The notes below the pieces were generated by a model. It was not told where the DNA came from. It was given only the letters and a program-made list of their open reading frames with translations, and did not search any database. A DNA stretch of 64,000 nt, from positions 3,840,001 to 3,904,000 of the forward strand of contig CM000150.2 of the NCBI GenBank assembly GCA_000004695.1, given 5' to 3'. The position numbers were made by a program, and so were the translations under genes. Below are positions 1-64,000 of this stretch, one piece after another. Numbering within the stretch: position 1 is the first letter of the stretch; each line of letters opens with the position of its first letter. Source of the stretch: Dictyostelium discoideum. Lineage: Eukaryota.

Positions 1-415
1 ATTTAATTGAAAAAGTTTCAATATTTAGAAGTGCTTGTAATGGTAATAGCAATAACAATACATTAAATCAAGTTTTATCAATGAAATATGCTAAATATGC
101 AGAGATTTTAGCTTCACAAGGTAATCTTTCAGCTTCATTACGTTATTTAGCACCAATTACAAACTCACAATGTAAACAAGAATATGGTGTACTCTTTGAT
201 AGAGTTTATCGTGCTACCTCTAATCATCAAGGTATTCCACAACCACCATTCCCATTCCAATTAGTTGATGTTTATTCTTCAAATCAACCAATTCAACAAC
301 AACAACAACAACAACAAAATAAAGCTCAACAAGTTGGTCATCAACATCAACATCAACACCAACATCAAAACCAACATCAACATCAACATCAACACCAACA
401 TCAACATCAACCACC

Positions 416-449
<34 letters not shown>

Positions 450-1658
450 ATGGGTAGACAAAATACATTTAATCAACCACCACAACCAATGGGACAACAC
501 CAACACCAACAACAACAACAACAACAACAACCACCAATTATGATGAATCAATCACCAATGCAAAATAATAATAATAATAGAATACCAATGATGAATCAAC
601 CACCAATGATGAATCAACCACCAATGATGAATCAACCACCAATGATGAATCAACCACCACAAATGATGAATCAACCACCACAAATGATGAATCAACCACC
701 ACCACAAATGATGAATCAACCACCACCACAAATGATGAATAATAATCAACCACCAATTATGATGAGACCTATGCAACCAAGTGGTCCATCACCAATGAAC
801 CCACCACCAACAATGAATAACACTCAACCACCACCAATGATGAACACAATGGGTGGTCCATCATCAGTCAATAATTCTCAACCTCCAATTATTCCAATGA
901 ATGGTAATCCACTACCAATGAATCCAATGAGTCCAATGATGTCTGATAAATCAAATCAACCACCAATGAATCCAATGATGAATCCAATGAACCCAATGAA
1001 TCCAATGATGAATCCAATTCAACCAACTGCTCCACCACCAATGAATCCAATGATTCCACAAGGTGGTAGTCCAATGATTAATCATCCACCACCACCAATG
1101 AATCCAATGATTAATAATGGTCCAGTTTCAACACCACCAATGAATCCAATGATGAATCAAGTTGTACCACAAAATATTTCACCACCACAAATGCCAACAA
1201 GATCACCAGTTTTAGAGAATAAATCATCATCACCATCAAGTGAATCATTTACATCACCAGCACCAAAACCAAACGTTCACAATAAAACACCATCCATTAT
1301 CACTGGTCAATTGGGTGTAACTACACCATCTGAAGGTCCATCAAATGAAGACACTGAAAGATTCGTTGAGAAATTACAAAGATCCATTCAAGAATTAAAT
1401 GGTAGAACTGATAGCAAGGTTTGGGAGGATGCCAATAAAAGATGTCAAGGTCTCATCAATAAGGTTTCAAAGAAAGATATCTCTGCTGAAGCTTTCAAAG
1501 CTCTCGATGCAATTTTAGCTTCAATCGTTGAAAAAGATTTCAAAAAAGCTTCCGATACTTATATTCAAATCACTTCAACTCCACTTTGGGGTGAAGTTGG
1601 TTCACAATCAATGGTTGGCCTTAAACGTCTCATTGATCTTGGTTTAAAATCTCATTAA
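1..1658 (+). CDS. sec31: Sec31 (COPII outer coat) C-terminal part; 5' partial, frame open from the window start, stop at 1656-1658
   Basis: Frame 3 is open from nt 3. The N-terminal segment 'YAKYAEILASQGNLSASLRYLAP...NSQ...L.DRVYRA' matches the conserved Sec31 block preceding the Pro/Gln-rich linker (human SEC31A 'YAELLAAQGSIAAALAFLPDNTNQP...LRDRLCRA'). A long Q/H/P/M/N-rich low-complexity linker follows (CAA/CAT repeats, PMMNQ repeats). The conserved C-terminal ~100 aa resembles the Sec31 C-terminal domain. Confidence 0.7.
283..540. repeat. Coding (CAA)n / (CATCAA)n trinucleotide microsatellite giving poly-Q and (HQ)n runs inside the Sec31 linker
   Basis: Direct read of caacaacaa... and catcaacatcaa... 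runs. Confidence 0.9.
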
Positions 1659-1733
1659 AAAAAAAAAAAAAAAAATTTTAAAAAAAAAAAAAAAAAAAAC
1701 CCAAAAATAAATTAAATATATGATTAAATTAAT

Positions 1734-1770
<37 letters not shown>

Positions 1771-2008
1771 CTTTGATCATTAAATAGGTACAATTGCTTT
1801 GGAGTGGAATTTTTTTTTTTTATTTTTGGCTTAAATTTCCTTCTTAAAAATTTAATTTAATTTTATTTTTATTTTTATTTTTATTTTTTTTTAATTTTTT
1901 TTTTTTTTTTTTTTTTTGCTCTTCACAATTTTTAATTTCAAAATTTTTTTTTTTTTATTTTTTTTTTTATTTTTTATTTAATTTTTTTAATTAATCATAG
2001 TCAACAAA

Positions 2009-4717
2009 ATGTGTAAATATAATGATCATAAATATTTAGTAGAAAAGGTAGATAGATTGGTATTACCAGAAAATGTTGTACCAATTAAATATGATTTACA
2101 TTTAAAACCAAATTTAAAAGAATTTACTTTTAAAGGTGAAGAGACCATCACAGTTCAAGTAAAACAACCAACAAAAACCATAACTATACATTCAATTGAA
2201 ATTGAAATTCAATCAGCTTCAATAAAATCATCATCATCATCTCAATCATCAAAATCAATTACATTTTATGAACCAGAAGAAGTTGTCATCTTTGAATTTG
2301 AAAATGAATTATCAGTTGGTGAATATTGTTTATCATTGGTATTTACTGGTTTATTAAATGACAAATTAAAAGGTTTCTATCGTTCAAAGTATACTGTTAA
2401 AGGTGAAGATCGTTATTTAGCAACAACTCAATTCGAAGCCACCGATGCTCGTCGTTCTTTTCCATGTTTTGATGAACCAGCTCATAAAGCAGTTTTCAAT
2501 ATCACTTTAACTGTCTCTGAATGTCATACCGCTATTTCAAATATGGAAGAAAAATCAATTACTCCAAATAATGATGGTACTAAAACTTATATATTCGAAC
2601 AAACTCCAATTATGAGTACATATTTAGTTGCTTATATTGTTGGTGATTTAGAATATATTGAAGGTAAAACAAAGGGTGGTATTAGAGTTAGAGTTTATAA
2701 AGCTAAAGGTGTTGAAGGTGAAAGTGATTTCGCTTTAGATACTGGTATTAGAGCAATGGATTATTTCATTGATTATTTCAATGTACCATATCCATTAACT
2801 AAATGTGATCATGTTGCTGTTCCAGGTAAATTTTTTTTCTATTTTATTTTCATTTTTTCAAATATTTAAAATACTAATTTTTTCTTTTTTTATTATTATT
2901 ATTATTATTATTTTATGAAAATACTGTTTTATACTACCACTTGGGAAGATTTTGCCGCGGGTGCGATGGAAAATTGGGGTTTAATTACATATCGTGATGT
3001 AATTTTATTAACATCAGATAAAACAACATTAGCAACTAAACAAGATATTGTTGGTGTTATTGGTCATGAATTAGCACATCAATGGTTTGGTAATTTAGTA
3101 ACAATGGAATGGTGGAGTCAATTATGGTTAAATGAAGGTTTCGCTACATTTATGGGTTATTTAGTAACAGACTATTTATATCCAAAATGGAATGTATTTT
3201 TAGAGTTTTCACAATCCTATCGTAACTCTGCACTCTCATTGGATGCATTAGATAATTCACATGCCATTGAAGTACCAGTACGTTCATCAGCAGAGATTTC
3301 AGAGATCTTTGATGATATCTCTTATAATAAGGGTTCATGTGTAATTCAAATGGTTGAAAGTCGTTTTGGTGAATCATTTAGAAAGGGTCTTCATCATTAT
3401 TTGACCAAACATTCCTACAAGAATACCATCACCGAAGATCTTTGGGCATCAATTTCACATACAAGTGGTGCTGATGTAGATTCATTCGTTAGATCTTTCA
3501 CAAAGTATCCAGGTTATCCAGTTGTATCCATTCAAGAGACTGAAAAAGAAGGTGAATTCTCATTGACCCAAAAGAAATTCAGATCAGATGGTCAAGTTGA
3601 AGAGAAATCCGATGACCCAATTTGGAATTGTTTCATTAAATTCCAAACAAAGAATGGTCCATTCGAATTCACTTTAACCAAGAAATCCGATACCGTCACC
3701 ATTCCAAACTATAAAAAAGGTGATTGGCTTAAACCAAACTATGGTCAATGTGGTTACTATCGTATTGCCTATACATCGGAATTAATCAAAGCATTGGTAC
3801 CTGTAATTGAGTCATTGGAACTTCCAGCTCAAGATCGTTTAGGTTTATTATCAGATTGCTATTACCTTTGCAAGAATGGAAGTACACCAATCTCATCCTA
3901 TATGGATTTGGTATTCTCTTATCACAATGAAACCGATAGTGATGTTTGGACATTCATCATTAAATCTTTGGATGAAATTAGTGAATTAAGTTTTGATCAA
4001 ACCTACAAAACTGACTTGGAAGAAATGATCCGTAAATTGTTGAAACCATTATCACAACGTTTAGGCTTTGAAGTTAAATCAGGTGAATCATCCTCTGACA
4101 CTTTGTTAAGAAATAAAGTAAACTCTTATTTGGGTATTTTGGGTGACAAAGAGATTGTGGCCGAGGCTAGAAAGAGATTTGAGCAATTCAAAGTCGACCA
4201 ATCTTCTTTACCTTCCGATATCCGTTCAAGTGTTTTAGTCACTGTTGTAAAGAATGGTTCCGAAGCTGAACAACAAGAAATTATCAATAGATACCTCGCT
4301 TCCAATGATATTGCAGAGAAATCAAGTTTATTGTCAGTTGTTTGCAAATCACCATCCAGTGCATTGGTATTGAAGGCTTTGGAATTCTCTGTCTCAAAAG
4401 ATGTTAGAACTTGTGAATCCTATATGCTTTGGAGAGTCGGAAATGAATTTAAACCAGTAGTTTGGAAATATTTCACTGAAAACTTTAAATCAATCAATGA
4501 AACCTTTAATCAAAATGTTTTATTCGCTTATATGATCTCTTTTGCTTTGTCCTCAAAAATGACTGATCAACAATTACAACAAGTTGAAGATTTCTTCAAA
4601 CAAAATCCAGTTGCAATTGCTGATCGTTCAATTAAACAAGATTTAGAACAAATTAGAAATAATACAAAATGGTTTAATTCATTTAATAAAGATTTATTAA
4701 ATTGGATTAAAAAATAA
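2009..4717 (+). CDS. M1-family zinc aminopeptidase (puromycin-sensitive aminopeptidase-like); exons 2009..2825 and 2949..4717, intron 2826..2948
   Basis: Exon 1 ends ...HVAVP+g with donor GTAAAT. The acceptor ...gggaAG|AT restores the D codon and gives DFAAGAMENWG (the GAMEN exopeptidase motif). The zinc motif HELAHQWFGNLVTMEWWSQLWLNEGFA (HEXXH-18-E) is present. The N-terminus VVPIKYDL is typical of M1 peptidases. The intron carries a (TAA)n run. Confidence 0.88.
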
Positions 4718-5548
4718 ATAATCTAATTTAATAAAGATTTATAAATTTGGATTTTTATAAAAAATAAAATTTATTTAATTTTTATTATTTTTTTATTAAG
4801 TTTTATAAATAATAAAATAAATTTTCAAATTAATAAATAAATATTTTTTTTTTTTTTTTTTTTAGATTTTTATTGATTTTTTTGACTATTGTTTTTCTTT
4901 AATAAATATCTATTTTTATATTTTTTTTTTTTTTGTTTTTTTTTTTTTTTATAATTTATTTTTTTTGTCCAAAATCAATTCCCAAAATTTTTAAAAAATG
5001 AAAACTTAAATTATTAAAAAAGGAAAAAAATGAAAATAAAAAACCAAAATATAATAAAAATTAATTAAAATAAAAAAAATACCCTCACAGTGTTGAATTC
5101 AAATATCCAATTTTTATTTTTTTTTAATTTTTTTTTTTTTTTTTTTTTTTTTTTTGAATAATTGGTAAATTTACAAATTAAAAAAAAAAAAATAAAAAAA
5201 TAAAAAAAAATAAAAAAAAAAAATAAATTAAAATCTTTTATTCTTTTAAAAAAAAAAAAATAATAAACAAATAATTAATCACCATTATTTTAGTAAAAAA
5301 AAAATACTATATTTCATAGATATATTTTTTTTAAAAAATTTAATTTTCCTCTCTCTCTCTCTCTTTCTCTTTTTTTTTTTATTTGTTTTTTTTTTATTTT
5401 ATTTTATTTTTTTTTCTATACAATTTTATTAATTTAATTTTATCATTTTAAATGTAAAAAAATTTTTAATTATTTCTTTTTTATTTTTTTTTTTTTTCTA
5501 AAAAATAAAAATAATAATAAATAAAATAAAAATAAAAATAAAAAAGTT

Positions 5549-5706
5549 ATGTTAAAACAATTATCAGAACCCTTAAAATCATTCCAACAAATAACCTTAT
5601 TTGTTATTGTCCCATTACTTATTGCAGTGCATGCAGAAGTAAGTAAAATTAAAAAATACTTTTTAAAAATAAAAAAATAATAAAAATAATAATAAAAATA
5701 TTAATT

Positions 5707-5739
<33 letters not shown>

Positions 5740-5978
5740 GGAAATATCTGTTACTGTTGCGTTTGATATAATTGTATGGTATATAGCAATAAGTTTTGGT
5801 GTATATATATTTAAAACACCATTAGAATTATATTTTATAGTAAAAGATAAAACTAGACAGTTAAAAGAAAATAAACAATATTATGATAAAGATTCTTATC
5901 ATCAAAAAGATGTTGAACTATACCAATTAGAATGGAGGTAAGTAAATAAAATAATTTAAAATAAATAATTAATAAATG

Positions 5979-6032
<54 letters not shown>

Positions 6033-6750
6033 GTTTATATTTTCAATATTATCACCATTTTTAGCATTATTTAGTTGGTATGGTTTGGAAAAGTTTTGTA
6101 TGGCATATTCTCTAACAACATTAAGCAATTTATTGCATCCATATTTTATAATTATTGCAGGATTTCTTACATCCTATCAACCTATAATTGGCTTCATGAC
6201 TAATTTTAAAGAAAGATTGGATTCCATTTATCCAAGAATAACATATGAACCAACATCTGGTTTAAATGACTATAAACAATATCAGCAACAACAACAACAA
6301 TCACAAAATAGGAATAGTACGGAGGACTTAGGATGTTCATCATCATCGTCAACTTCACCACCACCACCATCATTATTTGCATCTTCAGATAATATTGTAA
6401 ATTTAATGAGTAGCCAAGAAGCACAATTTAAGAATTTTGTTTTTAATCATACAAAGAGTAGTGAAGATGGTTTAAGAAATGAATTGGCTCAATTTAGATT
6501 GGAATTTTCAAATTATATTAAAAATTTAAATGCAGATAATAATCAACTAAAAAGAGATATTAGAGATTGGACTTCAAAGAAATCAAATGAAATAACCAAA
6601 ATTGATTCAAGAATGTTATCTCTTGAAAATCAAATGGAGTTATTACAAATGTTACTGGAAAAGGAAAAAGCTTCATCTTCATCCTCTTCAAAATCTGATA
6701 TATTTAGAATTTTAACTCCATTTTCTCAAAAAATGTTATCTTTAAAATAA
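5549..6750 (+). CDS. Hypothetical small multipass membrane protein with a C-terminal coiled coil; exons 5549..5638, 5741..5937, 6030..6750
   Basis: ATG at 5549; donor GTAAGT at 5639; acceptor AG at 5739-5740. Exon 2 ends with the AG of a split AGA codon plus GTAAGT at 5938; acceptor AG at 6028-6029 after a ~45-nt poly-T. Exons 1-3 encode hydrophobic TM-like segments (LFVIVPLLIAV, IIVWYIAISFGVYIF, FIFSILSPFLALFSWYGL, FIIIAGFLTSY). The tail is an S-rich/heptad region. No family recognised. Confidence 0.55.
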
Positions 6751-7027
6751 TTAAATAAATTAATAAAAAAAACTACAAATTAGGAAATAATATTAAACAC
6801 CAAGAATTATTTTGTTTTATTTTATTTTTTTTTTTTGGTTGGCTTTGGAAAATTTTCTTTGAAAATAAAATTTTATTTTTTTTTTAATTTTTTTATTTTT
6901 TATTTTTTTTATTTTTTTTAAAGTCAAATTATTTTTAAAAAAAAAAAGATTATTATTTATTTTTTACTTTAATTTTTTATTTATTTATTTTTTTTCATTT
7001 TTCAGATATTAATTAAATATACAAAAC

Positions 7028-8476
7028 ATGGCTAATCGTTTACTCAATGTTGATGTAAGTTTATTTTCATTTAATCTTATTATTATTATTATTTTTATTT
7101 ATTTATTTTATTTATTTTAATATTATCTTTATTAACTATCCTATAATTTACTTTTTATTTCAATGTTTCATTTTTGGTTTTTTTTTTTTTTTTAATCTAA
7201 ATTCTAAATAGATGAGAAAAAATAACGTCGTAACTGACGATGATGATTGGGAAACAGAAAGTGATTATGTAAGTTTTTTAAAAAAAATAAAATAAAAATA
7301 AAAAAAACATCATTTTATTAACATTATTTATTTTCATTTTATTTTTTTGAAATTATATAGGTTGTAAGTTTTTAAGATTTATTTAGGTATTGATTTTATT
7401 ATTTTATTGAATTGGATTATTTATTTTTATTTTTATCATTATCAAATAAATAGAATACAGATAATATTGATAATTCAAAACAAACTCAAAAAACTGTAGT
7501 TCCAGTTAGAGCATCAGAAATTGGAAAAGATATGCTTTCAAAACAAAAACCAGTGGATCAAGTACCAAGTTCACCTGTAGGAACAAGATTTGGAAATCAA
7601 ACAACAAACACATACACTCCACCTGGTGTTGTTGTTTCAAAGAAGCCTGCTGCTGCTCCATCTAAACCAGCTGCACCAGCTCAAACATCAACCTCGTCAA
7701 TTGCTTCCAAATTCTCACAACCAGCTGCTCCAGCTCAAACCCCAGTTAAACCATCTGCTCCAGTTTCATCAGTTGCTTCTAAATTCTCACAACCAGCTGC
7801 TCCAGCTTCAACTCCAGTTAAACCATCTGCTCCAGTTTCATCAGTTGCTTCCAAATTCTCTCAACCAGCCGCCCCAGCTCCAGTTAAAGCTGCTCCAGCT
7901 CCAGTTAAAGCCACCCCAGCTCCAGTTAAAGCTGCCGTTCCAGTTAAAGAAACACCACCACCAGCTGCACCAGCCAAAAAACCACCACCACCACCAAAAA
8001 GAGTTGAACCAGTTTATGAAGAACCAGTACAAGAAGAACCACAACAAAATTATGAAGAACAACAACAATATGATCAACAAAGTTATGACCAACAACAATA
8101 TGACCAACAAAGTTATGATCAACAAAGTTATGATCAACAAGGATATGATCAACAAGGATATGATCAACAAGGTTATGATCAACAACAACAATACGATCAA
8201 CAACAATATGACCAACAAAGTTATGATCAACAAGGTTATGATCAACAACAACAATATGATCAACAAGGTGACGACCAACAACAATATGATCTTTCATCAT
8301 ATCCTCAAGCTCAAGCACTTTATGATTATGTTGCTCAACAAGAAGGTGATTTAACATTTTACACAGGTGATATAATTTATGTATATGATACCTCTGACGA
8401 AAGTGGATGGTATTCCGGTCAATTGGCTGACGGTTCTAATGGTTCATTCCCTAGTAATTTTGTCCAACTTTTATAA
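7028..8476 (+). CDS. Cortactin/HS1-like protein with an N-terminal acidic DDW (Arp2/3-binding NtA-like) motif, a Pro/Ala-rich repeat region, a QQ(S/G)YDQQ repeat block and a C-terminal SH3 domain; exons 7028..7054, 7212..7268, 7454..8476
   Basis: The three exons are in phase 0 with GTAAGT donors at 7055 and 7269 and acceptors at 7210-7211 and 7452-7453. The N-terminus MANRLLNVD|MRKNNVVTDDDDWETESDY resembles the cortactin/HS1 NtA 'DDW' motif (human cortactin ...ADDWETDPDF). There are three ~24-aa repeats SVASKFSQPAAPAxTPVKPSAPVS, then EPVYEEPVQEEP and (YDQQ)n. The SH3 is ALYDYVAQQEGDLTFYTGDIIYVYDTSDESGWYSGQLADGSNGSFPSNFVQLL. A possible additional micro-exon between 7269 and 7453 cannot be excluded. 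Confidence 0.6.
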
Positions 8477-8908
8477 GACCTTTTGTAAAAATTAGAAAAA
8501 AAAAAAAAATGAAAAAAAGATAAAATTATCGAGTGTCACTTGTATATTATCATCAATAAAACGAACATTATTTATTATCTTAAAAAAAAACAAATTATAT
8601 TCTTAATTAAATTTTCAAATATTAATATACAATAATACAAAAACTATTAAGTTAATAAAATCTATTTTTTTTTTTTAAATATCTTTTTTTTTTTTTTAAT
8701 TGTAACATATTTCCCATATTTATTGGAAATAAGAAAAAAAAATAAAAGGTTTGATATCCTTGTTTTATATCATTATAAAAAGAAGTTTATTTTTGAAACT
8801 AATGAGAGAAAAGAGAAAAAGAGAAAATAAAGAAGTAATGCTTTTTTTTTTTTTTTTTTTTATATAAATATTTTTTATTTTTATTTTTTTAATTTTTTTG
8901 ACCAACAA

Positions 8909-10149
8909 TTAAAACCAAACATCTTGTAAATATCTACCATGAGAACTCATATCGTCAATGAATTGTTGAGCAGAGTTATCATCTTTTGAACCAAATTCTT
9001 TAATGATTGATAAGAGGGCTTGTTGTACAGCTTTGGACATATTTCTACCATCACCACAAACGTAAAAGTAGGCACCTTTATTTAATAACTCCCAAACCTT
9101 TTCTTTATGCTCCAATAATTTATTTTGTACATAAACTTTTTGAGAAGTTTTTCTTGAGAAAGCTACAACCAAATCACCTAAAACTGAGGATTGATGATAT
9201 TGTTCCAACTCTTCTCTGTAAATATAGTCGACTGTATCGGAACGACAACCAAAGAATAAGAGTGATTGTTGTTGTTGTGAATGATTTCTATGTTGTAATT
9301 CTTGAAGGAAACCTCTGAAAGGAGCTAAACCAGTACCAGGACCAACCATAATGACAGGTTTTTGTTCGGTGGCGGCAGATGGTAATTTAAAGTGAGATTC
9401 TCTAACAAATAATGGAACTTTATCGCCAACTTTTAAGTGAGATAACCAAGTAGAGGCGACACCATTATGAGCTCTTTGATTACCAGTTGTGAAATTAACC
9501 ACTACAGAGGTAATTGAAACAACGCCATTCTTATTGTGAGGTGAAGAGGAGATAGAGTACATACGGGCTGGTAGACGTGGTGTAAATTCTAAAAAGTGAG
9601 CAATCAAAGGTTGAAGACCTGGGAAAGATTCTAAAAGATCGACGACACCACGGAAATCATTTTTAATATATTTATTGTATTCTTCGTTTGCTTCTTCGGT
9701 TGCTAAATATAATAATCTCTTCTTTTCCTCTTCGTTAGTGGTTGACTCTGCCAATGCACGTAACACTGATTTACGTACTGGATTTGTAATATCCAAATGT
9801 TCAGAGAATGCCCTTCTAATTGTCATTGGACCAAAGCTTGCTTTAATAACTGAACCCTCTTGATCAATTGGTACCAATGCAATCATATCATCACCATTGA
9901 CACCCAAACGCTTTATCAATTGTTCAACCAATTTACTATCATTAATTGGGAATACACCTAAATGATCACCTGTTGTATAACTAACTTCATCACCCAATTT
10001 AAATTCAATATGTCTACATGATCTATCAGATTCATTTGAATGTAATTCTCTATTTTCTAAAACCTCTGCATAATATGGATTTTTCATATCATAAATTCTT
10101 TTTTTTTTAAAAAAAAAATAAAAATAATAAAAAAAAAATAAAAATTATT

Positions 10150-10230
<81 letters not shown>

Positions 10231-11073
10231 TTTAAATTTTATTAAAATATATACATACACTTTATTATCAGTTGATAATTTTGGTTTTAATGGAGTTGAA
10301 ACGATTTTAATGAAAGGATCATTAATATCTTTACTATCTTGATTTAAAGTTACCATTCTAAATCTTGGTACGAATTTATCATCTTCAGTTGATTTTAATT
10401 CATAACCTAAGAATTTACAAACTACAGGCCACATATCTTTTTTCCAACGATTGAAATCTTCTTCAAGAGTTGCATCATCATCACCTTCACCTCTTTCAAA
10501 GACTCTTTTACCACCTAATTCTTCCATTCTTCTATCGATAACACGTGCAACGGCATTGTAATGTTCATAAGTTTTATTACCTAAACCAAATACAGTGAAT
10601 GGTACACCATTGAGAAGATCGGTTGGACGTTCATCATTTGTTAACCAAAGGTAGAATTCTTTGGCATTATCGGTTGGATCACCTTCGCCATGAGTTGCAA
10701 CTAAAAACATTACAAAACTTTCACTATGTAATTCTTGTTCGTGTTCATAGGATTCCAAGTCTACAACTTCACATGGGATACCAATCTTTTTACATTCTTT
10801 TTCAATGATTCTTGAGAAATCTTCGGCTGTACGTGTTTGTGTACCAAAGAATATTTTCATCACCTTTTTACCGTCTTCATTCTTTGTGATTGTCTTTTTT
10901 GGTTTTTGTGCTTCTTTGTTGATCTTATTGTTTGGTTTATTAAATACTGGTGGTGGTGGTGGTGGTTTGTTCATATAAAGGTATGTACCCACTATAACTG
11001 CAACAATAATAATCGCTCCTAAATTATCTAAAATTAAAACTTCAATAAAATCAATTGATTCTAAAATTTCCAT
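8909..11073 (-). CDS. redB: NADPH-cytochrome P450 reductase; exons (minus strand) 10259..11073 and 8909..10097, intron 10098..10258 containing an (ATT)n microsatellite
   Basis: Exon 1 has an N-terminal TM anchor and a flavodoxin-like FMN domain (KIFFGTQTRTAEDF...LVATHGEGDPTDNA...FTVFGLGNKTYEHYN). The donor is AAAGT|GTATGT (phase 2) and the acceptor aaaaaAG|A (V codon restored). Exon 2 has FAD/NADPH domains (KNPYYAEVLENREL..., RMYSISSSP, GPGTGLAPFRGF, CGDGRNMSKAVQ, ending DVWF). The gene symbol is a tentative recollection. Confidence 0.85.
10152..10230. repeat. (ATT)n microsatellite within the CPR intron
   Basis: Direct read. Confidence 0.9.
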
Positions 11074-11941
11074 TTTTTTTTTTTATTTATCTTTTTTTTT
11101 TTTTTTTTTTTTTTTTTTGAATATCCAATCGATTAGTTTAAAAATATTTTATTATCTTTTTTTTTTTTTATATATGTATATTATAATAAGAAAGGAAAAA
11201 AAAAAAAAAAAAGGTTAATATTTGTTTATTTTTAAAAAATGTCAAAAAGTTTTTTTTTTTTTTTTATTTTTTTATTTTATTTTATTTTTTAAAAAAAAAA
11301 AAAAAAAAAAAAAAGAAAATAATTAAAAATTAATTAAAAAAAAGGGGGTTATTTTTGATTTAAAAATAAGTAGGCAAGCAGCCTTTAATAGCAAAAAGTT
11401 GTAACACTGGTTCCAAAAAAATAAAAAAAATAAAAAAAATAAAAAAAATAAAAAATAATATCGAGTTAAATATCGAATTTTTGTCACAAAAACTTACTTA
11501 TTATTAGAATTGAATTTTTGTTAAGAAAAAAAAAAAAAAAAAAAAAAAAAAAGAAAGAAAGAAAACCAAATAATAATAATCGGATAAGATTTTTTGGTTT
11601 TAAAAAAAATACAATAAAAAAAAAAAAAAAAAAAAAAAAAAATTTATGAAAAAAAAAAAAAAAATAAAAAAAAAAAAAAATTTAAAAAATAAAAAAAAAA
11701 AATCAAAACCCAATTGGCCGACCGCTGGGAATTAAAGAAAAATGAAAATTCATTTGTTTTATTAAATAATTTTTTTTTTTTTTTCTTTTTATTTATGGAA
11801 ATTAAAATTTAAAAGTTAGAAATTTTTATTTTATTTTATTTTATTTTATTTTATTTTATAATCATTTTATTATTATTTTATTTTATTTTTAATAATAATA
11901 ATTTTTTTTTTTTTTTTTTTTTATTTTTTTTTTTTTTTTAG

Positions 11942-12019
11942 ACAATGTTTGACCAATTCATCAAAATTGGTAAACCTAAACCAGTTACTGGATCCCAACC
12001 ACTTTTAGATTTAAAACCA

Positions 12020-12023
<4 letters not shown>
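11942..12023 (-). pseudogene. Degenerate duplicated copy of the last ~80 bp of the sedolisin CDS (3' end fragment), 113 bp downstream of the gene, separated from the real copy by a T-rich spacer (a 24-nt T-run plus flanks)
   Basis: 11942..12023 matches 12056..12135 (the real C-terminal coding end ...GWDPVTGLGLPNFDELVKYCLE*) almost base for base. The copy has a few substitutions and a 1-nt deletion that breaks the frame. Confidence 0.8.
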
Positions 12024-12048
<25 letters not shown>

Positions 12049-12050
<2 letters not shown>

Positions 12051-13851
12051 ATTCAAGACAATATTTAACCAATTCATCAAAATTTGGTAAACCTAAACCA
12101 GTTACTGGATCCCAACCACTTTTAGATTTAAAACCATTGGTACAACATTTATAATTATTTTCACCAAAGTCAATATCAAGGAAAGAGTTTGGATGATCTC
12201 TTGCAATTTTATAAAGTAATGGATTGAAAAGACCAATTGGACTTTGATTTTTTTGTAATCTTTGGTCGTTAATTAATGATAATAAGCCGGCAATAATTGG
12301 AGCTGATGCAGAAGTACCTCCAATTGGCATCAATTTGTCTTTGTAGAGTATAACGACATTTTCTGAGAAAGATGAGATATCAGGGAAACCTCTTCCAGAT
12401 TGATTGTAGAAACTAGAGAGAGAACCGTTTAACCACTCGATATAGGAAGAACATTCATCCACTTGATACCATGGACGGGAGAAATAGTTACTAAAACCAC
12501 CACCAGATATTTCATCACCAATGATACTGCCATCCTTCTTTTTAATTACCCCCCCAACTGCCAATACAAAACGGGAAGATGCTGGCCAACCTGGTGAAAA
12601 TGAATCACAATCATCATTACAACCAACACCAAAATCACCACTTGAGAATACTATTGTTCTACCCATTGCTGCGTATTTCTTAAATTCAGTATCTACACGA
12701 TCAGTATATGCCAATCCAATGGAAGATTCATCATCACCATAGGAAATACTATGAACCAATGGTAATTTTGGATTTGATGATAAATCAACTAACCAATCTA
12801 AAAATGGTTCTTGACCTTCATGTAACCCACCTGTACTCACGATCCAAGTGGGTACATCTGGTGCCATTGCCATGATGTATTGAATATCCAATGCCGTTTC
12901 AATACCTGGATTCAAATTTTGATTTGGTCCAATTATATTATCGACTTGAGATGGTTCCAAACCAAAACGATATTGAAAAATTTTTAGATCACTTGGTGAG
13001 AAATACTCTTTAAGAAACTGAGCGATAGCTTGAGAATTACCAAGATGAGTTGAATTGGTACTGGTTTGACTTACATTCATCTCCTTTCTAATTAAATCTG
13101 GTGATAAGTATGGATCACCATTTCTTGCAGCAACTTTCTTATCATTAAATGATTTAATTTGTTTATTATTTCTTAATGATTCTAATTCATATCCAATACC
13201 ATTAACTTTACCACCACCACCACCACCAGCACTACCACTGCTTTCTTTTGGTCTGGGTGACAATAATGGTAAATGATTTACACCACCAATGAAATCAATA
13301 TGATCATAAAGTTCTCTTGGAATAGTGTAAGGATCAAGAGAACGAAAGAATGATTGTTTGGATAATTTATGTACCATTTTATTATATCTAACCGATAGTA
13401 ATTCTTCTGCTTTATCAATAGAAACAATGGTACGAATGAAATCGCCGCTTTTTGTCACTGTGAATTCATTTATATCATTTTCAATTAACCAATTCTTTAC
13501 AGCATCAATTGATTCATCCAATGGTTTAACCCATTCTTTAATCTCTTCAAAAGTTTTATAACTTCCATACAATGAATCATTTGGATCACTAACTCTCCAC
13601 ACGAAATCTTCCAACTCAACGATATTTCTTTGTCTAATTCCAAATGTTAATTCAATTTGGGCGGAAAATATATTTTCAATTTCTGTAATTTTCCAGACTT
13701 TCTTATTCAATGAAATTGGCTTGGAATGTTCAACAAATCTTCTTAACCTTTGGGGTGTCAAATGTTTTTTATTTTTAATTTTTTTACAATTTACATTTGA
13801 AATAAATAAAATGAATAAAATTATAATTATTAAATTAAATTTAATATTCAT
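12049..13851 (-). CDS. tpp1: Sedolisin / tripeptidyl-peptidase I-like serine peptidase (family S53) with signal peptide and pro-domain; single exon
   Basis: 600-aa ORF. The N-terminal signal peptide is MNIKFNLIIIILFILFISNVNC. The S53 catalytic serine motif is GGTSASAPIIAGLLSLIND, and the upstream D/E/H region (SGDFGVG, QYIMAMAP) is typical of CLN2/TPP1 homologues. The symbol is at family level only (D. discoideum has several tpp1 paralogues). Confidence 0.8.
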
Positions 13852-13990
13852 TTTATTTATTTATTTATTAATTTATTTATTTTTTTTTTTTTAAACAATA
13901 ATTTTTTATTATTAAAAATAATAATAATAATAAAAATAAAAAAAGATATATGAATAAATAAATAAATAACAATTAATGGAAAAAAATATA

Positions 13991-14050
<60 letters not shown>

Positions 14051-14149
14051 TTAAGAGTGCTATATTAATTTATTAAAAAATTAATTAATTATTATTATAT
14101 AAAATAAAATAAAAATAAAACCATTTTTATTATCATTGTTGTAGAATTT

Positions 14150-14183
<34 letters not shown>

Positions 14184-14699
14184 CGCACACCCAATTAAAC
14201 AAATTTTTTTGTTTATTTGTTTCTTTTTTTTTTTTTTTTATCACTCATTTGATAGGGCATATTTTTTAATAATATTTTAATTTTATTTTTTTTTTTCATT
14301 TACCACACCATTAAATAAATATTATGTCACAATTTCATTTTTTTTTTTTTTTTAATTTTAATTTTTTTTTTTTTTTTTTATTGTTTACAGTAAATGATAT
14401 AAATGATTATTATTTATTTTAATTTTTATTGATTCGTTGATATTAATTTCTTTTTTTTTTTTTTTTACTATTTTCACTTATTTTTTACTATTTTCACAAT
14501 TTTTTTTTTTTTTATTTTTTTTCAATTTTTTTTTTTTGATTATGGCATCAACCCAGTGGCTTGAACGCTATAAAAAAAAATCTCACAGTGTTTTGAAAGT
14601 TCACATTCCAAAATAAAAATTTTTTTTTTTTTAAATTTTTTTTTTTTTTTTTTTTTTTTCAAAATTTTTGTTTTTTTTTCAATTTTTTTTTTTTTTTTA

Positions 14700-14730
<31 letters not shown>

Positions 14731-15201
14731 CATAGTCCTGATTATTACATCTTTTTGTATGTATCTTTTTTTTTCATATTCAAATATTTTTTGTATGTTC
14801 AAAAAAAAAATTTTTTTTTATTTTTTTTATTTCAAAATCACATTTTTTTATTATTTATATATTTCTTTTTTTTTTTTTTTTTGTTCATACTTAAACAAAA
14901 CACAATAAATTATTACAAATCAAATAATCGAGAAAAAAAAAAAAATAAAAAAATGATCACAAAAAAAAAAAATAAAAAAATAATCACTAAAAAAAAAAAA
15001 AAAAATAATCACTAAAATAAATAAAATATTTTAGATATTTTAAATAACAATAAATTTTAAAAAATAAAATAAAATAAAACAAAAACTTAAATGAACATTG
15101 TTTAATCAGAAAACGAAATTTTAAATAAAAAAAAAAAAAAAAATAATAATAAAATATCATATTTATAATAAACAATTTCAAATTGATCTAACATTATTTT
15201 C

Positions 15202-15232
<31 letters not shown>

Positions 15233-15246
15233 AATAGAAAACAAAA

Positions 15247-17504
<2,258 letters not shown>

Positions 17505-18726
17505 ATTAACTTCCAAAACTAAAAATAATTATATAATATTCAAATACTAAGAAAAAAAAAAATAAAAAAAAAAATAAATGTGTTCAATCACTTATAATAT
17601 AATAGTAATAAAAAAAATAATAAAAATATTCAAGTTTTAAATGTAAAAAAAATATTTAACAATAAATTTTAATTTTCTTTTTGTTGGATCGATTTGATAA
17701 TATAATTTGTTTTAAAAAATATTTTGGAAAATCTAAACAAAAAAAAAAAACTCAACTTTTTTTTTTCGAAAAGAAAAAATTTATATACACATAAAAATAT
17801 ATAAAAAAAAACGACATAAAATAAAAAAGGAAGAAATAAAGTGAATACAAAGGCAATTAATTTTTTTTTTAAAATATATTTTTTATTTAAACTTAATAAG
17901 GACATTATGGAAAAAAGAAAAAGAAACCCGCAATATAAAGAAAAGGATAATTAGTAATTCGAGTCATTTTTATATGTAATTTTTTTAAAAAAACCCAATG
18001 TTTTTGAATAATTAGGATCAGAGTTTTTGGCTTAATAAAATATTAAATCTTATCTTGTCAATCACAGTCGTGTCGGACGGGGAAAGAAATCATCATTTAA
18101 ATTATTGTTTTTTCCGGTTGGGTTTTTTAATATTAAATTAACTTACAATTGAAAAAAAGAAAGAAAAGCAAGGAAAGATCTATAAGGAAACAGAAAAGAA
18201 AAAAAGCTATAATTAAGTTAGATAAAATTCTTATAATTTTTTTTTATTTTTTTTAAAAAAAGAAATAAAATATTATTTTTCTCATAAAGGACCTTTGGTC
18301 AAGGTTAAGTTTTGCATCAGCAATGGTGTTGCAGAGTGGTGCAATGTGTTTTAATCATTGGAATAGTATGAAATTTTTTTTTTATTTTTTTATTTGTGTT
18401 TTAAATTAACTTACATAGAGAGAAAAAAGCAAAAAAACCGAAGGAAGGAAAGTTGTGAAATAAAAAAAAAAAAAAAAAATAAAAAAATGCACCTTATAAA
18501 CCAAAAAAAAAAAAAAAAAAAAGCACGAAAAAAAAAGAAAAAAATTAAAAAAAAGTAAAAAATTTTTTGATCAAGAAAATGTTACGTGACCAATTGTCAA
18601 TTCGTATTTTATACGTTTGGTATATAATTTAACGTTAGAATATTTTTTTATTTTTTTTTATTTTTTTTATTTTTTTTTGTTTTTTATCTATCTTTTATTT
18701 ATTGTTTGTTATTGTTTACTATTTTG

Positions 18727-18777
<51 letters not shown>
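18727..18777. repeat. (ATT)n microsatellite, intergenic
   Basis: Direct read. Confidence 0.9.
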
Positions 18778-18989
18778 TTTTTTTTTATTTTTTTTTTTTT
18801 ATTTTTCATCATTATTATTATGATAATAAAATTTATTAAATAGTGAGGCAAATAAATTTTGGTAGGGGGTTGTTTTTTATGTTTTTGGGGTGCACAGTTA
18901 TGTGCGTGTGTTAATCACATATATTCTTTTTTTTTTTTTCTATTTTTAATTTCTATGGGTTTAACACCACTAATCACAGTTGTAAATTG

Positions 18990-19045
<56 letters not shown>

Positions 19046-19105
19046 ATAAATAAATATATATACACAAGTTAACAATAACTTTATAAATCCAAACAAACAA
19101 AAATA

Positions 19106-19139
<34 letters not shown>

Positions 19140-19397
19140 ATAAATATAACCTTTTTGTGAATCTGTATTCTAGTAATAATTTTTTTTTATTTTTTTTTTT
19201 TTTATTATTATTTTTATTATTATTATTATTTTTATTATTATTATTTTATTTATATTAAAATATTATTATTTTCTCCACACAATATACATATTTAATTATT
19301 CTATAAATAATTATTTGTTTGAAAAAAAAAAAAAAAAAAAAAAATTCAAATAAATTTTAACCTTTAAAACTATTTTAATAAAATTAATTATAATAAA

Positions 19398-21680
19398 ATG
19401 TTTTTAAAAAAATTACTTAAAGGTAGTTCAAATTCTACTAGACCAAGAGGCGCAACATTTAATGGAATTTATACAGGTGGTGATAATTTAAGTGGCTCAT
19501 CAGAACAAAATTATAATAATAGTTTGACAACTTCAACAAAGCAAACAAATAGGCAAACATTATTATTAAAATCAATGGAATATATTAATGGGTCAAGTAC
19601 TTATTATGGGAATTATATGGATTATTTTGATATTCCAGTTCAATTATTTGTTGGTGGTGAACAATCTGAAATTTATCCAATGTTATCATATAATCAAAGT
19701 TTAAAATCATTAATATTGGATTTCAATAAAATTACAGAAATACCCGATTGTATTACACTACTTCCAAATTTAAATCATCTTTCATTGGCAGCAAATCAAT
19801 TAACACATGTGCCTGAATTTCTCTCACAATTAAAATCATTGGAAACTTTTGAAATTGGTATTAATCAATTCACTTGTTTCCCTTTAAACGTTTGTAAAAT
19901 TAAATCATTAACTTCTCTTCATTTAGAAACAAATAATATTAAATCATTACCTGAAGAATTTTTAAATTTAGTAAATTTAAAGGTTTGTTTTTTTTTTTTT
20001 TTTTTTCAATTATTTATTTTATTTAATTAATAAAACTAAAATTATATTTATTAATTCTTATTTTTTTATTTTATTTTTTTTTAGGATTTATCATTATTTG
20101 ATAATCAATTAAAAGAAATACCAGATTCATTACCAAATAATATTGAAAAATTAAATTTAGGATGTAATGATATTAGTAGTTCAAAATCAGATTCATTAAT
20201 TAGAATATCACATAGTTTAACAACATTAAATTTATCAGAGAATAAAATTGAAGAGTTGGATGAATCATTATCATGTTTAGTTAATGTTAAAACGTTAATG
20301 TTGGATTGTAATATGATTAAAGTTATACCAGGATCAGTATTAGGTTCATGGAAATCATTGGTAACTTTAAATTTACCACATAATTTAATTTCAGATTTAC
20401 CCCCAGAGGTAATTTTATTAAGTAATCTTAGAATAATTGATCTTAGAGGTAATAATTTTGAAAATTGTAAAAAATTAATACCAACTGAATCTTCCACACC
20501 TATTTCATTTAAAATTGAAGATTTTATTCAAAATAAAGAAAGAATTAATTCATTAAAATTTGATAATATTGAAATTTTACCAACAACAAATTCAATAATT
20601 AATAGTAACAATAATAATTATGAAGTTATAACAACAACAGCAACAACTAAAAATATAATTGAGAATAAAGAAGATAATGATGAAAAATTATTAAATAATT
20701 CAACAATTTCAATAGTTTTGGATTCAAATAATAAAAGTGAAAATAATGAAATTAATGAAAATAATCAACTATTAACTACTGATGATGATTATAATACCGA
20801 TAAAAATGATTCATTTACCGAGAGTGAAGATATAATTAAAAAAATTCAAATTGAATTAGATTCAATTGAAATTCAACAAAAACAACTTTTACTTAAACAA
20901 ATTAAATTAAAAGAGAAAATGAAAAAAGAGAAAAATAAATTATTTAAATTTCAACAACAAGAAATAATACATCAAGAACAATTACCACAATCAAAACCAG
21001 AAAATGAAAAATTAACAAATATACCAGAACAACAACAAAAACAACAACAACAACAACAACAACAAGAAGTTCAACAACCAATAATAACACTAACAAAATC
21101 AACAAGCAGTAAAGTGGAAGTTGAAATGATTGTACCAAATCAATTAATATTTTGGCAATCAATTGTACCAGATTTAATTATTGATAAATTGTATTTAGGT
21201 TGTAGAGAATGTGCAATGAATAAATCTTGGTTAAAAGATAATAATGTTACTCATATTTTAACTGTTGCAAATTTTAAACCATTATATCCAGATGTATGTT
21301 AATTTTATTTATTATTATTAATTATTATTTCCAATAATTTTAAAAAAATATTAATTTGTACTATTATTTTTATTAATAATTTTTAGTTATTTAAATATTT
21401 AATAATAAATATTGAAGATGTTGATGAAGCAAATATTTATCAACACTTTAAAGAAATGAATGCGTTTATTGATGAAGGTAGAGAAAAAGGCGGAGTTTTA
21501 ATTCATTGTAGAGCTGGTGTTAGTAGAAGTGCAAGTGCAACCATGGCTTTTATAATGATGAAAAATTCTTTGAAATTCCAAGAAGCATTTGATATCACTA
21601 TAAAAGGAAGACCTAGGATTTATCCAAATATTGGTTTTATAAACCAATTAAAAAAATTTGAAAAGGATTTATTTAAATAA
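19398..21680 (+). CDS. mpl: Leucine-rich-repeat + dual-specificity phosphatase protein (MPL-family, MAP-kinase-phosphatase-with-LRR-like), paralogue A; exons 19398..19982, 20085..21293, 21387..21680
   Basis: Exons 1-2 carry LRRs (LxxLxLxxNxL repeats: LILDFNKITEIP, LSLAANQLTHVP, LHLETNNIKSLP, LNLSENKIEEL, LNLPHNLISDLP). Donors are GTTTGT at 19983 and GTATGT at 21294; acceptors are AG at 20083-20084 and 21385-21386. Exon 3 has the DSP catalytic loop VLIHCRAGVSRSAS (HCxxGxxRS). All exons are in phase 0. The symbol is at family level only; paralogue A cannot be assigned to mpl1/2/3 from sequence. Confidence 0.85.
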
Positions 21681-21765
21681 AAAAAATAAAAAAAAATAAA
21701 AAATTATTAAATAATTCATTTACTTTATTTTATTTTTATTATAAAAAAAAAAAAATTAATGATTA

Positions 21766-21805
<40 letters not shown>

Positions 21806-22238
21806 GATCGAAATAATTTTTTATTTTATTTTATTTTTTTTTTTTTTTTTAATTAATTAATTTTTTTTTTTTTTTGAGACATAAAAAATTAATTAATTTA
21901 AAGATTAGTTTTTTTAAATCTAAATTGGAAATTAATTTCTTGGCGTCCAATTAAATCAATTTAATTATTTTTTAAATAAAATGGGATGGATTAAAATAAA
22001 TTATTTGTAGGAGAGTTATTTTAGAAAAAGTGTTAATATTTCATAATCAAACCACTCGTGTGTTGATCAAAAAAAATTTTTTTTCTTTTTTTTTTTTTTT
22101 TTTTTTTTCCTTTTTTTTTATTTTTTTTTTTTTTTTTTCCTTTTTATTTTTTTTTTTATTTTTTTTTTTTCAATTAAAATTTTTTAAAACAACTGCCACA
22201 ATATATCTATTTTTATTTTTTTTTTTTTGTGTGATATT

Positions 22239-22284
<46 letters not shown>

Positions 22285-22509
22285 TTTTTTTTTGTAATTA
22301 CAATAAATCAACAATAATTTAACAATAAAGAATAAAATAAAAAAATAAAACCAAATAAAAAAAAAAAAACCAAATAAAAAATAACAACCAGATATAAAAA
22401 ATAACAGCGGGATAAAAAATAAAAAAAATAAAAAAAAATTATAAAAAAAAAAAAAATTAAAAAAAATTTATAAGATAAAAAAAATAAAAATAAAAAATAA
22501 AATAGACTA

Positions 22510-22612
22510 ATAAATCATATAAATAAATAAATCATATAAATAAATAAATTATATAATAAATAAATCATATAAATAAATAATTAAATAAAATAAATCAAAT
22601 AATTAAATAAAA
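22510..22612. repeat. Tandem ~17-mer repeat (aatcatataaataaata x4-5, degenerate) immediately upstream of the ATG of MPL-like paralogue B
   Basis: Direct read of 22510..22612. Confidence 0.7.
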
Positions 22613-22623
22613 TAAATTAAAAA

Positions 22624-25313
22624 ATGATATTTAAAAAATTATTTTCAAAAGGTAGTACATCACCAACAACAAGACCAAGAGGAGCTACATTTAGTGGTAC
22701 ATTTCCAACAGATGTATTAAGTGATGATGGTAGTGGTACCAATACAAATGGTTTATCAAATTCAACAACCAATCCATCATCAATACATTCAACACCAACA
22801 ACACCAACAACAACAGCATCAACTAATTTAACAAATTCAAATAAATTATCAACATTGGCACCAATTACAAATGGAAATCGATCATTAAGAGGTAGTAAAG
22901 ATGGTAGTGGTACTACAAAAGAGAGTAAAAAAAAAGTATTGACACTAAATGAAAAACAAAAATTATTATTAAAATCAATGGAATATATAAAAGGATCAGG
23001 TACTTATTATGGTAACTATATGGAATTCTATGAAATTCCAATTCAAATCTATGTTGGTACTGAACCATCTGAAACCTATCCATCATTATCATACAACACA
23101 GAGTTAAGATCATTAATATTGGATTTCAATAAAATCACTGAAATTCCTGAACAAATAGGCCTCCTTCCAAATTTAAAACATTTATCATTGGCTGCAAATC
23201 AATTGTCTCAAGTACCTGAATTTCTCTCACAATTAAAATCTTTAGAATCTTTAGAACTTGGTATTAATCAATTCACTAGTTTCCCTTTAAATATTTGTAA
23301 AATTAAATCATTAACTTTACTTCGTTTAGAAACAAATAATATTAAATCATTACCTGATGATTTTATAAATTTAGAAAATTTAAAGGTTTGTTTTTTTCAT
23401 TATTCTTTATTATTATTTTTACATATTTTAATTTATTAATTTTTTTTTTTTTTTTTAAATTTTAATTTTAGGATTTATCATTATTAGATAATCAATTAAA
23501 AGAAATACCAGATTCATTACCAAATAATATTGAAAAATTAAATTTAGGATGTAATGATATTATTAATTCTTATTCTAAATCATTAATTAGAATATCACAT
23601 AGTTTAACAACATTAAATTTATCAGAGAATAAAATTGAAGTTTTAGATGAATCATTATCATGTTTAGTTAATGTTAAAACATTAATATTAGATTGTAATA
23701 TGATTAAAGTTATACCAGGATCAGTATTAGGTTCATGGAAATCATTGGTAACTTTAAATTTACCACATAACTTTATTTCAGATTTACCTGCTGAAATAGT
23801 TACATTGGATAATCTTAGAATCATTGATCTTAGAGGTAATAATTTTGAATTTTGTAAAAATTATCCATCAAGTGAATCTTCATCAATTCTATTCAAAATT
23901 GAAGAGTTTATAAAAGATAAAGAGAAATTAAAATCTTTAATTTTAAAAGAAAATCTTGAAATTTTATCAAAATTAAAAGATGATAATTCAACTACTACTA
24001 CCACTAATATCAACTCTAATCTTGATGTACCAATTATTATTACAACAAATATTGAAACAATACCAACAACATCAACAACAGCTACAACAACAGAAACAAC
24101 AAATGATATCACCTTTAAAATATCAGATATAACTGAAATAATAGAAAAAACAGACACAACAACAACAACAACAACGACAAACCAAACCGATAATGTAAAA
24201 TTAGAAGAAAAAGTATATGAAAAACAAGAGAATGACGAAAATAATAGTGTAACATTAGAAACAACTACTACAATATCTATTGCATCTGATAATACTGATG
24301 AGGCATCTATTCAAATACCCCAAAAGGAAGATGGAGATAAAGAAAATCTTGAAAACGATGATAAATTACTACAAGAATCATTTTCTGAAAATAACAATAA
24401 CAATAACAATGAAAAACAACAAGAACAACAAGAGAATCCATTAAAAGAAAGCCAAGGAAAGATTCAGCAACTTGAAGAGGAATTAGAAAAACTTGAACAA
24501 AAACAACTTGAATTAAAAGATAAAATACGATTAGAGAAAATTAAATACCAAGAGATTCAACAACAATCTCCAAGATTATCTCAACAAGAAAACAATCAAG
24601 AAGCTATTGTTGTTAATACACAACCATCATCTCCACCACCAACAATTATTGTAAATGAACAAAAATCAGAGAAATTAGAAAATGAAAAACCAACTAAAAG
24701 AGAACAGCCAATGGTTGTAGTTACAAAAAATAATAATAAGGCAGAAGTTGAAATGACAGCACCTAATCAATTAATATTTTGGCAATCAATTGTACCAGAT
24801 TTAATTATTGATAAATTGTATTTAGGTTGTAGAGAATGTGCAATGAATAAATCTTGGTTAAAAGATAATAATGTTACTCATATTTTAACTGTTGCAAATT
24901 TTAAACCATTATATCCAGATGTATGTTAATTTTATTTATTATTAATTATTATTATTATTTATTTCCAAACTTGTATTAACTTTTTTATTTTTTTTTTTAT
25001 ATAAATTTCATTTTTTTAGTTATTCAAATATTTAATTATTAATATTGATGATGTTGATGAAGCAAATATTTATCAATATTTTAAAGAGATGAACACGTTT
25101 ATTGATGAAGGTAGAGAAAAAGGCGGAGTTTTAATTCATTGTAGAGCTGGTGTTAGTAGAAGTGCAACTGCAACAATCGCTTATATAATGATGAAAAATT
25201 CAGTTAAATTCCAAGAAGCATTTGATATCACCATAAAAGGTAGATCTAGAATTTATCCAAACAGAGGGTTCCTTAACCAATTAAAAAAATTTGAAAAAGA
25301 TTTATCAAAATAA
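22624..25313 (+). CDS. mpl: LRR + dual-specificity phosphatase protein (MPL-family), paralogue B, tandem to paralogue A; exons 22624..23385, 23472..24920, 25020..25313
   Basis: Exon-intron structure and phases are identical to paralogue A (donors GTTTGT at 23386 and GTATGT at 24921). The LRR block is highly similar. The T/N/E/Q-rich linker is longer. The last ~60 aa of exon 2 and exon 3 are nearly identical to A (EVEM..PNQLIFWQSIVPDLIIDKLYLGCRECAMNKSWLKDNNVTHILTVANFKPLYPD | LFKYLIINI.DVDEANIYQ.FKEMN.FIDEGREKGGVLIHCRAGVSRSA). The symbol is at family level only; paralogue B cannot be assigned to mpl1/2/3 from sequence. Confidence 0.85.
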
Positions 25314-25845
25314 AATAAAATAAAATAAAATAAAATAAACAAATACTTTCTAAAAAAAATTTTTGTTGGTTGTTCATTTATTTATAGTCTTTAAATTACA
25401 GGGACTTAATTTTTTTTATTGCCAAGATGCTGTTTTGGTTAAAGCGGCTGTGAATTTTATTTAAATTATGTTAAATATTATTTGACACAAATTTAAGATA
25501 ATTTTATATTGTAATGAAGTGAAAGAGGTTTCATTAGAAATGTAATGATTCACCATATTAAAACTAATATGGATTTATGTATTGATATATATTAATATGG
25601 AAATCATAAGGATCATAATATAATTCAGTTACTAGTCATAATCGACTTTAGAAGGCTAATCCTGGTACTCAAAAATTATAATATAAATACTCTAAAAGTA
25701 TTAAATAAAAATCATTGTGGTTTCTTTTCTATATTAAATATACAAATAAACTATTCATCTCTTATTTGTTTATCTTACTATATTAATTATATATTAACTT
25801 CAATAAAGAACTAAACCTGATTTTTTATTCAAAAAATATCACAAA

Positions 25846-25917
25846 TCCTTGTTGGTCTAGTGGTGAGGATTTTCGCCTGTCACGCGAAAGGCCCGGGTTC
25901 AATTCCCGGACAGGGAG
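25846..25917 (+). tRNA. tRNA-Asp (anticodon GUC)
   Basis: The 72-nt sequence tccttgttggtctagtggtgaggattttcgcctgtcacgcgaaaggcccgggttcaattcccggacagggag has a cloverleaf. The acceptor stem is tccttgt/acaggga (one G-U), the D-loop is AGTGGT, the anticodon loop is cctGTCacg, the T-loop is GGTTCAATTCC, and the discriminator is G. It is very similar to eukaryotic tRNA-Asp-GTC. Confidence 0.92.
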
Positions 25918-25924
25918 CTTTTTG
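25918..25924 (+). terminator. RNA polymerase III terminator T-run (cttttt) immediately 3' of tRNA-Asp
   Basis: Direct read of gggag|ctttttgg. Confidence 0.7.
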
Positions 25925-25932
25925 GAATAAAA

Positions 25933-27146
25933 CTAAAATCCGAACTTCCGATTATTTATATTGCTATTCATATTATTAATAAATTTTGAATTTTGTTTTT
26001 TCTTTCTAATAATATAAATAGTTGAAATTAAAACTACAGCAACAAAAGCAGTACACCCAACGACGATACCAGCTATTTTTGTTCCAGATAAACTACTATT
26101 TGATTTTGAACAAATTGAATTATTATCTTCCGTGGAAGCTGAAAGTAATACTGAAAAGTCTGGATCTATTTTTGCTGATTTTTTAAAATTTGGGATTTCA
26201 ATTCCAATAAAAGATTGAGATTGATAAGAACTTTCAATAGGATTGAAAGTAGAATCTAATAATACATTTTCAATTGATTTGGCATTGTTGTCTATTAAAG
26301 CTCTTTTTATGAAACGACCATAGACTGAATGATTATCAACTTGAACCTTAGATAATTTGAATCGTCACCATTAGAAGTATTACCAAATTGTTTGGATGAA
26401 CAAATATCTTTGGTCTTTGATGATTCTAATAAAGTTGACATTACCAATTGTAAAGTATTCAATTGGCTTTTAAAATTGTACGAAGTCATTTCAATTGTAT
26501 ATTTCAAGGTTGATGGGTTCATTATTAAATTTTGATTTGCAAATTGAATTGATTTGGTTTGATTAAACCATTCAATTGTTACACTAATGTTTGTTACTTT
26601 GTTTGAACCAGATATAATATTGGTAAAATATTGATTGTATGGTAATTCTGGATAAATAGCAGAAATACTATCATAGTATTGACCTTTTATTATTTTTAGT
26701 AAAAAGAATAAAAAAAAAAAATTAATTAATTATTTAAATTAAATTGGAAAACGGTATTTTTTTTTTCCTTACCAAATGGATTATTAATAACAAGATCTTT
26801 TTTATTTGAAATATTTGATATTGATATTGTCAATGAATCGATATTTGTTGTAGTTGTAAAGCCAGACATTGTAATACTCATAATATTTGTATTATGTACT
26901 ATTGATGATGTGCAAGATATTGAATAACTAACCCCAACTGAACTATCATAAAAAATTGATGTATCCAATCCTTCAAGTTTTAAATATCCTGCTATATTGT
27001 AAGCTGAAAAAGTATTACTAAAACCATTAACCAAAACAGGACTTAAAGTTAAAATATCCGTAGCTAAATTAAAATAATCTTAGTATATGTTCAAAACAGG
27101 GTATATAAAAAATGATAATAATAAAAATAATAATAAATAATAATAA

Positions 27147-27193
<47 letters not shown>

Positions 27194-27592
27194 TTCATAC
27201 CGATACAACTAAGAACAAGTTTAATTTTAGAAGATGTTAAAGTTAAGAGTTCAAGAGTGAATTGAGGGGATCCTTGAACACGAGTTATTGTTACATTTAA
27301 TAATGATGATGTTTGGTTTTGTGAAATTTTATTAATTGAAACAGTGTATGTGTTAATGATAGGTTGAAGGGTTTCTGTACCTATATTGGTTCCATTGTCA
27401 TTTGTGTTTAAGAAAAAAAAAGTAAAACTACAAAATCCATCAGCTGCCTTTGTATATTTTTTATGTGGGGTATTTATTGGTGAAACATCTTGAACTGTGA
27501 TTTCTGATTTACCATTTTCAACTAAAATTAACAAAATTAGAAATAAAAAAATTTAAAGAAATAAAAAAAAAGAATAATTTTTTATTAATCAT
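25933..27592 (-). CDS. Putative type I membrane glycoprotein (signal peptide, S/T/N-rich ectodomain with many N-x-S/T sites, single TM helix, short basic tail). As sequenced it needs two frame corrections. Exons (minus): ~27201..27592, 26773..27063, 25933..26683
   Basis: Introns are 27064..27200 (donor GTATGA, acceptor tttAG|CT, phase 1) and 26684..26772 (donor GTAAGG, acceptor aaaAG|GT, phase 1). The last exon switches frame near 26340-26370 (frame a stops ...SMVVS*; another frame continues through ...GTKIAGIVVGCTAFVAVVLISTIYIIRKKQNSKF...RKFGF*). The N-terminal signal-peptide ATG (27592-27590, MINKKLFFFF...) is out of frame with the body by 1 nt across an A7/A9 homopolymer region. The stop lies 15 nt from the convergent tRNA. 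Confidence 0.45.
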
Positions 27593-28369
27593 TTTTTTTT
27601 TTATCACCAATTTTTAAAATAAAAAAAATAAAATAAAGTAAATTAAAAAATAAAATTGTTAATTTTAATATTTTTTATAATTTTATTGGTGACTAATCTT
27701 TAGTGATGAAATCGGTTATTTTTTTTTTTTTCCCCGAGATATTTTGGACTTAATTTTATATGGTTTTGGAAAAAAAAAAATAATAGAATAAATACAAAAT
27801 TTATATATTTTTTTTTAAAAAAAAATCACAATAAAATTGTTTTTTAATTTATTTTTTTTTATTTTTTGGTTGTGTTTTATTTGTTTTTTTTTTTTATTTT
27901 TTTTATTTTTTTTGGTTGTGTTTTTGTTTTATTTTTTTTTTTTATTTTTTTTCTTATTTTTTTTTTTTTGAATTCAAAAAGGAATAAATTACTTTATCAT
28001 TATACTGAATTATCTTTTGTATTTGGTAATATAGAAACAACAGCACTTATTTTTAACTTTAATTATTATTTTTGGTTAAATATTATTAATATTAGTTAAA
28101 ATTTTAATAGATAATAGTGACTTTTAAATTTTTAGAAATAACTACGATAAAAATTTTTTCACTAGAAACAATTAATATAAAATAATTTTTTTTTGGTAAA
28201 AAAAAAGGAAAAAAAAATATCTTTGATATTTCTAAAAAAAAAATATTAAAAAATTAATTTGGAACAGTTTTTTTTTTTTATTTTTTTTTTTTTATTTTTT
28301 GTGAAAATCAAAAATATCTTTTTTTTATATCCATATTATTTGTGTTATTCAAAAAATATATTAAATAAA

Positions 28370-30952
28370 ATGACAAAAAAAAATAATAATTATTTAAAAC
28401 ATGATAAAGTATTTGAAAAAAGATCAAAAAATAAAAACCTTGATGATTTTGGTTTTGAACCAGAGAAACCAAAAAAACAAATTCAAATAAAAACCAAAGA
28501 AATAATAAACAATCAACAAGAAGTAAATTTATTTTGGAAAATATGGAAAAATAAATATTTAAAAAGTTTAATATTAAATTTTTTAAAAACTGAATTAAAA
28601 GTTGGAGTTTATAGTTATGATGAAATTGTTAGTGTTCAATGGCTATTACAAAATAATTATATAGAACTATTAAAATATAAAGCAAAAAGGGGTGATTTAT
28701 TAGTAGACTTTTTCGATTTCAATGTTAAAGAATCAAAAAATAAAGAACCAAAAAATCTTTATAAGCAAATTAAAAATGATTTTCAATTATATAAAGATTT
28801 ATTCAAAAATTATCCAATGTACTTCACCCAACCCTATTATAAATATAATTGTTACAAGAATCATATGGTTGACCCAATTAGATTTGGTTTACATTTTCCA
28901 ATGAGTATAAAAGAGTATACATACAGAGAATCGATAGTGAATGATAATGTGGCACCATTCTCGTTATTGGAGTATGATAGAGTTGATATATTTTATCTAG
29001 CAATTGATTTTGGGTCAGTTGATATAGCCAAATATTTATTCAATACAAAATTGAAATCTCAAAAAAATGATATCAATGGTAAAGTTTGGAAGAATCATAC
29101 ATTTACAAATACAACATCAAATCAAACTCCAAAACATTATAATATTATAAACAAAATCGTTAAATTATTAATCATTGATTTGAAATTAATACCACCAAAA
29201 GAAATGAATAAAATTTGTCTAGATATTTTCCATGTTGATATTAAATCATTAACAGTTTCAGAACTCTATGAATGTTGTTTCACCATAGCAATATTATTAG
29301 AACAAACTCAATTCTTTAAAGATTATCAACTTCAAATTTCAAAAGGTACAATTATAGATAAATATATGAACTATACAGGTTATTTACAAAATTATTTACC
29401 AAATCCTTTAATTGATTTCTTAACTACCACTCAAATAAATGAAATGAAATCCATTCATAATTTAAATCAAACTTATTTAAGCTCAAAAGTAATTTCAATT
29501 TCAAAAGATGATGAAAATGTTTATAAATTAATTAAAATGTTAATACCATTTACAAATTATTCAAAAAGTTATAAAAATAACTTTTTTTATTTTAACTTTA
29601 AATATTCAAATAATGGATTATTAAATTTTAAAATTGTAAAAAAAGTTGAAGATATTTCAATTACAGAGGAAGAAAACAAAACAAATACTACTACTAGTAG
29701 TTTAATTCTAAAAGATTTTAAATTTGGTGATTCAATTGAAAATGTAATATTTGGTAATCAAGAATCTATAAATTCAAAAATTGAAAGTTTCAATAGTTTC
29801 GAAGATTTTCAAGAATTTACCAATAATCCAATAACAATTAAACCAAAAATTTTAATGACTATTCTATTAGAATTAAATAGATTAGATTTAATAATTCAAA
29901 CTTTAGATATCCTATTAAATGAAATACCAAAAGAAAAACTTTTTCCAGTTGGTTTATTAAATCATATAAAATCAATTGAAATTTTTGATTACCTTTTAAA
30001 TATTAAATCATTAAAGGATGAATTTTCATTTAGAAATTGTTTAGAAAATGATAAAGGATTAAATAATATTATGGAACATATTAAAACAAATCATTTTAAA
30101 TTATATTTAGATTTTTTAAATTCAATAGACCCAATTTCAAATACACCAATACATTATTCTTTTACTTCTTTAAAGTTTATTTATAAGAATATTAAAGATT
30201 TTCATAATTTTTATGAAAGAGTTGATATATGGACAAGATGGGATTATTTTTCATTAAGTATGGATGATTTCATTGAATTGGTTAAATTCACTCCAATTAG
30301 TCAAAAGTATTCATATTATTGTGGTACCACACTTAGAAATGATGATATGGTGTTAAAAAGATTACATTGGGTAAAGAAATATAGATCCTATGATTTATTA
30401 AGTGGTAGATGTGATAGAGAATATGGTAATAAACTGGGAATAGATACTGAAACAACAATTCACATTTACGATTACCTTTTTGGTGATATGAATAAATTAA
30501 AGACATTTCAAATTCCAATGGGTTTAAATAATAATTATGATCATTTAATAAATGTTACAGTTGATAACTACTTTTCAAAGGTTTTTAAATTAATTGGTTC
30601 TCGTGGTGATATTAAAGCATTGGAAATCATTATGGAAATTTTACAAAGTAAACCTATTGTAACTAATCTTTATTATAATTTCCTTTATCGTAATGTATTA
30701 ACTCCTATCATAGTGAAGGCTGTCAAAAATTGTAAATTTAATGTATTTGACTTTTTAAAGTTAAACTATCCTTGGATATTTGATGATACTTTGATAAATA
30801 CTCAAGAATTTGGTGATGGACAATTTAAAAGATATCTCAATGTTATAGCTTTATTAAGTACTGCAAGCCAAGCTGCTTCTGAAAATATAACTTTTAAGCA
30901 ACTTTTAAGTTCAAATTATTTTAATGAAATTACAAGAAAAAAACTATATTAA
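28370..30952 (+). CDS. Hypothetical N/K/I-rich protein (~860 aa), no recognisable domain; likely start at MTKKNNNYLKHDK (the ORF-track extension upstream is AT-rich read-through)
   Basis: A long uninterrupted ORF with D. discoideum-like composition. The upstream 37 codons of the ORF track (MEQFFFFIFFF...) look like poly-T promoter sequence. Confidence 0.5.
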   Translation: MTKKNNNYLKHDKVFEKRSKNKNLDDFGFEPEKPKKQIQIKTKEIINNQQEVNLFWKIWKNKYLKSLILNFLKTELKVGVYSYDEIVSVQWLLQNNYIELLKYKAKRGDLLVDFFDFNVKESKNKEPKNLYKQIKNDFQLYKDLFKNYPMYFTQPYYKYNCYKNHMVDPIRFGLHFPMSIKEYTYRESIVNDNVAPFSLLEYDRVDIFYLAIDFGSVDIAKYLFNTKLKSQKNDINGKVWKNHTFTNTTSNQTPKHYNIINKIVKLLIIDLKLIPPKEMNKICLDIFHVDIKSLTVSELYECCFTIAILLEQTQFFKDYQLQISKGTIIDKYMNYTGYLQNYLPNPLIDFLTTTQINEMKSIHNLNQTYLSSKVISISKDDENVYKLIKMLIPFTNYSKSYKNNFFYFNFKYSNNGLLNFKIVKKVEDISITEEENKTNTTTSSLILKDFKFGDSIENVIFGNQESINSKIESFNSFEDFQEFTNNPITIKPKILMTILLELNRLDLIIQTLDILLNEIPKEKLFPVGLLNHIKSIEIFDYLLNIKSLKDEFSFRNCLENDKGLNNIMEHIKTNHFKLYLDFLNSIDPISNTPIHYSFTSLKFIYKNIKDFHNFYERVDIWTRWDYFSLSMDDFIELVKFTPISQKYSYYCGTTLRNDDMVLKRLHWVKKYRSYDLLSGRCDREYGNKLGIDTETTIHIYDYLFGDMNKLKTFQIPMGLNNNYDHLINVTVDNYFSKVFKLIGSRGDIKALEIIMEILQSKPIVTNLYYNFLYRNVLTPIIVKAVKNCKFNVFDFLKLNYPWIFDDTLINTQEFGDGQFKRYLNVIALLSTASQAASENITFKQLLSSNYFNEITRKKLY

Positions 30953-31045
30953 ATAAGAAAAAAAATAAAAAATAAAAAAAAAAAAAATAAAAATAATAAA
31001 AATAAAATAATAAAAAGGTATATTAAAAATTTAAAGAATTTGTTT

Positions 31046-34000
31046 TTATTTCTTTGACTTTGCAAAAGGATTATATTTCATTGGAACTTTAGCTGGTGGT
31101 TGATTTTTAGTATTACTATTGTTATTAAATTTATTTTTTTGTTGTTGTTGTTGTTGTTGTTGTGGTTGTTGTTGTTGTTGATTTCTGTTGATATTATTAT
31201 TATTATTATTTGACGCAACTAGAGTTCCTAGATCAGTATTATTACCTCCGCCACCATAATTATTAATATCAATTAAACTTGGGTCATTAAGGTTATTAAA
31301 ATCATAGTTATAACTATTATTATTGTTATTGTTATTATTGTTATTATTATTATTATTAAAACCATTGTTGTTATCATAACCACCATAGTTATTATTATTA
31401 TAGTTATTATTATTATTATTATTAAAACCATTGTTATTGCCATTGTTATAATTGTTGTTATAATTATTATTATAATTATTACCATTATTATTGCCATTGT
31501 TATAATTATTATTATAATTATTATTGTAATTGCTATTATAACCATTACCATTGTTATTGTTATTGTTGTAGTTATTTCCATTATTATAACTATTATTATA
31601 ATTATTATAATTGCTATTGTTATAATTATTGTTATTATTATAATTATTGCTATTATTACCATTATAGTTACCATTATTATTATAATTATTATTTTTATAA
31701 TTATTATTATTATTATAATTATTATAATTATTATAATTATTATTATTATTATTATTATTGTTATTATTATTGTTATTATTATTATTATTATTATTGTTAT
31801 TGTTATTATTATTGTTATTATTATTATATCTGTTATTATTATAATTTTGATTATTAAATCTATTATAACCAATTTGTTTATTATTATAACCACCACTACC
31901 AACATTACCAAAACCACCATTAAATTGTTGATTATCTTTATATTGATTTGAACCACCTAAAGAATTATTGACCATTCTATTGATAGCAGCATTTTGAGTA
32001 CGTGGTTTAAATAGAGTTATTGATTTCTTTGGGATGATAGAACCCTTTAGAGTTGAATAATTGAAAGAGTAACCATTTGGAACTGATGAATTATTATATT
32101 TGAAAGCAACGGCATCCATTAATGGTGGCATTTTCTTTTTAGCCAAAGCAGAAACATCCTCGATGGTACCATAGATTTTAGAACTGTTTTCAGGTAATTG
32201 AGTTACGGAACCCTCTTTAAAGGCACTATTGATATTTGAATCCTTATGACAAAACATTAAATCATGACCCAATGTATTACGATCGACTTCTTCCTCTGTT
32301 AAAAGTGGTTCAGTTTTTGAAATAGTTTTCAAAAGTTTAATACTATTGATGAATGGTAATAAACAAACACCCTTATACAATGGTTCAGTGGGACCTCTAT
32401 CGATACGGAAAGCACGTGGATAGAATTCGATGATTGGCGATTCCTCAACTGGTTCACCATCGACTGAAATACCCATTAATTTCTGATAAGGTTTTGGTAC
32501 GAATTGACAACTTGCTGGTGGCAAAACACTCATCAATTGATTGAATGGTTTAAAAGGCTCACCCATTTCATATTGAGGATATTCGAATTGGTCAAAGAAT
32601 TTACTGATATCGGTGATGTATGGTGAATAATGGTATGGATAATACCAACCCCAAGATGAGCACCCTTTGAAATAGTATTTCAATACCCAAACTAAACCTT
32701 CGACATAGGATTTACAAATTTGTTTAATGTCATCTTCATTTTCAACTTGAAAGCATGATTGATAGTATCTATCTCTCCAACCCTCTTCAGAGTATTTAAT
32801 ATTTCTACTATTATCAAAAAAGATCTCTTTTTCAGTTGGTAAACTACTATCATCATAACTATTGACAAATAATGATGGTTTATCATTTTCTTGATGTTCT
32901 TTTTCATCGGCTTCCTCTTGTATTTGTGCTGCTTTTTGTTGTTTAGATTTCTTATTTAATAATTTCTTTTCATTTTCTGCTGCAACTATATTTAATTGTT
33001 GTTGTTGATCATCATCTAATTCAATTACTTTTAAACCTCTTTTCTTTGATTTCTTTGAGGATGCTGATTGTTCGTCATCTTGTTCAGTCTCTTCTTTATC
33101 TTTTTCTTTACCACCACCACCACCAATAAGTTTATTTTTAATTAATTCAGCTGCTTTTTTATTTGATTTAACGGTTGTAGTTGTGGTAGAAGAAGCTGAA
33201 GAATTTTTTGATTTTTTAGTTGGTCTTGAATCTTCTTCTTTTTCTTCATCTTGTGTAGTTTCTTCAACTGGTTTTAAAATCTCGGCTAAAAATTTATCAG
33301 CCGCTTCTTTATGTGATAATGAAGTTTTATCATTAAGATTTAAAGAATTTGGTCTTGATACTATATTTGATAGATTTTGTCTTTTCTTTAAGATTTGAGC
33401 ATCTTTTTGAATCTTACGTTGGAATGATTCTTCTTCACCTTTTGTAAGGGCAACAAAGATTTGAGATAAACGTGGAAAATTAACTTCACCATTGGACACT
33501 AGATAATCGTCGAAACTTGGCAACAACTCTTTATAACATTTGATAACTCTATCGATTGCACCGTCTTTAATCTCCAAGTTTGGTAAATGTGGTAAGAAAT
33601 CATTACCAACAAAGAAACAAAGGAAAATGAAATCATCGACGATTCTATCAATATCGAAACCAAATGGAGTTGACACCTTTGTCTCTAATTCTAAATACTC
33701 TTTCAATAGATGTAAATGAAGAATTTGATAATTTTTCACAAGGAAATCCTTAACACTATCATCGACCTCCTCCTTGCATTCAATTGCTAAATGACCTTTC
33801 TTGTGACATTTATGACAAACACCACGTGCAATTGGTTGAATAAACTCTCTTAAAATATCGAAATTAACTTCATGTGTTGCTAAACCTAACATAATTAAAT
33901 CTGCATCTAAACCATAAATAATATGTTTTAAATTTGGATCATAATCTGGTTGTGCTCTTTGATGTCTAACATAATCCATAATCTTATGTTCACCTTCACC

Positions 34001-34707
34001 TGGTACACTTGCATCTGAAATTATAATTTTAACCTAAAAAAAAAAATATATATTATTAATAATATGTTCCTCTATAAATTATTATTATTATTATTATTCG
34101 AATTATTATCATTATAACTTACATCTTTCCAAGCTGGATCAGTTGTTAATTTTTCAGCTACATAAGTTCTTAAAGATTCAGCAACTCTATCCATAAATAA
34201 AGTACCTGGAGTGATACAATTTGAATCGAATTTGAATTTATTTTTCTTCTCTTCCATATATTGTTCGTATTCTTGTTGAGTTGCGAGACCATCGTAAATT
34301 CTTTCACGCCATAATGCTGCTTCTTTATCTTTATCTAAACGTGAGTCTAATGCAGCTCTAAATCTACGAGTACGTTGTTGATTCATTTTTGCTCTTGGTG
34401 CAACACCATCAACTGCCATATAAATTAACTTTCTTGGACGTATAATTGCAAAGAGTAGATCCAAATATTCATAGATCGATTGAATCATATCTTCAATTGA
34501 TTTAGGCTTTGGTCCCTTCTCTGGATGTGCACAAGGATGTATAATACCATTCATATCTAAATATAGATTATCATACTCTCCATTTGGATTCGGTGTTGTG
34601 AAATCAACTACACTTCTACCACCATCTGCTTCTCTTGGTTCAGTTGTTTCTTGAATTAATCCTCCATATTTATCAATTAACCATCTAAAAAAAGCTGGAA
34701 TACCCAT
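31046..34707 (-). CDS. xrn2: 5'-3' exoribonuclease, XRN2/Rat1 type (with CCHC zinc knuckle) and a ~350-aa N/Y/G-rich prion-like C-terminal tail; exons (minus) 34123..34707 and 31046..34033, intron 34034..34122
   Basis: Exon 1 is MGIPAFFRWL...NLYLDMNGIIHPC...YMAVDGVAPRAKMNQQRTRRFRAA...AWKD with donor GTAAGT. The acceptor ttttAG|GTT gives VKIIISDASVPGEGEHKIMDYVR (the XRN catalytic acidic motifs). CHKCHKKGHLAIEC is the zinc knuckle characteristic of XRN2 rather than XRN1. The coding (AAT/TAT)n runs give poly-N/Y. Confidence 0.88.
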
Positions 34708-35326
34708 TCTCTATATTAATATCTATATTTATATATTTGTTTATGTATTTGTATATGTAAAACTATCTTTTTTTTTAAAAAATAAAAAAAAAAAAATAAT
34801 AAAATAAAATAAAAAATAAAAAAAAAAAAAGAAAAAACGGTTTTATTTATTTTTTATAATATTCATTTTTTTTTTTTATTTTTTTTTTTATTTTTTTTTT
34901 GTTAATACTTAAGGAAATTTTTAAAATATAAAAAAAAAAAAAAAAAAGATATTGATATCTTAAATAAAACTCATTTTGTATATTATGATGTATTTACCTT
35001 AACTCTAATTTCGTATGTATTTTTATGTTAAGCTTACTTTTTTTTATTAAAAAAATTTAAATAATTAACAATTAAATAAAATAGGGATAAAAAAAAAAAA
35101 AAAAAAAATAGTCGGTGTATTTTTTTTTAATTTTTTTAAAATTTAGATATTTATTTGGGGGTTTATTAATAAATGTTATAAAGTGGAAAAAAAAAATCAA
35201 TGAATTTATTTCTCTCTATATTTTCTCTCTCTCTACTCTCTTATTTTAAACGAAAATCAATTGATTCAATTTTATTTGATTCTTAAAAAAAAAATAAATA
35301 ATAATGTGTGGGATTCTTATTTGAGG

Positions 35327-35357
<31 letters not shown>

Positions 35358-35490
35358 CGAAAAAATTTTTATTTATTTTTTGAAAAAAAAAAAAAAAAAA
35401 ATAAAAATAAAAATAAAAAATAATAATTTTCATAAAAGTGTTAAAAAAAAAAATAATAAAAAATAAAATTAAATAAAATAAAATAAATTC

Positions 35491-35595
35491 AATTCTTTTG
35501 AAACAATTTCTTGAGTGGCCCGAGTCGTTAAGCATTACAAATCACACAATCATCATACCACTTGAGAAATTGTTTCAAAAGAATTGAATTTCAAC
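35491..35595. other. Near-perfect inverted repeat: 28-nt arms (35491..35518 and 35568..35595; 26/28 Watson-Crick, the other two are G-U compatible in RNA) around a 49-nt GC-richer spacer
   Basis: aattcttttgaaacaatttcttgagtgg ... ccacttgagaaattgtttcaaaagaatt read directly. It lies in the divergent intergenic region between XRN2 (-) and VPS18 (+). Confidence 0.8.
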
Positions 35596-35804
35596 CAAGA
35601 TAATTCTAAAAAAAAAAAAAAAAAAAAAGAAAAAAGAAAAAAATAAAAAAATATATTTATACACATATATTCATGTCTATAAATAGCCAATATTTTAAAA
35701 TAAAAGGTCAATAAAAATTTTCGTCATCTTCAATAATATATTATTTTATTTTATTTTATTTATTTTTTTTTTTTTTTTTTTGATTTTTGAAATTATTTTT
35801 TTTT

Positions 35805-35876
<72 letters not shown>

Positions 35877-36053
35877 TAAACATTAAATTAATTCCTTTCT
35901 TTTTTTAATTTATGGTGAAAGATATTGATTTCACCAATTAGAAGAATAAAGGATGAATTTAAATTTCAATTCTACCCAATTAATGGTAAAAAAAAAAAAA
36001 CAAAACTAATAATACAATCACCTATGACATCAAACTAACTCAAAGATATCTTA

Positions 36054-36085
<32 letters not shown>

Positions 36086-36134
36086 GAATGAGAATTTCAA
36101 TGATGGAGATTATAGCGGATACAATAATGGAGGT

Positions 36135-39788
<3,654 letters not shown>

Positions 39789-40003
39789 AATCAAAAAAAA
39801 AAAAAGAAAACAATAAAAGAATAATAATAATAAATAAAAAAAATAAATAAAAAGTAAAATATAAATAAGTGTTAAATTAATAATAAAATTGTTACATCAT
39901 CCACAATTATTTTAAAAAAAAATAAATAATAATTAAAAGTTATATATAAAGTTATTAAAAAAGTATTTTATTCTTTTATTTATTGATTATATTTTTTTTT
40001 TTT

Positions 40004-41446
40004 TTATTGAGATGAGATGATTGTAGTATTATTTGCAATAGTATTTGAAATATAGTATAAGAGTATACGCCATAATTGTAATACAAAATCATCAGCATTA
40101 TTTTCAAACACATCTCTAAGTTTTAAAATAATATCGGTTGGTTCTAAATGAGTTTTTAAGAGGTTTAAGATGAAATCGATCAATTCATCTTCCTTTGCAC
40201 CAAAGAACTCAATAACTTTTGTGGTGATCCAAGCTTTCATACTTTCATTGACAATTGTTGGATTCTTATCAACATAATTCCAATCAATTTTAAATTTAAA
40301 TATTTGTTCTCTATCATTTGATATTCTCGATAAATCAATACCACCATTTGAATTATTATTATTTGGTGTTGTTGTTGTTGTTGTTGTAGTTTCTGTAGAT
40401 TGTTGTTGTTTTTGAAGTTGTTGATATTGTTGTGGATTTAAAACTTGATCAATTTCATTATAATCCAATGGAATGAAAGTTTGTTTCTTTTTTGACATTT
40501 GTAAACTATTTTGTAATTCATTTTCAGATTGATTTTCATCATCCTCATCTATAGAGTTAAAACCTTTGCCTACTAATTTCAATTTTTTGTTATTATTGAT
40601 ATTACTACTCAATTGGATCCTATTTAATTCTTCTTCTTTTTGTCTCTTTAGTTCGAGTTCAGCCAATTCGGCCAATTCTCTCTGTCTATCTTTTTCATCA
40701 TCTTCTCTCTCCTTTTGTCTATATTTGATTGCTTCTCTTGATCTGATACGTTTTCTCATTTTCTCATCTGAATCTGAATATTCGTCCATTTCCAATTGTC
40801 TAGCTTTAATCTCTCTTTGTTCCTTCTCCTTTTCTTTCTCTTTCTCTTTCTCTCTATCAATTTCTTTGGTTCTCTCTCTTCTCTCCCAATTTTTCTCTCT
40901 CTCTTTGAAATCTTTTAAATCTCTTTCTTTATTCTTTAGCTCTCTCTCTTTGTGTCTTTGTTTCTCTTTTTCCTTTTCTTTTTCAATGATTTTAATTTTC
41001 TCTTCCTTTGTTAAGTCTCTTCTATCCTTATTATAGAAATCATTGATTTCATTTGATTCCATTTTCTTTTTCTCATAAATATTGATAAAATTCTTTTCAA
41101 CCATAGCCTTTATCGATTCCCTTAAAATGATATCTTGAGGTGAGTCTGATGATTGATCGGTTAATCCACCCTTCTTATCTAAATAATCACTGAAAAACTT
41201 TTGCCCTTTATCAACTTTTACAACTAATTTACCACCATCCCTATCAACCTCTAAATCATTAAGAACTCTCAATGCTGTAACTGCACCCTCTGCATGCTCA
41301 AATTCACAAAGTCCAAATTGTTTCAATTTTCCATTGGTATCTGATGCTCTATTCCATTTACTAACTTTACCACATTGATTTAATAATGATCTAATAAATG
41401 AATCTTCTACAAATTGTGGTATTTTACCTATATATGCTGTTGTACT

Positions 41447-41524
<78 letters not shown>

Positions 41525-42178
41525 GTTATTAAAATTATTTGTATTGTTTGTTGTGTTGGTTGTAGTAATAGTGGTAGGTGTAGATGTGGGTGTAGATGTA
41601 GCTGGTATAAAAGTTGATGGGGTAATGTTAGTGGTGGTAGATGCTATATTATTAATTTTATTTTGATTCAATGGTGTTGGTGGTGAATTAATATTTTCAT
41701 TTTGGTGATGTAATGGACTATTATTATTATTTTTATTATTATTAATATTAATATTATTATTGTTATTAAAAATATTAGGTTTTTGATTTATGAATGAACC
41801 TGGTACCATTGGGTAATGTGGTTGTGGTGGTTGTGTAGGTTGTGGTGGTTGTGGTGGTTGTTGTTGTTGATTGTGAGGATGCATTGGAATACCTCTTCCC
41901 ATTGGTGGTGTTGGATGAATTGGATATCCATTGTTATGATGTTGAAGATGTGGTGGTATTCCACCAACCATACCACCATTAAAATTTGGGGGCATTACAT
42001 TTTGTGGTGGGAAGGGGCCATGGTGTGGTGGAAATTGACCACCATATGGTGGTTGTACTAATCCAGGTGGGAAGGGACCAAATGGTGGTGGACCACCAGG
42101 TGGAAATCCACCATATGGTGGTTTCATCATCATACCTGGTGGTTGTGGTTGAAATGGATGATGACCATAAGGATTCAT
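40004..42178 (-). CDS. RBM25/S164-like splicing factor: Pro-rich N-terminus, RRM, RE/RD/KE-rich charged middle region, C-terminal PWI domain; single exon
   Basis: The RRM is AYIGKIPQFVEDSFIRSLLNQCGKVSKWNR...FGLCEFEHAEGAVTALRVLNDLEV. A long ER/EK repeat region follows (minus-strand ctctct repeats on the plus strand). The C-terminal ...KAWITTKVIEFFGAKEDELIDFILNLLKTHLEPTDIILKLRDVFENNADDFVLQLWRILLY matches the PWI fold placement of RBM25. The coding (AAT)n gives a poly-N run. Confidence 0.7.
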
Positions 42179-42589
42179 TTTTATTTTATTTTATTTTATT
42201 GTATTTTTTTTTTTTTTTTTGTTTTGTTTTTATTTTATATAAAATTTAATTTACTTTTATATTTAATATCTATCCAATCTAAGTTTATTAAATTTTCACT
42301 TTTTTTTTTTTTTTCTAATTATCTATTTCTCTCCCTCTCTTTATGAATTATTTATATTTATTATGTCAAATTATTATTATATTATTATTACTAGTAATAT
42401 TATTATTATTATTATTATTATTAAACCTTTTTGATCGATATTCAGCAATTCACAAATATACACCAAACTTTCATATAAAACATTATTTAATATTATAAGT
42501 TATCAATTTTAATATTTGTGTTATGAGGAGAAAATGTAAAAGATCTGTTGAAAAATTTTCAAAAAAATATAAAAAAAAAAAAACTTTTT

Positions 42590-42960
42590 TTTTTTATTTT
42601 TTTTTTTTTATTTTTATTTTTATTTTTATTTTTGGTAAATGAAAATAAGACTTAATTTTGGGTTGAATATTTTTTTATTTTTGATTAAATTATATCGAGT
42701 ATATAGAATTTGTAATTAATGTTTTTTTTATTTTTTTTTATTTTTATTTTTATTTTTTTAATTTTTATTTTTATTTTAATTTTTATTTTTGGTAAATGAA
42801 AATAAGAGTTGACTCGAAATTTAATTTTGGATTAAATATTTTTGGAAAACAATTTTATTTTAATTTTTTTTTTTATTTTTGATTTAATTATATCAAGTAT
42901 ATACAATTTTTATTTTTAAATGTTTTTTTATTTTTTTTTTTTATTTTATTTTATTTTATT
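42590..42960. repeat. Intergenic tandem repeat, ~2.5 copies of a ~130-180-bp unit (…tttttatttttatttttggtaaatgaaaataaga[c/g]tt...aattttgg[g/a]tt[g/a]aatattttt...gatt[a/t]aattatatc[g/a]agtatata[g/c]aattt…)
   Basis: Direct comparison of 42590..42720, 42721..42905 and 42906..42960. Confidence 0.7.
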
Positions 42961-43217
42961 TTATTGAGTAATTTACAATTATCTGGTTTAAATATAAATT
43001 GTCATTTTAAAATACTTTAACGACAAACCAAAATATCACAATTACAATTTCTAATGCAGTAATTTGAAGTTGAACCCATTGTTATACTGAAAAATTAAAA
43101 TTAAAATTAAAATATTAGTACACAACCTTTTTATTTTTATTTATATATATTTCATTCACAAAATAATAAAAATGAAAAAAAAAAAAAAAAAAAAAAAGAA
43201 TTAGATATATTTATTAC

Positions 43218-43583
43218 TTACTGATCATTATTAATAAGACCAACACGACCTAGACATAAAACATCAATGGATTTATCTTCAACTACTTTAACTATAATAT
43301 CTTTTGGTGTACCCTCAACACGTATTGCTTCTACATTATTAATTAAATATTCATTTCTTGCTAAATCTTCATATTTCTTTAATAATGCATCACCATTGTC
43401 AAACATTCCTTGTTTAATATCTGAAATTAATGTCATATCAAAGTTTGTATTTGACATCATATAATGTACTAAATCTACAACTACAAGTAATACAATTGTA
43501 TCTGTTTCTTTGTATAAATTCATTGCCTTTAAAAATGCTTTATGAGAATTTGCACTACCATCTATTGCTATTAAAAATTTCAT
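43218..43583 (-). CDS. Universal stress protein (UspA-family) domain protein, 121 aa
   Basis: MKFLIAIDGSANSHKAFLKAM...IVLLVVVD...IVKVVEDKSIDVLCLGRVG matches the USP alpha/beta fold pattern (the hxhAhDGS N-terminus and the C-terminal hhxhGxxG). Confidence 0.7.
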   Translation of the reverse strand: MKFLIAIDGSANSHKAFLKAMNLYKETDTIVLLVVVDLVHYMMSNTNFDMTLISDIKQGMFDNGDALLKKYEDLARNEYLINNVEAIRVEGTPKDIIVKVVEDKSIDVLCLGRVGLINNDQ

Positions 43584-43753
43584 TTTCTTGATTGGTCTTG
43601 ATTTTTTTTTTTTGATTATTTTTTTTTTTTTTTATTTTATAAATTCGAGAGTGATTCTAAATTTATTCTTTTAATTAATAATATTTCTTAAAATACTATT
43701 TTTTTTAAACAGGAGAAATAGAAAAGGGTTATTTTAATTTTTTATTATAAAAA

Positions 43754-43788
<35 letters not shown>

Positions 43789-44396
43789 CAGAAATTACAC
43801 GAAAAAAAAAAAAAAAAAAAAAATTAAAAATAAAAAAAATAATTTTTAAAAATGAAATTGTTTACCAGGTTTATAGATATTAAAAATAAAAAAAAAAATT
43901 TTAAAAAAAAACAAAAAAAAAAAATTAAATTGAGAAGTTCAATATTTTAAAATTAAATTGACCAATTAAAATAATATTTATTATTATTATATTTTCCCTT
44001 ATAAGGAATGAAGGGTTTTGGCGATATTAAAATTTTTTTTTTATTTTTCTTTTTTCAACTTGATAAATGTAAAAAAAAAAAAATATTTAATAAGAAATTT
44101 CAATAATTTAATTTTTTATCGTCAAAAATGTATCCTATTGAGTAAAATGTTGTTTCTTTGTATATGGAATTTAAAAAAACATCAATGATAGAGAGAATAA
44201 ATATTTTTCAATATCATTATGGTCAATATCAATTATTTGGATCCAGTGTCAGAGATAATAAATCTATCAATGCGCTACGACTTCAACAAAAATAACAAGT
44301 ATACTTGTTGGATTAATTTAATCGTCATCAACAAAAATAACAAGTATACAATTTTCAAATATTTTTAAATGAATGTCATAAATTAATCCATATCAT

Positions 44397-44431
<35 letters not shown>

Positions 44432-44713
44432 ATAATTTAAATAAAAAAATCAGAAATTGTTTTTAAACAAGAGTGAATTAATTTATTAATTAATTAAGCT
44501 TTTAAAGATCTCCCATACAAGTGGATGTTTTATAAAAACCAACTGGATTTTTTACTTTTTCTTCTTCTTCAGATGATTGAAGGAATGGTTGTTCAGTAAT
44601 ACAAACGTAGTTAAAGAATTCACTAAAAATATTAATTTTTTTTTATATTTTTTATAAGTTAATAAAATATTAAATATTTAAAGTTTTTTTAAAAATTTTA
44701 AATAGGATAATTC

Positions 44714-45310
44714 TTACTTTGAACAGTATGGCATACCATTGTAAACACCACAAGAACGAGTATAGGTTTCTTTGTAAACATTACAGTAAACAATTTCTTG
44801 ATCTTCTGTATCGATGGCAGTGTAGTTGGTTGCAAATGATGCAAATACAATATCATTGGTTGAGCAACCACTACCATGAGTGAATGAATTTACCCATGAA
44901 AATTTTGGATAGGATGGTGTATTACTTATGGTGACCAAGTAAGAGTGGGCTTGTTTTGGAGCAAAATAACCATCAAAGTAATGTTCACCAATAGTTTCAA
45001 TGCATTCACCATTGGAAACAACCATAGTTTCACCTTGTGGCTCTGAACAATCTAAGTGAGAACTTGTACCATTTGCGAAATAAGAGTATTTGACTGATGA
45101 GGAATCTGAAGATAATGAAAACTTCCAATTTCTAAAAAAATCAAAAGTTATACATGAATCAACTGGTACAGAATATCCAACACCTCTAACATGGCTGTTA
45201 CCTCCGTTACAGTTTGATCCTTTTTCATATGGAATAAAGTTTACATATGATGTGGATAATACTGTTGCTACTGATAATGTTAATAATAATAATGATAAAA
45301 TAACTTTCAT
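44714..45310 (-). CDS. Small secreted Cys-containing protein (signal peptide MKVILSLLLLTLSVATVLS). Possible alternative 2-exon form ending at 44502
   Basis: The 198-aa ORF has a signal peptide and N-glycosylation sites. The stop TAA overlaps a potential donor (tca aa|GTAAGA at 44716..44711). A downstream acceptor ttttAG|T at 44623-44624 would add ...NEFFNYVCITEQPFLQSSEEEEKVKNPVGFYKTSTCMGDL*. Confidence 0.5.
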   Translation of the reverse strand: MKVILSLLLLTLSVATVLSTSYVNFIPYEKGSNCNGGNSHVRGVGYSVPVDSCITFDFFRNWKFSLSSDSSSVKYSYFANGTSSHLDCSEPQGETMVVSNGECIETIGEHYFDGYFAPKQAHSYLVTISNTPSYPKFSWVNSFTHGSGCSTNDIVFASFATNYTAIDTEDQEIVYCNVYKETYTRSCGVYNGMPYCSK

Positions 45311-45720
45311 TTTTTTATTTTTTGGTATTAATCTTTCTTTGTTAATTAATAAAATGAAAAAAAAAAAAAATTAAAAGAAAAAATTTATCTTATTTATATC
45401 ACTAAAAAAAAAAAATTATTAAAATAAAAAAAAATAAAAAAAAACAAATATTAAAATTTATTGGTTTCCATTTAAAAAATCGTATTTTCGATTGGTTCTA
45501 TAAAAAAATTATTTCCCGGCTGTTGAAAAAAAAAAAAAAAAAATTCAAATTTCCTCGGTTCCAATCAATTTTAAATTGAATGACCTCCTTGACTCATTAA
45601 AAATGGAATATTTCTTTTTTTTTTTAAGTGAATTAACACTCAATTACTAATTATTTTTATTTTTATTTTTTTTTGATAAAGGAAGGTCATAGAAATAATA
45701 TTATTTTCCATGTGAACAAT

Positions 45721-45755
<35 letters not shown>

Positions 45756-46059
45756 AACATTGATATATAAAAATATTTTTAATAATAATAAAAAAAGTAG
45801 TGTTCGTGTTTTAGTTTATTAAAAACATTAACAAATTTTTAATTCAATGAATATCAACTCTTTTTTATTTTTTTTTTTTTTATTTTTTTTTTTTTTTTTT
45901 TTTTTTTTTATTATTAAAACTTTGGTGTGTGATAAATTTAATAAACCTTAATTGGTTTTGATCAAAACATAATCGGCATGTTATTTATTAAACAATAAAA
46001 TACAAAACTTGATCGTTTTAATTCTTTTAAAAAAAAACTTCGAAAAGAATAATGTTCGG

Positions 46060-46098
<39 letters not shown>

Positions 46099-46179
46099 TC
46101 CAAATTTCACTTTTTAAAACTTATTCATTGATGGAATTGAGAGCTAATTTTTTAATAAATTGGAATCTTTACTGAATAA

Positions 46180-46223
<44 letters not shown>

Positions 46224-46300
46224 TTATTTAAATAATTTTTTTTTTTTTTTTTTTTTTTCTAAAATATTAAACAAGTAAAAGAAATTCAAAAAAAATAAAA

Positions 46301-46597
46301 ATGTCATCAACCCAAGTAAATGTTTTCGCAACATCAATTGTAAAACCAGAATTTGTAGAAGAATTTATTAGTTTTTTTAAAACAGTGGTTCAAGAATCAA
46401 ACAAAGAGGATGGTGTTATTAAATATGATTTAAATCAAGATTTTGAAAATAAAAATATTTTTTATATTTATGAAGAGTATAAATCTATGGATGCATTGGA
46501 GTATCATAAAACAACCCCACATTTCTTATCAATGCTCAAATTTACAGAAGGGAAAATTTTAGATCTTCAAATTAAAATTTTTAAACCAATTCAATAA
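46301..46597 (+). CDS. ABM (antibiotic-biosynthesis-monooxygenase / Dabb-like) domain protein, 98 aa
   Basis: The length and pattern (V.A...VKPE..EEF...F...V..S..E.G...Y.L......N.F...E.Y.S..A...H..T.HF) fit the ferredoxin-like ABM fold. Confidence 0.55.
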   Translation: MSSTQVNVFATSIVKPEFVEEFISFFKTVVQESNKEDGVIKYDLNQDFENKNIFYIYEEYKSMDALEYHKTTPHFLSMLKFTEGKILDLQIKIFKPIQ

Positions 46598-46789
46598 ATT
46601 AAAAATTTAATTAATTTAAAATAAAAATAAAAATAAAAAAAGTTTTTTACACATTTTATTTTTTAAAATAATTTTATTCTTTATTTAATTTTAATTAAAA
46701 TTTGTTTTGAATTATAATTTTATTGAAATATTTTTTTAGTTTTTTTGAAAATTTTAGGGGGGGAATGAAATTGTCATCTATTATCGTAA

Positions 46790-46935
46790 TGTCATAGTGC
46801 ATAGATAAATCTTTCCTTTCTCTGACACTAGTTTAATATTGATCATTTTTTTTTATTTCCCTTTGGATAGTATTGATATGATCATTAGCTTTTCTAAATG
46901 ATATAGTGCATAGATAAATCTTTCCTTTCTCTACC
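46790..46935. repeat. Non-AT-rich complex sequence island with an internal 31-bp direct repeat (atagtgcatagataaatctttcctttctct at 46795 and 46902); possible transposable-element remnant
   Basis: Direct read. Its composition is distinct from the surrounding poly-A/T intergenic DNA. Confidence 0.5.
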
Positions 46936-47189
46936 ATTAGATTGGTTTTGAATTCATATCATATTACTACATTTTCTTTAAAGGTAACAACTTAATAATT
47001 CTTTTTTTCTATATTATTTAAAAGAAAAAATTAGAAAATTATTTTTTTTTTTATTTATTTATTTTTATTTTAATTCTTTTTTACCTTTTTTAACTTTTTT
47101 CTCTTTAATTCTATCTTTAATCTTTTAATTTCTTTGTTTTGAAATAATACTATTTCATTTTATTTGTTTTAATTCTTTGGTTTGGAATG

Positions 47190-47223
<34 letters not shown>

Positions 47224-47598
47224 CAATTTATACTCTGATAATTTTTTATTATTTCCATTTCAAATTATTTAGATTTGTCCTAAAAAGTAATTTTTACTTT
47301 TTTTTTTTCTTTTTTAATCAATCAAAAAAAGATTCTAAATTGGCAATTATTAGATAATAAAAATGGTAAATATACCAAATAGGGAAACATTTATTTTTTT
47401 TTTTTTTTTTTTTTTTTTTTTATTCTCAATCTCCCCATGAGCCATCCACCAACATCCAAACTATTTTAAAATTCCTACTCACAAATAAATAAATAAATAA
47501 ATAAATAAATTAAAAAAATTTAAAATGAAATAAATTATACGGATGTAATAATAGATTTTGTTTTTCTTTTACCCTTTTTTTTTTTGTTTTGTTTTATT

Positions 47599-50500
47599 TT
47601 ATTTTTTTAATTTTGGTAATATAACTTCTCTGATTTTCTCCTCTATTATTTGATATACCATCTGTGGGTATGGATGTTCTAATAATACACAAATTTCACC
47701 TTTTCTATTACAAATATAACCAGCTGGTAAATTATTAATATTTATAGTTTTACCATCTAAAGTTGTTAAAGTTGTAGTTAATGTTGTTATTAAAGTAGTA
47801 GTTGTTGTACAAACTACATTATTTTTACTTGGTGAAGATAGTGGTGTACTATTACTACCATTATTAATATTATTATTATTATTATTATTTGGATTATTAT
47901 TATTATTATTTATTATATTACAAGTTTGAGTATCATTATTACTTATACTATTTATTAATGGTAATGAATTTGATAATTCTTTAAAGGAAGGTTGTTTTGA
48001 TAAAGAGATTGGAGAAGTTAAAATTGAATTTGGAGCGGAATTAGTTTGAGTTGTAGTTGAAGTTGTTGACATTGACGATGATGATGGATTAAATATTTTA
48101 TTTGGTAATGGACTATTATTATTTAAAATTAAATTTGAATTATGAGTTTTAATTAAAAGTGATTCATCAGATTCTAAACGTAAACCTAATCTTTCAATTA
48201 CCGCTTTAAAATGATAAGCTTGCATGACAGGTTTACACCATTTCAATTGAAGGAATATGGGATCGTTATTGACCCTATTTGATAATTTTGAAAGCATCAT
48301 AATCAATAGAATGATTTCATCAGCGATTTGAATACCTTCATCTATATCATCAACGATTTGGTCGGCGCCATTGTAATTTGGCTGATTTTGAAACTCGTCC
48401 AATAGGGATAACAAATTGTCAATGGTTCTCTCAACGATACCACTGAGTGACATAATTTGATTTTGAGAATTTCTTAATGTTACATTCAAAGTATCCAAAT
48501 AATCCAATGAACCTTGTAATAGTACTAAATATTGTTCTTGTTCTGGTGTCTCTTTAAAATCATTCATAAATTGAAATTGTGATTGAATACCCTCAATTTG
48601 TGATTTAATTAAAAGGTACATAAACATTGGTGTTAAATCATTTGCATCAGTTCTACTAATTTGCATTGTTGCTTCATTCAATGTTTCAATCTTTTCAGTT
48701 GGTGTTTTTTTATTTTGTAATGAACTTAATATTTCAAATGCTTTTGGTAATAAATCAACATTCTTTTCCCAACTACTCTCTGAAATATCTAATTCATTAT
48801 ATTCTACATCTTTAAACATATTAACTCTTTGTTGAAATAATAAATCTTTTGATTTATTCTTTTTTTTTTTAAAATAAAAAAAAAAAAAAAAAAAAAATTA
48901 ATATACATATATTTATATTTATATTTATATGAATTTTATATATTATATATATATATAACTTACAGTTTCTTGATATAAATGAATTATTGTATCATAAATT
49001 TGATTAAAAATTAAATCTTTAAATTTTATAATGAATTGATGATCATCAATTTTAGTATCTAACCAATTGAATAATCTTGATAAAGTATCTTTTGCACGTT
49101 TTAAAAGTATATTTACATTTTGATGAGACATATTGATTGTATAATGTTGTTTAATTATTATAATGATACGAGTTATTAATTTACCAAATGGATTATTTTG
49201 TCTGAAATCATCGTTATATATAATTGAATCTAATGGTGTCCTAGTTGTAATCTCTAATGGATCAAAAGATTCCAATTGTGTGAAAAAGGATTCCAATACT
49301 TTTGATTCCGCTTGTGCTCTATATTTTACAATTAATTTACTTAATGTAGTATGACCATCTTTCATTGCAATCTGTAATGCTGATGCCATTGAATTATTAA
49401 CATCATCAATATAATCTTGTAATTGTTCGCCACTTAGACCATCACTAAGTATTCTTAATATATTCTCACCAATTGATTGTGACGTCTTTGAATTATATTT
49501 ATATGCTAAAATATGTAAAACAGTATTACCATTATCATCTTTCACTCTCAATGATTCAACTGTTGAATGTGTTAATAAATATTTTGATAATGTATTATTT
49601 CTACTAATTAATGATAAATGTAATGGTGTTTGATTTTGGATTGTCTAAAAAATAATAAAAATAAAAAAATAAATATTAGTATTTTTTTTTTTTTTTTTTA
49701 ATTATTATTATTAAATAAATAATTTTACTCTTGAAGCAATTATTTGAGTTGGATTATTTTTTAAACGTTCTAATGATGTAAATATTTTTTGAACTAAATC
49801 TAAATGATTTTCAGGTGAATATCCAATTAAGCTATCAGTTGTTGAATTATATAATTCTTTTGGTAAATCTAATGAACAAAGTTTATGAAGTGGTGTCCAT
49901 TTTTGATAATTTGATAAAAGTGGTGACGCACCTTGATCCAATAGTAAGGTTGCTGCTTTATAGAAACCATTTTCACAACAAATGAAAAATGGTGTTTTCA
50001 ATTTATCATTTTGACTATTCACTAAATTACCTTTAGTTTTCTCTAATAAAAAAATAACTGATACCATTCTTTTCGATCTACATGCAACATGAAGAAGTGT
50101 GTCCCTTTTTGAGAGTAATACAGTCAAGGGTATCACTGGTTTCGTCTTTAAAATACCCGCTAAAAATACCATATTATCCGCTTTTACTGATGTTATCATT
50201 TTCTCCAGTTTGGTTGGTTCTGGTTTTCTATCATCTTTTGAAAATATACCACCAATTGTATTATTATTATTATTATTATTTAAAACACCATCTTTTAAAC
50301 TACCACTACTATTTGATTTACTATTCGTTATTGAATTTGGTTTAATTATTGGTCTTTGAAATGTAATTATCGCATTATTATTATTTGTTGTAACTATACC
50401 ATTTGCTGATACTATTGCCGCTGCTAAAGGTTCACTCATTTTTGATGATGATATATTATTTGTTGTTGTTACAGGTGCTGTTGTTGTTGTTGGTGGTGGT

Positions 50501-50811
50501 ACTACTGTTGTTGGTGGTACTACTGTTGTTGCGGGTGCTGTTGTTGTTGTTGGTGCTCCTAATGTATTAAGTGATGTAGTTGTGGTGGTTGATGATGGTG
50601 GTGGTGGTGGTGGTGGTGTATGTGGTATGCTATCAAGCGATGATGATGAGGTTATGAATTGTGTTGGTATTGACGGGTTTGAATGATTAATATTGAATGG
50701 ATGTTGTTGAGAAGTAGTTAATTCACAAATACTAGATGTACTACTAGTATCACTAATTTCTTCAATTAATAAATTTTGCTCAGGTGTCGATGATGACCCT
50801 GGTGTCTCCAT
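47599..50811 (-). CDS. Ankyrin-repeat + VPS9-domain protein (putative Rab5/Rab21-family GEF); exons (minus) 49729..50811, 48964..49644, 47599..48858
   Basis: Exon 1 has an S/T/P-rich N-terminus and ankyrin repeats (TLLHVACRSKRMVSVIFLLE..GNLVNSQNDKLKTPFFICCENGFYKAATLLLDQGASP). The donor is AGA|GTAAAA; the acceptor ttttAG|ACA gives TIQNQTPLHLSLISRNN (more ANK). The donor ACT|GTAAGT is at 48963; the acceptor aaaAG|AAT is at 48859-48860. Exon 3 carries the VPS9 signature ANDLTPMFMYLLIKSQIEGIQSQFQFMNDF (compare Rabex-5 DDFLPILIYVLVKANP...L.SNLQYI..F). All exons are in phase 0. Confidence 0.7.
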
Positions 50812-51120
50812 TTTTATTTTTTTTTTTTTTTTTTTTTAAATATTTGATTTTTTTTTTTTTTTTTTTTTTTTTTTCTGTTTTTTTCTGTTTTTTACCACGC
50901 GCTAAAAATTATTTTATTTTGTTTTTTTTTATTTTTGGTGTTTTAAACGTATTTTTGTATTAATTTAATTTATTTTATTTTTTATTATTTTATTATTTAA
51001 TTTATTTTAAATTATTTTATTATTTAATTTATTTTAAATTATTTTATTTTTATTTATTTTATTTTTATTTTATTAATTTTAAAATGTTTTAAAAAAAAGT
51101 AATAAATATTAATTTTTGAT

Positions 51121-51171
<51 letters not shown>

Positions 51172-51741
51172 TTATTACTATTATTTTTATTTAATTTATT
51201 ACTATTATTATGTATATAGTATAGTGTAAAGTGTGTGTGTGGTGTGTGTGGTAGTAATACAATTATATTTAATCTTATGTTTGAAGTTTACTACTATTTA
51301 TATAATAATATTAAAAAAAAAAGATACAGTTTTAATAGATTTATGTTCTGTCTTTTTCTTTTTTTAAATAAAAATAAAATGAAAAAATATAAAAAAAAAA
51401 AAAAATGATAAAAATGAAAAATAAAAAAATAAACGCCGTTGGCGATTTCTTCATAAAAAAAAAAATCTAAAAAAATTCAAAAAAAAAAAAAAAATTCAAA
51501 AAAAAAAAGTTTTGTTTTTATTATTATTATAATAATAACTTCTTTGTATGCATATTTATTTTATTTTTTGTTTTATTACTTATTTGTATTTTTTTTTTAT
51601 TTTATTTGTATTTTTTTTTTACTAAAATGAATTTCACCAACATTTTAAACCAAAAAAAATAAAATAAAAAAAATAATAAAAAAATAATAATAATAATGAA
51701 AATAAAAAACGAATCAATTGAACAAAACTGGAATTAAAAAA

Positions 51742-51860
51742 AAATTCAATTCCATACTTGAAATCAAAAACAATTGTTTAGGATTATAAAAAAAATTCAA
51801 TTCCATACTTGAAATGAAAAAATTATTAAAAAAACAATTGTTTAGGATTATAAAAAAAAA
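51742..51860. repeat. Tandem duplication of a ~55-bp unit (aattcaattccatacttgaaat[c/g]aaaaa...caattgtttaggattataaaaaaa), intergenic
   Basis: Direct read. Confidence 0.7.
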
Positions 51861-52075
51861 AAAATGAAAAAAAATAAAAAAAAATAATTTAAAAAAAGCC
51901 AAAAATTGACCCAAATTTTTTTTTTTTTTTTATTGTTTTCATTTGAAAAAAAAAAAAAATTTCAAAAAAAAAAAAAAAAAAAAAATAAAAAAAATCTTTT
52001 TTTTTTTTTTTTTTTAATTTTTTTTATTATTTTAATTTCCTTATCATTATTGTTGTATATTATTAATAAAATAAA

Positions 52076-52341
52076 ATGGTAGGTTATAGTATAATTTACA
52101 CATATTTTCAATCATTGGAAAATATGATATATACTCCAAATAACAAAATTTTGTTATTTTTTTTTTAATTTTTTTTTTTTTTGATGATCACTCATACTAA
52201 TTAAAATATTTTAATATAGTCCACAGCTCAAGTTCCATATTTAAATTGTATTAGAAACACATTGACCGCTTCAATGTGTCTCCAAAATTTTGGTTCACAA
52301 ATTGTCGAAAGACACAACAAACCAGAAGTTGAAGTCAAGTA

Positions 52342-52372
<31 letters not shown>

Positions 52373-52410
52373 TATCACCATTGTGATGATCATATGAAAT
52401 TTTAAGTTTG

Positions 52411-52448
<38 letters not shown>

Positions 52449-52759
52449 AAACACACCCACACCACTTTATCAAATTAAAAAACTTTAATCATAAATATTA
52501 ATATTTATATATTTTATCACGATTATCATTAGAACAAGCAAAGAATTAGTTTTAAATCCAGTTATCATTGCACGTAACAAAAATGAAAGAGTTTTAATCG
52601 AAACTTCAATTAACTCAATTCGTATCAGTGTTTCAATCAAGAAATCTGATGAAGTTGATGTTATCTTAGCAAAGAAATTCGTTCGTTTCTTACAACAAAG
52701 AGCTGAAAACTTTATCATCTTAAGAAGAAAACCAGTTGAAGTAAGTATAGTTTATTTTA

Positions 52760-52832
<73 letters not shown>

Positions 52833-53050
52833 TATACTGACTCATAATTATTTATATTGGATAATTATAGGGTTATGATATTAGTTTTTTGGTTACCAAT
52901 TTCCATACTGAAAATATGTTTAAACACAAACTTGTTGATTTCATCATCCAATTTATGGAAGATATCGATAGAGAAATCAGTGATTTGAAATTAACACTCA
53001 ATGCTAGAGGTCGTATTGTTGCTTCTGAATACTTAAAGAACTTTGCTTAA
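52076..53050 (+). CDS. arcD: Arp2/3 complex subunit 4 (ARPC4/p20); exons 52076..52078 (ATG only), 52220..52338, 52533..52740, 52871..53050
   Basis: The spliced product M|[40 protein letters not shown]|[69 protein letters not shown]|[59 protein letters not shown] is 169 aa, collinear with and highly similar to human ARPC4 (168 aa). Donors are GTAGGT, GTAAGT, GTAAGT. The first exon is the initiator codon alone. Intron 3 contains (TTA)n. Confidence 0.88.
52765..52831. repeat. (TTA)n microsatellite in ARPC4 intron 3
   Basis: Direct read. Confidence 0.9.
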
Positions 53051-53328
53051 AGCAATAACATCAATATCATAGTATATAAAGAGGAAAAAAAAAAAAAAAA
53101 AAAAAAAAACCCATGACACATTACAAACTAAAACTCCAATAAATATATTTATTTTTTTTAAAAGAAAAAAAAAAGTAAACAAATAATATTTTTTTTTTTA
53201 TTTAAATAAGAGAAAGAAAATAAAAACTTATATTACTATAATTTATTTATATTTTAAAAACAATTTAAAATTTAACTTGATATTTATTTATTTTTTTTTT
53301 TATTTTTTTTTTATGGATTTTAAAACAA

Positions 53329-53358
<30 letters not shown>

Positions 53359-53365
<7 letters not shown>

Positions 53366-54770
53366 GACATATAAGTACTTGGATCTGGGGTTGCAACAAG
53401 TTCTTTAATTGAAACAACAAATTTAGATTGAACTTGTTCAAGTACTGGATCTTCTTTTGAAGGAACAAAAGAAATGGCTAAACCCTTGGTACCAAAACGA
53501 CCAGCACGACCTACTCTGTGAAGATAGGTATCGGCAGATTCAGCCATATCGTAGTTGATGACGACATTGACACGTTCAATATCGATACCACGACCAAAGA
53601 TATTAGTGGCAACCATGATACGAGATTCAAAGTTTTTGAATTTACGGTATTGTTCGATACGATCCTTTTGATCGAGGTCACGATGAATACAGATGGATGG
53701 GAAACCAATATCTTGGAGGATCTTATTTAAGGCATCAGCACGTCTAACAGATTTGACGAAAATAACGGCTTGATTAAAGTCTAATGAATCCAAGAGTTCA
53801 ATGAGTTTTTTATTCTTTTGTTCTTCAGTGATTGGTACGTAGTATTGTTGAAGACCATGGAGAGTGAGTTTACTACCATCATTGATGTAGATTTCCAATG
53901 GATTGTTCATAAACTTCTTACAGATTGGACGAATGGTATCAGAGAGGGTAGCTGAAAACATCATAACTTGTTTGTTGGCTGGGATGAGTTTGAAGATCTT
54001 TTGTACATCCTTTCTCATATCCAATGATTCGAGCATGGTATCACATTCATCAAGAATGAATTGTTTAATCTCTTTGAGTGAGAGTGCACCTTCAGATGCT
54101 AATTGTAAAATACGACCTGGGGTACCAATGATAATGTTTGGTTTCTTTTCTTTGATCAAATCTTTATGGGTTTGAACTGGAATACCACCATAAATCACTG
54201 CAGTTTTAACATTTGGTAAATATTTGGTGAAACGATCAAATTCATCACAAATTTGATATGCTAATTCTCTAGTATTACATAATACTAATGTTGTAATCTT
54301 TAAAGTAAATGAGGAGAGGAAAAAAAAAAAAAAAAATAAAAAATAAAAAAAAAAAAAATAAAAAAAAATAAAAAAAAAATAAAAAAAAAATTAGTTTATT
54401 ATTATTATTTATTAATTTTTTAATATTTATTTTATACATACACCATTTGGATTGTTATCAATTTGTTGTAAAGTTGATAAAACGAAAACAGCGGTTTTAC
54501 CCATACCACTTTTAGCTTGACAAATGACATCTGTACCAAGAATGGCTTGTGGAATACATTCATTTTGAACTTCAGATGGATGTTCAAAACCACAATCACC
54601 AATGACTCTTTCCAACTCTGGTTTTAACAAGAACTCTCTGAAACCACTTGAATGCATAGCAACATGTGTATCAGCACGACTGTAATTTTTGAATTATAAT
54701 GATTGACAATAATATAAAAAAAGATAAAAAGAAAAAGAAAATGTTATTATTATGTTATATGATTGGGTTA

Positions 54771-54805
<35 letters not shown>

Positions 54806-55027
54806 CTCAAGATGAAATTATTTTAAATTTGGCGATATTTATGATTGATATTTTCATAAAACCATTAATATTTTAATACTATTATAACTGTTATTATCAT
54901 TATTATTATTATGAATTCTTAATATAATTTTTGTTACCAAATTTATCGCTCTCGATATCTTTGTTTATTAGGCTATAAAAAAAAAATAATAAAGTGATTT
55001 TATAACAATCTGTATGGTATTGAAAAC

Positions 55028-55105
<78 letters not shown>

Positions 55106-55582
55106 TACTATTGTTATTTTTATTATTATTTTTATTATTATTTTTATTATTATTATTATTATTATTATTGTTTTCATTATTACTATTATTATTATTATTA
55201 TTATTGATTAAACTTTCTATTTGAATTTGAGGAGGAGGAAATTAATAAGACTGTAGCCATAGAAGTGGTGTAGTTTATTTTTTTATTTTTGTGTGCAAAA
55301 CTTGGGATACAAAAACATTACTACTGCCACCATTGACTAAACCAAACAAGGTAATATTAATTGAGACTCTAAATTGATGCAGTGTTGTTGCCACCAATCA
55401 AATTAGAATGAACAAACTAAATATACCATCAATTGATTCTATTTTCTTTTTTTTTTTTTTTTTCACATAGATATTTATAGTATTGGTTGTTTATGGTTGT
55501 GGTTGTGTTGTGTTTGGGTTATAATTGAAAGCTGATTTATTATTATTATTATATTAATTATTTTTATTATTGTTTACTTTAT

Positions 55583-55613
<31 letters not shown>

Positions 55614-55841
55614 GGTATTACAGTTATTTTTCTTTTTTTTTTTTTTTTAAAAAAAAAAAAGAAAAACAAAATAAAATATAATTTCAACACTAAAGGATTC
55701 ATTTGGCTCGGTGTTAAATGAAATCACTCACTTTGCAGTTTTATTCTTGGTATCGGTAACATCATTTTGGACCTCTTCATCACTCTCTTCTTCATATTCA
55801 GCTAATTCACTGATATCAACTTCTGGATTAGTTTCGGCCAT
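53359..55841 (-). CDS. DEAD-box ATP-dependent RNA helicase UAP56/Sub2 (DDX39B orthologue); exons (minus) 55732..55841, 54442..54679, 53359..54297. Intron 1 is ~1.05 kb (54680..55731)
   Basis: Exon 1 is [36 protein letters not shown]+aa with donor GTGAGT (compare the human UAP56 acidic N-terminus ...NELLDYEDDEVE...). Exon 2 (after acceptor ttacAG|T) is ...[71 protein letters not shown] with donor GTATGT at 54441. Exon 3 (acceptor aaAG|ATT) is [16 protein letters not shown]...DECD...SAT...[18 protein letters not shown]... The spliced total is 428 aa, the same as human UAP56. Confidence 0.85.
55029..55206. repeat. Long interrupted (ATT)n/(TAA)n microsatellite within UAP56 intron 1
   Basis: Direct read. 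Confidence 0.9.
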
Positions 55842-56542
55842 TTTTTTTTTTTTTTTTTTGGTTGTTAAAGTTTAAAATATATATACAAATAAATTGAAGG
55901 TGTGGTGGAAAGTGGTGTGAATGTACAAATATAAATAAATTAAAAAAAAAAAATTTTAAAAAATTTTGAAAAAAATTAAAAATTTTGAAAAAAAAAAATT
56001 AAAAAAAAAATTAAAAAAAAAATTAAAAATAAAAAAAAAATAAAAATAAAATAGTGTTGGCTTTTGAATATTCAACAGAATCAAATAACCAAGTTTGGAG
56101 TGTTCAATCAAATAATTGAATAACTATTTAATTTTTTGAGTTATTATTTTTTTTTTTTTCCCAAAAATGGAGAACAAAAAAAAAAAAAAAAAAAAAATTG
56201 ACAAACAAAGGTTTGGAATCTTTTTTTTTTTTAAGATTAATTCATAACATTTTTGGGTGTTATTAAAATTAAAAAAAAAAAAAAAAAAAATGGAAAACAA
56301 GCAATCCAGAAAGTTAATCATCTTTATATAGAATTATTCTATATGAATAAATATAAAAAAAAAAAAACCTTTTAAAGAAAAAAAAATATATAAATATCAA
56401 AAAAAAAAAAAAAAAATGAATGTATAGAATATTATCTTTATTTTAAATCTTTTAATTTTCAAAAAAATTGTATTCAAATAAATCAAAACAAAGTTTCAAA
56501 GTAGCGGTTAATATAAAAAAATTCTTTTTTTTTTTTTTTTAA

Positions 56543-56573
<31 letters not shown>

Positions 56574-56582
56574 CAAAAAAAA

Positions 56583-56619
<37 letters not shown>

Positions 56620-57215
56620 CCAACTATTAACTATTGTAGTTGTACATAAAAAAATTTAAAAAAAAAAACTATAAAACTTTATTGTTTTTTTTTTTTTTTA
56701 TTAGTTTTAATTTTTTTATTTATTTTTTTATATTTTTTTTATTTATTTTTATTTTTTTTTTTTTGGTTTAAACACATATATTTTTATATATATCTTCACC
56801 CACTTTTTTTATTATTTTATTTTATTTTTTTTATAAATTTTATTTTAATCGATATTTATAAAACTATTTAAATCACCATAATAGTATAATCACACTCACA
56901 TATTATTGATTTTTTTTTTTTTTTTAAAATATTTTTTTTATGTTGTTATTATAAGAAACCCCATTTTCATAAAAAATTTTAAAGTAAGGATTTCTAAAAT
57001 ATCTTTTTTTTTTTTTTTTAAAAATTTTTTTTTTTTTTTTTTATTTTTTTTATTTTTTATTTTTTATTTTTTTTTTTTTTTCCCTCATACTAATAATTTT
57101 TATTTTTATTTTTATTTTATTATTTTTTTTTATTTGATATTTTTTTTATTTTTTTTTTTTTTTCCGATTTGTTATGAACAGTAAATAAATAAAAAAAAAA
57201 AAAAAAAAAAAAAAA

Positions 57216-60200
57216 ATGTCACAACCACCAATTTCAAACAGACCATCAACGATTGCAGCAAATGGTGGAAGTCTTGTATCACCAAATAGTATAGTTAATA
57301 GTAATAGCAATAGTAGGGGTAATTTAACTGGGGGTAGACCATTACCCTCACCACCAATCAATACTAGTTCAGGTTCAATAAATGTAAATAATAATAATAA
57401 TAGCAACAATAATACAAATGGGGGTGTACCAGTTTCATCATCACCATTAAAATCGCCACCACCATTAAAACCAAGACCAAAAACTTTATTAACACCAGTT
57501 GCACCAATTGGTTCACAAAATCCTCAACCACCTTCATTACAACAACAACAACAACCACAACCACAACCACAAAATACATCATCATCAAATTTATTACAAC
57601 AACCATCACCATCGCCATCACAGCAACCACCATCACAGCAACCACCATCACAACAACAACAACAACAACCACCATCACAACAACCACCAAAATCTACATC
57701 ACCACCAGCTTTACCAAGAAGAGAATGGCCTCCAAATAATACTAGCAGTGGTAATTTAAATAGTTTAAATAGTAGTGGTGGTAATGTTATAAATAGGCCA
57801 CAACCAGTTGCTGATAACAGTAATAATAATAATAGTAATAAACCAGTAAATGTAACAACACAACCGCCACAACCACAAACTACACCAATAAAACCAGCAT
57901 CAACCGCTCTACAATCAACTCCAATAAAAGAAACAACAACAACAGCAACAGCAGCAACAACAACACCAGTATCAGTTCCAACACAAACAGCAGTACCAGT
58001 TGCACAAGAAACTTCATCAACAGTAACACCAATTAAAATTAATAATCTTGAAGCATCAGGTCAAACAACAGAAAGTGGTAATAATTCAACATCAACTAGT
58101 ACACAATCATCACCATCAACATCTACACCACCAACACCAAACTCATCAACATCAACCACACCATTATCAACATCAACTACACAATTAGCACCCCCACCAC
58201 TAGCACCACCATTATTCAACACACCACCAATTAGTGTTTCTCAATCAACCTCAAGTGGTAATTTAAATAGTTTATATTCATCATCAGCACCAACCAATTC
58301 AGGTATGGCCAATTATAAACCAATTTCACCAAATTCTAGTATAATCTCACCAAGTAAACCTGAACCATTGGTTTTACCATCTTCAATTTCAACAACCACT
58401 ACACCAACAAATAGTACTCCAAATACACCATCAACTCAGCAACAACAACAACAACAATCATCACCAAATAATACAAATGAAAATAAACAAAAAAGAAATT
58501 CATTAGGTGAACAAACTTCAATAACATTAGAAAAAATGGCACAAGAATCATCATTAACCATCAATGAAAAGGATGAAGAGGAAACAAACGATAGTAGTGG
58601 TAAAAAATCCAAATCTAAACCAAAATTATTCCCACATCAATGGTCAATGGGTAAACCATCGGAAAAAGATGCTAAAAAGGAGGAGAAAGAACGTAAAGAA
58701 AATGAAAAACGTGAAGAGAAAGAACGTAAAGAGTTGGAAAAACGTGAGAAAAAAGAACGTAAAGAAAAGGAGAAATTAGATAAAAAAGGTGAAAAAGGTG
58801 ACAAAACAGAAAAAGATAAGGAAAAAGAGAAAGAAAAGGAGAAAGAGAAAGAGAAAGAAAAAGAGAAAGAGAAAGATATAAAATCTGGTATTGAAAAACC
58901 ACCACCACTCTCTAGAACATCTTCATCATTTGCCTCGAAATTAAAACATGCAACTTTAAGAGGAGGTAAAGTGAATGACATTGATGATACCGACTCAAAT
59001 AGTGGTAGCAGTGTTGGTAATAGTCCATCATTGACAGCACAAAGAGATACAAGAGGTTCATCAGTTCCTCATCCACCAGTAAATATTTCCACCTCCACCA
59101 ATTCAGCAACAACACCATCATCATCGTCATCGTCCACTCCAATCTCATCACCACCACCATCACTTTCATCATCTTCAAATATTGCAATATCATCATGTTC
59201 AGCATCAAATCTTTCAAATGTTTTGGCAGATAATAGTGGTTCAAGTACTGGTACAACACCAACAGACGGATTTTCATCATCACCACCAAATGGTCAATCA
59301 CCATCATTATCATCGACAGCACATCGTTCAGCTATTCATTTGGATACAAGCCGTGGCTTAATGACATGGGGATCAGCATCAAATTGTAAATTAGGCTTCA
59401 AGGTCACAGCAAAAGATCAATCACAACCAACACCAGAAAGATTACCAAATTTCAATATTCCAGACATTTGTTCGATTTCCTCAGGTTCCTATTATAGCTC
59501 TGTATTGACAGAGAATGGTGATGTCTATCTTTGGGGCCGTGGCGCTGTAAAGACACCAGCCGTTCCAATTTTAGGTATTCCACAAATTGAAGATCAATTA
59601 TTACCATTCAAATTAGAGTCACTCTCTGATGTTGTCTCTGTTTCAATTGGTTTTTGTCATGGTGCAGCCGTTAGAGCCAATGGTGAACTTTTAACTTGGG
59701 GTGTTGGTGAAAATGGTCAATTGGGTCATGGTGATACAAACAATCAAATCGAACCAAAGATCATTCAATCACTCACTAGTTTTTGGATCACCCAAGTACA
59801 ATGTGGTGAGAAACATACTATTTGTCTCACAAAGAATGGTAAAGTTTATTCATGGGGTGCTTCAGAGTATGGACAATTGGGTTTGGGTGATGTTACACAA
59901 CATTCCTCACCAATGCAAGTCAGTGCCTTGGAGAAATATAATGTACTTCAAATTGCAAGTGGTTCAACTCATTGTGCAGTTTTAACCACATCAAAAGAGG
60001 TCTTGGTATTTGGTAATGGTGCAGCTATGGGTGCTGCAAGTGTTGTAAGTTTACCAACATTAGTACCATCATTGAAATATCTTCACATTGATAGACTATG
60101 TTGTGGTCATTATTCAACCGCTGCTATCACAGAATGTGGTGATGTCTATACTTGGGGTACTGGTCAAGAATTAGGTCATGGTGGTAACTCAACTGAAACC

Positions 60201-63200
60201 TCACCAAAATTGATCGAAGCATTACGTAATCAATCAATTCGTCAAATTAGTTGTGGTGGTCGTCATACTGCATTCTTGACTGATTCTGGTAGAATTTTTA
60301 CTTGTGGTAAAGATTCATTCGGTCAATTGGGTCAAATGTCAGGTGATCAAAATAAACCAAAAAGAATTGAATCCTTAACAAAGACAACATTCATTTCAGT
60401 GTCATGTGGTGAAAATTATAATGTTGCATTATTTGATACCACAAGATCATTTAGAGATAAATTCTGTTGGAAATTATTAGAAACTCAAAGAACCTATGTT
60501 AGAACTTTAGATATCATCCAAACCATATTTTTAAATCCACTTAGAATTCGTGATCGTGATTTGTTACCAGAATCAATGAAACATTTACCATACATTTTCT
60601 TATCGGAAGAAGAGATTAGAACCATTTTCGGACCAATAGAGAAATTGTATGCATTGAATTCAACATTACTTCATGTTATGAATAAAAGATTTGCAAATTG
60701 GTCCAATAAAAAGAAGGTTGGTGATGTTTTATTGAATCATTTCAAACATTCCGAAGATACATTCATTCAATATATGGAGAATTTACCATTGGCATTGACT
60801 TGTTTAGATAACCTTTGTAAGAAACAAACTGCACCAATCATTGGTTACCTTAAAGAATGTGAAAAACTTGCATTGGATAGAAAGAAGATCGATACTGATG
60901 ATGATAGTAAAGAATTTAATTTACGTTCATTATTGATAGAACCATTGAATATCATTTCACGTTATCATAAAGCAATCAATGGTATGGTTAAATATACAAA
61001 AACCACTCATATCGATTATAGTGGTTTGGTTGATTTAGATGGTATCATGGAGATCAAAGTAAACAAAGTTACAAATATTCTAAACATTACACAATCACCA
61101 TCATCAATGGCATCTTACACTACCTCAAATCCAACGGTTACAGCAGTTTCAAGTTCTTCCTCTGAAAATAGTGAATTCCTCAAAGAGTATGATATCAAAT
61201 TGGAAGCATTACAAAACTTTAAGAAAACATGTACAAAGATCATAAAATCCTCAAAGAAATACTATGAAGTTGAACCAGATTCCTTCAAAGAACAAGGTCA
61301 TTTCTCTGAACATCTTATCAATGTAAAAGCTTGTTTCGATGGTAATATCGATCCTGCATTGGCCGCTTCAATCGATCAATTCTCTAGTAGCATTAAAAAG
61401 ATTGGTTATCTTCGTTCAGAATTATCAACTCGTACTCATACCTCATTTGCTCAACCATTATCAACTGTCGCCGATGAGTTGGAAAACTTCCTTCCATTGA
61501 TTACTGAAATGAGAAAACGTGTTTTCGAATCTCATACTGAGTATGAAAATGCTGTAAGTAAACTCTACTCTTTGGCAAAGAATTTACAACCAACTGAAAA
61601 GAAAATGATTGAAGCTGAAAAGGAAGTTGCATCACTTAAAAAGGTTTTGGATAAAACTTTGTTTGAATTTGATGCAATCTTTAAGGAGGGTATTTCCATT
61701 CAAACTAAATCACTTAAACTATTCTATGCCTGTATGAAAGCACAACAAGAATACTATGAACGTGGTTTACAAAGATTCCAAGCCATGAAACCTTCTTTCG
61801 ATGCATTGGATACTTACTTTAGACAACAAAGTAGAAATACTTGGGCTAAATCAATTTTCGAAACTGTTACCACAACTTTTACTCAAGAGAAGGGTGCTCC
61901 AACTCCATCATTAACAAGTATCAAATCAACTCCAATTATTCAATCTCAATCATCTGCTTCTTCTACTTTACAAATACCACCATCAGATATTGCTGCTGCT
62001 CCTTCTTCTACTCCATCTTCTGCTCCTTCTCCATTGGTATTGGCTACTCAATTAAATTCTGTAAATAACACTGATATGTCTGCCAATAGTAGTACACCAT
62101 TATCTTCAACTCCAAAAGAACAACATCCATTCGCTTTATCTGAAAATATTGAAAAAACTGAATCATCACCATCAACTAAACTACAACAACCAACTATTAA
62201 TGCCACAACTACAAATACCACCACTTCACCAGTAGCTACTACAACTGCAACAGCAACAACAAATAATAACACTGCATCATTATTAGATCCACACCAAATT
62301 ATGACAGAATTAGAACAATCAGATTGGACATTCCTTATGGATCCACCAGCAAGTAATGAGTTTACAGATACATTCATAGAGGAACAATATAATGGTTTAG
62401 TTGAAATTTTAGCATCACCATCACTTCAAGTAGCTCAATGCGTTGTTAGTGCAGCACCATCAGATCAACAATCTCCAACCATTGAATCTATTTCAAGAAT
62501 ATTTGAAAGTTTCAATAAGATTCGTCCAATTATTCATTCTGGTATTGAACAAGAGGTATTGTCAACTGCTAATCCATCCACTTTATTCCGTTCCAATACA
62601 ACCGCTACTAAGTTGATGACAGCATTCACAAAACTCAAGGGTATGCCATACCTTCAAAAACATATCACTCCATTAGTACGTGAAATCATTGATAATCCAA
62701 ATGGCTATGAAGTAGATCCAGCTAAAATCAATGAAGGTAGTGAAGAGTTGATGACAAATATGATGAATCTCATTCAAATTTGTGAGAAATTCACAGATGC
62801 CATCATTGATTCCGTCGAAAATTTACCAGCTTCCCTTAGAGAGATTTCATCCTATCTTCAACAAGAAGTCGTAAAGAAATTCCCAGACAATAAGTATAGC
62901 AGTGTTGGCGGTTTTATTTTCTTACGTTTCCTATGTCCATCAATTTTGGCTCCACATACAAGTGGTTTGGTTGAAGAACAACCAGGTCCAGAAGCAACAA
63001 GAGCCTTGGTTTTAATTGGCAAAGTACTTCAAAATCTTGCAAATGGTATAGAGTTTGGTCAAAAAGAATCATTTATGATTCCAGTCAATCGTTTCATCAT
63101 TGGTAATGTCACTCGTTTAAATAATTACTTTGATAAACTCACCAATGTTCCAATGTACACATCATCCGATTCCATAAGTACAACATCAAGAGAGGAGGTT

Positions 63201-63350
63201 CAAAAGGATATTCGTAACATTCATCTCCTTATTGTTAAAAACCTTTCAAAATTAGTCAAACAATTGGCACTTTACAAACAAAAAGAGATTATAGGTCAAC
63301 TTTCAAAAACTTTAGTTTTCTTAGGTGATCCATCTTCAATGTATAAATAA
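57216..63350 (+). CDS. Large multidomain signalling protein (2044 aa): S/T/P/Q-rich N-terminal ~700 aa with a KE(K/R) repeat tract, RCC1-like beta-propeller repeats, a DH (RhoGEF) domain, and a C-terminal RasGAP domain; single exon
   Basis: The RCC1 blades are GSASNCKLGF, VYLWGRG, LLTWGVGENGQLGHGD, VYSWGASEYGQLGLGD, VLVFGNG, VYTWGTGQELGHGG, IFTCGKDSFGQLGQ. The DH domain is KFCWKLLETQRTYVRTLDIIQTIFLNPL...LRSLLIEPLNIISRYHKAINGMVKYTK. The RasGAP signature is SVGGFIFLRFLCPSILAPHTSGL...TRALVLIGKVLQNLANG (the FLR..PAi.sP and K.lQ.laN motifs). Confidence 0.8.
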   Translation: MSQPPISNRPSTIAANGGSLVSPNSIVNSNSNSRGNLTGGRPLPSPPINTSSGSINVNNNNNSNNNTNGGVPVSSSPLKSPPPLKPRPKTLLTPVAPIGSQNPQPPSLQQQQQPQPQPQNTSSSNLLQQPSPSPSQQPPSQQPPSQQQQQQPPSQQPPKSTSPPALPRREWPPNNTSSGNLNSLNSSGGNVINRPQPVADNSNNNNSNKPVNVTTQPPQPQTTPIKPASTALQSTPIKETTTTATAATTTPVSVPTQTAVPVAQETSSTVTPIKINNLEASGQTTESGNNSTSTSTQSSPSTSTPPTPNSSTSTTPLSTSTTQLAPPPLAPPLFNTPPISVSQSTSSGNLNSLYSSSAPTNSGMANYKPISPNSSIISPSKPEPLVLPSSISTTTTPTNSTPNTPSTQQQQQQQSSPNNTNENKQKRNSLGEQTSITLEKMAQESSLTINEKDEEETNDSSGKKSKSKPKLFPHQWSMGKPSEKDAKKEEKERKENEKREEKERKELEKREKKERKEKEKLDKKGEKGDKTEKDKEKEKEKEKEKEKEKEKEKDIKSGIEKPPPLSRTSSSFASKLKHATLRGGKVNDIDDTDSNSGSSVGNSPSLTAQRDTRGSSVPHPPVNISTSTNSATTPSSSSSSTPISSPPPSLSSSSNIAISSCSASNLSNVLADNSGSSTGTTPTDGFSSSPPNGQSPSLSSTAHRSAIHLDTSRGLMTWGSASNCKLGFKVTAKDQSQPTPERLPNFNIPDICSISSGSYYSSVLTENGDVYLWGRGAVKTPAVPILGIPQIEDQLLPFKLESLSDVVSVSIGFCHGAAVRANGELLTWGVGENGQLGHGDTNNQIEPKIIQSLTSFWITQVQCGEKHTICLTKNGKVYSWGASEYGQLGLGDVTQHSSPMQVSALEKYNVLQIASGSTHCAVLTTSKEVLVFGNGAAMGAASVVSLPTLVPSLKYLHIDRLCCGHYSTAAITECGDVYTWGTGQELGHGGNSTETSPKLIEALRNQSIRQISCGGRHTAFLTDSGRIFTCGKDSFGQLGQMSGDQNKPKRIESLTKTTFISVSCGENYNVALFDTTRSFRDKFCWKLLETQRTYVRTLDIIQTIFLNPLRIRDRDLLPESMKHLPYIFLSEEEIRTIFGPIEKLYALNSTLLHVMNKRFANWSNKKKVGDVLLNHFKHSEDTFIQYMENLPLALTCLDNLCKKQTAPIIGYLKECEKLALDRKKIDTDDDSKEFNLRSLLIEPLNIISRYHKAINGMVKYTKTTHIDYSGLVDLDGIMEIKVNKVTNILNITQSPSSMASYTTSNPTVTAVSSSSSENSEFLKEYDIKLEALQNFKKTCTKIIKSSKKYYEVEPDSFKEQGHFSEHLINVKACFDGNIDPALAASIDQFSSSIKKIGYLRSELSTRTHTSFAQPLSTVADELENFLPLITEMRKRVFESHTEYENAVSKLYSLAKNLQPTEKKMIEAEKEVASLKKVLDKTLFEFDAIFKEGISIQTKSLKLFYACMKAQQEYYERGLQRFQAMKPSFDALDTYFRQQSRNTWAKSIFETVTTTFTQEKGAPTPSLTSIKSTPIIQSQSSASSTLQIPPSDIAAAPSSTPSSAPSPLVLATQLNSVNNTDMSANSSTPLSSTPKEQHPFALSENIEKTESSPSTKLQQPTINATTTNTTTSPVATTTATATTNNNTASLLDPHQIMTELEQSDWTFLMDPPASNEFTDTFIEEQYNGLVEILASPSLQVAQCVVSAAPSDQQSPTIESISRIFESFNKIRPIIHSGIEQEVLSTANPSTLFRSNTTATKLMTAFTKLKGMPYLQKHITPLVREIIDNPNGYEVDPAKINEGSEELMTNMMNLIQICEKFTDAIIDSVENLPASLREISSYLQQEVVKKFPDNKYSSVGGFIFLRFLCPSILAPHTSGLVEEQPGPEATRALVLIGKVLQNLANGIEFGQKESFMIPVNRFIIGNVTRLNNYFDKLTNVPMYTSSDSISTTSREEVQKDIRNIHLLIVKNLSKLVKQLALYKQKEIIGQLSKTLVFLGDPSSMYK

Positions 63351-63395
63351 AGTTAAAAATAATAAATTATAAAAATAATAATAATAATAATATAA

Positions 63396-63440
<45 letters not shown>

Positions 63441-63566
63441 AAATAGCTTTATAGTTAAAAACGAAAATCAATATTTATAAAGAAAAAACAAAAAAAAAAA
63501 AAAAATGTATTTTTAGAATAAAATCTATAATATTATAAAATAAATTAATACAAGTATTCAATTTAA

Positions 63567-63597
<31 letters not shown>

Positions 63598-63677
63598 AAT
63601 TTTTAATTTCCCATTGTTTTTTTATTTATAAAAAAAAAAAAATACGAATTTTCAACTTTCGAAAAAAAAAAAAAAGA

Positions 63678-64000
63678 ATGATATTTAATAGAATAAATTC
63701 AAGTATAATAAAAACAACAAACTTTTTATTTAATAATAATAATAAAAATGTTTTAAAGAATTTTAAAATATTTTATAGTAGTGGAATAAATTCAACATTA
63801 CCTTCATCATTATCAAATAATATAAACAATTTTAAAAACAATAATAATGATTTATTTAAAACATTTGATATTGAAAAAATTAAAAAGGAATATGAAAATA
63901 ATAATGAAAGTGGTATAATTGAATATTATGAATCATTTATTGATGATTTTGCAAAGAAAGAAACAAGATTGATGAATTGGGATTCGTCTCATTGGGCATC
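63678..64000 (+). CDS. 5' part of an unidentified protein-coding gene running off the window edge (N/K-rich N-terminus, possibly a presequence)
   Basis: The ATG at 63678 opens a frame that continues to nt 64000 without a stop (MIFNRINSSIIKTTNFLFNN...ETRLMNWDSSHWA). It sits ~330 bp after the upstream gene's stop. Confidence 0.3.
   Translation, partial: MIFNRINSSIIKTTNFLFNNNNKNVLKNFKIFYSSGINSTLPSSLSNNINNFKNNNNDLFKTFDIEKIKKEYENNNESGIIEYYESFIDDFAKKETRLMNWDSSHWA

Follow-up and report, generated by a model that had tools for sequence, protein, structure and literature searches.

The long open reading frame at positions 57216..63350 (+) of the window, the 64,000-nucleotide stretch of Dictyostelium discoideum DNA analysed here, is almost certainly rgbA (DDB_G0269934). 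It encodes RGBARG, a small-GTPase regulator with four domains: an RCC1-like propeller, a DH/RhoGEF domain, a BAR domain and a RasGAP domain. The union of RCC1, DH and RasGAP domains picked out by the sequence-only reading of this DNA is not new: a 2020 paper (PMC7416115) already described the gene, its unusual set of four domains and the way the protein coordinates Ras with Rac in macropinocytic and phagocytic cups. The present analysis makes two small additions, namely the conservation of the architecture across Dictyostelia, and in part beyond them, and a glutamine in conserved region 1 (CR1) of the DH domain. It also shows that a notable multidomain architecture can be recovered from raw sequence by a first-stage reader.

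Identity and domain content of the open reading frame

The coding sequence consists of 2044 codons and a stop, begins with ATG and is intron-free according to the list of open reading frames and the translation; it and all features of the protein described below lie on the + strand. The ATG is preceded by a poly-A run, and the nearest in-frame stop upstream is 10 codons away. We based the identification on published primers, residue numbering and construct boundaries rather than on alignment to a D. discoideum database entry. All six published rgbA/DDB_G0269934 oligonucleotides are found without mismatch in the window, ordered and oriented as expected (57351-57374, 57780-57805, 58350-58371, 62022-62043, 63081-63103 and 63320-63347), and the last of them reaches the final codon of the C-terminus, ...MYK. 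Residue 1792 is the arginine of TLFRSNT, equal to the arginine finger of the published R1792K mutant, and the published GAP construct AA 1717-2045 is compatible with a frame of 2044 codons plus stop. The calculated mass is 222.8 kDa, about 2 kDa lower than the published, rounded 225 kDa. In primers, R1792, C-terminus and domain order, we detected no difference between the frame in the window and published RGBARG, whose listed domains are RCC1, RhoGEF, BAR and RasGAP (Buckley et al., Curr Biol 2020, PMC7416115).

The exact 2044-aa protein was not found in a collection of 15 billion sequences, where the best match is the D. purpureum orthologue (83% identity). We reject the reading of this missing match as a new gene, since D. 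discoideum is absent from that collection and the published primers give the identity. The RGBARG study included cDNA cloning, a knockout, domain dissection and Ras/Rap GAP assays (Buckley et al. 2020, PMC7416115). That paper is our source for where RGBARG localises, for the phenotype of the knockout and how far domain-deletion constructs rescue it, and for the GAP activity and the binding of Racs; locus identity, domain architecture, RasGAP motifs, BAR fold and the number of propeller blades come from the present analysis.

The RasGAP domain (aa 1719-2028, 62370..63299) is of the NF1/p120GAP type. Domain annotation supports the assignment, with Pfam RasGAP (PF00616) matching aa 1775-1943 at E 7.1e-38 (131 bits, far above the curated cutoff of 28.3), and the PDB matches include the NF1 GRD (1.4e-41), p120GAP (1.2e-38) and SynGAP (2.3e-27). 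The arginine finger R1792 (codon 62589..62591) aligns to the arginine of NF1 TLFRGNS, and R1904 of the FLR motif (codon 62925..62927) lies in FLRFLCPSILAP, aligned to NF1 FLRFINPAIVSP; each of the two arginines is at least 90% conserved across homologues. Column for column, FLRFLCPSILAP (from aa 1902) and KVLQNLAN (from aa 1936) align with NF1 FLRFINPAIVSP and KILQSIAN, and FLRFLCP is aligned to NF1 FLRFINP. In these alignments, the catalytic motifs are all intact. The RasGAP signature read earlier from the letters (FLRFLCPSILAP ... KVLQNLANG) is thus confirmed, and the arginine finger that was to be looked for is present and is the residue mutated in R1792K. All Ras proteins tested, and Rap as well, were substrates of the recombinant domain, the NF1 GAP domain had 75% less activity than that of RGBARG in vitro, and deletion of the GAP domain or R1792K abolished rescue of the rgbA knockout (PMC7416115).

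The sequence-only reading had suggested a search for a PH domain after the DH domain, at residues ~1300-1400. Pfam reported no PH domain in either the full-length protein or aa 1290-1580, and the canonical DH-PH tandem is not what RGBARG has. The segment is entirely helical and forms a BAR domain (aa 1321-1557, 61176..61886) in the usual place of the PH domain, a fourth domain that had been overlooked. When aa 1290-1580 were scanned alone, Pfam BAR_3 (PF16746) matched at E 1.9e-10 (41.2 bits, cutoff 31.7) over profile positions 24-228 of 235 (204/235). The full-length Pfam scan of the 2044-aa protein reported no BAR domain, an omission that probably stems from filtering triggered by the low-complexity sequence. 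In the AlphaFold2 model, residues 242-294, 301-376 and 382-478 (model numbering; 53, 76 and 97 residues) form three long helices, and Foldseek matched the SNX-BAR, endophilin-A1 BAR and APPL BAR-PH structures at E ~1e-3. The orthologues P0005, P0007 and P0008 also match BAR_3. According to the published work, the BAR domain drives binding of RGBARG to the plasma membrane with no curvature preference, and its deletion leaves the protein cytosolic (PMC7416115).

The N-terminal ~700 aa had been described as low-complexity, and composition and Shannon entropy bear this out (aa 1-700, 57216..59315). The region is rich in S, P, T, N and Q, which make up ~69% of aa 1-470, and the entropy over 50 aa is 2.0-3.6 bits up to ~aa 700, compared with 3.7-4.1 in the domains. 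It is poorly conserved, with 8-36% identity per 25-aa block to dictyostelid orthologues outside a K/E-rich charged block at aa 470-560 (58623..58895; K 35%, E 30%). Within this block, the core at aa 476-525 is conserved (57-72% orthologue identity, against 22% for aa 526-550), as are short motifs flanking it. This conserved block and its flanking motifs are possibly useful to RGBARG researchers, as are Q1091 and the partial presence of the architecture outside Dictyostelia, both described below. The block also contains tandem repeats of period 33 (58683-58775) and of period 6/12 (58808-58876, the latter from TRF). The (EKEK)n tract noted earlier at ~58800-58870 corresponds closely to an (EK)9 run at aa 536-553 (58821-58874), which is not conserved. 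A second low-complexity segment, rich in S, T, P and A (T 18%, S 18%, P 11%), links the BAR domain to the RasGAP domain (aa 1560-1700, 61893..62315); at its start, pLDDT in the AlphaFold2 model is below 50.

The DH domain and residue Q1091

The DH/RhoGEF domain (aa 1085-1304, 60468..61127), whose CR1 reads WK(1086)LLETQ(1091)RTYVRTL, was delimited by Pfam, Foldseek and CR1 alignments. Pfam RhoGEF (PF00621) matches aa 1085-1273 at E 4.3e-24 (86.1 bits, cutoff 27.6), and in Foldseek the P-Rex1, intersectin and collybistin DH domains are matched at E ~3e-5 with a probability of 1.00. At the site of the conserved CR1 glutamate of DH domains lies Q1091 (codon 60486..60488), and the canonical CR1 glutamate of a Dbl-homology RhoGEF is therefore missing. 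HMMER alignments place Q1091 at a glutamate of ECT2L, Tiam1 and P-Rex1, and K1086, five residues upstream, also sits at a glutamate of these proteins. Both residues are invariant in all ten homologues, including the distant ones; the comparison comprises ECT2L, Tiam1, P-Rex1 and these ten. CR1-only queries against the PDB gave E values that are non-significant on their own (0.18 for Tiam1, 0.83 for P-Rex1) and served solely to confirm the register from the significant full-domain alignments. In CR3, the basic residue of "PxQ(R/K)" is replaced by Ile or Val in nine of the ten homologues (PLNI in RGBARG versus PVQK in Asef). We set aside an equivalence of K1086 with Glu2001 of AKAP-Lbc, where the spacing is i/i+4 instead of i/i+5 as in RGBARG.

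The absence of the CR1 glutamate, with a substitution invariant across Amoebozoa, bears directly on the question of GEF activity. In intersectin, the CR1 glutamate is crucial for complex formation and exchange (PMC2892021), and in AKAP-Lbc it hydrogen-bonds Thr37, Val38 and Tyr34 of switch I (PMC4232260). For RGBARG, binding of the DH domain to RacG and RacH has been reported, with the GEF activity left open by the authors; deletion of the GEF domain renders the protein cytosolic, and in the rgbA knockout the active-Rac probe no longer extends past the Ras patch (PMC7416115). Nucleotide exchange by the DH domain is what we infer, and the glutamine in place of the CR1 glutamate fits a published record that goes no further than Rac binding.

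The main alternative is that the DH domain acts as a "pseudo-GEF", mainly a module for Rac binding and positioning whose exchange activity is weak, absent or altered. The RasGAP domain would then be the sole robust catalytic output, and the knockout would lose Rac activity at the rim as an indirect consequence. The fixed changes at both CR1 positions, the lost CR3 basic residue and a published record confined to Rac binding all favour this alternative. However, glutamine retains the capacity to act as hydrogen-bond donor and acceptor, and the strict invariance of Q1091 speaks for a functional contact and not for decay. The DH fold is otherwise preserved, with Foldseek matches to Rac/Cdc42 GEFs; the atypical Racs RacG and RacH may have a switch I that accommodates a glutamine; and confinement of the active-Rac probe to the Ras patch in the knockout is what an active GEF would predict. 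We therefore give the pseudo-GEF alternative real weight, though clearly less than even. A broader proposal, which we put forward tentatively and consider rather unlikely, is that the entire RGBARG family shares a conserved variant of the DH domain, with Q1091 and K1086 fixed and the CR3 basic residue gone in most members. Such a domain would be not a canonical exchange factor but either mainly a Rac-binding positioning module or a GEF that contacts switch I in an unusual way, adapted to the atypical Racs RacG and RacH.

The RCC1-like propeller

The RCC1-like domain (aa 713-1074, 59352..60437) is a seven-bladed beta-propeller according to Pfam, PDB matches and the AlphaFold2 model. In the full-length Pfam scan, PF25390 matched at E 6.6e-112 (374.8 bits, cutoff 150) and RCC1 repeats (PF00415) at 7.8e-67. 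Blades were counted on the AlphaFold2 model of aa 700-1085 (pLDDT 90.4, pTM 0.88), since phmmer searches against the PDB align the repeats to one another and are unusable for a count. The model has 28 beta-strands, or seven blades of four strands, and the earlier count of at least seven blades becomes exactly seven. The best PDB sequence matches, at E 1e-60 to 1e-80, are the RLDs of HERC2 (7e-80) and HERC1 and UVR8 (5e-67), and the Ran-GEF RCC1 matches far more weakly (~1e-35). The RLDs of UVR8, HERC2 and HERC1 act as protein-interaction propellers.

The sequence-only reading had proposed that one protein could act on Ran/Rab-like, Rho and Ras GTPases. Its Ras arm stands, with RasGAP activity measured on Ras and Rap; its Rho arm stands as far as the DH domain binds RacG and RacH, with exchange presumed; and its Ran/Rab-like arm is unsupported, because RGBARG lacking the RCC1 domain still rescued the knockout (PMC7416115). 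A three-way regulator, in which the RCC1 domain would catalyse exchange on a Ran- or Rab-like GTPase in addition to the DH domain serving Rho and the RasGAP domain serving Ras, is thus improbable. The precedent of alsin, where an RLD adjoins a DH domain, speaks for such a regulator, though the Alsin_RLD match of RGBARG is weak (43.5 bits, under the 100-bit cutoff). So does the completeness of the seven-bladed propeller and its conservation (69-87% identity among dictyostelid orthologues, 38-42% in distant homologues), which argues for some selected function. Against it, no GTPase partner of the RCC1 domain is known, the closest matches are not to the Ran-GEF RCC1, and RCC1-deleted RGBARG localises normally and fully rescues the formation of large macropinosomes, with the isolated domain being cytosolic (PMC7416115). 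The published RGBARG model, with its Rac and Ras arms, is the one we retain, and any function of the propeller is putative.

Gene continuity, spread of the architecture and known systems

The least tenable alternative, which has virtually no chance of being right, is that the frame is a read-through of an unrecognised intron or two adjacent genes (RCC1-DH and a separate RasGAP). Dictyostelium introns are short and AT-rich, and the low-complexity stretches (the N-terminal 700 aa and aa 1560-1700) might in principle conceal splice sites, but the 2044 codons translate with zero internal stops despite the AT-rich genome, GC is 29-40% over most of the frame (against 11-15% in the flanks) and seven dictyostelid orthologues are collinear along the entire length. 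The published CDS was obtained from vegetative cDNA and expressed as a single GFP fusion (PMC7416115), and in it R1792 and the 1717-2045 construct are numbered just as in the genomic frame. We reject a split gene on the GC profile, the cDNA-derived CDS and the cDNA-based numbering. Together with the full-length Pfam scan, the stop-free translation and this numbering also uphold the earlier claim that RCC1, DH and RasGAP domains share one uninterrupted frame.

The four-domain architecture is conserved across Dictyostelia. D. purpureum, Polysphondylium violaceum, Tieghemostelium lacteum and Acytostelium subglobosum each have an orthologue built in this way, and in the orthologues P0005, P0007 and P0008 Pfam finds the order RCC1-like, DH, BAR, RasGAP. 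The distant homologues include the variosean Filamoeba nolandi and Logan contig SRR30000139_22429. Because RCC1, RhoGEF and RasGAP are found together in Filamoeba nolandi and an ankyrin-extended four-domain version occurs elsewhere among the distant homologues, the architecture is in part older than Dictyostelia.

In the published mechanism, the BAR domain binds negatively charged plasma-membrane lipids, the DH domain RacG and RacH, and the RasGAP domain active Ras, and these interactions jointly concentrate RGBARG at the rim that protrudes from macropinocytic and phagocytic cups (PMC7416115). There, the RasGAP domain, through its arginine finger R1792, turns off Ras and Rap and so limits the interior patch of active Ras and PIP3; for the DH domain, the proposed task is to extend Rac activity along this rim (PMC7416115).

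The RasGAP domain aligns with those of NF1 and p120GAP over ~310 residues (1.4e-41 and 1.2e-38), sharing the FRxN finger, the FLR motif and the KxLQxxAN helix. The surrounding architecture of NF1 is unrelated, without DH, BAR or RCC1 domains, and NF1 and RGBARG play different roles in cup formation (PMC7416115). Tuba (DNMBP, ARHGEF36) resembles RGBARG in that its DH domain is directly followed by a BAR domain, which takes the place of a PH domain and enhances the activity of the DH domain (PMC3398918). Unlike RGBARG, Tuba is a Cdc42 GEF with six SH3 domains and without RCC1 or RasGAP domains; RGBARG differs further in a BAR domain that matches the APPL-type Pfam model BAR_3 and in a DH domain without the CR1 glutamate. 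Alsin (ALS2) consists of an RLD, a DH-PH tandem, MORN repeats and a VPS9 (Rab5-GEF) domain. We reject membership of RGBARG in the alsin family, given the sub-cutoff Alsin_RLD score and a full-length Pfam scan with no PH, MORN or VPS9 domain; its propeller resembles the RLDs of HERC2 and UVR8 far more. The two proteins are alike in carrying an RCC1-like propeller N-terminal to the DH domain and in regulating more than one GTPase family, an analogy already drawn in the sequence-only reading, but RGBARG has a BAR domain and a RasGAP domain in contrast to the PH domain behind the DH domain and the VPS9 Rab5-GEF domain of alsin.

The rgbA open reading frame

The open reading frame at 57216..63350 (+) starts with an ATG and translates through 2044 codons without interruption, in exact agreement with the coordinates and length given by the sequence-only reading. 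A long poly-A run precedes the ATG, and the closest in-frame stop upstream is ten codons off. The GC content is 29-40% over most of the ORF versus 11-15% in the flanking DNA, which is the normal coding/intergenic pattern for a dictyostelid genome.

An exact-sequence lookup in a large protein collection did not return the 2044-aa protein, and the closest protein there is the D. purpureum orthologue with 83% identity. The collection thus evidently lacks D. discoideum, and the identification therefore rests on published reagents. All six oligonucleotides published for rgbA (Key Resources Table, PMC7416115) match the window exactly and in the expected order and orientation: 57351-57374, 57780-57805 and 62022-62043 on the (+) strand, and 58350-58371, 63081-63103 and 63320-63347 on the (-) strand, the last with the final codon (...MYK) at its end. 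At position 1792 the ORF encodes the Arg in TLFRSNT, which is the “conserved arginine” that the authors mutated (R1792K; PMC7416115). Their recombinant GAP construct spans “AA 1717-2045” (PMC7416115), and its end agrees with an ORF of 2044 codons plus stop. The ORF is securely identified as rgbA (DDB_G0269934), encoding RGBARG, a 225 kDa protein with RCC1, RhoGEF, BAR and RasGAP domains (Buckley et al., Curr Biol 2020, PMC7416115); the mass calculated from the ORF is 222.8 kDa. Vegetative cDNA was the template from which the rgbA coding sequence was amplified (PMC7416115), and because this cDNA-derived sequence and the genomic ORF share numbering, the ORF is one gene with no intron. RGBARG is already characterised and is of low interest as a discovery.

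By Pfam, positions 1-56000 of the window hold ordinary eukaryotic housekeeping genes, for an M1 aminopeptidase (2915-4717), NADPH-cytochrome P450 reductase-like exons (8909-11073, (-)), a sedolisin/tripeptidyl-peptidase-like protease (12049-13851, (-)), a V-type ATPase A/B-family subunit (16092-17504), an Xrn 5'-3' exonuclease (31046-33979, (-)), Vps18/Pep3 (37197-39788) and an RRM+PWI protein (40004-42178, (-)). A tRNA-Asp(GTC) lies at 25846-25918, and no Pfam match at E ≤ 1e-5 was obtained for two further large ORFs, 81-1658 and 28259-30952.

RCC1 propeller, RasGAP domain and N-terminal region

Pfam and sequence searches against solved structures agree with the earlier proposal that RCC1, DH and RasGAP domains share a single polypeptide. 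In a Pfam scan of the full-length protein, the RCC1-like domain PF25390 (E 6.6e-112), the RCC1 repeats (E 7.8e-67), RhoGEF PF00621 (aa 1085-1273, E 4.3e-24) and RasGAP PF00616 (aa 1775-1943, E 7.1e-38) all scored far over curated thresholds. The propeller paired best with the RCC1-like domain of HERC2 (7e-80) and with UVR8 (5e-67) among solved structures. An AlphaFold2 model of aa 700-1085, based on an alignment of ten homologues (pLDDT 90.4, pTM 0.88), contains 28 beta-strands at aa 713-1074 that form seven four-stranded blades; “at least seven” blades had been proposed, and the model has exactly seven.

In the solved-structure search, the C-terminal domain matched the GAP-related domain of neurofibromin (NF1; 1.4e-41) and p120GAP (1.2e-38) over ~310 residues. 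RGBARG TLFRSNT aligns to NF1 TLFRGNS with R1792 as the arginine finger, FLRFLCPSILAP aligns to NF1 FLRFINPAIVSP with R1904 as the FLR arginine, and KVLQNLAN aligns to NF1 KILQSIAN. Both arginines are kept in at least 90% of homologues. The RGBARG GAP domain is active towards every Ras protein tested and Rap, and the GAP activity of the NF1 domain is 75% below that of RGBARG (PMC7416115). For the suggestion that one protein acts on several GTPases, the Ras and Rho-family arms are reasonable, but the Ran/Rab-like arm through RCC1 is without support; deletion of the RCC1 domain has no effect (PMC7416115). The sequence-only interpretation was largely right but incomplete, in that it missed the BAR domain and gave RCC1 a role without evidence.

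The N-terminus is of low complexity, as described earlier: S, P, T, N and Q make up ~69% of aa 1-470, and entropy stays low to ~aa 700. The reported (EK)n tract is (EK)9 at aa 536-553 (58821-58874), with the repeat placed at 58808-58876 by TRF. The N-terminus is mostly unconserved, and the (EK)9 run itself has only 22% identity among orthologues. It lies in a K/E-rich block (58623-58895, aa 470-560), of which aa 476-525 have 57-72% identity among dictyostelid orthologues. This block, apparently unaddressed in the RGBARG paper (PMC7416115), could be a functional charged helix and not junk. Conserved LFPHQW and LSRTSSSxAxKLKxATL motifs flank it. Further upstream, RPLPSPP (57336-57356, aa 41-47) is an RxxPxxP motif resembling a class I SH3 ligand; it and the nearby PPPLKPR are in the majority consensus of orthologue alignments, in an otherwise unconserved N-terminus.

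CR1 of the DH domain and activity at cups

The CR1 helix of the RGBARG DH domain reads W-K1086-L-L-E-T-Q1091-R-T-Y-V-R-T-L (K1086-Q1091 codons at 60471-60488). Both the K1086 and Q1091 positions are Glu in ECT2L (ELLQSERKYV), Tiam1 (ELLETERTYV) and P-Rex1 (EILGTERDYV), a register on which HMMER alignments with three queries agree (single sequence, family profile and the helix alone). K1086 and Q1091 are invariant in the RGBARG family (10/10 homologues), and 9/10 have Ile or Val instead of the basic residue in the CR3 “PxQ(R/K)” motif. In intersectin, both complex formation and exchange are described as depending critically on the CR1 Glu (PMC2892021), and in AKAP-Lbc this Glu hydrogen-bonds switch I (PMC4232260). 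Judged from these alignments, the two substitutions may bear on the GEF activity of RGBARG, and they are the only point here that might repay experiment.

One tentative and rather doubtful reading is that the DH domain serves chiefly as a module for Rac binding and positioning, or that its contact is atypical. It binds RacG and RacH, and deletion of either GEF or BAR renders RGBARG cytosolic (PMC7416115). However, Gln could still form hydrogen bonds, and the rgbA knockout, in which the active-Rac probe stops extending past the Ras patch (PMC7416115), is consistent with real GEF activity. In the published model, BAR, DH and RasGAP together position the protein where macropinocytic and phagocytic cups have their protruding rim (PMC7416115). 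On its own, the BAR domain attaches to the plasma membrane by way of negatively charged lipids, and the RasGAP domain excludes the protein from the active-Ras/PIP3 interior; neither GAP deletion nor R1792K rescues (PMC7416115).

A BAR domain after the DH domain

The PH domain considered by the sequence-only reading is absent after the DH domain, and Pfam BAR_3 is found there instead. Full-length Pfam/hmmscan of the 2044-aa protein did not report BAR_3 (PF16746), but scanning aa 1290-1580 alone gave E 1.9e-10 and 41.2 bits versus a cutoff of 31.7, with profile positions 24-228 of 235 aligned to aa ~1332-1542. Whole-protein scans may routinely hide weaker domains in long low-complexity proteins of this genome. 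In the AlphaFold2 model of aa 1080-1580 (pLDDT 76), the DH domain is a helical bundle, and beyond a disordered linker come three very long helices (model residues 242-294, 301-376 and 382-478). In Foldseek searches of the PDB, the first half of the model resembles Rac/Cdc42-type DH domains (P-Rex1, intersectin, collybistin; E ~3e-5) and the second half the BAR domains of SNX-BAR proteins, endophilin-A1 and APPL (E ~1e-3).

RCC1, RhoGEF and RasGAP co-occur by Pfam in D. purpureum, Polysphondylium violaceum, Tieghemostelium lacteum, two Acytostelium subglobosum paralogues and two EukProt dictyostelid entries, and also in the variosean amoeba Filamoeba nolandi (28% identity), where Pfam detected no BAR. 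A Pfam BAR_3 match was recorded for only three homologues, the orthologues P0005, P0007 and P0008. The last (1351 aa, 32% identity), encoded at 2554-6609 of a Logan SRR30000139 contig (L001), has N-terminal ankyrin repeats followed by RCC1-RhoGEF-BAR-RasGAP. Its gene is apparently intron-free and adjoins G-alpha, UPRTase and peptide deformylase genes. As in RGBARG, the mammalian protein Tuba/DNMBP has a BAR domain in place of PH after its DH domain (PMC3398918).
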